Below, in pieces: positions 1-64,000 of a stretch of DNA of 64,000 nt. Within the stretch, counting starts at the first letter, position 1. Each line of letters begins with the position of its first letter. Both the position numbers and the translations under genes were made by a program. Source of the DNA: Eutreptiella sp. 'Long Island Sound 2002'. Lineage: Eukaryota; Protista; Euglenida. The notes under the pieces were generated by a model that saw nothing but the letters and a program-made list of their open reading frames with translations, had not been told where the DNA came from and did not search any database. The stretch lies in NCBI GenBank assembly GCA_964036045.1, contig OZ038378.1, forward strand, positions 171,430,001 through 171,494,000. Direction: 5' to 3'.

Positions 1-15
1 CTAATTTGTAATGAA

Positions 16-510
16 GCGTCGTTGACATATTTCTTCATTAGTTCGACATGAAACGCAATCGGCACAAGTGCAGTGCAACCACCCAACAGCCAAACTGGTC
101 TAGTCGCTTGGAGTCATTCAGACAAACCTCCAGAACAACGCACATATCGTGTGTGAAATTGAAAGTGTCGTTGTTTCCGGAGCAAGGGGGCGACACCCCT
201 CACTTTTGTAAAATCCAAACGCACGGATGCTATCTCATATCCCCAAAGTGGGGTCACAACGATGCACAACAAATCCAAAATCCCTTATTGTGTCATTTTC
301 GGGATGGGTGCTAAAATTTTGCCAGCATTATCATTGGGTTTTTTGATTCATGCTTATGTTCAGAGCAGTGGTTGGCGATGAATCTTGGGCTCTCATACGG
401 CAAAGTACATGGATAATACGAAAGGCGACCCAAAAACCTATCATATGATGAACTCATGGTAGGATTCCGAGAACTTATTGGGACGTTGTGACACAAATAC
501 TTGTGCAACT
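16..510. repeat. Dispersed repeat, copy A (partner at 15219-15765), with an internally inverted segment
   Basis: 16-127 and 477-510 align directly with 15219-15341 and ~15733-15765. 128-476 aligns with the reverse complement of 15342-15721. Confidence 0.9.
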
Positions 511-521
511 TGAGTCCTGCT

Positions 522-1270
522 TAGGAGGGCCCGGTTGGTGCTACACAGCCCCCCCCCCCCTGGCTTTCTACGCACTCCCACTTTCACCAAATGATCACCC
601 AATACGGCCCAAGGGTTCCCAGGGGTTGTTGCCCCCCCCCCCGCCCCCGCCCCCTGGCGATTTTTCAGCCAACCCATGCTAGCTTGTTAACTGTCAAGTC
701 CTCACCGGTGGGGCTCCAGAGGGGGGCCGATCTTGGAAACTCGGAGATAGCACTGGGACCCCCGTCATTAGTAAGGGGGTCCTTATCGAAGAAAAAAGTG
801 GAATAGGACCTGAGTCCGAACCAACCCACAGTGGAGGCTGATAGCCAACCAAATTTTGCCCACCACGGTGCCAACAGGCCCAAAACGGCGCTTTCGGGGC
901 CAATAAGCACCACTAGGAGGGCCTCGTTGGTGCTACACAGCTCCCCAGGGCTTTATACTCTCCCACTTTCACCAAACGATCACCCAACAATGGCCCAAAG
1001 GTCCCTGGGGCTCGTTGGGGGTTACCCCAAGAGCGCGTTTTTCAGCCAACCCATGCCAGCCTGAAAACGGTCAAGTCCTCACCGGTGGGGCCCCACAAGA
1101 GGGCCAATCTTGGAAAATTGGGGATAGCACCCGCGACCCCCGTCATTGGTTAGGGGGTCCACATAGAAGAAGGTTGAACGGAACCTGGGTCTGGGAACCT
1201 GGGTCTGAATCCATGCACACTGGCGGCTACAGGCCAAAGCAAGTACCAAACCAAAAACAGCAATTTTGGG
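522..1270. repeat. Diverged tandem duplication, ~392-bp period
   Basis: TAGGAGGGC..GTGCTACACAG starts at 522 and 914, followed by the shared ACTCTCCCACTTTCACCAAA..CAGCCAACCCATGC..TCAAGTCCTCACCGGTGGGG blocks. Confidence 0.85.
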
Positions 1271-2976
1271 GCTTTTGGGGGGGAAGGGGGGGCATGGCTG
1301 GTCTGTTTGAGCCTGCACTCTGTGGCCATGTCACTATATTGTCGCTGTCATGTGGTCCTGACGATCCTGACCATCGCCGATGTGCCGTGATGTCACCGTC
1401 TGTTTCACCTATCCACGTCTTTTCATGCGCCGGAGCACAGCGGGTTGTTGTCTCCAAACTAGACCCATACCCCACATGTGCCCCCCGCCCCCATCCTCTC
1501 GACTGGAACCATCGGAAATGCCAGCCCCATCCTCCCCTTGAACTTTCTTCTCAATTTGGCCTTGGATCCTATGTAACATCAACCCCCACTTTACCCAACA
1601 CTTGCCCAACAGTACCGCTGCTTCCTCTTGCACCACTTGACCTGTTTGACACACAAAGACCCAACAAAGACCATTGTAGGTTGTTGAACAAATGCCAAGC
1701 CTCTACTGTTCTGTGTGTTGCCACCACAAGAGTGATTCCACCCACATAACTGCAAACACCATGGGTGTGGGGGTATCGGCCCAAAATGGCACCCCACACC
1801 GCATAACCAATTGACCATAACGGTAGCCCTCGCACATCACTAGCCCTTGTGTGGTCTTTAGCGACCGCTTATGCTTGAATCCACACAAAAACCCGTGGCA
1901 TCCTACAGTGAGCCTTACGCCTTACAAATGAAATCACACACAAATTGCAAGAACTTGCATGCTATTAAGACACGCTTCATCGTGTTAGGAGCCCTATAGA
2001 TGGAGCAAGATGATGGAAATAAAACCCGTGGTGCGTACGAATTTCAACCAGCAGATTTAACCACATAGCTAGCATGTACACCTAATGCAACAATCCCCAA
2101 ACTGCCTGCGGTTGTCCATAGCACATGTCACAATGGCCGTCACCCTCTAGCCTTTGCGCCCAAAACATCAAGTTTGGCATGGCCATCGATTGAGTCCATT
2201 GATGCGACGACCTTACACAAATACAAATATGATTCCGTCCAAACCTTCTCTTAGCCTCTTGTGTTACATGTTAACGAGCGCTTTGTGCAGCACCCTTTTG
2301 GCCCAAAACAGTCCTCATGTCTCCTATCCCCCCTCTAATTTCTTCACAAACCTGCCTATGCAAAAAGAGCCATCCTCTTGCCTGTACTAGACCCTACTCA
2401 GCTAAAATTGGAAAATTGCTTGTGCGAGGTGGTGTCTTGCCATAAGAGAGGCACATTTTGCACATAATCACTAACCAACCATTGACTCTGATGCTCAAAA
2501 AAAAAAAAACAGTGCCATGTGGGGCTACTGCGGAGAACTCTTAGACCTCATCTGCCCCACTGTTAAACAACCACATTTCACCAATTGTATACTTTCGTAA
2601 GCAAGCCGAATAGCCGGTTTACTATTACACCTATTTGTTGCCTTGTTGTACAATTCCTATTTGCAGGGCTTGTGTGCAAATACACAAACACAAGAAAGGG
2701 AATTATTCATAAGAACGATGTAGAGCATCTACTACTGTTGCGTGTAAAACACAACACACTCTCAAGCAATGTGCATGGAGCCTAGTGCATGCAGTCTAGA
2801 ACACGCACAACAACTCTACCGTTGGAGACATTGGTGCTTGAAGGGAGACACACTCTTCAAGCACAGGGTTTGTATGCCATGAAACAAAGACCCGGCAATA
2901 CAACATACCTTTTTTCCTTGTTGTGGTTGAAGTAGGACTGCCTTACACAAGACAAGAGGTTGCGTTGCACAAACGA

Positions 2977-2977
<1 letters not shown>

Positions 2978-3015
<38 letters not shown>
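2978..3015. repeat. (CA)n microsatellite
   Basis: Direct inspection. Confidence 0.98.
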
Positions 3016-3016
<1 letters not shown>

Positions 3017-3229
3017 CAAACATCTCCCCGGATTTGTATTGCAAGGATCATAGTCACGTACTGGAACTCGGCGACCATCTAGGGGATATGTGGACATTGT
3101 GCCCCACTACCAGGGACTTGGGGAGGTGTAGTTTGGTTGTGGCTTCTTTTGCATGGGTTGTTGCCTTGTCCCAACACTTGGACATGATGTTGGGCTAGTC
3201 TTCCCAAGCCTGTAGTAGTGCTCGGGCCC

Positions 3230-3600
3230 AACCGGGCACTCCATAAGGTGCTGGTGCACTATTCCATGGTGTCATTGATGACAAAGATCACACTTTTTGG
3301 TGTGCTCTGTTTCCAATGGGGAATGGCAGTTTGTCCATTGTATGATCCCGAAGACCCATTGCATCCAAGGGTGGCGTCTTCGCCCCTTAAGGGGTTTCTT
3401 GGTGAGCCACTGTACGTAGTTGTAGTCATGCCCTCGTCTACTGTGGTGCATCCATTTCTGTGCCACTTCCGAAGATGGTTATGCACCCTGGTCCCATATG
3501 CAGAGTGTCTTCTGGTGCCAGGTTTGCCCCTAGTTTAGCACGCATCTGCTTTGCCGCTCTTTCGCACTTTGGCATGTTAGCAATTTTCTTGCTCCTGTGA
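3230..3600 (-). mobile_element. Possible decayed 3' part of a non-LTR retrotransposon ORF
   Basis: Minus strand reads ..WVFGIIQWTNCHSPLETEHTKKCDLCHQ*HHGIVHQHLMECP. This is a C-x2-C-x10-H-x3-C knuckle (loose spacing) with an internal stop, similar to LINE ORF2 C-termini. No RT motifs were seen. Confidence 0.3.
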
Positions 3601-4203
3601 ATTTGCCAAACACGTTGGATGCTGCATTTCACCCACACAACACATGGTAGAATTGGAATATGCCAGCCACTGTGTTTTGTGTACACAAGCCACAAAAGCA
3701 AACGGGTTCAGCAAACAAGCTAAAGGGTATAAACCGTGTCTGCAAATGAGTTCTAAAGAACAAAACAAAATGAACACCTAACACACAAAACCAGTCCTAA
3801 GCCCTAGTTTAACTTGGTAATCATGAATTTGTGTGCTGTGGGTCATCCAAACTCAGCTAAATGGCAGTGCATTTGATGGACCAGCCGCCCATTCAGTTAT
3901 CAAGCCTTTTGGTAAAGACACATGGTCCTGAACAACTGCCTAGTGGTGTGTATACTGAACTGCGCTGTGCCTCCCCGGTGTACTTTCCACATCTATGGTG
4001 CACCCCTCAAAGGGGTGGCATGGCAGAATTGGTACAAAATACCCCGGGAATGGCCACAGTAAGAGAACATCATACATCAACACCATTTCAGCAAAGCAGT
4101 TTGAAATGAACATACAAAGCTTCTTTGACATGCCTCCCTGCTCAATGTCTTCCCAAAGGAAGCCTTTCCTTCTGCAATATACCTTCCTGAATTCCTATCA
4201 AAC

Positions 4204-4577
4204 CTGCTTTCGGTGGGGCAGGCTGGGGTGCTGCCTTGGGTTTAGCAGCTGCCTGAGACTTTGCTGGTACTGGCTTAGGTGTTGGCTTGGGCTGGGTTGC
4301 GGGCACCTTGAAATGTCAAAATACCCTCATCGTCCATTATGCCACATGCACTGTTGGAAAACAAAAATCTAACAACACCTGGGAGCAACCCCTGTCTACA
4401 GTCACACCCAAAATTCTTCTTGCCCAGCATCAGCTGGCTGGATGAAAAAATTGACGTAACGGTTTATGTATTTGTGCACCCTTTGGGAGAGTATATAGAA
4501 ACAGCAGTTGCAGCACCCTAGCAGGTGGTAAAAGCAGTGGACTTACCAAACTTGCCAGACTTGCCGCCATAGGCAAA
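4204..4577 (-). other. Candidate exons of an unidentified minus-strand gene
   Basis: 4577-4547 (ttctgcAG..|GTAAGT) and 4306-4204 (tttcaAG..|GTTTGA) join in frame as ..LPMAASLASL|VPATQPKPTPKPVPAKSQAAAKPKAAPQPAPPKAG. No homology recognised and no further exons found. Confidence 0.25.
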
Positions 4578-5854
4578 CTGCAGAAGACAGTGCACGCACT
4601 GTCAAGGAGACCAGCTGCGGCACATCAATGGGAAGCGATACTGCTTTGTTGGGCATGGGTGCTTCAGTTTGCTCCTTTGGGTTCAGACAGAGTCAAGTTT
4701 CTAAGCTCGCACTGTTCAAAGCATCGTGCCATTAGCCATATGGTGCCTAGAGCATCTGCCACGCCTAAAAGCCAGCTCGTGACATGAAAATTCTGAGTGT
4801 CCGCTGTTGAGTTATGAAAAACATCATGGTAAAGGCTGATTGCTTGGCAGCAGGTTTTTCTGTTACAGGCTGACTGACAGGCCAATATGCTGCTCAGTGC
4901 TTCATCTGAGATGAAGGTGTACGGGCATGGGAGCCAAGTCACTTACCACACAAAATCTGAGCCTGGGTCTGAAAGGCAACCCCATGACACCCTGCATTTT
5001 CATGCATCAGGTCCTGAAAATGCATCAGGCATTAGGTTCTGAAAGCAGGCACTAAAATCCTATTTGCAATGAAGATGGTGAGGTATTGCCATAGACATGT
5101 AATGGAGGCACTGCCTTTGGAAAAAGAGCTAAATCCTGGACAAAGATTCATACAGCCTCTGCCCCGCTTATGATTATGTATGCAGCACATGGCTTTAAGC
5201 CTATCAGATCCTTCGTGATGGAGGTGTGAGTCACATGGCATTGTGCTTTGGCCACCCACATCTGCATCCAAGAACCGTCATTTCACCACCAACTGCCCTG
5301 CGGCCAGTTTTGAGCAAGGGCTAACTTGCCCCAAGGGATCGATAATCTTTGTCCCTTAATTGCAGATGACCTTACCTCCTAGAGATTGGGCACCAACTGC
5401 TTGGGCCCATGCTTTTCTTATAAATCATGCCCCTTCAGGAAAACCCTCCACTTGCTACAGCTAATGGTCCACAGCTTCAGCTCCTGTGTCCAACTTGGCT
5501 GTTTCACCACCTCCCAGTGCTTGGCCACAAGAACAACAATGGTTGCTGCCCTGGGCTTTCTATTGTGAGCAATGACGCTGTGAAGCCACCCCTTCATTTG
5601 GGCATTCACTTCGGCCTATCCTTCTCTGCTTTCAAGCCCTACACAGTCAAATATCATTGACATCCGTGCTGTAATCCCTGCGCACGCCTGCCAGGCTGGG
5701 GTTGGGAGGCAAAATTCAAATTATGTATACAGGGGTCTTAACAAAATTTTCCAACACACTGGCAAAAAGGGGTAGTTCGGGTACGTTCTGCACATTTCAA
5801 ACCTGGCCGCTGAATTTTCCCCATGGACCAAAAAGCACGGTGAAATAGGTTGCA

Positions 5855-6270
5855 CAACCCTTGCTGTCTCGGGGAGGAATCAAAGTGGCAGTGTAACCCC
5901 TGCCATCTTGGGAATAAATGAAATGGCTGCGTGACCCCTACCGTCTCGAGAGAAAGACAAATTGGTTGCAGAAACCCTGCCATCGCAGGGAGAAATGGCT
6001 ACATAACTAGCGATGTCTTAGGGTGTCAAAGTGGCAAGGTAAACCCTGCTGTCTCAAAGGGAACTGAGATGGCTACATAAACCCTGCCGTCTTGGTGAGA
6101 AATCAAAGTGGCTGCGGAATCCTTACGGTCTCAGGGAAAGCTGATTCGGGAAAAACTGAAATGGCTGCATAAACCCTGCCCGTCTTGGGAAAAACTGAAT
6201 GGCTGCGAAACCTGCACCATGCCGGGGAGAAATCAAAATGGCTACATAGACCCTGCCGTCTTGGGGTCCC
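5855..6270. repeat. Degenerate ~39-bp minisatellite
   Basis: Recurrent unit close to AAATGGCTACATAAACCCTGCCGTCTTGGGAGAAATCA, about 10 degenerate copies. Confidence 0.8.
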
Positions 6271-7269
6271 CAGTGTGAGGATACTTCAAAGAGGCTGCAT
6301 AACATTTGTGAATGCACAAAACAGGTCTTAAAAATGTTTTTTCAGGTCCATCAAAAAAAGGAGGTAGTTGGGCGAAAACACCCTGTGTCGAGAAATTGAA
6401 CATCGCCTACCCACCTGACACCTACACCCTTTGTACCCTCGCTGGTACTGCCACTGTCCTGCGGTCCTTGGACAATGGGAGTGCCATACCAAAGCGGTGG
6501 GCAGATACCTCAAACCATGACCTGGAAGAGGGTGGTGACGTTGAAAATGATTTTGAAGGCCAATGGTGCAAACACATGGAAATGCAAAAATGCATCTATT
6601 CGCAATAATTGGCAACAACGCTGCTCATGTGAAAGTGTCGTCTGTGAAAGGTTGACGGCAATTTGCAAATGGGCATAGATGGTCAAAAATAAGCTAGTAC
6701 ACCAAATGCACAGGGCACATAGGAAGGCGAAGGCGCATTGACGTGTGGCAGTGTGCAGCCATGTGTGGGGTTTCTGGGTTTGCATTTTGCATGGCTTTCT
6801 GTGTGTGGGCCCCCAAGGAGCTGTGCGTGGCTTTGGGGTGTGTGGCTGTGTGTTTGGCTCAGGCAAGGCCCCTGCTGTGTCTTCCCCTGGTGCCCCTGTA
6901 TGCTGCAAACGTTACATCCATTTGCACCCATCAAATATTGACAGCAACTCTCGCTCTCTTCTCATGCTGGTCAGCAGGGCAAATGGTTCCGGAGCCCCAT
7001 TAGAGACTATAATTATAAATAGGCCATGGAACAGGGTATCTTGGAGTGAGGTGTCTCGGGAGAGGTCAGCAGCAAATGAGGGTGGGCGGTGATGTGGTAA
7101 CGGGGACATGACATGTGTTAAGGTCCTCTGCCCTGTGCTGCCCTGGTCAATACCCCTCCTGTGGTCACGGTTGGGGCAACTAGTGCTGTGTAGCAGAATG
7201 GTTCTGGGTCAGGATACCAAGGCTGTCTTGAAAAGGAGAAACTTTGCATCAGACACTGAAGAGAGTGCC

Positions 7270-7420
7270 AGCGACTGGCGACAGCTGCCCGTTGATCGCC
7301 AACTACTGTCCAGTTACCGCCAACCACCGCCGGCTGACTGCCAACGGCGATGGGCCAATCGCCAGCTCCCGTCGGCTGACCGGCAGCCGCCATCAGTTAA
7401 CCCTTCGTCGGTGAACCACA
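7270..7420. repeat. Degenerate CCGCCAAC/CTGCC-type low-complexity repeat
   Basis: Run of CGCCAAC, CCGCCAACC, CTGCCAAC and GGCTGAC variants. Confidence 0.55.
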
Positions 7421-7685
7421 GTTCTGCCTTGACTGAGCAACTAACTCACTAAAACCGAAGGCATCCTCAGTAAAACAGACGAAGAAGCAAACTCTTGTTC
7501 CTTAAAGACAGCCCGGCAGTTTACTCGCGGGGTGCTGAGCTTTGCTTGGCTTGGTTTAGCCACTGTCAATGATGCAATCAGTGCGTCGAACGAACAGACA
7601 CCAACATGCACAACACACTGTCATACAACCAAAACCAAAATAGTGAAAGCATGAAGACTGCCAGCCACAAGGTCAATTTGTGGTG

Positions 7686-7992
7686 GGTTCTGGATGACAA
7701 CTGTGAATTTGTGAAAGGCTCTGGATGACCGCTGTTATTGCCTGGAGGGGTTTGGATGAGCGCTGCCAATTCTTGAACAGTTCTGGATAACCGTTATTAA
7801 TTTGTGGAGGGTTCCAGATGACCGCTATTAATTCCAGAGGGTTCCAGATGATCACTGTCCATTCCTACGAGGGGTCTGGATGATCACCATTACTTCCTCG
7901 AGGGTTCTGGATGACCACTCTTATTTCTTGGAGGGGTTTGGATGTCCGCTGCTCATGCTTGAAAGGGTCTAGATGACCGCTGCTAATTCCTG
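7686..7992 (+). repeat. ~31-bp minisatellite (about 10 units)
   Basis: Unit close to GGGTTCTGGATGACCGCTGTTAATTCCTGGA. A related array lies on the other strand at 24595-24770. Confidence 0.85.
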
Positions 7993-8554
7993 GAAGTTTC
8001 TAAGTTGACTGTTGTTAGTTTCTGCGTGGGTTGCCATGTGTGGTAAATCGGGCCCACCGGCGATTTTTCGACCCAAAAAATGGGCATCCCCTATTTTGAA
8101 GGTGTTAATCAACGGGAGAAAAAACCAACCCCCCCCCCTCCGCCCCCCCCCCCCCCCAAAAACACTGGCATACCCGAACCAATATACCCCCAAAAATGTC
8201 CTAGGTGCTTTCTCATGGCCGGTTCATCTCACAACGTTGCTGGCGATTTGATTTCTGTGTGAGCAGGGCACTGGAGACGGCAGGAAGGTTTGTCCGGGTC
8301 AGCGTTTCCACTGTCCACCAGGCTGTTGCCCAAAACGGAAGCAGGGCTCAGGGTCACCCTCGAAATGGCTGGGCCCAATGACTCCCAAAATATCATGATA
8401 TTCAGCCCACAAATCAATATCCTGGTCTTCGTTTCTACTGCAGTGGGACTTTTGCCAGAACGCCTGTGTAGTGGGGGCGCGGGGGCTTGGCTTGCAGCAG
8501 ATTCGTATTGAACAGTGCAATTTAAAGGTCTGAATTGACGTTCACCACCAAGGT

Positions 8555-11500
8555 TTATTGCTTCCCCAACGAGAGCTTGGAGATCCCACGAAGGCCGCTA
8601 AATAACAGCCGGTCCACAATCCCGGCCACAGTGAACACGCCCCCGACAATGGCACAGAGATTGGTGAAGAAATGCATGGTGGAGGTGTGACGCTTCTGTT
8701 CTCGGATGTGCACCATAATGGGGCTCAGGTCGAAGATAAAGAACACGCCAGGGATCACTCCTTGTTGACCTGACAACGGAACAAGGGTAGTAAATGCCGC
8801 TGTGAAGGAAGGTTGTGGCTATCCTAAAAGCACTGCGCATGGGCTCTACAAGATGCCCCTTCTAGAACTTGCAGATAGGTCAACACAAGGAGTTAGACAG
8901 CAGCTGAGTGGGGCTCGCACCGGCCAGCGACACCAGAGCATATGGAAGGAGCCAAGGGCACCGCACAGACCTCAAAACCATGTGATGATGCAATCTAATT
9001 GTGGGCGCCATCAAAACGAGTCAACCCTAACAGTGGCGGGACCTTTTTTCCGGGGGGGCTGGGGGGGGGGGGGGAGGTGGCCAGCAGGGGTTTGCCATTA
9101 AAGCCGGCAGGGGGGGGGGAGGGGGGGCTGGTAGGCTACCGTGTAGTACAACCAGTGTCCAGTGCCATATCTGTTGTGTGCATGGAGGGGTCCCTCAACA
9201 AAAGACCCAAAATGATTCCATTCCAAAGTCTCACCTGGGCCAGCTCAAGTTGTTACCTCCCCTTGCGCAAATGGGCGGAATGGCTCGAAAACAGCCACCA
9301 ACAGGTGGGCCTAGGTGACGCCATGCCGCCCCCCAACTGGTTTGCATGCGCTTGCAGTGCCACCAAATGATGACCCAAGCCTGGATCAAAGCCGTTTGGC
9401 GGTCGTCAGGGTTGTGATCTTTCAGCCAGTACCCAGAGATAGGACCCAGGACCCCCTGCCATTGGGTAGGGGTTGCGCAAGAGAAAGAAAATTGAACGCA
9501 GCCTGGGTCTGGATCGATGCATGTTGGCAGCAATAGACCAAGACAGTACAGAAAATATCACAACATTTCCGGTCCCGCCTCTCCAGCCCCTTCAGGTGGT
9601 GGGGGGGGACGGTGTCACCAAGGCCGCCAAACACGCTGTTTTAACGAAAACAGCTGAAAATTAAATGAACTGCAGCACTCATCTCACACTGCCTCAGCAA
9701 GTCCCTCTACTGCTTTCCGCAAGCCTGCAAGAGGGAAAACCACGGGACACCCTCCACATCTAAAGCAACACGATACATGGCACAAACCTTGATCCTGAGG
9801 ATTACGCAACTTGAAGAACTCCGTCACGGAATACTGATTGGTGCTGATCTTGTTGCCTCCATAATGATCAAACAGCGTAGGGACGACCTTGATGAAATAC
9901 TGGAACAATCCTACATAATTGTGCAGCGCAACACCCGTAAAGCAAAACCCGTATGCGCTTTGGTAACAACTGCTGTGCCCTCCCTTCAACCTCCTGCCAC
10001 TTCAAGCGAACACTCACAGGGTGTGTTTGCAGCCACAGATGATAGAATGTTCGCTCCCTTTTCGCAGCCCCTACCCAGGCTTGTGCTTGACTGGAAAAAT
10101 GGGATTTCGGACGACCCCCTTCCCAGGCTAACAGTGAAATATCTTGGCCACCGCGCACAACAAAGATTGGGACACCCCCACACATTCTTCACAATCTGCA
10201 ATCTAATTGTGTACGTGAGCAAAGCAAAGAATCAAATCCACTCCACTGATGAACCAACTAACAGGTACACATGGAGGTAGCTGCGCATACACCCAACGAA
10301 TTAACGATACATTTGGGAACGACATCTAGGGAAGCAGCGGCGCCTGCGTTAGTGGCTCGGGCATCCAAAGCAGCAGCAACGTCGACATTTGCGGGTGGTG
10401 AAGATAGGCTTCCCCAAAGCACCAACAAATGACCACCTGACTGATCTTTCTCGAGCAGCTTGATTCGCCTGTCCAAAGGGTTGACAATCCCCGGGTATTG
10501 AGCCCCAAATCCAAGATTGTGGATGATATGGCTTGCATTGAAATGGTCCACTTCAAAGGGTAGGAAATCATGAATATGGTTGCCAGCATGTTGAAAAGAT
10601 TTACCTGCACAAGCATGATACACGAATTACGTCAACGTCATCAATACAATCACACTGTGCACCACCGTTGGGGCCCATAAACCCACAAAAAAGCAGCTAC
10701 CGGGAGAGCACATCCACACTTTACATATCTGTGTGGAAAATGAATGGCGTGCTCGTTCCAAAACAATGGAAGATACATCTTGTAGCTAGGGGAACGCAGG
10801 GTAAGGGCAAGTAGTTTTAGTATACAGTATCCAAGAAATATACACCGGAACAAAAAAGTTCCATGCACGCTCACTCACAGAGGAGAGACTGCTCCCACGT
10901 CATCCCCCAAATTCGTGCTCGGGTTGCGGCACACAGCCCAGGTGTACAAATGGGCAAATGGATGCTCTCCACGACCCGTCGGGACTTCCCGACGGCGAAC
11001 TGTTAGGATTTCCCAGCACCTAATCCTCGGGATTTCCTGGCAGCCAACCGCAGGGATTTCCCGACAACCAACCGTCAGGACTTCCCGGCAATGAACCAAA
11101 AAGATGAAACGGGGGTTTTGCTCACCGGCAAAGCGACTCCGACGACTCCAACACACACATCAACATCACCACACAAATCAACAAAATTGACGACACAAGA
11201 TTTGTGACCATTATGTCAATGCAATCCCCGGGTGTCAGACATGCAGAGTTTTTGCGTTGCATTGCTATCCCATTTGTTGCCCCTAGTTTGAATGTGGAAC
11301 TGTGGTGGGGCCAAACCTTTTGCCATGGTACTACCCTAGGCAATGCTAATCCTGCGGCGCGCATTTCAACGTGTAGTTTGCCATCTTGGGGGTCCCCAAC
11401 GGCAAGCAACGCCAAGCATAAAATTAGACCAATTCCGTTTCGGGGGCTCATACTGTATTGGGTGTAGAAAAAACCATTTGTGCACCATTTGTGAAGGAGG

Positions 11501-13749
11501 GGGGCCCAAAAAGGAGAATACAGCAACAAAAAAGGTGAAAAAGTGGTGTATGGGGTATACGTGTATAACAAGTGCACATATGAATGCAACACTGTTCCGC
11601 CTGTATTGTGGGATAATGACCAGGGGTTTTGTAGCCTTCGGCCCTAGCTCCGGGTCCTCAAGAAGGGGGAGGTGATCCTACTCGATGGCGGTTTTCGCGG
11701 AAGAAAGCATTGTCATCCGGAGCAGTGTGCCCTATTTTCTTAAGCACCAAATGCCGGTTTTTGGTCCTGGCGCAACTTTTTTCAATTTCTATTTTTCAAC
11801 CGAAAATAACCTTGGGGGCAATGACATCATCATTGTGTCATCACACAATCACATAGCTCTGTCGCGAACCAGCACGCTTGATGTGATGTCTCTTGACAAT
11901 GATTTGTTTGTCGTGTTTGATATGCCCCCACGGAATGCATGAATGCAAGAATTGCAGGCCCTGCATCCATTGAGCACCCGTACGCCCTCGACAAGCTATG
12001 GTCCGCGTCCATCCTCATCGGCCTAGTGTCCGCTGCACCTTTGGTGTGTTCTGTTTTCATGTATGATACTCTCGTCCCATGCATTTCTTTTGGTGCTAAT
12101 TTGGCAAATCATATGGCATTATCCCATCAATCAAAGCATCCAATGAGTGTTTTTGGCCTAACTTGGGCTAGGGTTGAGGTTGCGGAAAATTCTGCTTCCG
12201 CAAAATTCCCCCCGTCGCGTCTTATGGAGTGTACTTTTTGAAAGGAGGTCTTACACCCGGGAATGGCCATATAACACGTCTGTAGCTGGTGGGTCTATGG
12301 TCGGGGGGGGGGGGGGCTACGGTGGGTTTGCTTAACCGAAGGCGGTTGGCACTGAGAGCAACCAACAACGGTTGCCGCAATCACCACCACCACACGACGT
12401 GCAAAGAAAATTGCCCATGGCACGTGTCAAATGTCAAATGTTTGCATGGCAGGAATACCTGGGGCAAAATGGAAATTCCCTTGCACTTTGTTCACTTGCA
12501 ACGACCCCCAAAGGTTGCATCCCTCTTCGGAATTGGCACGGACCTATGGACAAGAATGCCAAAAACATTGTCCGGGAACGTATAAAATACGGCCGGCATG
12601 TCGTTGCAAAGCCTGCGAGCATTATCTTTGTCAGTTTCCGGCAAATCTTGTGAATCTTGTGAATGCTTTTAGGTTGCATTTTCCACCCCATGATAGTGGA
12701 AATGGCGAAATTTGGGAACTCGCGGTTCTGTTGTGCACCCATGTGCGGTTCGGAGGATGCAAAGCGAACGGCTTTTTTAACACGGGTCACACCTGGCGCT
12801 CAACCCGTTCTCTCACACATTGTTCCACATGCGTGTGAGTTGACAACGCCCAACCCTTCGTCCGATAGGCGTTCTTCACATCGTCGCAGGTGTTGCAGCA
12901 TTGACCCTAAGTTACGGCACACGACATTGTTGTGCAAGCGTGAAAAACCACGAGTAATTCCACGGATGTTTGAGCCTCGACACCGCAAAAAATTAGGGGA
13001 AGTTCCGACTGAAACAACTCTAACACCTAAAGCTCATCACACACCTCGACACTTTCGGCACCATAGCAAGATCCACAATAATTTTCTTCTTTCTTCTTCT
13101 CGAGAGCATCCTTGACTTGCGCCACCTCTTCATCCGTTTCGTGACCAATCCGCGTCTCCTAAACGAGGATGCGAGGCGTAGGCATCTCGTGTCATTCCGC
13201 GAGGATGTGGGTGTGTAAAGACGCCACTAGCTACGCCAACAAACACGTTTGCACAACCTTCTGCACGGAGTTCAAATCGTTCCCTTGTCTATCCAACCGG
13301 CGTTTATGAATGTTGTGCTCCACGTTTACTTGACTTTCCCCGAAGCCGTCCATCACGTCAAGCGTAAGCACATCACAAGCCACATTGGGAAAGGTGATAT
13401 TCAAATAAATGTCAAGGAGTCCCTCGGGCCGCGTGTCCACATATCTGCAGAACGGTATCAATGGGGGAAATCGTGCTACTACGAGGCACGAGTCATGCGA
13501 CACGGTCTCACTAGGTCGGTAACCCGATCCGCGCATTTCAACAAGCGGCGAGCATATTACATACAATTCATCCACTCGATCGATGCCGTGGTAGTAGTTG
13601 AACTCCCCGATAATAAGGGCAACGATACTAATGACGCTAACAACGGAGATTGTTGCACCGGAAAACGTCCTTTCCTTGAATTCGTCAAGGGTTTTTGGGA
13701 AAACGTCGATTGACTTCAAGAATGCCTCTATTCCACTCATTCCGCTCAT
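8555..13749 (-). CDS. ERGIC3: ER-Golgi intermediate compartment protein 3 (Erv46 family), 8 exons, 396 aa
   Basis: Exons (minus): 13749-13565, 13444-13258, 13158-13045, 12906-12793, 12543-12459, 10604-10437, 9910-9788, 8769-8555. All introns are GT..AG, phases are compatible and the total is 1191 nt. Family motifs in order: LKSIDVFPK, YLNITFPNVACDVLTLDVMD, YCGSCYGA, CCNTCDDVKNAY..KGW, EGC..NKVQGNFHFAPG, SHIIHNLGFG..NPLD, QYFIKVVPT, TNQYSVTE, PGVFFIFDLSPI, LCAIVGGVFTVAGIVD, ending KLSLGKQ. Confidence 0.96.
10980..11095. repeat. 24-bp tandem repeat (about 5 units) in ERGIC3 intron 5
   Basis: Unit close to GGGATTTCCCGACAACCAACCGCA. Confidence 0.75.
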
Positions 13750-15218
13750 GATGGGTGATCTCTCTATAAAAGACGAAAAGACAAACGAGCGCCTTTTTGA
13801 CTCCTCCTGATCTATCCCAGTGGATGAAGGCGCAAAATTCATCTTACCCGTCTCCGCAAACAAAGCCCGCATGCGCAAATCTTACCGTATTCATACTTCA
13901 AGTTTCCGCCTGTACCGCCTGTGGTATGGTATACTTCACATGTGGCTTTCAGCTATGCCATATCAACAGGTGTAAACTATCAGCGACCAGGTTGTAAACC
14001 ACTTTTACTGGAATTTAGGGGATCACTACGGGGGCTATCATTCGCGACGTGCTTTTGCGTCTTGCCGGTACACGGCACGTGTTTGCAGCGCTCGTAGCAT
14101 TCGTCCGCACCATGGGCACCACCTCTGCGAGGCAACGAATTCAGGCTCTTTGAGCGGCAAACGGGCGGCATGGTCATGGAGAAACCTTGGCACGACACCA
14201 CACTGTGGTCACACGTGGAAGATCAACGTGCATGATCAACTTAGCTTAACAAAGCATTAAATCTGCAAGCACTCGATAGTGAGACGCCACAATATGAGAC
14301 GCCACAACAAATCTGAGTTTGCCTTCACGTCCATTTACAAGCCTGTCCTGCAACTTGGGTCTCTCCCTGAATAAGGGATCACTTGTGGTGTGGGAACCTA
14401 TTCCAATTGGTCAGGCTTTGTAGATCGCGTGAAGAGTAGAGCCCTTGAGTTCTTTTCCCTTTACATACACATGTGCATGGTGTTCACATGAAGTGTCATG
14501 CTTACTTCCACTTACGTTTGATGTCCGAAAGCGACACGCGTCACTTTGCAGTGTGTTGTTATGGGCGTGAGCCATGGTTGCTTTCTCTTTGCCCGCTGAA
14601 GAGGTCATCAAAATAGAATTGGTAGTATTGTGGAGTGCACTCATTAATGCATGTCATTCCATTTCATGCTCATGTGCACTCGAGGGCTGCGAGCAAGCGC
14701 GCCGTGAATGAACACTTAACTATTTTGTTTTGTACATCATGCTTACAACATTTCCACTTGGGGACTGCACACTTCTGTGACACAATAATGCGACCAACTG
14801 TTGAGACTTTGCCCGTGCCACTGCATCGCATTGTGTTGTATCCTTTGCATGGTATCCGCGTCGAAAGTTACCAAGAGTTTCCGCGGACAATCGCCCAAAC
14901 GACGGGATGAGGCTTTGTTGATGCACAAATCCTCAACATGGCTACATGTCCAAACTTATTTTGACGTGTGGCCCAAGACCAAACTATGAGGCTCGGAGCG
15001 TGCTCCTTCAATGTTTGTATTCATTTTCATTCAATGCTTTTGTGCTCAATTTTGTACTTGATCTCACTTTGCATCGTGTACACCAAGCATTGCTCCCTTG
15101 CTTTCAGAAACCATTGGTTGCGCGTCTTCTTTTGTCCTGCCATTGAAGGTGCCAATTCGCCTGACGACGAGAGACAAGGGGTGCACACTCGTGCCATAGA
15201 CCAAGAATTTGTAATGGA

Positions 15219-15765
15219 GCGTCGTTGACATATTTCTTTGTTGGTTCGACATGAAACGCAATCGGCACAAGTTATTAGAAAAAGCAGCACAACCACCCGA
15301 CAGCCAAACTGGTCTACTAACTTGGAGTCATTCGGACAAACAAGTTCTCGGAATCCTTCCATGAGTGCATCGTATATGACGACGTTTTCGCTTCGCCTTT
15401 TGTATCCTCCATTACTTATGGGTGCATCGTGTACGACGAAGTTTTCGCTTCGCCTTTTGTTCATCGCCAACCACTGCTCTAAACATAAGCATGAATCAAA
15501 AAACCCGATGACAAAACGGGCAAAGGGCAAAACTTTGGCACCCATCCCGAAAATGACACGATAAGGGATTTTGGATTTGTTGTGCATCGTTGTGACCCCA
15601 CTTTGGGGATATGAGATAGCATCCGTGCGTTTGGATTTTACAAAAGTGAGGGGTGTCGCCCCCTTGTTCCGGAAACAACGACACTTTCAATTTCACACAC
15701 GATATGTGCGTTGTTCCGGAGACAGCCACATAGTGGGACGTTGTCACACAAATGCTTGTGCACCT
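15219..15765. repeat. Dispersed repeat, copy B, between the divergent ERGIC3 and GcvH-like genes
   Basis: Homologous to 16-510. It also carries an internal tandem duplication of GTTTTCGCTTCGCCTTTTGT (about 15383-15460) that copy A lacks. Confidence 0.9.
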
Positions 15766-16484
15766 TGAAGTCGCCATTCGGATAGCACGCATTGAGCTTG
15801 GTGTGGCTATGCAACCCCGAGAACGGGAATACGCCAAAACACAAGCAACCGGAAAATCAACTCGCCGTGAGGTTCTCTTGGCATGCACGACTTAAAGACA
15901 CCAATTGTTGTAGTTCTATACCGGCTTGGTAATGGACATGAGCCCGTGTCTAGCTTTCTTTGTCGTGAAAAACATAGCGACGATCGAGCAAGCGGGTTGC
16001 GCTCGGACGTGACGACATTCGTATGCAAGTGTTGTGAGCTATCGTACCATGGCATGCGGTGCGAAATTGAACATCGAGATCGCTATCGTGATTTGTGACA
16101 TTCATCGTACCGTGTATAGACATGACAAATTCAAATGACAAATTGAATGGTTTGCCCGATCGATTTGTAATCGTGTCAGCATCCTACGACTAGTTCGGGA
16201 GCGCATGCGGATGCTCCCATTTCACCTCATTTGTGCGGAACCACTTAACTTCGGAACCGTTTGGCATGCTCGCATAACGCGATATGAGCCAAACCCACAC
16301 CGAAAATCATTGAAAAACAAGTGCATTAGCATCATGTCGTTTCCCTTATCCGAGCCACCCGCTCCCTCTTTACCTTGACTCCATCTATGAGTGGCTGTTG
16401 TGTGTGAGCGGTCGCTTGTCGGGATGATTTGGTTTGCCGTGTCCTCTCATGTTGCCAAGTTATGTTGTGTTTGTTAGGTCCCCA

Positions 16485-17389
16485 ATGCAAACTTTTGTGC
16501 GTTCCATGAGCGGCTGCCTGTTTCACACCGCTCGCCGCCTCCAACACGTACGGTGCACTCCGACTCACGAGTACGTTCGGTCCACGAGCGCGCCCGGTGA
16601 TGCTCCAGAGATGTTGGTGCAACTGGGTTTGACAGATTTTGGCGTTGACCAAATCGGAAACATCCAAGCATTGAAGTTGAAGGCAAAACTCGGGGAACCG
16701 TTGGCCAAGGGCGAGCCGATCTGTGATTTGGATTGGGAAGGTTTGCGTGCAAACTTCCGGCAATTGACGTTCGCATTGCACGTGTGCCTAAACGCTTCCT
16801 CCATGAAAGGCCGTCGTTGAATATGCTCCCACAGTGTCACATATTTGTGTTGGTTGTCTTGGATATCTTGAATGGGATTGTGGCTCGACACTAGCAATGA
16901 CGATTTCTCGTTGTCATTAGCAACCGAACCCAACCCTACGTCCACGAAATTGGTTATACTAGGGCCAAATGGTCATTCATTGTGTGTGGCACAATTCCGG
17001 GCGGGCCAAGTAGGTGTCCGGCACACACGTGGGGGCACGGTCCGTCACGGATTACGATGTGTCTGTGGCAATATGTGCGTGTGCATGCCATGGATATGAG
17101 GGAACGTTTCAGCCCGCTCATGTCACGCGCAGGATTTATCATCACAGATGGCGACGAGCTATACCACACCCGATGGGACAATCGAGAGGGCAAGCACACC
17201 ATTCATGCCCCATTTTCGATTTTGGAGGTGCAGGAGGTGAACGAGAAGGCGCTCAAGGACCCAGATACGGCAGTCGTCGACGGGGAGTGGCTTCTACGGA
17301 TGCGCATCAAAAACGACGATTTTGCCACCTTGTTGAACGAGGACGAGTACGCCAAGCATTGCGACTCCTTGGCGCCTGAAGGGTGGTAA
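16485..17389 (+). CDS. Glycine cleavage system H-protein-like paralogue lacking the canonical lipoyl-lysine motif, 2 exons, 170 aa
   Basis: Exons 16485-16740 and 17133-17389 (GT..AG, phase 1, 513 nt). It aligns with H-proteins: THEYVR~EHEWLR, VQLGLTDFGVDQIGNI~VGITEHAQELLGDM, IHAPFS~IYAPVS, VNEKALKDP~VNDALSDSP, GEWLLRMRI~GGWIFKIK, LLNEDEY~LLDATAY. The Arg/Ser-rich N-terminus resembles a mitochondrial transit peptide. Confidence 0.85.
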
Positions 17390-18014
17390 GTTCAATCCCG
17401 GCAACCTCGACATCGCGATTTGGTTTTTGAGTGCACGTGCGTCGATTGGCCTTTCGTGATTTAAATGCACCGACCAAATCGTTGACGAGATGCCACCTCG
17501 GCTATTTGGTGCCTGCAAAGGCTTGAGTCGTGACCGATAGGCCGAATGCGCCTCTCGTAGCGCCGCCGCTTGTCCGTGTGCTATTGTTAATGTCCCATTG
17601 TTGGCCGGATCCAGCGCTTGCCACCTCTTCCAAAACTCCGTGTGGGACATTTGTGGGTCCAAGATATCCATTCTTTTTCCACCACCATACGTCTCAGCAT
17701 CCTTGTATTTTGTGCCAAGTACACAAAAACCTTTGCGCGGTTCCAATGCTGTTCCGAAAGACGGCTGTGGGGAGGAATTGTATCACGTGCGCAGTGTAAC
17801 TGTTGTGCACGATGATGCTATTGTTGTTGCCAACCAAGTGTTCCCAAGTTTTATTCGTCGCTGTGTAGCACCAGAAATGCTGCCACATGTGGAATTGGTT
17901 GTAGAAGCATCATTTTAATGAAGGGGTGAGGTGCAAGCGCAAAGTAAAGAAACTAGCAAGGAGGATGTGCGCCTATTCAATTTTGCCAAATGTGCCCCCA
18001 AGAGTCTCCAACGT

Positions 18015-18096
18015 GGTGTTGTGGCCGAGTGGTCTAAGGCGGCAGGTTTAGGCCCTGTTCTCTCCGGGGGCGTGGGTTCGAACCCCACCGACATCA
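18015..18096 (+). tRNA. tRNA-Leu (anticodon UAG)
   Basis: Acceptor GGTGTTG/CGACATC plus discriminator A. D-loop TGGCCGAGTGGTCTAAGGC. Anticodon stem GCAGG/CCTGT with TAG at 18049-18051. Long variable arm, GGTTCGAACC T-loop, and T5 terminator at 18102-18106. Confidence 0.96.
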
Positions 18097-18275
18097 AAAT
18101 GTTTTTGCAGCTCTGAGGGTCCTTTCTTGTCGAGGCCGCTCTGAGCTCGCTAGTCCCCCTGCCCATCACCCCTGCGCATCACAAGGAAATCATCTTGTCA
18201 GTCCCTTCTTTTTAACGCATAGACTTTTTGAGATGAGATAGGCTATGAGTTGAGATCGGCCAATCATGGCATGAA

Positions 18276-18350
18276 CACCTCGTGGTCAAGTGGTCAAGAC
18301 CACCGCCTTCCATTGGATCCAGACCTGGGTTCACTTCCCGGGTGGGGTGG
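18276..18350 (+). pseudogene. Degenerate tRNA-like sequence (possible tRNA-Gly(UCC) relic or tRNA-derived SINE head)
   Basis: A-box/D-arm TGGTCAAGTGGTCAAGACC, a CTTCCA loop, B-box GGTTCACTTCC (18328-18338) and T5 at 18354-18358. Acceptor and anticodon stems pair poorly. Confidence 0.55.
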
Positions 18351-19545
18351 TATTTTTCAATTTCTGCACCCAGGGGTTGGAGTTGCAAGCAAAGCAAAGC
18401 ACAAAGAAGAGCGTCGTCAGCGGAACATATCGAAGGGACGCAGGGAAAGCTGCAAAACGCCTTCCAACCCACAAGCCGCTTTCCGTCGCATTCGCTGTCA
18501 GGGGTGCGATTTGCTGAAGGGTCTCGAAGTTCAGCAGGGCTATGTCAAAGGCCATGTCATATCCTGCAACCGGGGTCAGACTGCTCTGAGGGTTGGGCAA
18601 TGTCAATAATAATAATCAGAATTTTTCCGCATGATGCGTCATCTTGTGCTGTGGCTCGGGCCTCTCGTCGTTTGCAGTGTCTTGACCTGCACAAAAGTCT
18701 GTGGCTTCTTCACGTATGGGTTTGAAACTGCTGCAGCTGAGTCGGGATGTTCGGCCCTGAGTGTTGTCATGCCCCATATGCGTGCTTGGTGCTCAGCCCG
18801 AAGAATGTACAGCCACGGGGTATGGCACAATAAATGGTTGCCGGGCCCGTCAATTATCTACACTGTACCCTGATCTTTCTGCCTGGATTCAGCAGGCAAA
18901 TCCTACTTTGCAACGAGAGGTAAATAGCACCAAACGCCTGTGGTTTGCTGCGTTATCCTTGGCAAGTTGCTGACGCGATGCTTGGCAAAGGCTATGTTGG
19001 CGCAATAATGAGGGGTCCGACTGAGAAGGAGAAGGAAGGGATTCGCCGACTTTAATAATAAGGCAGAACCCCCCCCCACCTGCCTCATTGCCTGGTTTGC
19101 ATTTGTCTGTTTTTTGATTACGTCACACAACAGACATTGGACACTGGTTTTATCACACCGTAACCTACTAGCCTTTTCCGGACCACCCCCTACGGACACA
19201 AATCTTGTACACTCATTTCCTCTCAAAGCATATTGTTGCGGTTGTGCAAATGGTCTTTCCTATTAACTCCCCCGAATGCTGCCCGATTCTGCAGTTTCCT
19301 GTTTTCTGTTTGTACTTTGTGGCATTTCTTGCCATGCTGGAATCCAGTGTTTTTGGGTTCAACGCATGAAGCGGTGGCTTGTCAGATGTTACAGGGTCTA
19401 GTTGCGGAGAGGGATGGCTTTTGCATTTGTGGGCGTGTGAAGCGCCGCTGGCATAGTCAGCCGTGAGACATGCACCAGGATTTCAGGTGCACGCTGTTTT
19501 CTCCAAAAGGTGCACTTCAAGGTTCCATTTTGACCACTAACCGTT

Positions 19546-19558
19546 GTGTGTGTGTGCG

Positions 19559-19620
<62 letters not shown>

Positions 19621-19636
19621 TGTGTGTGTGTGTGTG
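19546..19636. repeat. (TG)n microsatellite
   Basis: Direct inspection. Confidence 0.98.
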
Positions 19637-22600
19637 TCATCAACTGCCGCTGCTACAGCCAAAATGCTGGAGACAGTGCGAGGGGTCTTGCTCTGGTTGC
19701 AAACACATCTTTGTCCTCCAGGCCAATGTGTTGCTGTTTGTGTGCAGCGTACCTATTCATTGCACTGACACAGCTGTTGACGAGGACATCCACAAACTCA
19801 AGTTGTGAAATTGGCATTTGTTGTATGTGTAGTGTTTAGGTACTTGGGTTCAGGTCAGAATCATTGCCAGCTGTGTCGCATGCTGTTCCTTGTGCAAACA
19901 GGACACAGTCCCCATTGTTAGCAACCATCCAAGCTTTGTTTCATTGGGGATGGTGTACACAATAACCTTCAAACAGTTTGGGTGTTGCGGGGGCACGGGG
20001 GGGGCGGGGGGCATCAGAGATCAAAATCCAAGACCCAGCCCAAACGGATATTTGAGATCCTCATACAGTGCATGTGCAACAAACAGATGAAACACACACC
20101 TATCCAACTGCAGGCAGCCTGTAGGTGTGCAAAATGTTCTATGCCTCAGTGATTTTTCTGGACTCAAGACACTCATCAGGGCATGCGCCCCACCCCCATT
20201 TCATGCACTTTTGAGACGCCCTTCCACTTAAGTTAGTGATGTGCTGGATGCTGTACACATTCTAGGCTTTAGACTGTGGCAGGAGGGGAGTCAGAATGGC
20301 TACATAGCACCTTCTGTATCACAGTCCCAAGCATGAGGAAGATTCAAAATTGACTGCAAAACCCCTGCCCTATTGGAGTCCCCAAAGCACATGCTTGACA
20401 AGTGGTTATTTTGGGTGATCATGATACCAAGAAAGCTACAAATTATGTGCATCACCCTCCACTGTACAAACGATATGCAGCACGCTCCCATGCACAAACG
20501 AAATGTAGCACCCTCCCATTTACAAATGATATATAGCACCCTCCCATGTACCGGTGATATATAGCACCCTTCAAACTGGTTTTGGGGTAGAAACTGCAAA
20601 ATGTGTCATTGAACATGCTGTCACCAGTGCATTGTTACAACATTCCCATTCCCACTGTCACAGAGACCCCCTGTGCTAGGGCCGCTGAACACACATTCCG
20701 CGCATGTGGTAACACAAAAAGTGAGAAATAGTGAGGAATAGCATTCGAGCCCATCTTGCACAGGCTAAGCGAGCCAAAATTTTTGTACCTTCTTATGGAA
20801 TTTTTGCCAACTGTGTGTTCAAGGTCAAAAAATGGAGAGGTCAATCCTCACTGGCGTCACGTGCTCAATGCTCCTGTAATAGAGCGATGGCTTTATTGAC
20901 CTGACCTCACACAAATGACGATTGAGGAATTGTCCCTAGGGGACGACCAGGGGGGCTGGGGGGTTCAAAGTTTCAAAAGGGGGTATCGTTTGGCCAAATT
21001 GCCCTTTTTTCAATTGGGCTGAAGAAATTTGCCAGGACCCTATTTGTGCATTTGACAAATGGTCTGGACCACTTGGATTTCTCCCCACACTGAAGCACCG
21101 AGAAGTATCCTCATTATCTCTTCACACCTTGCTCAGCTTTTTCATGCCACTACAACATTCTTCTGAGGTGTTGAACATCCACCTCCGTGATGCTCTTTGC
21201 AAAGGGCTGATTGGCCTCCAGGGGGTGGGTGATCTCCATTTTGTAAGTGCTTGTGTTGCGTACATGACATCATCCTTGTTGCTTGGGGCATGCTACAATG
21301 TGCGACAATGAAGGTCACCAAGTATGAGATGATGCGTGCCATTGCCGTTGAGGGAGGACAATTCTAGGCTCCGTAGACTCCTCCTCCAATTCTCTTCTGG
21401 GTCCAAGAGCAATGCAAGTTCATCAAGCAATACCCCAGGATCCTCATCCTCATCTCCACCCAGGGCAGATTGAGAAATTAACAAAGACCCCGAGTATTGC
21501 TCCAACAGCACCAGAGTACTGCAATGATGGGCAGCACACAAGTTTCGCTGCAGAAGGGCCTGTTAGCACCCACTATTGTGGCTCAGCAACGCAAAAAAAA
21601 TTAGCCTGCAGAAAGCCTACAGCCCTTGAATGTTGTATGTGGGGCAATCCTGTAGCCATTGGCGGCCCACTTAACAAACTTCCACGGGTGTCCCAGAAAT
21701 GGTGTGGTTGACACGGTGCAAAAATGAATCTGTCCCTGAAGTTCCTTGTTTCATGAGTCAAGCGTCATTATATGCGGGAACACCCCAGCTTGGGTCATAA
21801 GGCCAGGTGGTCTAGGCATTTGGTTAGATTCTCGGTGCAGTGATGTCATGAGATATTCATTTGTCTAAGGTCGTAGATACCCCCTGGCCCCTCTTTTTGA
21901 CTATTTGACCCTATTTTATCCCCTACTTTTGGGTCCAATGGAGAAAACTGCTGCTGTTTTTCAGCGGCCAAGTTTGAAATGGGCAAAAGGGCTCCAAACT
22001 GCCCCTTTTTTCTGGCGTGCTGAAAAACATTGTTCAGAGCCCTACGCACAAAATTCAAACGTTACCCCCCCCCTGCTCTGCGTTTACTTTTGGTTGGGGT
22101 CCACAAAAAACTGATTTTGCGCATAGCATGTGCACAGTGCATAGTGCACCCTCTGTAACCTGTCAATGGTCATCAATACAGGCATCTCACCCTCAAAAAT
22201 CAGGTTGCTGTGCAACTGTCCTCTCCGTCTGGCAGGCTCTCCAAGTTGATCTCCAATGGATGGGTGCTGTTCATACTGGTGCCTTTGACATCTTGCTGAG
22301 TCCTTAAAAGTTTGAATATATGATTGAGTAGAGTGCACCTGTGACTGGGTTTTTTCTTGGGGCAGATGAGTGCCAGCAAGCTTGCCTAGGTGCCGTGGTC
22401 CTGCAGGTGTAGCTTAAAAGGGACACGTGGTCATGTACTGGGTTGTATTTGTACATAGAACGTGTGAGACCACTCAAACTGCAACATTTCACTTGTTGCG
22501 ATGAAAGCTCTGTGGCAGGCTGAGCCGGAGTCTTTGTGGAAACGCACTTCAGATGGTCTGCTTCAGCTATCACAAGAATTGGTTTTTCATGAACATGTGA

Positions 22601-23148
22601 AGGGGAGGGATGCAGCATGCACCGTTGTTGCACTGTGCCATGCATGCACACCTGTTTGGAGGCAGTCATACTAAATCTTCTAGTGGACAACCCACAGCAT
22701 CCCCCCCATTTGCTGCGGTTTCGAGCTGCCATGAAGCCCTTCTAGTGAGGGGTTAATAACCTGGCTTTACTTGAAACGTAGCACACAGTGTGCGCACTGT
22801 TCAAAGATTCCTCCAGTATCCCTCATCAGCTCCTGCTACCCTTGTCATCAAGTCTCTTACAAGCAGTGCCCAAATGGCCCTGACTGCCCTTGCTACCACC
22901 ACACACTTTCTCAACCGACCCACTTCCCCACCCATCACATGCGGTCAAAGGTGTTGTAAGTCCCATATTGCGTTAGATGCAGCTCGTTTTGAAGTCGCTT
23001 CTGGGGCAGTGTTTGCCTCTGGGTAAAAAAGAGCAGCAGTTTCAAGAGCTTAAGCTACACCTGAAAACTTCCAGGAAGATCGATCGGTGAAGGGTCGGGA
23101 CATATTACATGCTATTCTTTTGCGCCCAGTGTCTGTTCTGTGTGCACA

Positions 23149-23269
23149 ATGGAGGAAGTGCCACCAGTGGCACCAGCGGACGCCACGGCAGTGGCAGCCG
23201 AAGGGGAACCGCTGAAAGTTCTGGACGACGAGCGTTTGAATGCTGCCAATTCAATTTTCTACGAGGTAG

Positions 23270-23344
<75 letters not shown>

Positions 23345-26300
23345 CGTGCGCGTGTGCGTGTTTGTTACCATATGCATGTGTAGCCTGCTTTCCTTGATTG
23401 CAGTTTAAACAAGCCTGAACACCTCAGCATCCAGGCAAGCTCTAGTTTTGCATATTTTGCTCATTGGGAATGGGGTTTCTGATATTTGGGGTGACCGCAT
23501 GGTGGTGCGCTGCACATTCCCAAATGCTCTATCATCTGGGTTTACGCCCAGGGTCGTTTGACGGTTTTGCTGCCCCCTCCCCTCCGCCTTCTGGTCGTCC
23601 ACCCCCTGCCTCGCTGTGTTTCCATGGGCATGTGGTCCGTCGGGTTGCAGTTTCTTTAGGGGGCCCCCGGACAGCCACCCGTCCCTCCCTCCGTGTGCTG
23701 CGTGGGGTCACCACGTTCTGTCGGCCGCTGCGGCCCCGAAGGGTGCCGAGTTGGGAAAGGGAGCCCTGGGGCAAGGCTCCCGCCTTCCCTGCGAGAACAC
23801 CGGCCATCTCAACAACAACACAAGGTGTTGTTTCCGGAACTTCTTGAACCATGGAATTTGGCAGTTCCATTTTCTGGTTGGCCTTGAAGATCAAGTTTCT
23901 GCTGTAATTTGGGGCTGGAGATGATATTTTCGGGTCGCCTAATACTGTCCTGCTACTTGTTGCCACATGTCCATTTGTTCATGTGTGCAGGTCATAAAAC
24001 ATAAACCGGGCACTGAGATAGTGCCACTGCTTGTGTCTTCTGAGGGTGCGCGTTAACAACGCCCTTGTCAGAGCAACAGGCGGCGTTGTTTCCGTCATTT
24101 TCAGTATTGTTACTGTTGTCGTCTGAACTGGCATTCCTTTCTGCTGAAGAGGTGATGCTGACTGGCTACCATCTTCAGTCGAAGCATAGGAGTCTGTGTT
24201 TTCAAAAAATGCAAAAAATGCTCTTCCTCGAGTACTGTGAAGTGAGCAGGCTACGCCAGCTCATCTTGGTCTGAGCCAAAAAAAAAAATACTCTTCCTGC
24301 TCATTTATGATCAACAAACGTGCCTCTTCTTTGCTTGGTCGGCACAGTCTTTATGTTAGTGTGTCCCAAGAAATTTTTTTTCTGTATTTTTTCTGTATCC
24401 TGTGTTTCCCAAAAAATGCTGTTGTGTATCTAGTGTGTATCCTGCAATTTTTTGTGTGTGTGACAAGGACTACGGGGCTGGGGGGGGGATTCGCGGGGAA
24501 AATTTCATCGGTAAGACAAGTGTCAAAATTTTCCCTCCGGAGAAATTTTCGCGGCGTGTGACCACCACCTTCACTGCAAATTCAGATGCAGGCTGGAGCC
24601 CACCAGGAAATAATAACAGCAACCATCCAAAGCCCACCAGGAAATAACGGGACCCAGAACCCCCCAGGAAATATCAGGAACTATCCGGAGCCTACCAGGA
24701 AATGAAGAGGAACCATCCAGAGCTTACCAGGAAATATCAGAAACCATCCAGAACCCACCAGGGAATAGCAGCAAGCTTTAGGAGGTAGCAAAATTTTCCC
24801 CTTCCGAAATTATCCCCGTCGAAATTGTCCACTGGCAACCCCCCCCCCCCCCCTTTGCATAGGATTACAATGGGGTTCGATTCGGGTAGGACCACAGTGT
24901 GGTTCGAGGATGATGGGACGTGGGGTTTGAATTAGTATGCACTGCTCTCACCATTTATTACGAGCCTGCCTGCAGCACCACCCTGCGCTTGTATACGTAA
25001 GCGAAACCCACAGCACCTATGTATGTGTGCCACACCTCTGTAGGAGACATGCCGGTTAGTCACACTGCCTGACTTTGCGAATCCCTTTACACTAGACCTG
25101 GCGTAAAATTATCCACTACAACTGTGACATCTAGTTTTCTCGACTACGTATGCAACAGATTGATCTTGGGTTGCTTTGGTGTGCTGCACTACCATGCACC
25201 AGAGTAACCTGCAACCACAGGTCCATGTTCTCCCCAGGGGGCACATGATTCATCGCGTGACTGCACTGAGCCCTGCAGCACTGGTGTAGAGACCGGGCAG
25301 TCAGCCCGAGCGCCTTACTGCTACTCAGCACAGGCCTGATGTGCAAAAAAACTATGCACTATCTCATATATCGCACGAAGTCGCGGGGTGTGGGGGTGTG
25401 TGTGTGGGGGGGTGGACGGTTTGAGGAAAGAACCTAGTGCACAAGTGTGGGAGTCACCAACAATCACGAAAGAATGACCACACTATGCAGCCCGTACACA
25501 ATGTGCAAAGCGAGCCAAGGTGCGCAATGTGTGTGGGAAGGGTTGCTGGTGCACACACAAGGCGGTGCACATACAACGCATTGCACACACAAGGCAGTTT
25601 GTAGCTACCGCAGGAGGCTTGTTATTTAAGGGCGTTACGGGGGCTGGCCCCTGCGACAAGCGAAGCGAGCCGAGGTGGTGTGGGGGAGTAAGGTGGGGGG
25701 GGGGGAGGTGTGGGGGGGGTGTGGGGGGTGTGGGGGGCGGTGTGGGGGTGGTGTGGGGGGGTGACTTTGTGCATACTATGCCTGATGTATAAAAAAAATA
25801 CGTACTATCCACACCATTCATCTTTGCTTTGCATGACAGAAGTTGTGCATGAAGCAGACCTTGTGTGAAGGGTGTGTATCCCAGGCGTTTTGTTCTGTCC
25901 ACTGTGTTTCCCAAAAGTGTTTTTTGGCGTATCGTACATTGGCTAGATATGCATTAATATGTAGTGCAGGTCAGCACTGGCTGGCATATGCATTTGAATT
26001 TCAACGTGCAAGATACACGTTTGTGTAATTATTTGTAGCTCCCTTGTGTTTCTGATGACGTGATATTTCTGATCCCGAGAATTTCCAGTTGTGCGATATT
26101 GCAGCTTTGCTGCAGTCGCATACATCAGGTTCCAGAGCTGTCCACAACCTCCAGGTCCGCTGTAGCAATGGATCTTCCATTTTCCATGTACAGAGTATGT
26201 TCAAAGGGCAACAATGCTGCTTTTGAGTCCAGCCACGTTTTCCTGGGTGCGTTACTGTAGCATACCGATGGTTCGTACATCATAGGCCAACAACAGCCAA

Positions 26301-29300
26301 CAACATTCGATGCTTTGCTCTCTTGCAGAGGATGTTGAGGCATCAACTACACCAGCGCCGAAAGCAGGCTCTTCAAAAGGGGTATGGTTTTCTGTGTGTT
26401 CCCCCTGCCGCTACGCCCGGCCCCTGTCCCTCCCTGTCCGGGCCCGCATGTGCCTGTACCTTGTTTGTGCGGTGGGAGAGCTTGTTTGCAGCTCAGCCTC
26501 ATGCAATCTCTTACTCCTCTTTTGTGTGCTCCGTCGTCTGTCCATCCCTCCCTCCCTCCGTGCCTCCTCGCCATCCTTCCCTCCCTCCCTCCGTGCCTCC
26601 TCGCCATCCTTCCCTCCCTCCCTCTTCCCTCGCATTTTGACAGGATGAATCCTTATCCTGTACTCCCTACGCCAATTCAACCGAGGAGACCTGGAGCGCC
26701 TCGCGAAACCGTCCAAACGCGTAATTGGTCGCTGTGGTGTGCCTTCATCAAGATCGTGCTTGCTCGCTCGTTTTTATGGGATCAGCGTTGCTCTCTCTGT
26801 CGCTCGAGGCTGGCCTTTACCACGTTCACATGCTATCCCAGTCCAATCCCTTGCATGTGCTGGCACGGTTTGGGGCACAACAAGTTGGTTCCAAGCGCGT
26901 GCATACATCATTCATGGACGGGGTCGAAGCGAAGGGGAAAACGAGGGCAAGCAGAGTTGAATTTGCGGGGTTGTTGTGGGACGTCCTGTTGTACCTGCAC
27001 ACGAGGGTTCTCCCTGTGTTGTTGCTGTGCAGGATGTGGTGTGAGAAACACCCACTGCACGCTGCATGGGCGGTGAATCCCTGAAACCACCAGCAAAATG
27101 CCTGAGCAGTTTGCGCCCCACTGATGGGTAACACTTGGTGATGCGGAACCCCGAGCCCTTTCCCACATCAGTGGTGGTGAGCGGGAAAGGCTTTGCATGG
27201 AGCGTGCCGGCGCCGGCATGGGAGGGACGCCAGGGGGCAGAAGCAGCAGCTGTGAGTAGCGGGACAAGTGTCCCACTCTCACGCACCTAGAACAACCCCC
27301 CCCCCCCCCAGCTGTTAGGTAGCCCAACTGCCCACCTCTCACAGTTTTTTTGAACCCGCCCCAGAGTTCCACTTAACAACTCAGCACCAGTCGGGGGTGG
27401 GGGGGGGGGGTGATGGGGGGGTTTTCAGACCCCTTAAGTGATTGGGCCAAATTTTGCTCCGCACCTTTGGCCAATCAAAATTTTCTCTGGCGCCTTTGGC
27501 GCCAGTCAGTTTGGGTCAAAAAATTTTTCTTGGTCCTTTGCCCTCCATTACGCTGGGACCAGTAGGGAGGTGGGGGGGGGGGAGCACCCACCCACCCACC
27601 CACCCCGCTCTTAAGTGGAACTCTGACCCGCCCCCCTACCCCCTGCAACGAGTGGTGCAACCACCAACCCACCTGTTCACGAGTGGAGTTCACGATTCCC
27701 TCCTGAAAAGGCGCGAACATTCATACACCTGGAAGTACCAACCGGCCTACTCCTCTCACCCTTTTGGTGCATCCCCGCCGCCCAAGCCCCCCCCCCAACC
27801 CAACCCCTCAGTGCCACCAACAAGCATTTCACACAACAGATACGGCACTAGACCCCGTTTGTGCTACACTGTAACCTATCAGCTCTTATTACCGAGCTGG
27901 GTTTACCCTGTCGAGGTTTTACACCACCTTTTAGGGGCCAAGGCTGAGCTACACGTTTTAGCCAGCAGCAGCAGCAACAGCAGCAAGCAAGCAGAAGGTC
28001 CAAAAGTCCTTGCGACCACACCGTGGCTCAAAACCGGCATCCAAGTAGCTCAAAACGACCGGGGAGCGAATGCGCATCACCACAAACAAATTTCGTTGCG
28101 TTTTGAGCCGTCTAGCCCATTCTACGGCCGATTTACTGTCCAAAAATGGCCGTTTTTAGGCTATTTTCAGGACGATCGTCCTGAAAGTTCAGGACGATCG
28201 CCGGTGTGTTACGTGGGCGTTTGCAATGAGGGCCGTGGTTCTTCCATGGCGATTGGGCTATCAAATCATGGCAAATGGGTGTTCAATAAGGCGTGTACCA
28301 TGCCGTGGTGCCACACGGTGGTCCATTTCGAGGTGAAAACGAGCCGTTTTTGAGCGCGTTTTGAGCGCGTTTTAGGGTTTTAGGACCATCGTCATGACCG
28401 TGGAGGCACATCTCTAAAGCAAGCGGTCTTTCTTGTGACCACACCGTGGCTCAAAACCGGCATCCAAGTAGCTCAAAACGACCGGGCAGCGAATGCGCAT
28501 CACCACAAACAAATTTCGTTGCGTTTTGAGCCGTCTAGCCCATTCTACGGCCGATTTAGTGTCCAAAAACGGCCATTTTTGGGCTGTTTTCAGGACGATC
28601 GTCCTGAAAGTTCAGGACGATCGCCGGTGTGTTACGTGGGCGTTTGCAATGAGGGCCGTGGTTCTTCCATTGCAATTGGGCTATCAAATGATGGCAAATG
28701 GGTGTTCAATAAGGCATGTACCATGCCGTGGTGCCACACGGTGGTCCATTTTGAGGTGAAAACGAGCCGTTTTTGAGCGCGTTTTGAGCGCGTTTTAGGA
28801 CCATCGTCATGACCGTGGAGGCACATCTCTAAAGCAAGCGGTCTTTCTTCAACGGTGATTACCAATGCGTTACGCAAGATCGTTCCTCTTCCTGTAGTCC
28901 ATTTGGGGTGAACAATGGGCGGTGTCTTCCTGTAGTCCATTTGGGGTGAACAATGGGCGTTTTTGAGTTAGTGTTCAAGAGCGCACACGGCAGGGGCAAG
29001 AAGCTCGCAACACCTGGTGATCCATATGTGCCTTTGTTGCCATGTAGGCTTTCTCATGGCATCCAAGTGGCTGTTATGTACGTCCTTTGGTCGCAGCTCG
29101 CAACACCCGGCGATGCATATGTGCCTTTGTTGCCATGTAGGCTTTCTCATGGCATCCAAGTGGCTGTTATGTACGTACTTTGGTTGCAGCTCGCAACACC
29201 TGGCGATGCATATGTGCCTTTGTTGCCATGTAGGCTTTCTCATGGCATCCAAGCGGCTGTTATGTAGGTACTTTGGTCGCCGTGTAGGCTTTCTCACGGC

Positions 29301-32300
29301 AATCAAACGAATTGACCTTGTCCGGTGGAGAACAGCAGTGTTTGTTTGACCATGCTCATTCCTCAGAATTGTCCATTGGTTGAGTGCACTTGCTCCATAT
29401 GTGCCTTTGTTGTCATGTAGGCTTTCTCATGGCATCAAAACGTGCTTGTTATGTGGGTACCTTGGTCGCCGTGTAGGCCGTACGGTGGCAATCAAACTAG
29501 TTACCTTTCCCAACGAGGAACACCTATGATGTTTGACCATGCTCTGGTTAATTGCCAATTTGTGCCCCTTTGTGGACGCTTAGTTGCTTTTTTTTTCACC
29601 ATCCTTTTGGTGTGGATCTTATTGTATTTTCCATTTGGAGACATGCCTACGCCTTCACTGACCGACAAAGATTGTCATGATGTGGCTCACCTATGGGGAT
29701 GGAAGTGGGTACGCCAAGACAACCAAGACATGAAGGCCAAGGCGGTCATGCGTTGGACTTGTGCATCTTGTGGAGAATCCAAGGATGTACGGTTTGATAA
29801 TATGAAGAAGTTTGGCCCGGGAAAGCACAAGTGTTCAAAACAATCTCAACCACAACAGAAAAAGGCAAATGCGAAAGGAAAAGATGGTCGCCCATCCGTC
29901 ACCACGTTGCATTGCCATCAACTTGCGGCTGAATATGGATGTGATTGGTTGGGGGTGGTTGTGGACAATACCGTGCATGTAGATGACTCCCTCATTTCCT
30001 CAATTCGTGTGATGCGATGGCAATGTTGGGGTTGTACCACCATGTTTGATCGTACATCCAAAAAAATGAAGAGTCAAGGCTTTGTTTGCTCCACTTGTAA
30101 CGCATCACAATCTAAGGAGGACAAAAAGCGCGCAGGGCAAGCGGGTGGTGTGGTGGCATCCCGAGAGGACAAGCAGCGGGCAGGGCAAGCGGGTGGTGTG
30201 GTGGCATCCCGAGAGGACAAGCAGCGGGCAGGGCAAGCGGGCTCCAAGGAGAATAAGCAGCACGCAGGGCAAGCGGGCTCCAAGGAGAACAAGCAACGGG
30301 CGGGGCAAGCGGGCTCTCAGGAGGACAAGCAGCGGGCGGGGCAAGCGGGCTCCAAGGAGGACAAGCAGCGGGCAGGGCAAGCGGGCTCCAAGGAGGACAA
30401 GCAGCGGGCGGGACAGGCTAGCCCTAAGGAGGACAAGCAACGGGCGGGGCAAGTGGGGGGCCAAGCAGGCTCTAAGGAGGATAAGCAACGGGCAGGGCAA
30501 TGTGGGGCCGTTAGACGTGCTTTGAATTATGCACGTGAAACCGTGGCAAGTCAGTCAACACAAGCCATTCAGCACATGTGGGAGAGAGGCGATGAGATAG
30601 AACCGCCCGGATCCGTTGTGGATGAAGATGAGGAAGCCATGCTGCAATCGGTTGCAGGCCCATCACCTGATGAGTTTACGGGATCAAAGGTTGGCACATC
30701 CCTTGCTTCAACTGTGAGAGGCTTTTGGGAGCAAACCGGGATGGATAGATTTCCAATTCAACCTGCAGCCAATTTGGAGAGTTGTGAGTCTTTGGAGGCC
30801 TTGGTGCGAGCTATACTGGATGAGAAGGTGGACACCGTGGATATGGTGGCGTTGGCCAAAGAGTGGCACAAAAAAGTTGGAGTATGCGAGGACATTCAAT
30901 CTTGCGGGTGCTGCGGAGTGAGAGATTTCCAACAAGTGAAGGAAGTGGAGGTATCCAAGTTGGACCTTTTAAGGTTGGACCTAGAACAAGTTTCATGGTA
31001 CCATGGGATTCCCATTCAGTATCGCAAGTATGCCGCGGTCTTTGAACAAGACACAAGGCTATATTGGTTGCACCATGATCTTGTATCTAATGGTGCAGTG
31101 CAATTGTGTAATTCATGTCATCGGAGTTTGTTTCATCCAAAGAAAGGTCAAGTGCCACCAAATGCCATTGCTAGTGGCAAGCATTTTGGTAAGCGATGCG
31201 ACTTACCGGAGTTAACGGATTTGGAGGAGCGTATGTTGGGACGAGTGCGGACAACAGTAAACACCGTGAAGCTTGTTAGTGCCAAGAATGGTGCGACATT
31301 GCAATGGGGTGTTCGAGGACATGCCATTTCTGTGCCGCATGATGGACCCGAAGTGTTGGCTGCACGTCTACCGGATGTAGAGGCTCTGGTGGGTACGAAG
31401 GTCATTTTTGTGGGACCGCGCCGTGATGCGGAGGCTATGCGTCGTGATCAACATTGCAAAGAACGAGTAGAGCGAATCTTCACACCGCGATGGGATCGAT
31501 TGGTTCAATGGTTGCGAGTTTTGAAAGTGATCAATCCGGAATATGCCAACGTCGAAATCTTGGAGGTTGCACCACCTGAAGTGGTTGATTTTCCAAATGC
31601 CGTATTTGACAATATGTCCATTGGTGATCATCCAGACGTGATTGCAGCCGAAAAGCAATCCGGTGCGGACATTGCAGGAGCAAGAAAAGGTGACTTGGAT
31701 GATGGTGAGGTAATATTGGATGCTGTTATGCTGTCGGATGGAGCATTATTGAATTGAGATGGGAACGATGTGCCACAGGTTCTTCAATCTATCAAGGAGA
31801 TGCTAGCGGACCGTCGTAACAGTATAGTTCGACGAGAAGAAGTTGGCATGAACGAGTTTGAGGCCAATGACCGCCTTTTGACGTTGTCCTTTCCCTCGTT
31901 GTTTATGTTTGGAAGTGGTATCAAGCGGCCATGTGGAGTTTCGGAAGCGGATACAAGGCACATGTTGTTGCAATATGATAATCGCTTTGCTGAAGCCCGC
32001 GACTTTTGTTTGTTGCTCTTTAATCAAAAGTTCCGCCACACAGCGTTGCGAAGCGTCAGGGACGCCATTTATGCCAATCCCAATCGAATGAAGGCATTTG
32101 AGACGGCCATCAATACGCCCAATCTTGAGGAAGATTTGAAGAAGGCAGAAGCAAACCCCCAAGGAAAAGAAGCGCGACACCTTGTGCACACATTCATGCC
32201 TTTGTTGCGGACTTACCATGCAGCAGTGCCCTTCAGCACTTCGGAGCGGTATGCAGTGATGGGGAAGATGAATAGTATGATACTGTTCTTTGGGCCTCCA

Positions 32301-35300
32301 AGTCTCTTCTACACGGTTGCACCAAATGATATAGACAACGAGTTGTCTTTATGTTTGTCGATGGGTGATCGGCAAGCCCGTGCTCCATTGCCACAGGTTT
32401 CGCGGCGATTTGAAGCATTATCCAAGAACCCTGTGGCCGCCGCACGCATTTTTGAGCGACAAGTGAGGGCTTTCTTGGAGGTTTTGCTAGGTCTTCCCAG
32501 TTCCAAGCAAACCAAGAAAGATCGTGCGGTGTGCAACCGGAAGAAGGGTCTATTTGGTACATGCGTGGCCCATTGCACATGCTACGAGTGCCAAGGCCGA
32601 GGCTCTCTCTATTTCCATGGTCTCTTTTGGGGTGGCATTCCCCCATGGTTGTTGGACATGGTTGTGGGGAATAGCGAGCTTGTGCAAGCCGTTGCCGCGG
32701 TGTTGGATCAACAAATATGTGCCGCATTGGATGCCCACATTCACCAGGATTATGAGCATAGACTAAAGCACAAGGTTGAAGCCCCACGTATGCTAGAGGA
32801 GAAACAACTTTTGCCTCCATTGCCGGACGACCCCCATGAAGCGGCACGGGAAATTGAACAGTTTGCCTCCAAGGTCTTTGGCAACATTCAAATCCACAGG
32901 TGTCTCATTGCTAGTTGCGGCAAACCACCAGGAGGAAAAAGCGGGTGCCGTTTTGGGTTGCCTCGTGCAGCGGGAGAAGGGTATGATGACACAAGGCCAC
33001 ATTTCTTTGTGGCGTATCATACCCCTTCAGGAAGGCACAACATCCGGATGTATGAGTCGGAGGTAGAATTTGATGCCAATGATGAAAAGGTAAGCTGTGT
33101 TCTCGTCATATGGGAGTTGCGCCGGCCACATCCTTGTGATGGACGTGTGGTTGAAACCAACAAACTCTTGGCCTACCTGTATGCTAGCAACACCAATGTG
33201 CAATTTCTCGGAGGTGAGGACGTGCTGGTTGCTGTGGCCAAATACGTTGTTGGTTACTGTAGCAAGAATCCGGTAAGGATTGCCCATGTGTTGAGCACAA
33301 TTCGTCAAGTGACTCGTGAGGTGGACAAAATGGACACCACGCAGTTTGCACAACCCGGAGAGAAGGAGGCTCTCTTGCTAAAGCGCATCATCAACTCGTT
33401 GGACAAGAAGGTGGAATTTAGTGCGCAAATGGCAGCCGTCTCCTTGTTGGGATATCCCTCATGGCATTGCTCTCACAAGTTTGCCGTTGTGCATCCTTGG
33501 AGCACTGTAACCGCCATTCTCGCTTTATTCAATGGAATGTTGGAAGATGGAGACGGGGAGAATACAAGTGATGATGAAGGTCATGCAAACTTGCAGAATA
33601 TTTGTGTAGATGCGCCATCCATATCGTCATGCGTGTCAGATGTGGTGGATGACGATCCCTTGGCAACATCACATGTTGATATGCAGGAAGCATCACAAAC
33701 AGCAACACATCCGCCTCCAAATGACAATGGCACGGGTTCTTCAGAGGATGACCAAGATGACAACAATACTCTTGTGGAACACCTGAACTCTTTGACAATG
33801 GATGTGGCACAACCTGATGCGGATGCAACATGCCGAGCATACCTTTACACAGTGGGTGAAGGATTGGAAGCCAGGAAAATTGCTGTCACGCCCGCCATCA
33901 ATTATGCTTGTTGTGGGAAGCGGCTTAGGGCCCTTTGCGCTCTTGAGTATTATTGTCTCATCAAAATAGAGCAACGGCGTGCAACGGACCCTATTGAAGT
34001 TACCGATGGAGTCAATGATGGACGCCCCAAAAATGCCATGGTTGATTTCCATCCCCGGCATGTGCTTGATGATAGCAATTACGTGCAATACCTAGTGTCA
34101 CAATCTAGGTGCCCTATCTTGGCAGGGAAGCGCATGCCCGTGTGGCCCGGTGTGGATGGTAGTGCTCGCACAAGGAAGGCATGGGCCCAGTTTGTCATGT
34201 GCAATTTCGTTCCTTGGGATATTGAACAACCGCCCCAAATCACTTGGAACGATTACTTGCAATGGGAGGAACATTGCAAGACCGCACATGCAAGCTACTT
34301 GGAGCGCAGTCGGCATTCCATGGTTGTCCGGTTGAAGAAGATTGGGCACTATGATCGCTTGCGAAAGTCATTGACGGATGACATTCGAAAGCGTTGTAGG
34401 AAGATTTGGGGTGTGAGGCACCCGTTGGATGTTGATTTCAATGCGGGTAAGGAGATGGCGGAGCTGAAGGAAACGAGAACGGAGGTGAAAGATACCAGGT
34501 TCGCCGAAGCGGTGCAAGATATGCAAGAAGCAATTCAAAGAGCCCAAAACGCAAATAAAAGAGGACGTGCGGCTTCAAGTGAGGAGTTTGATATCCTCAA
34601 AGAAGCCTTGAATTTGCACTTGGGCTTGGCACCGGCGATGAGTCATGCCTCACAGGAGAAAGAAACAAAGTTTCTTTATGCTTTGGGCGATGATCATCAT
34701 TACCCACATGGAGATGATATTTACTCCCATGCCCAAAGAGTATTCGATGGTATCAAGGGTGAGGAGGAGTCACCGGAGACAGATGTTTCTTCCACATGTG
34801 ATGGTCACATTAGATCAACAGGAAGTCCGGATCAAGAAGAGATCATCGACAGGATCACAAATTACGTGAGGTTAGAGGCCACGTGCGACTCATCCGCAAA
34901 GCCAATTGCACCTTTGGTCTTCCTACATGCTGGCGGAGGAACGGGAAAGAGTTGGGTGGCACGGGAAATCCATGCAAGATTACGACAAAGCTTTGGTTGG
35001 AACGTTGTGCGATTTGTTGCTCCATCAGGAATCGCCGCAAGTAATCTGGCAAAGGGATCTACCATCCATCATGCATTGGGCCTTGCTGTTTTTGATGGAG
35101 ACAGTGAAACACTGCAATGCGAGAGTGACAAGGCAAAGTTGCACCGCTTGCGCAAACTTTTTGAAGGTTGCAAAGTGTTGATAGTGGATGAAGTCTCAAT
35201 GGTTGGTTGTCGCATGCTACGGGATATTCATAGCCGCCTATGTGAGATCATGCAATGCCAAGATAAACCATTTGGCGGTATGTGCGTGGTATTGATGGGT

Positions 35301-38300
35301 GATTTTGTGCAATTAACGCCTGTTGGTCAAACGGAATTGTTTGGATCTGTAAAAGTCCAAGTTGGTGGGCAAGACTTGAATGATGTATTTGGCCGGGAAT
35401 TGTTCCAAAAGTTTGATGAGGTGAGTCTCGTGAAACAACATAGAGCCACGGATCCACAATATGCTGCATCGGTATCCGCCTTCCGTGAATGGACCACTAG
35501 TGCTCTGCAAACACGCATGGAATTCTTGGATACCATTGTGGAAATCACCCCAGAGGAATTCAAGGACCCTACCTGGCAAGAAACCACAATCGTTAGCACT
35601 CATCAAAAGACCGTTCACGCTGTGAATGAAGTCATGCTTCAACGATTTGCCATTGCTCGAGGATTGCCCATTGTAGCTTGGAGGTTGCCAATGGTTGACA
35701 AGTATGAAAAGAAGTTTGGACACAATTCAAATTTCATATATGACACGGTGAAAGACATGACCGCATACTTTGTCCCACAAGCACCTTGTTGCCTCACAAG
35801 CAATTTCAGACCAGAGAAAGGATTGTCCAACGGCACCCAAGGACGGTTGCATAGCATTGTCCTACATGCCGATGAAGCGCAAGGTAGAGTGCAAGAGATC
35901 CGTGATGCAGGTGCTGGTACTTTAGTGATGCTTGAGTTCCCACCATTTTGTGTCACCATTGCCATTGATGCTTCGGCCTTAAGTACAGGTGGAATGCAAC
36001 ATGAGGATGCATCAAAGGTCGTTGTTCCTCTCATGCAAGTGCAACGCAAGATCAACATTCATCGGTACATTGCTGTACGCACCAAAGGCGGTGGGTCTTT
36101 GTACACTCACGCACATCCCTTCCGATTAACCTTTGGATCAACATATCATGGGGTGCAATGTAGGTCAATGGATAAAATCATCTTGGTCGTGGATGACAAG
36201 AGCCTACCTGCGTTGACGTACAACGCCTTCTACGTGGGCATTAGCCGGGTTCGCACGGGTGCTGGTCTTCGTGTTATTCGCTTGCGGAACCACGAAGAGC
36301 CACCGGAAGATTGGCGGGGTCGATTGAAGTCACTTGTTCCCAAAGTCATGGTTGTTCGATATATGTTGAAAACGAGCTATGAGAATGCTCACAACTTGTT
36401 GAAGGCCATGTATCGTGAATGGGATATTGACTACGACATGAGAGGCCACGACAAGAGAATGCATCGCAAGGGATCCAAGAAGTTCCCTAAAAAAGGAATA
36501 TTTCCTTGCGGCAAGCAATGTGGTCGGGTGTTCGCCACTCCACATCATCGGCGACTGCATGAAGCAAGTTGCAAGCATAACCCCAGCAATGCCGGCCAAG
36601 AGGAGAATGTGCAACATGCTTCCATCGTCAAGCCCCACTCGAGTGGCAAACGACCAATCAATACACCGTCACCAGGAGCCCGCAAAAGGCAATGTACGGA
36701 TACACATACACACACCCATGAAAGACAAGAAATGGAAGGGGATATCATTGACACGGTGCTGCAACCCGCATTGGATGAAGACACTTTCAACAGCGCCGCT
36801 TCCGAAGCACGAACGTTGCTAGATGAACAAGGACAACAAAGACTAGAACGGAAAGGAAAGCAACGTGTACGTGACAATGAAATCTCACCTACCGCACCGT
36901 CAAAGCGGAGACACCGTTCATCCACATCAACACCGGCAACAACATGCCATGCAACTTCACCTCCTAAAGCCTCCTCACTATCGCCACAAACCTCCGCACC
37001 CCCTGCATGTGCAACGCCCATCCAATCATCGTCATCATCTTCTTCTTCCTCCCAATCAATGCATGGTCCGACTACACCTTGGGTTCCATGCCACATTTCC
37101 GCCGTGCCGGGATCCACATTGGTTGAAATTGGATCACTATTGTCGAAGCCCAAGGACCAGGTCACCATGGCTCAAACTCTACTGGGTGCCACGAGTGCTC
37201 AAGATGTTCGCAAACATTACTTGAAGCTCAGTGTTCAACTGCATCCTAATAAGTCTAAAGACTCTTGGGCCACGGATCGCTTTCAATTGCTTTTGAAGGC
37301 ATATAATCTCTTGAAGGACAAGTATAAGTTGCATTGAAAAGCTTCATATGTGCTTCGCCTCAACCGACGGGACTCAAGTAATAGCTATGGCTTGAGCTTC
37401 GCAGCCGGTGGCGCCGGCAGCAATATAGTCATTTGCCGTTGCTTGCCAAACGTCGAAGGGTGTTTCACATTTTGGACTTTGTGGGGTCAAGAAACATGGA
37501 TATCGGCTTTTTACAAGTTGCACTCTTTTGAAGAAGGGATGTTCAGAGTGGGCAAGTGGGCTTTCCCTTGCTGCTGAACAAAGCATTGGCTGGAACCAAA
37601 AAGCATGGATCGGGCGTTTGGACAAGGTGGACTTTGTTGGGGCATGTTCAGAGTGGGCAAGTGGGCTTTCCCTTGCTGCTGAACAAAGCATTGGCCGGTC
37701 TCAAGAAGCATGGATTGGACGATTCTACAAGGTGGACTTTGTAAAAGAGGGGCATGTTCAGAGTGGGCAAGTGGGCTTTCCCTTGCTGCTAAACAAAGCA
37801 TTGAAGTGGGGTCAAGAAACATGGATATCGGCTTTTTACAAGTTGCACTCTTTTGAAGAAGGGATGTTCAGAGTGGGCAAGTGGGCTTTCCCTGCTGCTG
37901 AACAAAGCATTGAGTGGAGTCAAAAAGCATGGATTGGGCGTTTGTACAAGGTGGACTTTGTTGGGGCATGTTCAGAGTGGGCAAGTGGGCTTTCCCTTGC
38001 CGTTGAACGAAGCATTGGCCGCAGTCAAGAAGCATGGATTGGAAAATTGTACAAGGTGGACTTTATAGGAGAGGGGCATGTTCAGAGTGGGCAAGTGGGC
38101 TTTCCCTTGCTGCTGAACAAAGAATTGCAGTGGGGTCAAGAAACATGGATATGGGCGTTTTACAAGTGGCACTCTTTCGAAGAAGGGATGTTCAGAGTGG
38201 GCAAGTGGGCTTTCCCTTGCTGCTGAACAAAGCATTGGCCGGAGTCAAGAAGCATGGATCGGATGTTTGTACAAGGTGGACTTTGTAAAAGAGGGGCATG

Positions 38301-41300
38301 TTCAGAGTGGGCAAGTGGGCTTTCCCTTGCTGCTGAACAAAGCATTGAAGTGGGGTCAAGAAACATGAATATGGGCGTTTTACAAGTGGCACTCTTTTGA
38401 AGAAGGGATGTTCAGAGTAGGCAAGTGGGCTTTCCCTTGCTGCTGAACAAAGCATTGGCTGGAGTCAAAAAGCATGGATTGGGCGTTTGTACAACGTGGA
38501 CCTTGTTGGGGCATGTTCAGAGTGGGCAAGTGGGCTTTCCCTTGCTGTTGAACAAAGCATTGGCCGCAGTCAAGAAGCATGGATTGGACGATTCCACAAG
38601 GTGAACTTTGTGGAAGAGGGGCATGTTCAGAGTGGGCAAGTGGGCTTTCCCTTGCTACTGAACAAAGAATTGCAGTGGGGTCAAGAAACATGGATATCGG
38701 CTTTTTAGAAGTTGCACTCTTTTGAAGAAGGGATGTTCAGAGTGGGCAAGTGGGCTTTCTCTTGCTGCTGAACAAAGCATTGGTTGCGGTCAAGAAGCAT
38801 TGGTTGGGCGGTTGTACAAGGTGGACTTTGTTGGGGCATGTTCAGAGTGGGCAAGTGGGCTTTCCCTTGCTGCTGAACAAAGCATTGGCCGGAGTCAAGA
38901 AGCATGGATTGGACGATTCTACAAGGTGGACTTTGTGGAGAAGGGGCATGTTCAGAGTGGGCAAGTGGGCTTTCCCTTGCTGCTGAATAAAGCATTGGCC
39001 GGAGTCAAGAAGCATGGATTGGACACTTCTACAAGGTGGACTTTGTGGAAGAGGGGCATGTTCAGAGTAGGCAAGTGGGCTTTCCCTTGCTGCCGAACAA
39101 AACTCGCAAGTGGGTCGAGAAGTTTGGAAGTGCTACTATCCATGTTGTATGTGGTTTGGCGCAGCCATCATACTTCATGGGGCACATTTTGGAAGAACCT
39201 CATGAACATGCGGATGTCTCAACATATCTGGGTTCACAAAGACTTGTGGTTTTATGCCAACGGCACGGAGGCTGGGGGGCAACGGGTGCTATGCTCTTGG
39301 CCGATGGGAAGCGCCCCCTCCGGTATACAAACAACCTATCGGAGCAGCGTAGCACCTAAGACCGGGGGATTTACTCTAGTTGGGGGAGTAGAGTTGGGTC
39401 ATTATGACCTTATGGGCTGTATCCCGACATTGCAATCATTTTTCAATTTTCCGAGACATTTGGTCCGATTGTTTCTTTTATTCCAAAGTACGTAGGGCAC
39501 AAAAGTCTTCAAGGCACAAACTCCCATGTGTTACGCAACACTAGGACCCAGCTCGGTCCTAGTTCGAGTCTTGATTGGACGTACCCACCCCAACCCTGCT
39601 GTGCCTAAGATGCAGTGCGCAGGGGTAGTCGATGGCTTCAGTACAGGTGCAAGTGATACCAGGAGGACAGCAGGGGCAGGGGCAGCATCGAATAGTGATG
39701 GGTTTCGTGCAGACCAGGAGGAAGCTGTACAGGAGGGGTCATGAAGAGCCTCTCGTCAGCCGCGAGGCGCAGAACGGTGTCTTGCTGGGCATGTTGGACA
39801 TTTTATGGGGTGCGTTGCTAACATTTGTGCTTAGAGCTTGAGCTGGGTGACGCCCATCGTCCTATTAATGGCCAAGATGAGGAGGGGTACCGACTGTATT
39901 ATTGGTGACCTGGTTTAAGGCTGTCAACATTTTCAAGTCCGATTTCTTTTGTGTATTTCTTCTCCATCTGACTGGTGCAGAACAGCGTTGTTCAACAGTG
40001 TTTCCAGCATTCACCCCTTTACGCTCAGCCACGTCACCGTCAAGTTCGACTGCGGGGTGCCTTTGGATTGCCGGGCCGTCGCGCTGAAGTTCGTGAACAC
40101 TGAACACGACTCTCAGGTGTGCATTTGGTGCCCCTCTGAGGGCTGCTGCCCGGGTCTCTGCTAATCTGCTAATCTGCTGAACACGAGAGCCACAGTGAGA
40201 GCGGTGTTGAGAAGTTGATGAGCCTTGGTGGAGAAAGTCTCCCTTAGGCCAAGCCCCCTCTCTCCCTGTCCCAAACCCCTTCCCTCCATCCCCATCCCTG
40301 CCCCCTCCTCCTTCTCACTGGAGCCCAGATGTGTGATGTATGGCCCATGCAACATGCCTGTCCCGAGGCCTCGTCACGAAAAAGTGGCGTATCACTCCAG
40401 CTCTTGGCAGCCCGCTAGGTGCCTCACTTACCTGGGTCCTTGGCTGTAGGAGCTGGGGACCTTAACCACTCTGCTCCTGGTCTAGGCAGGGCAACACTCC
40501 TTAACTGGCACCGGGAGCAAAGCTGAAGGTCCCAAACACTGGCTGAATGCCTGCCCAAAGGTCGTGGGTTTGTCACCAAGGTTTGACATTGATGGCCGCT
40601 TCAGGCAACTGCAGGTTTACCGCTGGTGTGCTGGGTAGCGTGGCGCAGGAACCCCATGCTGTCCATTGCCCTGAAGCAATTGCCTCACCTTGATGGTTCC
40701 CACTGCTGCAAGGAAATGCAACTGCAGGATAGTCAAGTGCTTCCAACTGAATCGAGGGGAATCAGCACATGGTGCAGGATAGTCAAGTGCCTCCAACTGA
40801 ATCGAGGGGAATCAGCACATGGTGGAGGGCCCAGTGCCCCTCGTTGAGATCTGGCAGTTCTGGCCCTTGGGGGTCAGTTGTCTTGCATGTAACCAGGGTT
40901 TTCATTTGCAGGGCACCCATTGAGAAGTTTCCCAGAAGACTATCGGCAGAATGAGGAATACTGATAAAATATGGGCGAAACTAGGAAGCTTCCCAAATTC
41001 TGGAAAAATCATGAGAAACAACAATGAAACATTGGCAAAAGGCAGTTTCGGTGTGTGATGGGTGTGATGAGGGTGGGTATAGTGAGTTGTGATCTTGAGA
41101 AATGGGGGGGAATGGGATGATGGCAACATGGAGCATGTGGGTCTCTTTCCATAATGCTATCTTTTTTGGCCCATGTTTGTGACCGTGTACTGTGCATAAT
41201 TACAATGGGTTGCGTTACACAGGTTGGGTATTGGCTGGCTGCCCTCCAAGCAGATGACTCATCTCAACACTGATTCGCATAGCTACCTATTTCTTAAAGG

Positions 41301-44300
41301 GGAGTGCACTGATGCTCTTAAGTATGAGTGATATGATTTGTATTGCTGCCTGATTTGATGCTTTCAAGGTGGAGTTGGGTGTTTGTTGGACACAACACCA
41401 ATTGGAGGGTTCTGAATTGGTGGGCAGGAGTGCCAACCACATGACCTGTGTTGTACATTGTTACATTGTTCATTGTTACATGCCATGGTATTGCTATCCC
41501 TACCACTGTTGCTTTCCGTCCCTCAAGTGGGTGCGGAATGCATGACAATAGACCATGAATTGTGACAGTCACTGTGAAGCTACGTTGTTGCCATGATGTT
41601 GCGGCATGAATGCATTGAACCCCATCATTTGGTGTTCTTGCATGTCTTGGTTGTCAAAGGCCGGCCGCAATAAGTTTGTAGTCAAGGATGAGACCTCTAA
41701 CCATCGCTGGGGCCCATCAGGTTCCTCGCTGTGCCATGCCCAAATGCCAGGCATGCCCAGGTACAGTTCTTTCCCCGCATTTTCCCACAGGAATGTTATC
41801 AGGAATTTTGTCACTAGCCCGGTTGGGAAATTTTGTTCCTTGGACACCAGAGCCTCCCCCCCCCCCCCCGAAGGCATATCTCTGCCTCTCAGAGCTGCTA
41901 GTGTCAGCCAGGGGTGTGGGTGCTGTGGGGCAGTGTGGAGTGCACACCTGGTACAGAGACAGATTTACTGGCCAGCTGCAATAAATCAGGACTGTGGACA
42001 GACCCTCTGACAGACTGCCCTTGACACTGGACCTCGGACACTCGGCATGTCGGGTTTTTTATTCCGGGGGGGGGGTCAATAGAGCCCCCCAAAACTGGGG
42101 GGGGGGGGGTTCGGGAAAAGGGCTCAATCGACAGGCACCATTAATCAGTCATTATGAAGCCTGGCGCCAAAGGCGCCGAAAAAATTTTTGAGCATTAAAA
42201 TTGGTCGATTTTTTTTACACCAAATATATGGCAAATGATGCTTTTTCTGAACCCCCTCGACGCGCTGATTCCAAAAATCCCATTTCCTTTTTTTTCTGAT
42301 TTTTGGGTCTGGGGCACCTCCGAGGCCCGGGGGTCAATCTCGGTAGGATTTTGGGGGTCCTGTCAGTTGAGAGCCTTTTTTTGGGGGGTCCGGCCGGAGG
42401 GCTCTATTGACCCCCCCCCCCCCCCCGGAAACGAAAACCCGGCCTCCCCTGGCACCACAGCTTCACGAGAGGGTCAAGGTCTGTGTCCCGCAACCATCGA
42501 TGTTGAGATTGCATATGTACAATGAACCAATCTGGATGCTTTGGGCAGCGCCTTGGGTCACAAATCGTAACATTGCGTCTCATGCTAAACAAGCAAGGGT
42601 ACAACCAGTGACAGAGGGTTGCATAGCCAGACCTCTGCTGCGGCGTTATCCAAGGCATGGCACAAGCATTTTGCACTGGGAAAGCGGTGAGCCATTATGC
42701 TTCACTGAAAGAAGCCGCTGGGCGCCTCCCCACCACGGGGGGGGCGTCTCCTCGATTCGCCCCCCCCCCCTCCCCTCCCTGCCCTCCGGGCCCACTTAGT
42801 TACTAAGGGTCAATGGCTACAGGCCATACATAGGGTCGCGCCGAAGGCGCCCGAAAAATTTGTCCCCTTTTCTGGGGACCCCCGAGAATGCGGGGGTTAG
42901 GTAGCATTTCCGCCCACTTGCGGGCCCCCAAGAAGGCAGGGGTGAGGTAGCCAATTTTGATTTTGAGGTAGCCACTTTTGATCAGAGCTTTTGAGCGCCA
43001 GATATCGCAAGACGAGGCGCTATACAAATGTCGTTTGTTGCGAGGTGCTTTCCAGCGGAAGATTAGCAAGACGGGCCGCTATACAAATGTCGTTTGGGGG
43101 TGTGGGTGCCTACAACCACCATTGCACTGGTGAGGAGGTAGAGTGGAGGCCTCTGTTGTTGTAGAGTAACCCCTTAGGCCACCGCGTCTCTGCCAGACTG
43201 GACTAGACTCTGCTAACCCTCTCCCCTAGCCCCCCCCCCCCCCCTAGCAACTAGCAGTGACTAGCTAGTCCCCTAGAGAAGCCCTCCTCGGCGGCTAGCC
43301 CCCCCCCCCCCCCCCCCTCTTTGGGGCCTTTGGCCCACTTCTACTGGGGGGGGCGGGTCGCGTCTAAAAGCGAGGAGACGGCCCCCTGTGCACCCCACTG
43401 CAGAATAGGTCTCAAGCAGGTTGTGACAAGGAAGCAGGGTCAGCATTAGTGTGCATGCACAGGATAAGCAATGAGTCATAGAGCCGGATCAATATGACAC
43501 ATGCCACGGATAAGACACACAAAAAAAAGTGCAGTGTCTTGCAGAGAAGCTGGTCAGTAACGTTCTGCTTCAGTTTCAGCAATGTCCTCCTCATGCTTGC
43601 CTGTATGCCTTCATGCACTGTGCTTTGCAGAGGCCACACAGGGTGTACATGCGGCTGCGCACGCCGACAAAGGCCACTTGTCTTATACACAACACAGGCA
43701 AAGTGATCGTTCTTGGAGCCCGGGTGTGTGCTTCCAATTCTCCCTGGTATCATGGTCCATTCCTTCTGCTACAACCGACAATGCGCCCAGTAAACAGTTA
43801 CCCCTCCCTCCAACGTGAATGCAGTCATAGCCAGCTTGTCCAGGGAATGTTTTTGCATTTCGTGCCACTGTGGGGTACTGGCTCACAGCTCTTGGCTTTT
43901 ACCCTCCAAGCGTGGTTTTTACGTGCTAGAGACTATACTGTGGCCCAACATGTGCATAGAGGTCCTCATGCCAGAGACTGGGTGTGTTGTGCCTGGAAGT
44001 GCACACGGTGCACACAAAGCCTTCCAAGAAATTCCCATGGGAGGGAGGATTGGAGAAAGCAGCAAAGTTGTGGCACAGTGCATTGTAGGCCCAGCACTTG
44101 CAGGGGACACAAAATTCTCAGAGCACAAAACTTCAGTGCAACGTATGGGAATGGGAGACTGGCATCACAGTAATGGTCACCAGAGCGCATGCGCTGGGAT
44201 GTTTTGAATTGTAGGGCCACAGGAATGACAGTGGTCAGTATTGGGCTTTGCAGCCCACACACTTCCTGTGTATGCAGTGTGCACATGACAATTGCTGAAA

Positions 44301-47300
44301 GGACCTAATCTTGGCTTCAACAGGGAAGCCTTAGGGACCTTGAGAACGCTTTTTACGCGCCACAGGGGAAGGGTAATGTGCTGAATTGCAAACTGTCACG
44401 AAATACAAGCTGGCACAGAAAACATCGTGCACATCGTTTTGTTGGCATCATCATTCTCTACAAAGGAGAGACTCTTTCGCATATGCCGTGCATGTTGAAC
44501 CCACCCTTTGACTGTGGAGGCGGAAGCATCACAGCCTAAATGGGTGAGTTTGCAGTCATATATGGTTGTGTGAGTGTGTATGCCCCCTGCAGTATTGGGG
44601 TTTCCAAAGTGGAGAGCAGTGACGTGCCTGCGTAACCCTGTATCAGGCTGTATCAGGCTTCCCAAGGAGGAGGGGGTCGCACAGAGTAGTTTTACAGGCA
44701 CTTTTTTCAAACACCATGCGCACCATTTGTGAAAAGAAGAGGCCAAGTTGTCCACCAATTCAATATCAAAGACAACTACACTTTCGTAGACAAACAATGT
44801 TGACAATTTCCCTGAAACCCTTAACCTCTGTGTACAGAGGGAAGTACCAACCGGCACACTGAGCCTTTATGGCACCCCCCCCCCCCCCCATCTGGACCCT
44901 CAACATATACCAATGAACCCTGTAAGCCGAAGCAGTCTCTCGAACCACGTGTATTTAACCCCCCCTCCCCCCTCCTGACAATGTAAGTAGTGCATTGCCT
45001 CAATTCTGCATTTCATTGCTATTTTTGCTTCTGTTTGTTTGTTCAACATTCCCATCAAATTGTAAGTTAGGTCTCACTAGCCTCTTCCGCTCTTAGACAA
45101 TTACCCAGAACTGACCCCGACGAGCAAGCAGCTTATCCAAAAGCCATGGCACGAGGCACCAGTTATACAACACGGTTACCTACTGGCTTTCATGGGACCC
45201 CCAGTCTTTAGATGCACACTTTGCCCCTGCCATATTGTTCCCAAACCTCCTAGCTCTGTATGCATCAGTTCTGGAGAACACTATCCGAATCTCATGGTTA
45301 TGGTAATGACCGCATGTGGGCCTAATTAGGCCGACAGAGAAGTGGACAGGAGTGGACACCATGGGGCTAGTATGCTGCAATGGTCGTGCACTGAATATTC
45401 CATTTTGGCCAACAACCCCCCCCCGCCCCCCGCCCCCCAAATCCCAACAACACAAAGGACCTTGGTGGCCTGTAAGCAGACCAATTTGAGGGATGTGTTT
45501 GTTTGTGTCATGGGTAATGGACGGACCTGGCTTTTGAAAAGTATCCTGCTCTGCACTGCATGTGCTGATGGCCTGCTCCTCCCTGTTCAGTCAGTGCAAG
45601 CTGCCAAACAGAGTGCGCTCAGCTGTGCCAAGATCCTGCACATCATGCAACCAGCTGTGCAATTCCTCGATTACTGCGTTATAAATATGGTATGCAATGT
45701 GGATATGCCTGGGTTCATAGCTGGAGGGTGTAGAATCAGTACCCAGTTGTCCCAATGTGCACCACCCTTCTTCCGTTTGGGCCATTCTTAAGGGTGGAAG
45801 CCACAACGCCTTTGGAATGAGATTTCCAGCCATGCAGCCCAAGAGGGAAGCTGGTTTTTTTCTAAATTGGACAGATTTTGGGCTTCTTTGACCCGTTTTT
45901 GGGGACTGCTCGGAGGTTGAAACTCTTTTGCTTTGGCATGAACAAAGGAAACCGGTTCAGTATATTGAATACAGTATACAGTATACTGACACCCATGTCT
46001 TGTGGTTTGGCTGGGGGGTTTGCTGGGCTGGAATGGAGGAGTCAGCTGTATTGTGTTTTCTTCGTTTGACTGTCAAGTTTCAAATCGTCAAGTTTCAAAT
46101 CCCCATGAAATTCTGACGCTTGTAGCAACTACGAGCGAAGAATGGGACAAAGCTTCACACCAAACTGCAAGCGCTTCAGCACCAAGCACAGGTGTAGCTA
46201 CATAAACGTTTCGTGCCCATGGCAGTCCATCACCACAAGGGGAAAACAACGCATCAAGATGGAACGGACCATGTTTTTTGAAACAAACACTTTGACAGTC
46301 TGGTACAACAGGTAACCTGAAGGCATAGTGAGCGAAGTACTGGATGGCAGTCAGCGCACGTCATTCAGGGAGCAGCGGCGGTTGATGCTCAACAGATGTT
46401 TTGGATCTTACAATGACCCAAGCTTCGTAGGTTAATCTGACAATGAATGGTCAACACCATCCGTTAATCACCAACCGCTGTTGTTTCCCAAGTGCCGTTG
46501 GTTACCTGCTGCCCAGTGCTTCGCACACTGTGTTTTAAAGGTTTCCGTTGCACTGGCCACAATTTTTTGCCCCCTTCTGGATCTGCTCCCTCTTAATGGG
46601 TAGCTACCTTTGTTGTCCCCCTCCTCAGCCAGCATGCTGAAGCCTCTTCTCATATGCGCAAGAATTGGGCCCTCAGCCTTGTGTCGCTGTCTGGTTGCTG
46701 GTTGCTGAGGGATGATGCCTTTACGACTCACTTTCCAGGTGGCATTTTACTATGTGGGGCATCCCATTTGGTTGGAGGAGCTGCAGGCGGCTCACAATGA
46801 AGTGGCTATTTATGATGCCCAGATCTTCAGTGCAGTGGTATGCCTGCTTTTCCTTGTGAGATTCTTTATCAGGGCAGCTCGCCATGCAGGACACAAGTGC
46901 ATCATGACTTCTCCAGTATAAAAAGTGCATGCATTTTTTTTGGTCATACCCCACGATTCTAATGGCATATATAGTTCACCCCATGTGATACCTGCATCTG
47001 GTCCTGCTATGGCTCATGCTTGATTAATTTTCCTTAACCAACACCTGAAACGGTTGCCAGGGTTACAGGTGTAGTAAGGGAGATCATAAGGGCAGGGCGC
47101 TGTTCCAAAAGTGATCTGGGGGCCAAGTGCGCATGGCCAGAAATGCCAGAAATGCATGTGGGCACTGCTTCGAATGGCAGCCATTTCCCAGGCTCCCCTG
47201 TAGGGATGGTGGGTGCAATTTCACCCGCCCGCCCAACAGATGGGTCTCTCCCGTGCAATTGTCCGCCAAAACAAACGACAGCAGAGTTTGTGGAAGGGGC

Positions 47301-50300
47301 GAAGGTATTCGGCTGCCAGTGGTGGATTGATGTGAAGATGGGGTGAGTGTTGGGGCTATGTGGTGGTGTGGGCCCAGTGGTATGGCTGATGTCTGACGGG
47401 GAGAGCGCAAGCTCTCTCTGCAAGACGGGCAACATAGCCTCCCTCTGCAAGACGGACAAGATAGCCTGCGATAGAAAGAAAGAAAATTGCATGAAATGGG
47501 TCAGTGTCCACAGGAGTAGAGGGGAAATCTGTAATTGGTTCCGCCACTCCAGATCGGAAGGACACTGCACACCTGGGGGGGGGGGGTGCAAATGAGGACA
47601 ATGAACATGCAGGGGGGGCACCGGACAAATGTGGCAGCACACACAAACACACACAGGACACACACAGGCAAGAGTATGACACAATACCACTGTGGTTTTG
47701 GCACCGAGCCCGTGCTCATCCCCGCTACTCCAGCTGCATCCAATGGGACGGCTGCAGAGACCTACAAATGTACATAGCACCGCATCACTATGTCATCCAC
47801 CCCCAGAACAGCTGGTAACCAGCGTGCCTCTTTAACTGCTTGTTACGGCATGTGGTACTGATGAGAGTACACAGTCACTCAGATATGCGTGCAACATGTG
47901 AGCCTGTGGTTTCTCTTTTTTCTACTTTGCATGTAGGATCTAAGCCTTCACCTACGTGTGTGTGTGTGTGTGTGTGTGTGTGCAGGCATGTTCCTTGCCT
48001 GTGCTCTTTGGCTTTCGGGGGTGTTCTGGGTTCTTGCATTGTGTGTGTGTGTGTCTCCTACTTCATTTTATGTATCCCATCCAGATATGCACGTAGTGTG
48101 GTGATCTAGGGGATTCCTCCACAGGCATGTGAGTAATGCTGTGGCCCCATAGCTATTCCTCCCTCCTAGGTCAGGCAGTGGGCAACGGGGACGCATATGG
48201 GGTCATGGCATACCTTTGGCAGAATATCCCGCCCCTCTATGTGCTATCCGGTGGGCTTTGGGAGGGAAGTAGGGACCGCCCCCCCCATTTTGGGTTCGGG
48301 AAACACAAAAATCATGTTTTAGAAGTGAATAGGATGGTTATCAGTGGGTATTTGCCCCTATAAAGGGTTCACGGTGGCTAAAAATAGGATATGACACCAC
48401 TACTAAGATCCCAACCAAAGTACTAAAAATAGGTAAAATTGTGGTCCAAACCCCTAATACTAGCCCTTTCCACCCCCAATATTAGGTTGGGGGACATCGA
48501 AATGGACAAGGGTACATGAAAAACTCTGAATTGCTATGTTATTGGCTGTATCTAGGGGTGGTGTGGGTTATTTTTAGTACTCTGGTTAAGATCCAAGTAG
48601 TAGTGATGTCATGCTCTATTTTTAGCCATCATGACCTCTTTCACGGGCAAATACCCACTACTAGCCCATTATTTGTAAAACCTTTTTTTTTTGGTTTCCC
48701 AACCCCAATATGGGGGGGGGGGGGGGTCCCTACTTCCCTCCCAAAGCCCACCCGATAGCACATACAGGGGCGGGATATTCTGCGAAAGGTATGCCGGGGA
48801 CACTTATGAGCACGCTCATGACTGCCATTGATGGTTTACACTAGACACCTTCCTTGCTTCATTGCTTTAGAAAGGCACCTAGCCTCATGATATCCTAGCA
48901 CGATCATTACTTCTTGCTCTACTTTGTTTTGCTTGCTCATTGGCCTGATGAGGTGTTCACAGAAGTGACAGACCGGTGCTCTTTGTGCCCGTTGTGCAAG
49001 TTGTTCCGTCGTGCAAGTTGTTCCACGTGTATCCACATTGGGAGGTTGTGTTTGCCTTTTGCCGCACAAGTGTGTGGTGTTGGCACATTGCCCATGACTG
49101 CTTGGCAGTGACGTTTGGCTCTCTAGTATTATGCTGCTGGAATTACTTCATGTACCCCTGGCCGTGCTGTTGCACCACCGCGCAGTACTATCCGGTGCTA
49201 TCATTATTGTGGTACGGCAGCAATAGATGCCACCGCCGTGGCTACTACTCGGTGTAGGGCCCCGAGGTGCCTAGCAGCAATGCTACCCGCCATGGTGAGC
49301 GCGGCCCTCCCCGCTCCCATTGCTGGACATGCAAATGAATCCCAGGTGCTAGTCCCCATCGCCGGGGAGACCAATATCTTGAGACGTGCATGACATAGCA
49401 AAACGGGTAACAGAAACAAGCGAAGTCAACCGTGTCTCCAATGATTTCTTTGTCACTCTTTGATAATTTGATTGAGTCTTGGTTGTTTAGACGAGGCAAA
49501 CGGCGATTTGTGTGCAGCTTGCTCCCGATTTCGAGACATTTGTCAATTCTCCGTTTGCCATTTTAGAATCCATGGCAATTTCCCACTCCTCCTTTGATGT
49601 GTACGTCACAGGCATGAGCCACGCTGGTTGCAAGGTGCCGGAAGGAGGGAGGGATATCACAATGCTTCCACGTGTCTCATGGGTGCGACTTGAGGGCATA
49701 TAGTGATCGAGCCTAACCACGGAGCCACTAGAGGCTGTCAAGGCTTGGGCTCATTTGGTCTATATAGGGGTCACTGCATCAACCCTGGTCACATGCCTTA
49801 GGAAACAACTGACGCCACTAATTTTCAAGGCTGCTCCCACCGTGTAGCGGCCTATTTTCCAAGTAGACAAAACAAATGGGGCATACTTGATCCCAAGTAC
49901 ATGTGTGATGAATGGCTCGCCAACATCCGCTAAGCATCATTGGTGCCATATTTTTAAGAAGTGGGCATGCAACGACGTCCCCCTAGCATTAGTGCCAACG
50001 GCGATAGCAATAAATCACGGGGCTGGCTAAACTCGCGGGTCTTTATAGTCCTAAGACCTCGTCCTAAGGGACTAAGGATGCCAAGGCGATCCTTGACTAT
50101 GTGCGCCTGAACTGGCTTCTAGACAACCTGCATTACCTCGCCTCCCGGCTGTTTGTGCCCCCATACATAGTAGAAGTATAATGGCACCTAGCATTGAACC
50201 AAGGCAAAAGTCAGCCATCCACACAGCTTGCAGGAAAAGGCCCAATTTTAGTTGTGGGCCCAACTTGGGAAAGGCAGACCCTCAATAAGCCCGTTGTCTG

Positions 50301-51679
50301 TGGCAACCCAAAAATTGTATGTAGAGGATTCAACAAAGAGGCTGGAAAATATGATAAGTTGCAATCTCAAACCCCTTACATTTCGCCAAGCCATGGACAT
50401 CCCACGGGTGCACATGAAGATGGATAGGTCACGTGGCTCTCATTCCTATTGCCATTTGGTTCCTAGATGACTTATTTGTGACCTAACAATTGTGTGCCTC
50501 TTATAGGATGTATGGTATAGGTCCCACTACTTGAATATGTGTCAAACATGGCACAAATATCCTCTTTTCTTCCCCCTTTGCACTCTTTCCTCCCACCTTC
50601 CTTGTAGCCAAAAACTACTACCTGTTTGAAATGTATATTGGTCTGTACAGCGAGGGTCGGTGAGCACTTCTACATGCACACGTTCGATAACGGGAGGGGT
50701 CATGTGGGCATTTTGCCGCCACTGGGTACGGGGGGAGTGTTTCCTGAAAGATGAGGGTTACCCTGAGGCCATCATGCCGCCGGCCGTGGCCACACAAAGT
50801 ATCCGCCGTGACATTCTACATCAGGGTTGGGAGCAAAAATTTGTAGGCCAATTGGCCGTCTTATACTTGGCTGGGAAGGCAAAAAGTTTGACAAAAGTTA
50901 CCTTGCTATGGCGCAGCATCACTCCCCTCCCCCAACCATTCCTCGCCAAGAACTCTCTTAAGGTTGCTACCAGAGCCAATACTACATTCTTGCACCCTCT
51001 CAGCGGTGAAATCCCGTGCACTTTCATTGCACATAGCATCAATGATGTGGCGGCTTGGTACCATTAGCTTGAAAAAATTGGCTACGTTGTATTAGTGAAG
51101 TGGGCAATAAACATTAGTTCCATGACGTCAAACCCAAAGCAACATTTTTCGGAAGCAAGTCACCAGCTGGCAAAACACCAACGATAGTGTATGCATGAAA
51201 TCACCCAGTCCACGATCATTGCTTCTTGCTCTGCCTTATTTTGCTTGCTCATTGGCCTGACGAGGTGTTCAGGGAAGTGAAGACTGGTGCTCATTGTGCC
51301 CGTCCTGCATTTTGTTCCACATGTATCCACATTGGGAGGTTGTGTTTGCCTTTTCCCACACAAGTTTGTGTGTGTGTGTGTGTGTGTTTGTGCAGCAATT
51401 GGCACTCCTCATCTGTGCTGTTCGGACTTGTCATGTTTGATGCTGCCTTTTCTACCCTCATGGCCTGCAATAATTTTTTCGCTCAAGTTTGAAGCTGCGA
51501 CATATTTAACATCCTCAGGCTAGTATTTCAACAAGACCCAGGTGCCAGTTGGGAGTTGCAACTTGTGCAGTAGGGGCCCGTCAATTACGAAAAGAGCATG
51601 GCTAGTATTTGTTGGATTTTCCATTTGTTGTGTGTGTGTTTTTGTGCGTGTGCTGGGTTTTGGTCGCCTTGCGTCATCT

Positions 51680-51711
<32 letters not shown>

Positions 51712-54700
51712 GCCAAGGTATGTATCCCATATTGCAAGGACCTGCCCAGATTCACAGGTGCCCACAGGGCGTTCTCATGACTCGCGTTTGTCGTTCTTGT
51801 TTGGGATCGGAAGGCCAAAAATATTGGGCATGTGCTGTCCGCTACCAACAGAATAGCTAAGCCCATGAAAAAGCACCATTGCTGTTCACAGAGGCGACCA
51901 CTAGGTTCTGACAGGAATCGATTTCTCAACCAAAATGTTTATGCTTTTTCATGCTGCCATGCACTTGTGTCCTGGATGCTGCTGATTTCAGGTTGGACTG
52001 TATTGCCACGGAAAATACTGATGCAGTGTAAGACGCAGCAATGGTGCAAACAACAAGCGCTGTGGGATGCCCGGCCCGCCCACCCGCGACAAGACCCGGC
52101 GGGAAAGTGCTCGTGGTGGTGGTATACGTGGTGACGAGCAGTAGTGGAGGCAGTAGCATATCTACCATTGTACCATCTCGCTTGACACCATTCAATAGAC
52201 CTACGTCCTATTCTCTGACAATACCTAATCAGCACAATTGACGGATAAATATACTCGGTTCATAAGTCTCGTTCATGGTATGTACCTAATGCTAAGTGAC
52301 ACCTTGTTTAATGAATGAATTTCAGTGCATATTTCATGCTATTATCACATCAACAAAATTGTGCGGCACCAAGAATATCAACGCATGCTACACTAGCTAT
52401 GCACAACGTCTCCTTTTGCCTCTTAGCAATCAAGTAAAAAAGAAAAAATCAGAACAAGAAAATAACACATCGAGCAACAGTAGTTTACCTATTTTACACA
52501 AAGCAAAAGCAAAGAAAAAAAAAGACAAAAAAAAATAAAGGATAACCCAATTGATGTCATTAGCTTTGTGACTAGGCTTGGGAAGGACTCGCTATGCTCC
52601 TCCTTCCCAAGCCTACAAAGGCCGAAAGTATCAGAAGTTTCGCCGCGTACGTTTATTACGCTGATTTTAGTTGAAAACCATGATTAAAAAACCCGATTTT
52701 CAGGCAAAATGCGTTCAAGGTGGCCTATGACCGGTCCCCATATCTCGTTACAATACCTCTTCACCTTTCAAACGAGCCCAACGGTTCGTTCCAACTCAAC
52801 GGTATGATGGAGAACGACCTCCGACAAATGGGACCATGAACTCCAAATTGCTACTTTTCACCAAAATGCAAAACCCCCATTGCTTATAACTCCGGGCCAA
52901 CGGGGCTTGAATGGGCAAACAATTGATCTTTTGCATTCTTCTGGGTCCAAATAACTCCATTATGCTTGGTTGAGGACTTGGTTACCTATGTGCTTCCAAC
53001 CTAACTACGTGCCGACGGGTACACGTTTTGACGTGGCAGGGTATGCACAACATACACCTGATTTTACCTAAAAATGACCACCAAAGATGCAATTTTCGCA
53101 AGAAATGGGTGTGAGACGGCCTGTGACGGGTCCTATTATCCTTTTAGGACATGTTCTCAGCTTTCAAACGAGCCCAACACTTTGTTCTAACTCCACGGTA
53201 TGTTGGAGAACGAGCTCCGACGAATGGACCCACAAACCGAAAATGTCCATTTTTGACTAAAATGCGAAACCCCCGGCTGATATATCTAGGGGCCAATGGG
53301 GGTACACCGGGCAAACTAATGGCCTTTCCCCTCCTTCTAGGTCCAAACTACTCAAATATGCTTGGTTGAAGTCCCAAGGAAGCATGTGGATGCAACCGGA
53401 ACTCCGGGGGGGAGACCCATGATTTTGGTACGCAGGTGTTGTGACAGCACCCAAAAACACAGCTTAAAAAGCACGTATCTTTGAGTTTTCGCCCCCATGT
53501 GCTCTCTATAGAGGCCATAGGGACGTAACATTGCTTATACCCGTTCCATTGGACCCATACGGGACTAGTTTGCACAAAGGTTGAATCTCTAGGCCGGGAT
53601 ATAGCACTTTGACAAGGCTGTACAATGGAGACAGCAACCTTATCTAAGTACTGTTTTTTTCTACCTTTTGTACCCTCTTTCTAGGCATCAAGAGGAGGCT
53701 AGAGGGATCAACCTTGGGCATTTTCACATCATTTGGATGCAAATGAACTTGGATTGTCACTTGGTTCGTTGCTAGACCCTCGTGGTTTCGCTACAACAGG
53801 CCTACGAAACAGGCCAAAATGGCCAAACTGAGCCTACTGTATAAAAACCTAAAAAAATCATATCTTTGGCCTACCGGCTCGAATTTTGATAAACCGAAAG
53901 CCAAATCTGGGTAGTTTTTGACGCTGAACACGAATATTGAGTCAAAACGTCGGCGTCGAACAGCCTGCTGCCGGAAATCGACGATCGGTGTTCCGAAACA
54001 GTGATTCGTGCAGTTTTGCGAAACACCGATTTTACAGCATTATTCGGGCTTTAAAACCCTTCACATTCATGGTCTTAAATCGAATTTTCGTCAACTCTAG
54101 CTAGGTGCTGAGTTCAACAGGAGAAATGTCGGCGACAGCCATTGGTCACGCGTGCGCGCCGATTTTTGACCAGAAATCCGGATTCTGGCCAGTAAAAAAA
54201 AATCCCCGATATACAACCTTGTAGGGCCCGTCCTGCCATCCACAAATGTGCCTTCGGTTCGTCCAGAACTTCGTCCGTTGCCACCATTACGGCAGGGCCA
54301 ATCCGGCGGGATAATCACCGGGGTCAGCTTTACAGCTGAGCGTCGCAGGCGGCCGCGGAGGCCCCTCCCCCGCGGCCGGACAGCGAACGGCGGGCCTCAC
54401 GGCCCCGGGGCAAAAATGCATAGGAGGTTGGGATGGGAATGGCCATCTGAAACACTGCAAGATTGGTTTGATTGGGACCTTCCAAAAAAGGGATCATTAG
54501 TCCAGGCTGATACAATACACAAATACACACACACCGTTCGATGTGCATTGATTTTCTGCGTATGTGCGTGCGTGCGTGCGTGCGGATGGGCGTGCGTGCA
54601 TTTGTGCATGTGCATGGAAATCCAGAGTTTCAACAAGTATACCCATTGTTCTTGCTCACGTGTGTGTTGAGCGAAATGCTCATTGCTGGTGCTGGGTATT

Positions 54701-57700
54701 TAATACGGGAACCGGTTTTTTTTTTGCAATGATTCCCCTCTTTACTTTGAGCGAAATCTAGGTGCATCTGTATCCCATCCATCTGCACAGAGGTACAGGC
54801 TCATGGATCCGAAATGCCTCTGTCATGTCTTCGCCAACGGCAACATCACCATAACCGGTGTTAAGGTATGGCTCCGGCTGCAAGGGTCATGTGCGGTTGC
54901 ATGGATTTGGGGTTTTTTCGACCGCACATGCGCATGTGTAGTAACCAGAGGCACCTTTTGCCGGGGCAATGCAGGAATTTATGTCGCTAGATGTTTGTAC
55001 AATCAATGCGGCTGAGAAGCAGCATGGATTTCAGCCTTCCTTGCCAGCTGCTGTCCTTGGATCCGGATCCCTGGATGGGGTGCGGGTCAGAAAGGCAACT
55101 CAATTTCGATCCAACAGCAAAAAGAGGAGCATGCAGAACATGCGAAGAGGCAGTAAGGCATATTACTTTTGGGGACCGGGTTGCAGGTGCTAGCCACATG
55201 TTGGTGAGTCTGTTTTAGTTAGATGTTTGATGTCATAGCAGCGAGCGCTCGAGGACATCTTTTTTTTTTCATGATCTGACTCATTGCTTGTGCCTGTGTG
55301 CGTGCGCACGTGCACGTTTGCACGTGAAGAAGTTGGCCACACATCGTACGATGGGCACAGCTATTTAGCACATATCGGCAAGAATTAAAGGATGCGTTTT
55401 GTCTCCCTAAGAAATCAAAGCAAACCATGACTTCACAGCTTTCACACCCACCAGCCCACATGCCTCTTATGCCCACGCTTCCAGGCTAGACGCTGCAAGA
55501 CGTGATTGTGCACCCTCCTGTGGTCACAACACCCCCAAGACCACCAAACACCACTTCAACCAAGGCACAGTTGGCATTGGCAGGGGTAGAGGCAAGTGGT
55601 TATACCCTAGGGCTGGTTTTTGTGAAGTCAGACTTTCACTTGGGGCACAGGGGGTCAATAGAGCCCCCCCAAACACTGGGGGGGGGGAATCTGGGAAAAG
55701 GGCTCAATTGACGGGGAGCATTATTTCCATTGGAGGTGAAGACCCAAGAAGGAAAGTTTTGTCAAGTGGCCTGCTGCAAAAATATCCATGATGGACGCAT
55801 TGCCACCACATGCTCCTAGAACGATACAATGTATGGTTCTCCCCAGGGTATGTGCATCAAGCAGTAAGTATGCAGTTACCCTTGTTACCTAGGTAGCTTG
55901 AGAGTTACCAAGCTGGGTCTTGCAGTGGAGGTTTTACAACCCATTTTGCGGTTGAGCAATGTAGTTTAGTAGCAGCAAGCAGCAGCAAGCAGCAAGCAGC
56001 AGTAGCAGCAGCACGTAACAGGCGGTTCAAAACTCTTTGTGGGGGTGCCGTGGCTCAAAAATGGCGTCCAAGTTGCTCAAAATGACCGCGGAGGAAATGC
56101 GCATCACCTAAAATAAGTTGTGTGTGGGTTCGAGGCATCAAGCCTGTTTTATGGACGATTTAATGTCCAAAAACGGCCATTTCCAGCGTATTTTCAGGAT
56201 GATTGCCGTGGTCCCATGTGGTGGTCTGTTTTGAGGTGAAAATGAGCAGTTTGTTTTCCGACGATCGTCCTGAAAGTCCAGAACGACCACCAGTGTGTCC
56301 TGTGAGCGTCTCCAATGAGGGCTGTTCTTCTTCCATGGCAATTGGGCCATTGGGCTATCAAATGATCAGTCAAAGTCGCAACTCTTGATAACACTCTTTA
56401 GGGTGCGGGGTGGAGAGTATGAAGTGCAATAAAACAAATGCACACCAAGCTTCCAAAGCACTTCAAAGAGGTTGTTAGATCAAGTGCAGGCGGGTATTTT
56501 AGGGTGGTATTCACATAGCATCCCCTGAGGGGTTAAATGTCAGACATTTTACATGTAACATCATCATTTTATGAGACAAAAATATCCCCTGAAAAGTTTT
56601 TGAAATTTGGGCCTGCCAAATCCCTGAACGGACCACCGACTTTTTTGGGAGGGCAGTCAAAAAATTTTTTCTTGACCCTCCCCCGGTTTTGCTCAGGACC
56701 GCAGATTTCTTGGATTCCTTTGATTCGAGGCCCAAAAAGTTTTGGACCTCGTTGTATAGGGACTGGGGACTTTGAGCAGTTTTTAGGCTGTTCAGTGGTA
56801 TTTGAAATTTTTTGAATTTGACTTTTTCCAAGACCCTTTTGTGGGCTCTCGGATGCGTTTGGGTCATCATTTGGTGACATGGGTACTCTAGCACCCATGG
56901 GGACCCACATAGTGACTGCTCACTCAATGCAGGCAGGACCATGGGCCCCGAAGCCCCTGCTGTTTCAGCCTGTTCAGTGGCAATTTTCCAAAAAAAAAAA
57001 GGCCACTGCAACCAGAAATTGTTTTCAACAATTTTTTTTTGAACACAAGAATTTTTTGAACAAATTTTTTTCCAACAACAACTTTTCCAACAAAATTTTT
57101 TTCATACAAAAAATTGTTTTTCTACACCAAACATGTTTTCGCAACAAAAGTTTGTCCCCAACAAAAATGTTTTGGAAGAACAAGTTAATTTTCAGCAACT
57201 AATTTCTGCCAATGGAATTTTTTCCACCAAACCATTGTTTCATCAAAAAAATTTTCTGACAAAAACTTGGTGTTTCCAGCGAAGAATTTTTCTGCAAAAC
57301 AAAATTTTTTCTCAACAACAAATCTTTTCCATCAAAAAATTTTGGAGTAAAACTTTTTTGGACAAATCTTTTTCTAACCAAAACTTGCTGTTAAAATTTT
57401 GTTGCATCCAAAATTGTTGCAATAGAAAATTTTTCCAACAAGGAGATTTTCCAACGAAATTTTCTCAACCAAAATTTTTTTCGTAAAAACACTTTTTTCC
57501 AATAAATTTTTGCCCAAATAAAGAAGTTTTTCTAACTGCTGTTTTAGGCTGTTCAGCGGCATTCTTGAAAATCTTTCTGTGTGCTGGGAAATGGAAATGG
57601 GTCGCTGGGTGCTTTGTTTGCTAGGAATTGCACAGGTGGCAACACCACGATTTATGTGTGCGGTATGTTTGCCAAAAAAAATCAGGTTTCCCTCAGGCAT

Positions 57701-58684
57701 GAGACCATTCCAAATACGGCAGGATTGTAATCTTGGACCCGGGGGGGGGCACCTCTTTGAGGTGCCTTGCCATAGGCGATAGAATTTGGCATCCAGGGCT
57801 GTCCTTCAGGAACGAAATTTTGTTTTCTGTGAAGAAGCAGGATATGGGTTTAGGGTGATTACAGCTATCTTGGAGCTGAGCTTCTGGCGCCAACTTGGAA
57901 TCCTTGTGCTGGACACCATGCAACACGAAAGAAAGATGATGTATGGGAAAATAAACAAGTGAAACCGGAAAACACATGATCGGTTTCCAAGCCAACCGGG
58001 CACCCCATCTGGGTTTTTCCGCATCAAAGACCATGGTGCAGACATCTTTGCCTCTTTCTGCAGACCGCCACAGATATTGACAGTGCGGTCGCACAAATCA
58101 CGGCGATAGTCGGCGAGCATGTGCTGCCGGAAGCGCCCAAGGATGGGGAAGAAGCCGATGCTTATGAAGCGTCGCGTCCCCTTGCAGGCTTTGAAAGTGC
58201 ATCAGATGTGGCAGCAACTTGCAGCCCCAATCATGTGTACAACGGTGCCTGGTGCAACAATCTTCAAGCGCCCAATGCAGGTGGCTTTGATGCTCTGCGC
58301 CTGGCTGTGGTACCCAATCACAACCAGCATGGGCCTGGTGCTGCAGGCGGCCACAGTTTGCAGTCGGTGGGCACTGGAGGCCACGATGCTCAGCCCCAGG
58401 CCCGCGGGCATTCCGTCAGCCTGCATGGGCCCAGTTCTGCTGGTGGCTGTCATCCGCAGGTGCTCTGTGCGGAACAGAGCAATCTGCAGGGACATAGTGC
58501 TGCTGCTGGCTGTGATGCTCAGCTCCAGGGCATCAACCCCTTGGGCGCCGAGGCTCCGCATGATGACAGGGATGAGGACTGTGGATGGGGAGATAACATC
58601 AACGCAGACGCCTTGTTGGAAGATGCGCTGGGCTTGCGGTGGGACTTGAACCCTCTTGGAGAAGAAATGGAAAGCGCAAGCTAA
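23149..58684 (+). CDS. Divergent TATA-binding-protein-related factor (TBP/TRF fold) with N- and long C-terminal extensions, 9 exons, 448 aa
   Basis: Core exons: 40008-40116 (IHPFTLSHVTVKFDCGVPLDCRAVALKFVNTEHDSQ), 43631-43723 (RPHRVYMRLRTPTKATCLIHNTGKVIVLGAR), 45591-45689 (SVQAAKQSALSCAKILHIMQPAVQFLDYCVINM), 46739-46837 (VAFYYVGHPIWLEELQAAHNEVAIYDAQIFSAV), 54791-54865 (RYRLMDPKCLCHVFANGNITITGVK) and 58064-58684 (TATDIDSAVAQITAIVGEH..stop). These join in frame via GT-AG and align nearly gap-free to both repeats of yeast/human TBP. Upstream exons 23149-23265, 39713-39776 and 39835-39904 are phase-compatible but have no homology support and are less certain (especially exon 1). Total 1347 nt. Confidence 0.85.
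23270..23362. repeat. (TG)n-(CG)n microsatellite at the start of TBP-like intron 1
   Basis: Direct inspection. It begins 4 nt after the GT donor at 23266. Confidence 0.97.
24595..24770 (-). repeat. ~30-bp minisatellite, reverse-complement relative of 7686-7992
   Basis: Unit close to CCCACCAGGAAATAACAGCAACCATCCAGAA, versus the reverse complement of the 7.7-kb unit, CCCTCCAGGAATTAACAGCGGTCATCCAGAA. Confidence 0.75.
26546..26625. repeat. 33-bp pyrimidine-rich tandem repeat (2.4 units)
   Basis: CCCTCCCTCCCTCCGTGCCTCCTCGCCATCCTT repeated. Confidence 0.85.
28011..28849. repeat. 423-bp tandem duplication in the Helitron 5' non-coding region
   Basis: ACCACACCGTGGCTCAAAACCGGC starts at 28015 and 28438, and the two copies are nearly identical. 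Confidence 0.95.
29003..29281. repeat. 93-bp tandem repeat x3 (partial fourth copy near 29395-29480) upstream of RepHel
   Basis: GCTCGCAACACC starts at 29003, 29096 and 29189. Confidence 0.95.
29643..37337 (+). CDS. Helitron RepHel (HUH Rep + Pif1/SF1B helicase) with C-terminal C2HC finger and J-domain; one in-frame TGA at 31755-31757
   Basis: ORFs 29442-31757 and 31770-37337 are in the same frame and separated only by one TGA. It has a DUF6570-like region (LPELTDLEERMLGR..RGHAISVPHD..WLRVLKVINPEY) and Rep motifs PSLFYTVAP, YECQGRGSLYFH, KYVVGYCSK. Helicase motifs are AGGGTGKS (34929-34952), LIVDEVSMV, FGGMCVVLMGDFVQLTPV, LVKQHR, TYHGVQC and YVGISRVR. It ends with the J-like YLKLSVQLHPNK..AYNLLKD. 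It may be a recently disabled copy. Confidence 0.93.
30114..30502 (+). repeat. In-frame coding minisatellite (36-48 bp) giving 10 copies of (K/R)EDKQRAGQAG(S)
   Basis: Seen directly in the translation of the RepHel N-terminal part. Confidence 0.95.
37480..39110. repeat. 105-110-bp satellite array (15 units) with higher-order ABC structure in the Helitron 3' region
   Basis: Core GTTCAGAGTGGGCAAGTGGGCTTTC occurs at 37541, 37646, 37756, 37866, 37970, 38080, 38190, 38300, 38410, 38515, 38625, 38735, 38840, 38950 and 39060. Confidence 0.96.
42049..42443. mobile_element. MITE-like element, ~395 bp, imperfect ~90-bp terminal inverted repeats
   Basis: GTCGGGTTTTTTATTCCGG(G)nTCAATAGAGCCC..GGGAAAAGGGCTCAATCGACAGG on the left mirrors CCTGTCAGTTGAGAGCC..GGGCTCTATTGA(C)nGGAAACGAAAACCCGGC on the right. 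Related copies are at 62392-62762 and 55630-55720. Confidence 0.75.
48207..48795. mobile_element. Foldback/Mutator-like MITE with ~225-bp terminal inverted repeats
   Basis: GGCATACCTTTGGCAGAATATCCCGCCCCT.. (48207) is mirrored by ..AGGGGCGGGATATTCTGCGAAAGGTATGCC (48795). The flanks GGGGTCAT / GGGGACAC match 6/8, a possible decayed 8-bp target-site duplication. Confidence 0.85.
48899..51370 (+). mobile_element. Decayed retroelement-like remnant bounded by ~170-bp direct repeats
   Basis: Direct repeats at 48899-49075 and 51211-51370. The interior ORF 50660-51067 has LYLAGKAKSLTKVTLLWRSITPLPQP, resembling the Y-x3-K..RPI..P segment of Penelope-like/non-LTR reverse transcriptases. No intact catalytic DD motif was found. 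Confidence 0.4.
52735..53375. repeat. Diverged tandem duplication, ~396-bp period, within a hairpin-bounded module
   Basis: CTTTCAAACGAGCCCAAC at 52765 and 53161, followed by shared ACGGTATG.TGGAGAACGA.CTCCGAC and ATGCTTGGTTGA blocks. Confidence 0.8.
55630..55720. mobile_element. Solo left-end fragment of the 42049-type MITE
   Basis: GGGGTCAATAGAGCCCCCCCAAACACTGGGG..GGGAAAAGGGCTCAATTGAC. Confidence 0.7.
55883..56385 (+). mobile_element. Diverged left-end fragment of the Helitron family at 27870
   Basis: TGTTACCTA..ACCAAGCTGGGT..GAGGTTTTACA..(CAG/AAG)n..CCGTGGCTCAAAA..GACGATCGTCCTGAAAGT..GGGCTATCAAATGAT is collinear with 27870-28270. No matching right end was found in the window. Confidence 0.85.
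56980..57530. repeat. AT-rich degenerate low-complexity array (A/T runs, CAACAAAAATTTTTT-like units)
   Basis: Direct inspection. The apparent F/K/Q/N-rich ORFs here are artefacts. Confidence 0.85.
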
Positions 58685-61600
58685 TTACAAGGGTAGAGCT
58701 CAGGTTGGGCATGAACAGGGCATAGCTGAATGGGTCAATTCTAACGACAGCAAACGCCATGTGCAGCTGTCTTTTGCTGATTGCAGTGCTGGAGCAGGGA
58801 TGACCAATTGTGTGCTACTGTATGTGGTGTTCGGGTTTAGGGCCAGAGATGGGAGAACCCCCCCTACCCCCCCCACCCCTCCCTGGGAATCAAAGGCCAA
58901 AAACCGTTTGTGCAGTTAAAAGTGAACTCAAGTTTCAGGCTTTTTGAGCACGTAGGCGTTTTTCTTCTGAGAGACAGGTCGGGACTCTCAAAAATTTGGA
59001 TACCATGCATGAGTTTGGACTGCCCCCCTTTCCTTTTGGAAATGCTCAGTGGGGTGGGGTGGGGTGCTGGTTTATGGGTATTTCATGATCCAGGCTCCCC
59101 TTTTCCCTGAATGATGTTTCTGGTGGTAGAATTTTTGATCAGAGGCCTCCACAGCAGGGGTCAGCCCCCTCGGCCCAACAGCTGCCAACACCTTTGTAGT
59201 CTCTGCAAACTGCCCAGCTTCTGCTGCTGCTCTGCTTCTTTGTCCAGCAGTAACTGCTTTTGTAACTTCCCCCTGCACAGAACCGTGAGAACCTCTTTGA
59301 ACCAATTCCCTCGCTTCAAGGGCGTAGCCTTAGGCAAAGGTTAAACCTGAATTAGCGGATTTAGTATCCTTCTGTGTCCCCAGCATGCAATAAGTATGCT
59401 ATGTCCTTCTTTGGCTGGCCCTGGGATGAGTTTGAAGGCAAGGTATCGCGTATGGCCTTGCCAGCCGCATCCTTGCAACTCTGCTGTGCCCCCTCACAGA
59501 GTCAAGGCTAGCTTTCTTTTCTGTCACTTTCCTGAAAGATAGCCCGTCCCACTCCTGCTGTACCCTTTTGGGCTTGGGTCCAGGGAGGTTGAATCCAGTA
59601 GGTGATCCCGTTAGCCATGCAATATGCAGATCCAGCTGTCTGTCAGGCCCCTGCAGACTCCATTCAGCAGCATTGAGGGAGTCTCTGCCTTGTGCGTGGG
59701 CGACAGGCATACTCAATGAGCCCCCTCGAGTTGCAAATCTGAGGTAAAACCAGTGAATTTGTGCAGCCAGACCAATTCCCTGATTCTGACTGCTCCCTGT
59801 TGCCTGCAGGCATGGTGCACATAGGGCAGACACTCCCCCATTGACTCAAGATATGGTCCAGTAGTGATGCTGCTCTGTTTGGTAGCAACCCCTGCAGTGC
59901 ACGCACCAGCAGGATAATCTTTTTCTGGCTTGAACCGCCTGCACTGTATCTTTGATATAGGCGCTTTTACCTTTTTTTAGTCCTCTGTCCTTATTGCTAC
60001 GTTTATGCTCATTGCTGAGCCCCTGTCCCCCCTCTTCCCTGTACAGTTGCCTTTAAGCTCATCAAGAGTATTGGGCACATTGGTCACCCACGATGGAACA
60101 TGGGCAGTCACAAGGCCAATAATCGCAGTGCATTTTCTGCTGCTCCAATGCCGTTGGTTATGTGGGTGCAATGCTGTGGTCTTGTTTTGTTGGATAAACA
60201 CTGTAGTCAAGAAGTGTGAGGTCGTTGCTGAAGTGAGCAGCTCTGGTACTTGATTCCAAGATGTCTGGGTGCCTTCTGGCTGTGGAGCCTCAGCCCATCA
60301 AATGCAGAAAGACATCGTTTGTTGACCAAGACCTTCACTAACCCATTCTACTTCACTTAACGGATCTGTGATTGGCTCCTCCTGACAGTGTCCCCTCAAC
60401 AGCATGATAGTTGATGCCAGTGTTTATTTGACACAAACCCCAAACAAAAACTGCACATCGTGGTTGAAAACACGTCGAAAGAACCAGACACTCAGAAAGT
60501 GTCGTGGAGGGGTGGTGGTGTTTAGCGTGGTTAATTCATTAAATTGCTCAAGCTCAACTTTCACGTTTCAGGGGGGGGGGGCGGGTGCAGTTTTGTGAGT
60601 GACCGCGGAACGTCTGCCCCACTGCTCGCCATTGCAACCTTCCAGCCCTGTGGCATTCACTCTTGTGCCAATGCTAACAGGCTTCACATTCAGTGACTCC
60701 TAGGCGGTGAAGTTTGGAGGGTGCTGTCCACAATTGATGTGGACAATTGTAGCAGACTGGTAAGAGGTTCTCTATCACCAAATATTGCACATTGGTGGTG
60801 TGTTGCACATCCAGGCATTTTGCATGTTTGCATGTGTGTTCTTTTGCGGTGTCCCTGCAGTCCCTCCCCTTTTGCCCTGTTGACCCTTTCTCTTTGGAGC
60901 CCCTGAAGAGGCAGTCCCCCAACGAGGACACGTGGCTGGGGGTGAAGTGATGATATTTTTGTAGTCTTCTTTGTTGTGGTGCTTGCCGATCCAACAATTT
61001 CAGATAAGCTCAGGATTTGATTTGACGGAGCACTATCTGATTCGATGTGGCTGGTGTTTAAGTTGATGAAGTTGATGACAAAGTTGATGCGGCCAATAAG
61101 CACACATTTGAGCCACAAGGTTCAAATCCTCAGAAATCATATCGCCAGATGAATTATTTGGCAGCATGGGCGGCTACAACATCCTGGACAGCCGCTTACT
61201 CTCCAAGTTGGCCTGTCCCAACCTGAAAATAGCTATAAGGCATGGAAATTCTGTCTAAGACCAGAAATGCCAACAGTTTTCAAAGTCCTTTAATGCTGCA
61301 GAAGCAATTTTTTTTTGCAGAAAAAAAAATCGACCGTGGCATTTTTTCAGTATGGGTTTTTCATTTGTTGATGTTGAGTGCTTGATACCGCATTCCCAAG
61401 CCTACCATGTGAAAGTCAATCAAAAAGTAATCCAACAGTAAAACAACTTTTGGTTCATTGGAATCCAACACAAGAGACCCAAGTTATGAGTCCGACAAGT
61501 TTTGTGTCTTTTGGCCTAGTTTGGTCAATTTTGCCCAGTCCGCCCGCTTGCTGCTGGTCAACATGGGTCATGTACAAGCCACGAGGGAGGATTTCCCCAT

Positions 61601-62391
61601 TGTTCTTGGCGAGAATCAACTATTTCCCCCTTTACTTGCCACCTCTCGCTCTCATTTGTCATGCAGAAAGAGGACACAAAAGTAGCAAAAAGAGGGACCC
61701 AGCATGGTGTAATTGCCCCACCTTCACAGCTTTCCAGCTTGCCAGAGCAGGCTTATCTTAGCATGGGGCGGCATTACATTGCTTTACGTCTGGATGTCAT
61801 GCCTGATACCTATGGAGGCAACCACATCATCATTGACGAAATTTCCATTGGGAGCGGTCATTTTTGTGCACCAAATGACCCATTTTCAGCCATTCCAAGG
61901 CAAAATTCAGATAGACATGCTTCATTGCTTGTGAGAACAAGGGTGTGAACCTGAAATTTCACGTTACCAACACTTCGTTGTGTTTGCATGCCTCTGGGAA
62001 CATGGGTGGAGGTTAAGATGCACCCATACCATGCGCTTACTCACGTGTCTTTCGGTAGTTGTATGTGTTGTGCCTATACTATGGCCTTGTCTAAGCTGCA
62101 GCGGGTGTAGGGACCGTTGTAATTCGGGGCTTTTGCGTAGCGGGGTTAGTTGGGACCGTAGCATACATGTAGTGTGCCATAGTGGGCTACGCTGTGTTTG
62201 GGGTGATCCTACTGGTCGCGGGCCCCATTCAACCATACAACTTACACCTAGTTGTCGCCTGTACATGGTGGGTGTGGGAGGGGGTAAGGTCAAAGGTCAA
62301 CAGGGCGGGTCTCTGCCACTGACCCCAGCTTCTTGTGAGTTCTTACGATTAAAACCTCTGGTGGGGGTGAGTATGGTGCTAGGGGGTTGGG

Positions 62392-62762
62392 TTTCCAACT
62401 GGAGTGGGGTGGGGTCAATAGAGACCCCCAAAACTGATTTGGGAAAAGTTGGGACAAGGGCTCAATTGACAGGATCATTAATCAACCATTATGAATTTTG
62501 ACCCCAAAGGCATTGAGCATTGAAAATGGTAAATTTTGTTTTTCACCAAACACGTGGCAAATGATGATTTTTCTGAACCCCCTCGACGCGGTGATCCTAA
62601 ATATCCCATTTTCATTTTTTGCCGGGTTTTGGGTCCGGGTCACCTGTGGGGCCTGGGGGTTAGTCTCAGTAGGATTTTGGGGGGGGGGACACCAATTGGA
62701 CATTTTTTGGGGGTGGGAGGGGGTTGAGCTAGAGGGCTGTATAGACCCCGCCCTAGTTGAAA
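62392..62762. mobile_element. Second, more diverged copy of the 42049-type MITE
   Basis: The interior matches 42130-42350 (GCAAATGATG.TTTTTCTGAACCCCCTCGACGCG..). The ends TTTCCAACTGG..GGGGTCAATAGAG and GGGCTGTATAGACCCCGCCCTAGTTGAAA are inverted relatives. Confidence 0.75.
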
Positions 62763-63027
62763 GCCTGATATCTGTGATCCCCCCAAAACATTGGAGTCTG
62801 TGTCATATCAGCGAGGTGATGTGGGTATGACAAACGACCATGGTTGTAGGTAGAGTGCTACTAACCTTGCTTGTGGGAGGGTTTGAGCCGACGTGGACGG
62901 CCCGTGAAACACTCGATGATGATGCTTCTGCGGGGGGTGGCGAGGACCTTATGCCTCAGATGCGGGGGTATCTGGTAGCTAAGTATCCGGTGCTTCATTC
63001 CCCAGTTGAAAGCCTGCCCGGCCTAGC

Positions 63028-63774
63028 CACAGAGAGAAACAAACGCACCGCGCGCACCGCACGCTCGTTTTTAGTTCGCGTTTTACACATTCGTGGCAGA
63101 TTTTCAGGGTGGCAGGGATGCGGTGGCCTAAGGGGTTAGCATCCAACAACGGAGGCCTTCCCACCAATGTCATCGTGGTTGTAGCTGCCCACACCCCCTG
63201 CCGGGGGGTTGAGCACAAAGAGACCTCCTCGGCACGGCCCACACCAAAGAGGGTGCCCCACAGGGTGCCCAAGCCCGCGGACCATTCGTTTCGACATGTT
63301 TCGCGGTTGGAACCTCACAGGTTGCTCAATTGTGTAAGGTGCCTCTTGGTTGGAGTACTCCTCCTCATTCTCTTCACCCTCCTCCTCAGCAGAAGTAAGG
63401 GATGTGCGCGACGTGGATGACGAGTCCGATGATGATGTGAGTTGTAGTGCAACGGAGCAAAGAGGTGAAGGTAACCAATGGGAAACAAAAAAGGATTCAG
63501 CACCTTGAAATGGGCTCACAACCCCACACCCATCATTGTTAGGGGCGACGGTCTCCAAGTGTGCCTCCCCTTGTGCAAGGAGGTGGGTGATCGCAAATTT
63601 TTGATCTCGTTGCCCTCCCACAAGCTCTACTTATGCTTATACTTATGTGGAGAGTGGTGTTTACAACCTGCTGTGACGAAGTGAAAAAATGGTGTGTTCA
63701 TGAAACAACGTGCACCAAACTGTGTGCACGGCGCGTGCTCACCGCGCGCACCGCGCGTTCGTTTCTCTACTGTG
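63028..63774. mobile_element. Possible short-TIR element containing an S/E-rich minus-strand frame
   Basis: CACAGAGAGAAACAAACGC (63028) is nearly the reverse complement of GCGTTCGTTTCTCTACTGTG (ends 63774). No target-site duplication was seen. Confidence 0.3.
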
Positions 63775-64000
63775 CCATCGTCTTGCTCCTCATACGCACG
63801 CAACCACAGTGAATCCCATAGTCGTCCCTAGGCTGCTGGCCTCATTGGACTGCACTAGGTGTATTTTCCCCCGCCGCAAGTGTTTGCTGTTTGTTGCCAT
63901 TGTTCCAGAGGGGGGGCTCACTGTCCTCTGAGCCCATGCTTGAGCCACCACTGTCACCACTCTGTTGTGGTTCAAGACAGTGAAGACAATGAAGACAATG

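What the first reader, a model, noticed from the sequence alone, without database searches (positions are those of the whole stretch)
36500..37337. Helitron RepHel ending in a zinc finger, a Ser/Thr-rich linker and a DnaJ-type J-domain
After helicase motif VI come C-x3-C-x12-H-x3-C (FPCGKQCGRVFATPHHRRLHEASC, 36501-36572), a low-complexity linker, and TLLGATSAQDVRKHYLKLSVQLHPNKSKDSWATDRFQLLLKAYNLLKD, which matches J-domain helices II-III. Accessory domains I know from Helitron/Helentron proteins are OTU protease, RPA-like, AP endonuclease and zinc fingers, and I am not aware of a J-domain fusion. The architecture parallels polyomavirus large T antigen (J-domain plus replicative helicase recruiting Hsp70), suggesting chaperone-assisted rolling-circle transposition (inference). 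No AP endonuclease is present.
Basis: partly seen in the sequence, partly recalled or inferred. Interest (0 to 1): 0.85.

Follow-up and report, generated by a model that had tools for sequence, protein, structure and literature searches.

The report
Helitron transposase ending in J-domain
A rolling-circle jumping gene (Helitron-like element) of a marine euglenid alga makes a giant transposase whose last 60 residues are a genuine Hsp70-recruiting J-domain. Several diverged relatives keep this add-on and I found no report of it, but the copy in this window is dead.

Summary
The 1,855-aa ORF 31770-37337 is a RepHel (Helitron_like_N and PIF1). It continues into a C2HC zinc finger (36501-36572), a partly conserved linker and a C-terminal J-domain (37161-37334). 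The J-domain passes Pfam's DnaJ cut-off, matches 20 solved J-domains by sequence and folds confidently (pLDDT 92).

The fusion is not private to this copy. It is present in a family of at least 89 ORFs in the same genome, and in older RepHel lineages there that are 38-80% identical. In an aquatic-metagenome element a related J-domain (50% identical) sits as a separate ORF right behind a RepHel-deubiquitinase ORF. The family consensus is HPD. J-domain dN/dS between sub-families is 0.22-0.33.

The window copy has three lesions: a premature TGA (31755), HUH changed to YFH (32610) and HPD changed to HPN (37248). The HPN change is the same D-to-N change that abolishes Hsc70 binding in a polyomavirus T antigen.

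The element carries DUF6570, the published marker of Helentron-type (HLE2) elements, and has inverted-motif hairpin ends at 27892 and 39547. The nearest outgroups lack the J-domain.

Best reading: a built-in co-chaperone that brings host Hsp70 to the transposase. This is inferred, not shown. I found no published Helitron J-domain. This scan had already noted the same fusion elsewhere in this genome (s1-199730, s1-228037).

The parts
27880..27901 (+). Left end: hairpin 27880-27899 that overlaps the 10-bp motif CCGAGCTGGG (27892-27901), the inverse of the motif at the right end
   Evidence: The motif occurs once in the window. DNA fold z = -2.15. Homology to copy L004 starts at 27884.
27884..28879 (+). 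Left-end repeat units of about 550 bp: 2 units here, about 8 in L004
   Evidence: blastn of L004 against the window
29442..31757 (+). N-terminal part of the transposase (771 aa): Cys-rich motifs, 12-aa coding repeats and DUF6570 (31143-31562). It is in the same frame as the RepHel ORF.
   Evidence: Pfam DUF6570 at 60.7 bits. Same frame as the next ORF. In copy L004 one gene call carries both DUF6570 and Helitron_like_N.
31755..31757 (+). Premature stop TGA where another copy (P0012) has Arg; this is lesion 1 of this copy
   Evidence: P0012 reads ...LLNRDGNDVPQV...
31770..37337 (+). RepHel ORF of 1,855 aa: Rep, PIF1 helicase, zinc finger, linker, J-domain
31956..32624 (+). Rep (Helitron_like_N) domain. 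The HUH motif reads YFH here (TAT at 32610-32612), which is lesion 2. The Y-x3-Y motif lies at 33240-33266.
   Evidence: Pfam 80 bits. P0004, P0007 and P0012 read SLHFHG where the window reads SLYFHG.
34884..36257 (+). PIF1-like SF1 helicase, with Walker A at 34932-34952 and Walker B at 35178-35201
   Evidence: Pfam PIF1 at 93.4 bits, plus AAA_30, AAA_19 and Viral_helicase1; motif coordinates
36501..36572 (+). C2HC zinc finger, C-x3-C-x12-H-x3-C
   Evidence: The pattern is kept in L001 (33% identical tail) and twice in outgroup P0056. The whole-tail model shows a beta-beta-alpha element there at pLDDT about 65. There is no Pfam hit.
36774..36869 (+). Conserved helical motif (D-x-D-F-N-x-A-A...LLD...KGKQRV) inside the 'linker'
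   Evidence: Aligned between the window family and L001, L006 and L009. Helical in the model at pLDDT 63-75.
36885..37079 (+). Ser/Thr/Pro-rich linker predicted to be disordered, including a poly-Ser run
   Evidence: It has indels and low conservation between sub-families.
37080..37160 (+). Extra N-terminal helix that packs on the J-domain in the model
   Evidence: AF2 helix at residues 11-20 with pLDDT above 90. Conserved in P0016, P0017 and P0019.
37161..37334 (+). J-domain, helices I-III with no helix IV. The loop reads HPN at 37242-37250, and the AAT at 37248-37250 is lesion 3. The stop codon is at 37335-37337.
   Evidence: At 37248 the window has A, while all contigs of runs X1 and X4 read G, which gives HPD.
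37481..39101 (+). 110-bp satellite (about 15 copies, with a 325-bp higher-order unit) inside the element's 3' region
   Evidence: TRF. The same array follows the ORF in L004.
39540..39563 (+). Right end: 9-bp-stem hairpin containing CCCAGCTCGG (39547-39556), the reverse complement of the left motif
   Evidence: z = -2.30. Homology to L004 ends at about 39517.

Best explanation
Window 27.9-39.6 kb is one copy of an 11.7-kb Helentron-type (HLE2) rolling-circle transposon of a marine euglenid.

The family's transposase is a single protein of about 2,640 aa. Its parts, in order, are DUF6570, the HUH/Y2 Rep nuclease, a PIF1 helicase, a C2HC zinc finger, a conserved helical motif, a disordered Ser/Thr-rich tether and a C-terminal J-domain.

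The J-domain is an old, selectively maintained part of this RepHel lineage. It is not a chance read-through.

Proposed mechanism (inferred): helix II and the HPD loop dock on host Hsp70 and trigger its ATPase. Hsp70 is thereby loaded onto a client held next to it, namely the RepHel itself or its complex with DNA. I split the possible roles as follows:
- about 45%: remodelling, that is assembly, activation or release of the initiator-helicase on the transposon ends. Hsp70/J systems do this for the lambda P-DnaB complex, for P1 RepA and for polyomavirus large T antigen.
- about 35%: folding and stabilising the giant protein. This is the same 'proteostasis' slot that relatives fill with OTU or UCH deubiquitinases.
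- about 10%: acting on a host target.
- about 10%: no Hsp70 role.

The copy in this window is inactive. It has a premature stop, YFH instead of HUH, and HPN instead of HPD.
For: The domain is real:
- Pfam DnaJ scores above the gathering cut-off.
- It matches 20 solved J-domains by sequence.
- The AF2 model has pLDDT 92.4, and nearly all of its top PDB fold matches are J-domains.

It is family-wide:
- The 90% cluster has 89 members on many contigs of assembly ERZ25074135.
- P0004, P0010, P0013, P0014 and P0016 end in the same tail with HPD.
- Every contig of two runs reads G at 37248.

It is old and conserved:
- Collinear RepHel remnants at 70-80% (L009), 44-53% (L006) and 38-67% (L001) identity all end in the J-domain. 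L001 and L006 have HPD; L009 has decayed to HLD.
- L003 has a Cys-repeat array followed by a J-domain.
- The metagenome element L002/L011 has PIF1, UCH and then a J ORF. Its helicase is 31% identical to the window's but its J-domain is 50% identical.
- J-domain dN/dS is 0.22 (L004 against L009) and 0.33 (against L006), compared with 0.38-0.40 in the rest of the tail, even though those copies are decayed.
- The nine Helitron tails group together in a tree at 80/88 support, apart from one interloper.
- No close host donor turned up. The best non-Helitron J-domains among 1.8 billion representatives are 41-44% identical.

Module logic:
- Outgroup P0055 has an OTU-like tail in the same slot, and P0056/L010 has none.
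- HELIANO lists UCH, OTU, Peptidase_C48 and HSP20 among stable extra domains of Helitron-like elements, places UCH and HSP20 almost exclusively in HLE2, and names DUF6570 as the HLE2 marker (PMC11417382).

The D-to-N change in HPD abolishes Hsc70 binding and the replication function of Merkel cell polyomavirus large T (PMC8567380).
Against: - No binding, ATPase or transposition data exist, so the Hsp70 link rests on homology alone.
- Helix IV is missing, and Pfam covers only profile positions 12-57.
- All fused examples come from one genome. The one foreign family has the J-domain as a separate ORF.
- Two JGI metagenome scans found no further relatives.
- The dN/dS estimates rest on 58 codons and on pseudogenised copies, and the contrast with the rest of the tail is modest.
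- The tree has 57 columns and only moderate support, and a stand-alone J protein (P0031) nests inside the Helitron group.
- RNA evidence is only low-depth metatranscriptome contigs that could be DNA carry-over.
Confidence: 0.7

Rival explanations
1. Passenger capture. A host DnaJ exon was captured once at the 3' end of the transposase gene, as Helitrons often do with host gene fragments. It happened to stay in frame and was copied along with the family without serving transposition.
For: Helitron-like elements are known gene capturers (PMC11417382). The window family is young (copies are 90-96% identical), so many copies alone do not show selection. The closest outgroups lack the J-domain.
Against: The J-domain persists at the same C-terminal position in lineages whose RepHel is only 38-67% identical. 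The intervening Ser/Thr linker decays while the J-domain does not. HPD is kept in most lineages. dN/dS is 0.22-0.33. No near-identical host donor was found.
Confidence: 0.1
2. Degenerate J-like domain with another role. The fold is kept as a protein-protein or oligomerisation module that does not signal to Hsp70.
For: Helix IV is absent, an extra N-terminal helix is present, and the Pfam match is partial. The best sequence match in the PDB (2cug) is titled a 'pseudo DnaJ protein'. Some copies carry HPN, PPD or HLD.
Against: HPD is the consensus and is retained in diverged lineages. Helix II keeps the basic residues typical of Hsp70-binding J-domains (alignment). The variants HPN, PPD and HLD occur in copies that show other decay.
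Confidence: 0.1
3. Host manipulation rather than self-chaperoning. The J-domain directs Hsp70 at a host factor, for example a silencing or cell-cycle complex. Polyomavirus T antigen does this with Rb-E2F complexes, and plant J-protein SILENZIO acts at methylated transposons.
For: Analogy only. SILENZIO links a J-protein to transposon silencing (PMC8616336). T-antigen J-domain functions are listed in PMC8567380. Deubiquitinases in sister elements could also act on host targets.
Against: No host-binding motif was identified in the tail, and nothing in the sequence data points to a particular target.
Confidence: 0.1

Closest known systems
Helentron / HLE2 Helitron-like elements with accessory domains (OTU, UCH, Ulp1/C48, HSP20, EN, RPA)
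   Same: It has the DUF6570 marker, an HUH/Y2 Rep, a PIF1 helicase, short inverted terminal motifs with hairpins, and extra protein-handling domains attached to or beside RepHel (PMC11417382).
   Different: The accessory domain is a J-domain fused in frame at the extreme C-terminus. DnaJ does not occur in the main text of the 404-genome HELIANO survey; its Table S11 could not be read. No EN domain is present.
Polyomavirus large T antigen (J-domain, origin-binding domain, replicative helicase)
   Same: One polypeptide combines an HPD J-domain with an origin-recognising module and a replicative helicase. In T antigen the D-to-N change in HPD abolishes Hsc70 binding and replication support (PMC8567380).
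   Different: In T antigen the J-domain is N-terminal, the helicase is SF3/AAA+ and the origin-binding domain is not an active nuclease. Here the J-domain is C-terminal on a long disordered tether, the helicase is SF1 PIF1-like and the Rep is a cutting HUH enzyme. No homology beyond the J-fold is implied.
Cellular class III (type C) J-domain proteins
   Same: A J-domain with HPD and a basic helix II is attached to an unrelated client-specifying body. The predicted fold matches DnaJ, Hsp40 and DNAJC J-domains.
   Different: It lacks helix IV and has an extra N-terminal helix. It resides in a transposase. The best non-Helitron relatives are only 41-44% identical.
Chaperone-dependent replication initiators of phages and plasmids (lambda P/DnaB, P1 RepA, F RepE, with host DnaK/DnaJ/GrpE)
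   Same: An initiator or helicase complex needs Hsp70/J-protein remodelling to become active (established knowledge, not tested here).
   Different: There the J-protein is supplied by the host in trans. Here it would be built into the initiator-helicase.

Membership tests
J-domain (Pfam PF00226 DnaJ) | Profile match above the curated gathering score | tested here: met
   33.9-39.4 bits against a cut-off of 27.8; 20 solved J-domains matched by phmmer.
J-domain (Pfam PF00226 DnaJ) | Helix II - loop - helix III hairpin fold with helix I | tested here: met
   The AF2 model has pLDDT 92.4, with helices at residues 27-35, 40-54 and 64-82. It superposes on J-domains at 1.8-2.0 A over 56 columns. Helix IV is absent because the ORF ends.
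J-domain (Pfam PF00226 DnaJ) | Invariant HPD tripeptide in the loop | tested here: not met
   The window copy reads HPN (CAT CCT AAT, 37242-37250). The family consensus and diverged lineages read HPD. The family therefore qualifies, but this copy is a mutant.
J-domain (Pfam PF00226 DnaJ) | Stimulates Hsp70 ATPase | not testable with these tools
   Needs biochemistry.
Helitron-like element, HLE2/Helentron type | Rep domain with an HUH motif and two catalytic tyrosines, upstream of the helicase | tested here: inconclusive
   Helitron_like_N scores 80 bits and the Y-x3-Y motif is present. HUH reads YFH in this copy but HFH in P0004, P0007 and P0012.
Helitron-like element, HLE2/Helentron type | PIF1-family SF1 helicase in the same protein | tested here: met
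   PIF1 at 93.4 bits; Walker A and Walker B are intact.
Helitron-like element, HLE2/Helentron type | DUF6570, the published marker separating HLE2 from HLE1 | tested here: met
   60.7 bits in the N-terminal ORF. Marker status comes from PMC11417382.
Helitron-like element, HLE2/Helentron type | Short terminal inverted repeats with a stem-loop, and insertion at T-T | tested here: inconclusive
   A 10-bp inverted motif lies at 27892 and 39547, inside hairpins, and copy homology ends nearby. The exact termini and the target site were not resolved.
Polyomavirus large T antigen family | N-terminal J-domain, origin-binding domain and SF3 helicase | tested here: not met
   The J-domain is C-terminal and the helicase is PIF1/SF1. 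The resemblance is one of function only.

The most novel reading that the evidence does not exclude
A lineage of eukaryotic rolling-circle transposons has built an Hsp70 co-chaperone into its transposase, so that transposition depends on the host Hsp70 cycle. On this reading, J-domains, deubiquitinases (OTU, UCH) and HSP20 are interchangeable 'proteostasis' modules that giant RepHel proteins acquire repeatedly. I know of no other transposon-encoded J-domain. It would be convergent with polyomavirus large T antigen.
Probability: 0.55. Interest if true: 0.75.

Novelty: new variant of a known kind. Interest (0 to 1): 0.6.

Why it matters
How Helitron RepHel proteins are assembled on their ends, switched on and released is poorly understood, and no host cofactor is firmly established.

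A conserved built-in J-domain names a specific and easily tested host partner, Hsp70. It links eukaryotic rolling-circle transposition to the chaperone-dependent activation long known for phage, plasmid and polyomavirus replication initiators.

It also suggests a common rationale, control of transposase folding and turnover, for the puzzling deubiquitinase and small-heat-shock domains of Helentrons.

For annotation, it warns that DnaJ hits at the ends of giant ORFs in euglenid genomes may belong to transposons, not host chaperones.

Tried and rejected
- Word-indexed protein searches restricted to the tail found only the element's own 90% cluster. More distant fusions with long ORFs were not recoverable this way.
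- Scans of JGI metagenome contigs with the L002 protein and with a trimmed tail alignment found nothing.
- An IMG/VR scan gave only ordinary viral DnaJ genes with no RepHel beside them.
- The exhaustive representative search gave 39 hits. Apart from the Helitron tails these were multi-J-domain or ordinary J proteins.
- P0031, which groups with the tails, sits on a dense contig of unknown genes with an F-box protein and no RepHel. It is neither a clear donor nor a Helitron.
- dS is saturated against L002.
- The whole-tail AF2 model is poor (pLDDT 44).
- RNA evidence is inconclusive. All four runs laid were held as assembled contigs, and only two low-depth metatranscriptome runs were RNA.
- The prokaryote-type promoter/terminator scan is irrelevant here.
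- HELIANO's supplementary domain table is not held in the library, so 'DnaJ absent from their 20 domains' rests on the main text only.
- I considered a programmed frameshift joining UCH to the J ORF in L002. I rejected it because the stop codon precedes the A-run.
Full report
**What is in the window**

The ORF listing and translation show a 1,855-aa ORF at 31770-37337 on the + strand. A 771-aa ORF (29442-31757) precedes it in the same frame. The two are separated only by AAT TGA GAT. Another copy, P0012, reads Arg at that codon, so the stop is a point lesion of this copy. The family protein is therefore about 2,640 aa long.

Pfam finds these domains:

| Domain | Position | Score (cut-off) |
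|---|---|---|
| DUF6570 | N-terminal ORF | 60.7 bits |
| Helitron_like_N | aa 63-285 | 80 bits |
| PIF1 (with AAA_30, AAA_19) | aa 1039-1187 | 93.4 bits |
| DnaJ | aa 1809-1852 | 33.9 bits on the whole ORF; 39.4 bits on the last 85 aa (27.8) |

No endonuclease/exonuclease/phosphatase domain is found. The finger FPCGKQC...HEASC lies exactly at 36501-36572.

**Is the J-domain real?**

- phmmer against PDB sequences returns 20 distinct J-domains, including DNAJB1, DNAJB2, DNAJB8, Ydj1 and E. coli DnaJ.
- I aligned the tail with the 38 other hits of an exhaustive search of 1.8 billion representatives. With that alignment, AlphaFold2 gives pLDDT 92.4 and pTM 0.84.
- The model has an extra helix (residues 11-20), helix I (27-35), helix II (40-54), the HPN loop and helix III (64-82). 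There is no helix IV because the protein ends there.
- Nearly all of the model's top Foldseek matches in the PDB are J-domains, at 1.8-2.0 A over 56 columns and probability 1.00. The E-values are weak because the domain is small.

**Is the fusion private to this copy?**

It is not.

- The tail-restricted search finds a 90% cluster of 89 ORFs. They lie on many contigs of the same ENA assembly, ERZ25074135.
- Members P0004 (1,895 aa), P0010, P0013 and P0014 end in the same tail with HPD. P0001 has PPD. P0005 is the window's own product.
- I laid contigs of four public runs on 31500-37400. Every contig of runs X1 and X4 that covers 37248 reads G where the window has A. HPD is therefore the family state and Asn is private to this copy.
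- The window also reads SLYFHG where P0004, P0007 and P0012 read SLHFHG, so the HUH motif is hit (TAT at 32610-32612).
- The copy therefore carries three inactivating-looking transitions: the stop, HUH to YFH, and HPD to HPN. The D-to-N change is the same one that abolishes Hsc70 binding and replication support in Merkel cell polyomavirus large T (PMC8567380).

**Older lineages**

Short ORFs among the representative hits led to further loci.

| Locus | RepHel identity to window | J-domain | Other features |
|---|---|---|---|
| L009 | 70-80%, collinear remnants | 78% identical, decayed to HLD | same genome |
| L006 | 44-53% | HPD | same genome |
| L001 | 38-67% | 51% identical, HPD | same C2HC finger; same D-F-N-x-A-A...KGKQRV motif; unalignable stretch before the J-domain |
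| L003 | not detected | HPD | array of Cys repeats before the J-domain |

Outside this genome, contig L002 comes from an aquatic metagenome, and L011 from a second assembly is 99% identical to it. These contigs encode a PIF1 helicase and a UCH deubiquitinase, followed by a J ORF with HPD. The helicase is only 31% identical to the window's, while the J-domain is 50% identical. In that family the upstream ORF stops (CTG TGA) and the J ORF starts 6 nt later in another frame. It is therefore an adjacent gene and not a fusion.

**Constraint on the J-domain**

NG86 estimates over the 58 J-domain codons and over the rest of the tail:

| Region and pair | dN/dS | Note |
|---|---|---|
| J-domain, L004 vs L009 | 0.22 | dS 0.58 |
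| J-domain, L004 vs L006 | 0.33 | dS 1.04 |
| Rest of tail, L004 vs L009 | 0.38-0.40 | |

Both partners (L009 and L006) are decayed, which biases the ratios upward. The sample is small, so I treat this as supporting evidence and not as proof.

A maximum-likelihood tree of 39 J-domains has only 57 columns and so low resolution. It puts the nine Helitron tails together with one stand-alone J protein (P0031) at 80/88 support. No close host donor exists among the representatives. The best non-Helitron matches are 41-44% identical.

**Outgroups**

A helicase-region search finds the nearest other RepHels at 41-48% identity.

- P0056/L010 has DUF6570, Rep, PIF1 and two C2HC fingers. It has no J-domain in the 1.3 kb that follow.
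- P0055 has a finger followed by an OTU-like tail, scoring 20.4 bits, below the 23.3 cut-off.
- P0057 is cut after the finger.

The position behind the finger is thus a slot that different lineages fill with different protein-handling modules.

The HELIANO survey (PMC11417382) reports 20 stable extra domains in Helitron-like elements. These include OTU, UCH, Peptidase_C48 and HSP20. It names DUF6570 as the HLE2 marker. DnaJ does not occur in its main text, and its supplementary table was not available.

Full-text searches for Helitron with J-domain or DnaJ, and for transposase with DnaJ domain and rolling-circle, returned only incidental co-mentions.

**The element**

- blastn against copy L004 shows homology from 27884 to about 39517.
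- The left end carries repeat units of about 550 bp (27884-28879).
- A 110-bp satellite (37481-39101) follows the ORF in both copies.
- CCGAGCTGGG (27892) and its reverse complement CCCAGCTCGG (39547) each occur once in the window. Both sit in hairpins, with z = -2.15 and -2.30. This fits the short inverted ends with a stem-loop described for HLE2.
- I did not resolve the exact termini or the target site.

**Mechanism**

Shown:
- the domain order
- the J-fold
- the HPD consensus
- conservation across lineages

Inferred:
- The J-domain sits on a disordered tether of about 65 residues. It would dock on host Hsp70 and load it onto the RepHel or its DNA complex.
- I favour remodelling of the initiator-helicase complex, by analogy with lambda P/DnaB, P1 RepA and large T antigen. 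Folding or stabilisation of the giant protein is a close second, given the OTU and UCH modules in the same slot.

**Expression**

Expression is not established. Only low-depth metatranscriptome contigs touch the ORF, one of them at 37077-37239.

**Earlier notes of this scan**

The scan had already flagged RepHel plus J-domain on other DNA of this genome (s1-199730, s1-228037). It had also flagged the inverted terminal motif on this window (s1-213185). My results agree with these notes and add four things: the private lesions of this copy, the graded series of older lineages, the metagenome family with a separate J ORF, and the outgroups that lack the J-domain.

**Verdict**

This is a real and apparently unpublished accessory domain in a known kind of transposon. 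It is conserved enough to argue for function. This particular copy is a dead one.

Noticed in passing
L002:4640-4950 and L011:1810-2125: In an aquatic-metagenome Helitron (PIF1 plus UCH), the J-domain is a separate ORF. It starts 6 nt after the upstream stop (CTG TGA AAAAAA ATG), in another frame. The junction is identical in two independent assemblies. How the ORF is expressed is unknown; reinitiation, trans-splicing or an unrecognised intron are possibilities.
   Followed up: partly
L007:5627-6583 (P0031): A stand-alone 318-aa J-protein groups with the Helitron tails in the tree. It sits on a densely packed 7-kb contig of unknown genes plus an F-box protein, from a different sample. It could be a relative of the donor or a viral homologue.
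   Followed up: partly
P0055:861-1118: A RepHel that is 48% identical in the helicase carries, behind a C2H2 finger, an OTU-like cysteine protease tail (sub-threshold, 20.4 bits). This is the position where the window family has its J-domain.
   Followed up: partly
window 30117-30457: In-frame 36- and 48-bp tandem repeats encode K-E-D-K-Q-R-A-G-Q-A-G-S units in the N-terminal part of the transposase. Repeat number differs between copies (80% identity with gaps against L004).
   Followed up: no
window 37481-39101: A 110-bp satellite (about 15 units, with a 325-bp higher-order period) lies inside the element between the stop codon and the right end. It is also present in copy L004. It contains long spurious ORFs on both strands.
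   Followed up: partly
window 27884-28879; L004:82-5300: The left-end units of about 550 bp are duplicated 2 times here and about 8 times in L004. L004 also holds two elements in series and an internal inverted duplication of the Rep region (L004 8357-10225).
   Followed up: no
window 55905-56205: A fragment 70-78% similar to the element's left-end repeat unit lies 16 kb downstream of the element, probably a remnant of another copy.
   Followed up: no
L003:8300-9900: Upstream of its J-domain, this locus has a long array of roughly 25-30-aa units, each with paired Cys motifs (C-x-K-V-T-C-P-S-C type).
   Followed up: no

Follow-up and report, generated by a model that had tools for sequence, protein, structure and literature searches.

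Organization of the gene

The stretch of Eutreptiella sp. DNA that was analysed (64 kb, hereafter the window) contains, on the forward strand, a gene of nine exons (23149-58684, about 35.7 kb) that codes for a protein of 445 amino acids (CDS of 1338 nt). [quoted passage not shown] Its eight introns are all of the GT-AG type with matching phases, and all 16 splice dinucleotides are intact. The features are as follows (slashes mark exon borders; residues in brackets or after an equals sign are those of yeast TBP).

23130..23148, +, probable 5' UTR, which begins at a trans-splice acceptor (cccag/TGTCTG); deduced from the retrocopy L002, not from RNA
23149..23265, +, exon 1, start codon and 39 codons of the N-terminal region; donor GAG/gtagct
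26329..26381, +, exon 2 (53 nt), borders ttgcag/AGG and GGG/gtatgg, phase fits; aligned with L002 10115-10171
26644..26736, +, exon 3, ending with N-W-S-L and the TG of a split Cys codon; donor GTG/gtgtgc
39981..40028, +, 3' end of intron 3, in-frame read-through ...IHPFTLS
40029..40116, +, exon 4, repeat 1 S1-H1-S2; H89 (N69), T91 (V71)
43631..43723, +, exon 5, repeat 1 S3-S5; P119 (F99), H137 (F116), L145 (T124); RNA joints on both sides
45591..45689, +, exon 6, helix H2 of repeat 1, followed by the beginning of repeat 2 (VINM); N180 = N159; GT-AG borders
46739..46837, +, exon 7, H1'-S2' and C-terminal stirrup YDAQIFSAV; F211 = F190, S212 = P191; based on sequence, phase, collinear L002 and tblastn of P0174
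54791..54865, +, exon 8, repeat 2 S3'-S5'; H226 (L205), F228 (F207), T234 (V213), T236 (T215)
58064..58684, +, exon 9, helix H2', then a 183-residue Gly/Ala/His/acidic tail and the stop codon; based on translation and RNA runs X1-X4

The first-pass annotation had placed the gene at 40008-54865. The core exons do lie in this interval, but it holds only five of the nine exons, since exons 1 to 3 and exon 9 lie outside it, and its first exon starts at 40029.

The outer exons are defined by comparison with copies of the gene. In L002, a spliced-leader relic lies immediately upstream of a homologous 5' UTR and ATG; the open reading frame of L002 has the same length as that of the window gene and aligns collinearly with the nine exons, the alignment breaking at exon junctions (that of exon 1, for instance). 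The alignment is unbroken over 58062-58876, which shows that there is no further intron, and the 3' UTR extends to at least 58876. In tblastn searches, exons 1 and 3 match residues 1-39 and 58-94 of the paralogue P0174 (59% and 62% identity, respectively).

At the 3' end of intron 3, DNA homology to the intronless L003 copies starts at 40010, 19 nt within the intron, and the related protein P0152 matches 40003-40116 with 71% identity (tblastn). The homology of 39981..40028 to the start of these copies points to a possible alternative acceptor region; RNA run X4 does not cover this segment. The motif LSHVT, on which the loss of N69 had been read, is correct in its His, but the mRNA reads W-S-L-C-H-V-T-V, and the "LS" was a read-through of the intron.

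The protein begins with an N-terminal region of 87 residues, continues with a saddle core of two repeats (residues 88-262) and ends with the tail of 183 residues, which is mostly disordered and has an acidic end.

Evidence for transcription

RNA contigs join exons 4 and 5 (40116 to 43631) and exons 5 and 6 (43723 to 45591) without any mismatch. The contig from run X4 (record 16) begins at 40028 after 22 unplaced letters, and its joint is aligned at 40113 to 43628; it is placed from 40028 because the last base of exon 3 is a G. That from run X1 (record 7), whose joint is aligned at 43722 to 45590, extends two letters beyond 45689, and these match exon 7. The contigs are thus also consistent, without mismatch, with the joints between exons 3 and 4 and between exons 6 and 7. 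Since the RNA is mismatch-free and the retrocopy is approximately 13% different in these exons, the RNA comes from the window gene. The depth of the contigs is low (3.8-4.7).

It had been considered that RNA might use other exons, restoring the missing phenylalanines. There is no alternative TBP-like exon anywhere in the 64-kb window, and the transcribed RNA carries the altered residues of repeat 1, so this objection fails. A transcript-derived protein of the window gene is absent from the protein collection; the collection is based on open reading frames and intron-rich genes are invisible there, so that the missing match says little in either direction.

A TBP saddle that is one-sided

That the protein belongs to the TBP family, as first proposed, is borne out by several comparisons, well above what chance would give. 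Exons 5 and 8, taken singly, exceed the Pfam TBP (PF00352) cut-off of 22.9 bits (24.1 and 25.5 bits, respectively), and both match solved TBPs at corresponding repeat positions in the PDB comparison (exon 8 with an E-value of 5e-5, chain positions 135-158). In the protein atlas, 94 of the 100 matches listed for exon 5 are TBPs. With an HMM purpose-built from 98 ordinary TBPs, the spliced core reaches 153 bits (E 5e-48), with 63.6 bits for repeat 1 and 76.8 bits for repeat 2. A profile made from the two exons retrieves 530 proteins at E<=1e-3; among the 150 matches listed, most align to the window protein over two TBP repeats, and all those checked that carry a name or a Pfam annotation are TBPs, TRF4 not being among those named or checked.

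The fold was assessed on the model of P0174, a paralogue 71% identical to the window protein, rather than on the window protein itself. P0174 and P0152 each have two Pfam TBP stretches (104 and 75 bits). The AlphaFold core of P0174 has a pLDDT above 90, its elements follow the expected order S1-H1-S2-S3-S4-S5-H2 twice, and it superposes on the human TBP-DNA complex 1cdw (1cdw_A) with a TM score of 0.93 and an rmsd of 1.6 Å. The tail is predicted to be disordered, except for one short acidic-hydrophobic helix (residues 420-430, pLDDT around 60).

The DNA-contacting residues are lost mostly from the first repeat. The register of exon 4 to yeast TBP is ungapped, as counted from the sequence, and puts a His at N69; exon 5 reads RPHRV (F99 to P), LIHNTG (F116 to H) and IVLGAR (T124 to L). 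Each of these four substitutions, all announced by the first-pass annotation, sits in a GT-AG exon with matching phases. In repeat 2, the residues said to be kept are indeed present (N159 in VINM, F190 in YDAQIFSAV, F207 in HVFANG, T215 in ITGVK), together with V161, but this repeat is not intact either, considering P191S, L205H and V213T. The protein therefore retains two of the four intercalating phenylalanines (F211 and F228, P119 and H137 being substituted) and the minor-groove Asn/Thr pair of the C-terminal lobe only (N180/T236, versus H89/L145 in repeat 1). In total, six of the seven base contacts are changed in repeat 1 (one conservatively, V122 to I), and three of the eight in repeat 2. 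There is also an insertion of one residue in the S3-S4 turn of repeat 1.

The yeast residues E186, E188 and L189 form the TFIIB-binding stirrup. The erosion of this stirrup from YEPE to YDAQ is confirmed in exon 7, where Y-D-A-Q-I-F corresponds to E186D, E188Q and L189I.

The residues at the seven positions of repeat 1 and the eight positions of repeat 2 compare as follows.

Window gene: HTPLHIL, NVFSHFTT
P0174: NCPVHIL, NLFTHFTV
P0152: HTPVHFI, NVFSHFNS
Euglena mutabilis: NVHLWVM, NVFGMFGT
Canonical TBP: NVFLFVT, NVFPLFVT

The four Phe positions are P, H, F and F in the window gene, P0174 and P0152 alike. The Phe pair and the Asn of repeat 2 are common to these three copies, while T215 is a Val in P0174 and a Ser in P0152. 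Between the window gene and P0174, 6 of the 15 DNA-contact sites differ; they fare no better than the average position of the core.

A euglenid TBP clade

In a quick tree (LG+G4, 107 rows, one outside euglenid species), the window gene, P0174 and P0152 form a group with a support of 100, which is sister to the TBP of Euglena mutabilis (SH-aLRT 95), to the exclusion of other eukaryotes. The latter protein (EukProt EP00669 P014609; P0153/P0014 cluster; JGI name TFIID TATA-box-binding protein) has two Pfam TBP repeats, like the window protein, with which it shares 39% identity; the stems on either side of the split are long. It too has lost both phenylalanines and T124 from repeat 1 (H, W and M), while N, V, F, F and T are all present in its repeat 2. 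Its N-terminal region comprises about 80 residues and its C-terminal end is acidic-hydrophobic, but its tail is of about 45 residues, compared to 183 in the window protein, and it keeps N69, V71, L114 and V122 in repeat 1, whereas the window gene has lost N69 and V71. It may be either an orthologue or an old paralogue of the window gene.

Since the E. mutabilis TBP shows the same one-sided loss, the asymmetry is an inherited trait of the clade, not a peculiarity of the window gene. The loss is old and stable, and not the result of recent decay, since H89, P119 and H137 are common to the older L003 copies and the loss of the Phe pair extends to E. mutabilis.

Intronless copies and selective constraint

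The same assembly contains intronless copies of the gene, L002 and L003. L002 is a full-length retrogene, with its spliced-leader relic and an intact frame of 445 codons whose product is 71% identical to the window protein. The ENA assembly contig that contains exon 9 is 100% identical to the window, and the paralogues occur in the same assembly.

The window gene and the retrocopy differ at 16% of the CDS nucleotides (214 sites) and at 20% of the 3' UTR. The pairwise dN/dS reaches 1.3 in the N-terminal region, compared with 0.87 in repeat 2 and 0.93 in the tail; the overall value, 0.83, is not significantly below 1 (p about 0.3, from a chi-square calculated by hand on substitution counts). Of the 31 changes in the core of the window lineage, 12 are synonymous, an excess over the 7 or so expected, and 19 are non-synonymous (omega about 0.47). 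A ratio near 1 had been put forward as a sign of neutral decay: it is not cleanly excluded, the ratio being 0.83 overall and about 0.5 on the gene's own core branch. The only two indels are both of 3 nt and in-frame, and in simulations, 214 random changes keep the frame open in 0.2% of trials. The intact frames of the window gene and of the retrocopy argue against plain decay. Constraint is weak but non-zero, and lower than would be expected of a general transcription factor.

Proposed function and alternatives

The explanation that we favor, to which we give about an even chance, is that the window holds an intact, transcribed, nine-exon euglenid gene for a 445-residue member of the TBP family, within a euglenid-specific clade of one-sided TBPs. 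In this clade, the N-terminal lobe would have lost the DNA-wedging Phe pair first, and N69 and V71 would have gone later, in the window lineage. The C-terminal lobe alone would insert its Phe wedge and kink the DNA, and partner proteins, rather than a symmetric read-out of the TATA box, would place the protein on promoters. Its contacts to canonical TFIIB (E188 to Q) and TFIIA (K138/Y139 to S/C) would be altered. The protein would work in the manner of trypanosome TRF4 or animal TRF2/TBPL1, TBP-related factors from organisms poor in TATA boxes, and its action would be TATA-independent. Recognition of a half-site, also put forward in the first-pass annotation, would be a further speculative mode of action.

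The first-pass annotation called the gene a paralogue, hence a duplicate of a canonical TBP. This designation was not borne out: no canonical TBP of Eutreptiella sp. was found in searches that covered less than the whole of this very large genome, and the E. mutabilis TBP is itself one-sided. The window gene is more likely to be a copy of the ordinary TBP of the lineage than a specialised duplicate that coexists with a canonical TBP. Yet a canonical TBP may also be present, and the window family may be a specialised, fast-evolving paralogue devoted to a subset of promoters or to a certain condition, like TRF2/TBPL1. This is somewhat unlikely, although the family is multi-copy and fast-evolving, as is often the case of duplicated specialised paralogues, the RNA depth is low, and the identity of 39% and the long stems to E. 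mutabilis could reflect an old duplication instead of species divergence. The absence from the transcript-derived protein sets would also fit, but it means little in such a collection. Against this reading, the sole other euglenid TBP that was retrieved has the same asymmetry, and trypanosomatids, the best-studied Euglenozoa, are described with TRF4 as their TBP (PMC8190864, PMC2679053).

It is less probable still that the gene is a relaxed duplicate heading to decay, transcribed and spliced but unneeded, whose losses in repeat 1 are drift. The dN/dS values, the non-rejection of neutrality, the CDS divergence close to that of the UTR, the contact residues that are not specially conserved between copies and the abundance of retrocopies in the genome all point that way. 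However, the 16 splice dinucleotides and both 445-codon frames have survived 214 differences (joint chance about 0.002), the indels are in-frame only, synonymous changes are in excess in the core of the window lineage, and the substitutions of repeat 1 are shared with the older copies and, for the Phe pair, with E. mutabilis. We consider as the most doubtful alternative a decoy or scaffold, in which a saddle without useful DNA binding titrates or bridges the partners of TBP; its acidic C-terminal helix might lie back against the concave face, in the way that TAF1 TAND1 does on yeast TBP (PDB 4b0a, for example, a structure that is among the matches of exons 5 and 8 and of the P0174 model). The number of base contacts changed in each repeat, the long tail with its predicted terminal helix and the similar end of the E. 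mutabilis protein are consistent with such a role. On the other hand, the C-terminal Phe pair, Asn and Thr are kept (all four in E. mutabilis, all but T215 in P0174 and P0152), a pattern that is difficult to account for if the protein makes no contact with DNA. Moreover, the residues that bind canonical partners, in the TFIIB stirrup and the TFIIA helix, have been altered too, the dN/dS of the tail is about 0.93 and the helix is predicted with low confidence.

The one-sided saddle is a lineage trait, ordinary for the group and not special to the window gene, which adds to the divergent TBP-related factors already known.

Comparison with other divergent TBPs

Trypanosomatid TRF4, also called TBP, is likewise a euglenozoan factor of this family, in hosts with spliced-leader trans-splicing and TATA-poor promoters. 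Several of its TATA-contacting residues are reportedly not conserved (Ruan et al. 2004). TRF4 genes are intronless; the window gene, by contrast, is interrupted by eight introns and codes for a long C-terminal tail. TRF4 is described as the TBP that acts at the promoters of SL RNA and other genes, where it is joined by SNAPc, TFIIA and a divergent TFIIB (PMC8190864, PMC2679053).

Animal TBPL1 (TRF2/TLF) is also a TBP-family protein with altered Phe positions, and it acts without a TATA box. The four positions are Y, W, H and F in the sea-urchin (Diadema) protein, and a Trp at the second Phe position of repeat 1 is a conserved signature of TBPL1 (PMC7221094). Unlike the window gene, TBPL1 is changed in both lobes, keeps N69, has no long tail and is a proven paralogue beside TBP. 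In the tree, Diadema TBPL1 falls within a loose, weakly supported group (88) that also includes the euglenid clade, but not with that clade.

The same one-sided pattern is found in the TBP of Kipferlia bialata (N and H at the Phe positions of repeat 1, F and F in repeat 2), which, contrary to the window gene, keeps N69, V71, V122 and T124. In the TBP of Giardia, three of the four phenylalanines are missing, as are 10 of the 11 other base contacts, and DNA binding is unconventional (PMC12209930); here the loss affects both lobes, while it is one-sided in the window gene. These metamonad TBPs are unrelated to the euglenid clade in the tree. Last, the TLF of the dinoflagellate Crypthecodinium cohnii, whose lineage has spliced-leader trans-splicing and no TATA boxes, is also without the TATA-wedging phenylalanines (PMC5029490); all four are replaced in this protein from another supergroup, whereas the window gene keeps the C-terminal pair.

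Gene model and transcript

The window gene is a real, transcribed TBP-family gene. It lies in eukaryotic DNA (G+C about 50%) and has nine exons and eight GT–AG introns of 262 to 13,292 nt each, with a coding sequence of 1338 nt for 445 amino acids, the same length as P0174, the product of an intronless relative.

Exons of the window gene (exons 1–3 from tblastn of P0174 on the window; exons 4–8 with GT–AG borders and fitting phase; exon 9 from translation and the retrogene alignment)
23149-23265 (+), exon 1, upstream exon with the ATG
26329-26381 (+), exon 2, upstream exon
26644-26736 (+), exon 3, upstream exon, last bases TG
40029-40116 (+), exon 4, TBP core
43631-43723 (+), exon 5, TBP core
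45591-45689 (+), exon 6, TBP core
46739-46837 (+), exon 7, TBP core
54791-54865 (+), exon 8, TBP core
exon 9 (+), unbroken to the stop codon at 58682-58684, with 3' UTR to at least 58876

The first-pass annotation had placed the gene at 40008-54865; its five core exons are real, but the first of them starts at 40029 and the gene is much larger. One spliced RNA contig (run X4, record 16) joins 40113 to 43628 and another (run X1, record 7) joins 43722 to 45590 and continues beyond 45689, both with 0 mismatches, the small offsets of these coordinates being bases common to both sides of a joint. The mRNA therefore has the repeat-1 exons, with H89, P119, H137 and L145. Other exons that restore the Phe residues are absent, since the RNA has these exons and no other TBP-like exon occurs in the whole 64-kb window. 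The even intron coverage in runs X8 and X10 identifies them as DNA runs.

The X4 contig aligns to the window from 40028 onward only, after 22 unplaced letters, so that exon 4 begins at 40029; together with exon 3 (26644-26736), shown by the paralogue, this rules out starts at 39981 or 40008. The TG that ends exon 3 and the C at 40029 form a Cys codon, and the mRNA encodes W-S-L-C-H-V-T-V. The "LS" originally read before the His is intron read-through.

A candidate start exon in intron 3, at 39413-39439 (+), which would encode M-G-C-I-P-T-L-Q-S, was rejected, as it has no in-phase donor and is preceded, 9 nt upstream, by an out-of-frame ATG. The peptide closely matches G-I-V-P-T-L-Q-N, the conserved opening of the TBP core, and may be either left over from an older first exon or a chance likeness.

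TBP family membership and fold

The five spliced core exons are collinear with the TBP core, the sole exception being a one-residue insertion in the S3–S4 turn of repeat 1, and the spliced core is recognized by an HMM built from 98 ordinary TBPs (153 bits, E 5e-48). Taken singly, exons 43631-43723 and 54791-54865 score 24.1 and 25.5 bits against Pfam TBP (cut-off 22.9), and align to solved TBPs in the PDB at corresponding positions of repeats 1 and 2; exons 4, 6 and 7 singly against Pfam, and exon 4 against the PDB, are too short and too divergent to give a match. A language-model look-up of exon 43631-43723 returned TBP in 94 of 100 matches. A profile made from the alignment of the two homologous window exons, searched against 1.84 billion representative proteins, retrieved 530 proteins at E<=1e-3; among the 150 matches listed, most align as two-repeat TBPs to the window protein, and those checked that bear a name or a Pfam annotation are all TBPs.

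Single exons or P0174 served as queries in the database, structure and atlas searches, while the spliced 445-residue protein was analysed by local scripts only. The structural model is that of P0174, used as a proxy for the window protein (core identity 74%). AlphaFold, with a 45-row alignment, predicts the core (85-262) with pLDDT >90 and the expected order of elements, and a disordered tail with a weak helix (420-430) within its acidic-hydrophobic end. Foldseek superposes this core on human TBP–DNA (1cdw_A) with a TM score of 0.93 and an rmsd of 1.6 Å.

DNA-contact residues

The residues first called from the DNA are all correct: in repeat 1, yeast N69, F99, F116 and T124 are replaced by H, P, H and L, while repeat 2 retains N, F, F and T, and the stirrup YEPE is replaced by YDAQ. 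Fifteen TBP positions contact bases, 7 in repeat 1 and 8 in repeat 2 (PMC12209930).

Base-contacting positions (yeast numbering) and the corresponding residues of the window protein
Repeat 1: N69 V71 F99 L114 F116 V122 T124; window protein H T P L H I L; 1/7 unchanged
Repeat 2: N159 V161 F190 P191 L205 F207 V213 T215; window protein N V F S H F T T; 5/8 unchanged

The asymmetry between the lobes is real, and repeat 2 is itself altered. The roles of E188 in TFIIB contact and of K138 and Y139 in TFIIA contact are established. The alignment gives E188Q, K138S and Y139C, and the canonical contacts with both factors thus appear to be changed in the window protein.

Phylogeny and related TBPs

The window gene groups with P0174 and with P0152, which represents a second type of intronless copy, in one clade (support 100) of a tree built from 107 TBP cores. 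The sister of this clade is the cluster that contains the TBP of Euglena mutabilis (SH-aLRT 95). The E. mutabilis protein carries H and W in place of the repeat-1 Phe pair and M in place of T124, but keeps N69 and the N, V, F, F and T of repeat 2. Since E. mutabilis has no repeat-1 Phe pair, the one-sided Phe loss is older than the split; N69H and V71T then arose in the window lineage. His at N69 is ancestral in the window/P0174/P0152 family, and the retrogene went back to Asn by a CAC to AAC change. The one-sided DNA face of the window protein is a trait common to its euglenid clade.

Trypanosome TBP-family factors have also lost Phe residues; the Phe positions of the trypanosome factor are not given in the trypanosome literature that we found. 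The four Phe positions read N, H and F, F in the TBP of Kipferlia, and Y, W and H, F in sea-urchin TBPL1. Divergent TBPs are described in Giardia (PMC12209930) and in dinoflagellates (PMC5029490), and for TBPL1 (PMC7221094). We found no description of a euglenid TBP in the literature. Word-based searches with P0152 and P0153 (the latter from the E. mutabilis cluster) returned their own clusters only and are uninformative on other euglenid TBPs. The tail exon, searched against the protein collection and metagenome contigs, matched only the window's own ORF and one low-complexity sequence.

Intronless sister copies

In a local BLAST, the spliced product is 59% identical to P0020/P0152 and 39% to P0014, of the E. 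mutabilis cluster; a later search found P0174 (445 aa), 71% identical over 361 residues including the tail. P0174, P0152, P0020 and P0175 all come from ENA assembly ERZ25074135; in that assembly, the contig that carries exon 9 matches the window at 100% identity across 2564 nt.

The P0174 gene is an unbroken ORF (L002:10001-11338, within a whole copy at L002:9952-11338, ctg10613). It is preceded by the relic of a Euglena-type spliced leader, and by a 5' UTR whose homologue in the window is the 19 nt ahead of the ATG. A dinoflagellate origin of the window was rejected: the window yielded neither dinoflagellate nor Euglena spliced leaders, the retrocopy relic matches the Euglena type, and the closest relative is E. 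mutabilis. The L002 DNA aligns to 9/9 window exons, and the alignment breaks at the exon junctions. The leader relic, the lack of introns and the position of the breaks show that the P0174 gene is a processed retrogene, and L002 therefore documents the spliced mRNA independently. Its frame of 445 codons is intact. Beyond the retrogene 3' end, L002:11650-12110 is a minisatellite built of GGTGGTGTAAA-like units.

The P0152-type copies are also intronless, without exons 1–3, and start 19 nt inside window intron 3. At least three such 5'-truncated copies (L003:6001-6972, L005:3001-4188 and L006:3001-3546) lie within 15 kb on ctg10241, where two copies overlap in inverted orientation. In one ORF there, P0175, an RNA polymerase Rpb4-like part leads directly into TBP repeat 2.

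Selection

Nei–Gojobori dN/dS values, with core lineages polarised by L003
Window gene vs retrogene, whole CDS: 0.83 (dS 0.21)
Window gene vs retrogene, N-terminal region: 1.3
Window gene vs retrogene, repeat 1: 0.41
Window gene vs retrogene, repeat 2: 0.87
Window gene vs retrogene, tail: 0.93
Core, window lineage (12 synonymous, 19 non-synonymous): about 0.47
Core, retrogene lineage (11 synonymous, 29 non-synonymous): about 0.78

The two genes differ at 16% of CDS sites and 20% of 3' UTR sites. Both 445-codon frames are open, their sole indels being two in-frame triplets, and the splice dinucleotides of the window gene are intact (16/16); in a simulation, the frame stayed open in 0.2% of trials after 214 random changes. 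We read the window protein as kept but evolving fast and, oddly, as most constrained in the "degenerate" repeat 1. The window gene's branch in the tree is very short (0.035), but this was rejected as a sign of strong constraint, since a direct count gave 10 window-specific vs 17 retrocopy-specific changes.

Possible function and significance

Among the start-site factors of eukaryotes and archaea, TBP is the most conserved, and a protein that has given up half of its DNA-reading face shows how promoters may be found without a TATA box. The window gene is a further divergent TBP-related factor and the first worked-out euglenid case. We give about an even chance to its being a copy of the ordinary TBP of its lineage, which was lopsided already, and rank this above the alternatives. 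Partner proteins would place such a copy on TATA-less promoters, and the DNA would be kinked by the C-terminal lobe alone. The first-pass annotation had proposed an asymmetric paralogue: the family and the one-sided face stand, but a specialised paralogue beside a canonical TBP seems rather unlikely to us. No canonical TBP of this organism was found in the protein collection, which consists of ORFs called on genomic contigs, so that intron-rich genes escape it.

A decaying duplicate is improbable. The dN/dS evidence on neutral decay is mixed, with 0.83 overall and a lower value on the window core branch, and the open frames, in-frame indels, intact splice dinucleotides and simulation count against plain decay. 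Least probable is a decoy. Going further than the ordinary-copy reading, it is conceivable, albeit unlikely, that euglenids as a whole depend for all nuclear transcription on a sole TBP, one with an N-terminal lobe unable to wedge DNA, with the window gene as the working intron-bearing copy, promoters recognised through one Phe pair and partner complexes, and the P0174 retrogene, with its Asn at N69, as a second working form of different DNA preference.

The analysis provides the complete gene model, the small family with a spliced-leader retrogene and evidence for a one-sided loss common to two Euglena-type lineages; the interest lies mainly in the first worked-out euglenid case and the retrogene family. 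Its impact on the field is modest, since divergent TBPs that lack Phe residues had already been recognised in trypanosomes, Giardia and dinoflagellates, and in the form of animal TBPL1.

Surrounding sequence

A long (GT)n microsatellite (23270-23330) starts a few bases past the exon 1 donor. The 13.3-kb intron 3 wholly contains, on the gene's own strand, a large Helitron-type element (30000-37340, +) whose open frame, >1300 codons long, ends near 35702; between this element and exon 4 lies a satellite (37482-39101) of 110-nt units, in about 15 copies with a higher-order period of 325. Very high-copy repeats occupy 41900-43500 in intron 4, where the summed contig depth of the DNA runs is 10^4-10^5 vs about 30 in the flanks; they show many variant joints and are also covered by RNA runs. 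Last, 51–61% of the sampled words of exon 9 (58062-58684) occur in three estuary metatranscriptome runs and 17% in a fourth, which indicates that those samples contained the alga or a very close relative of it, or else its RNA.
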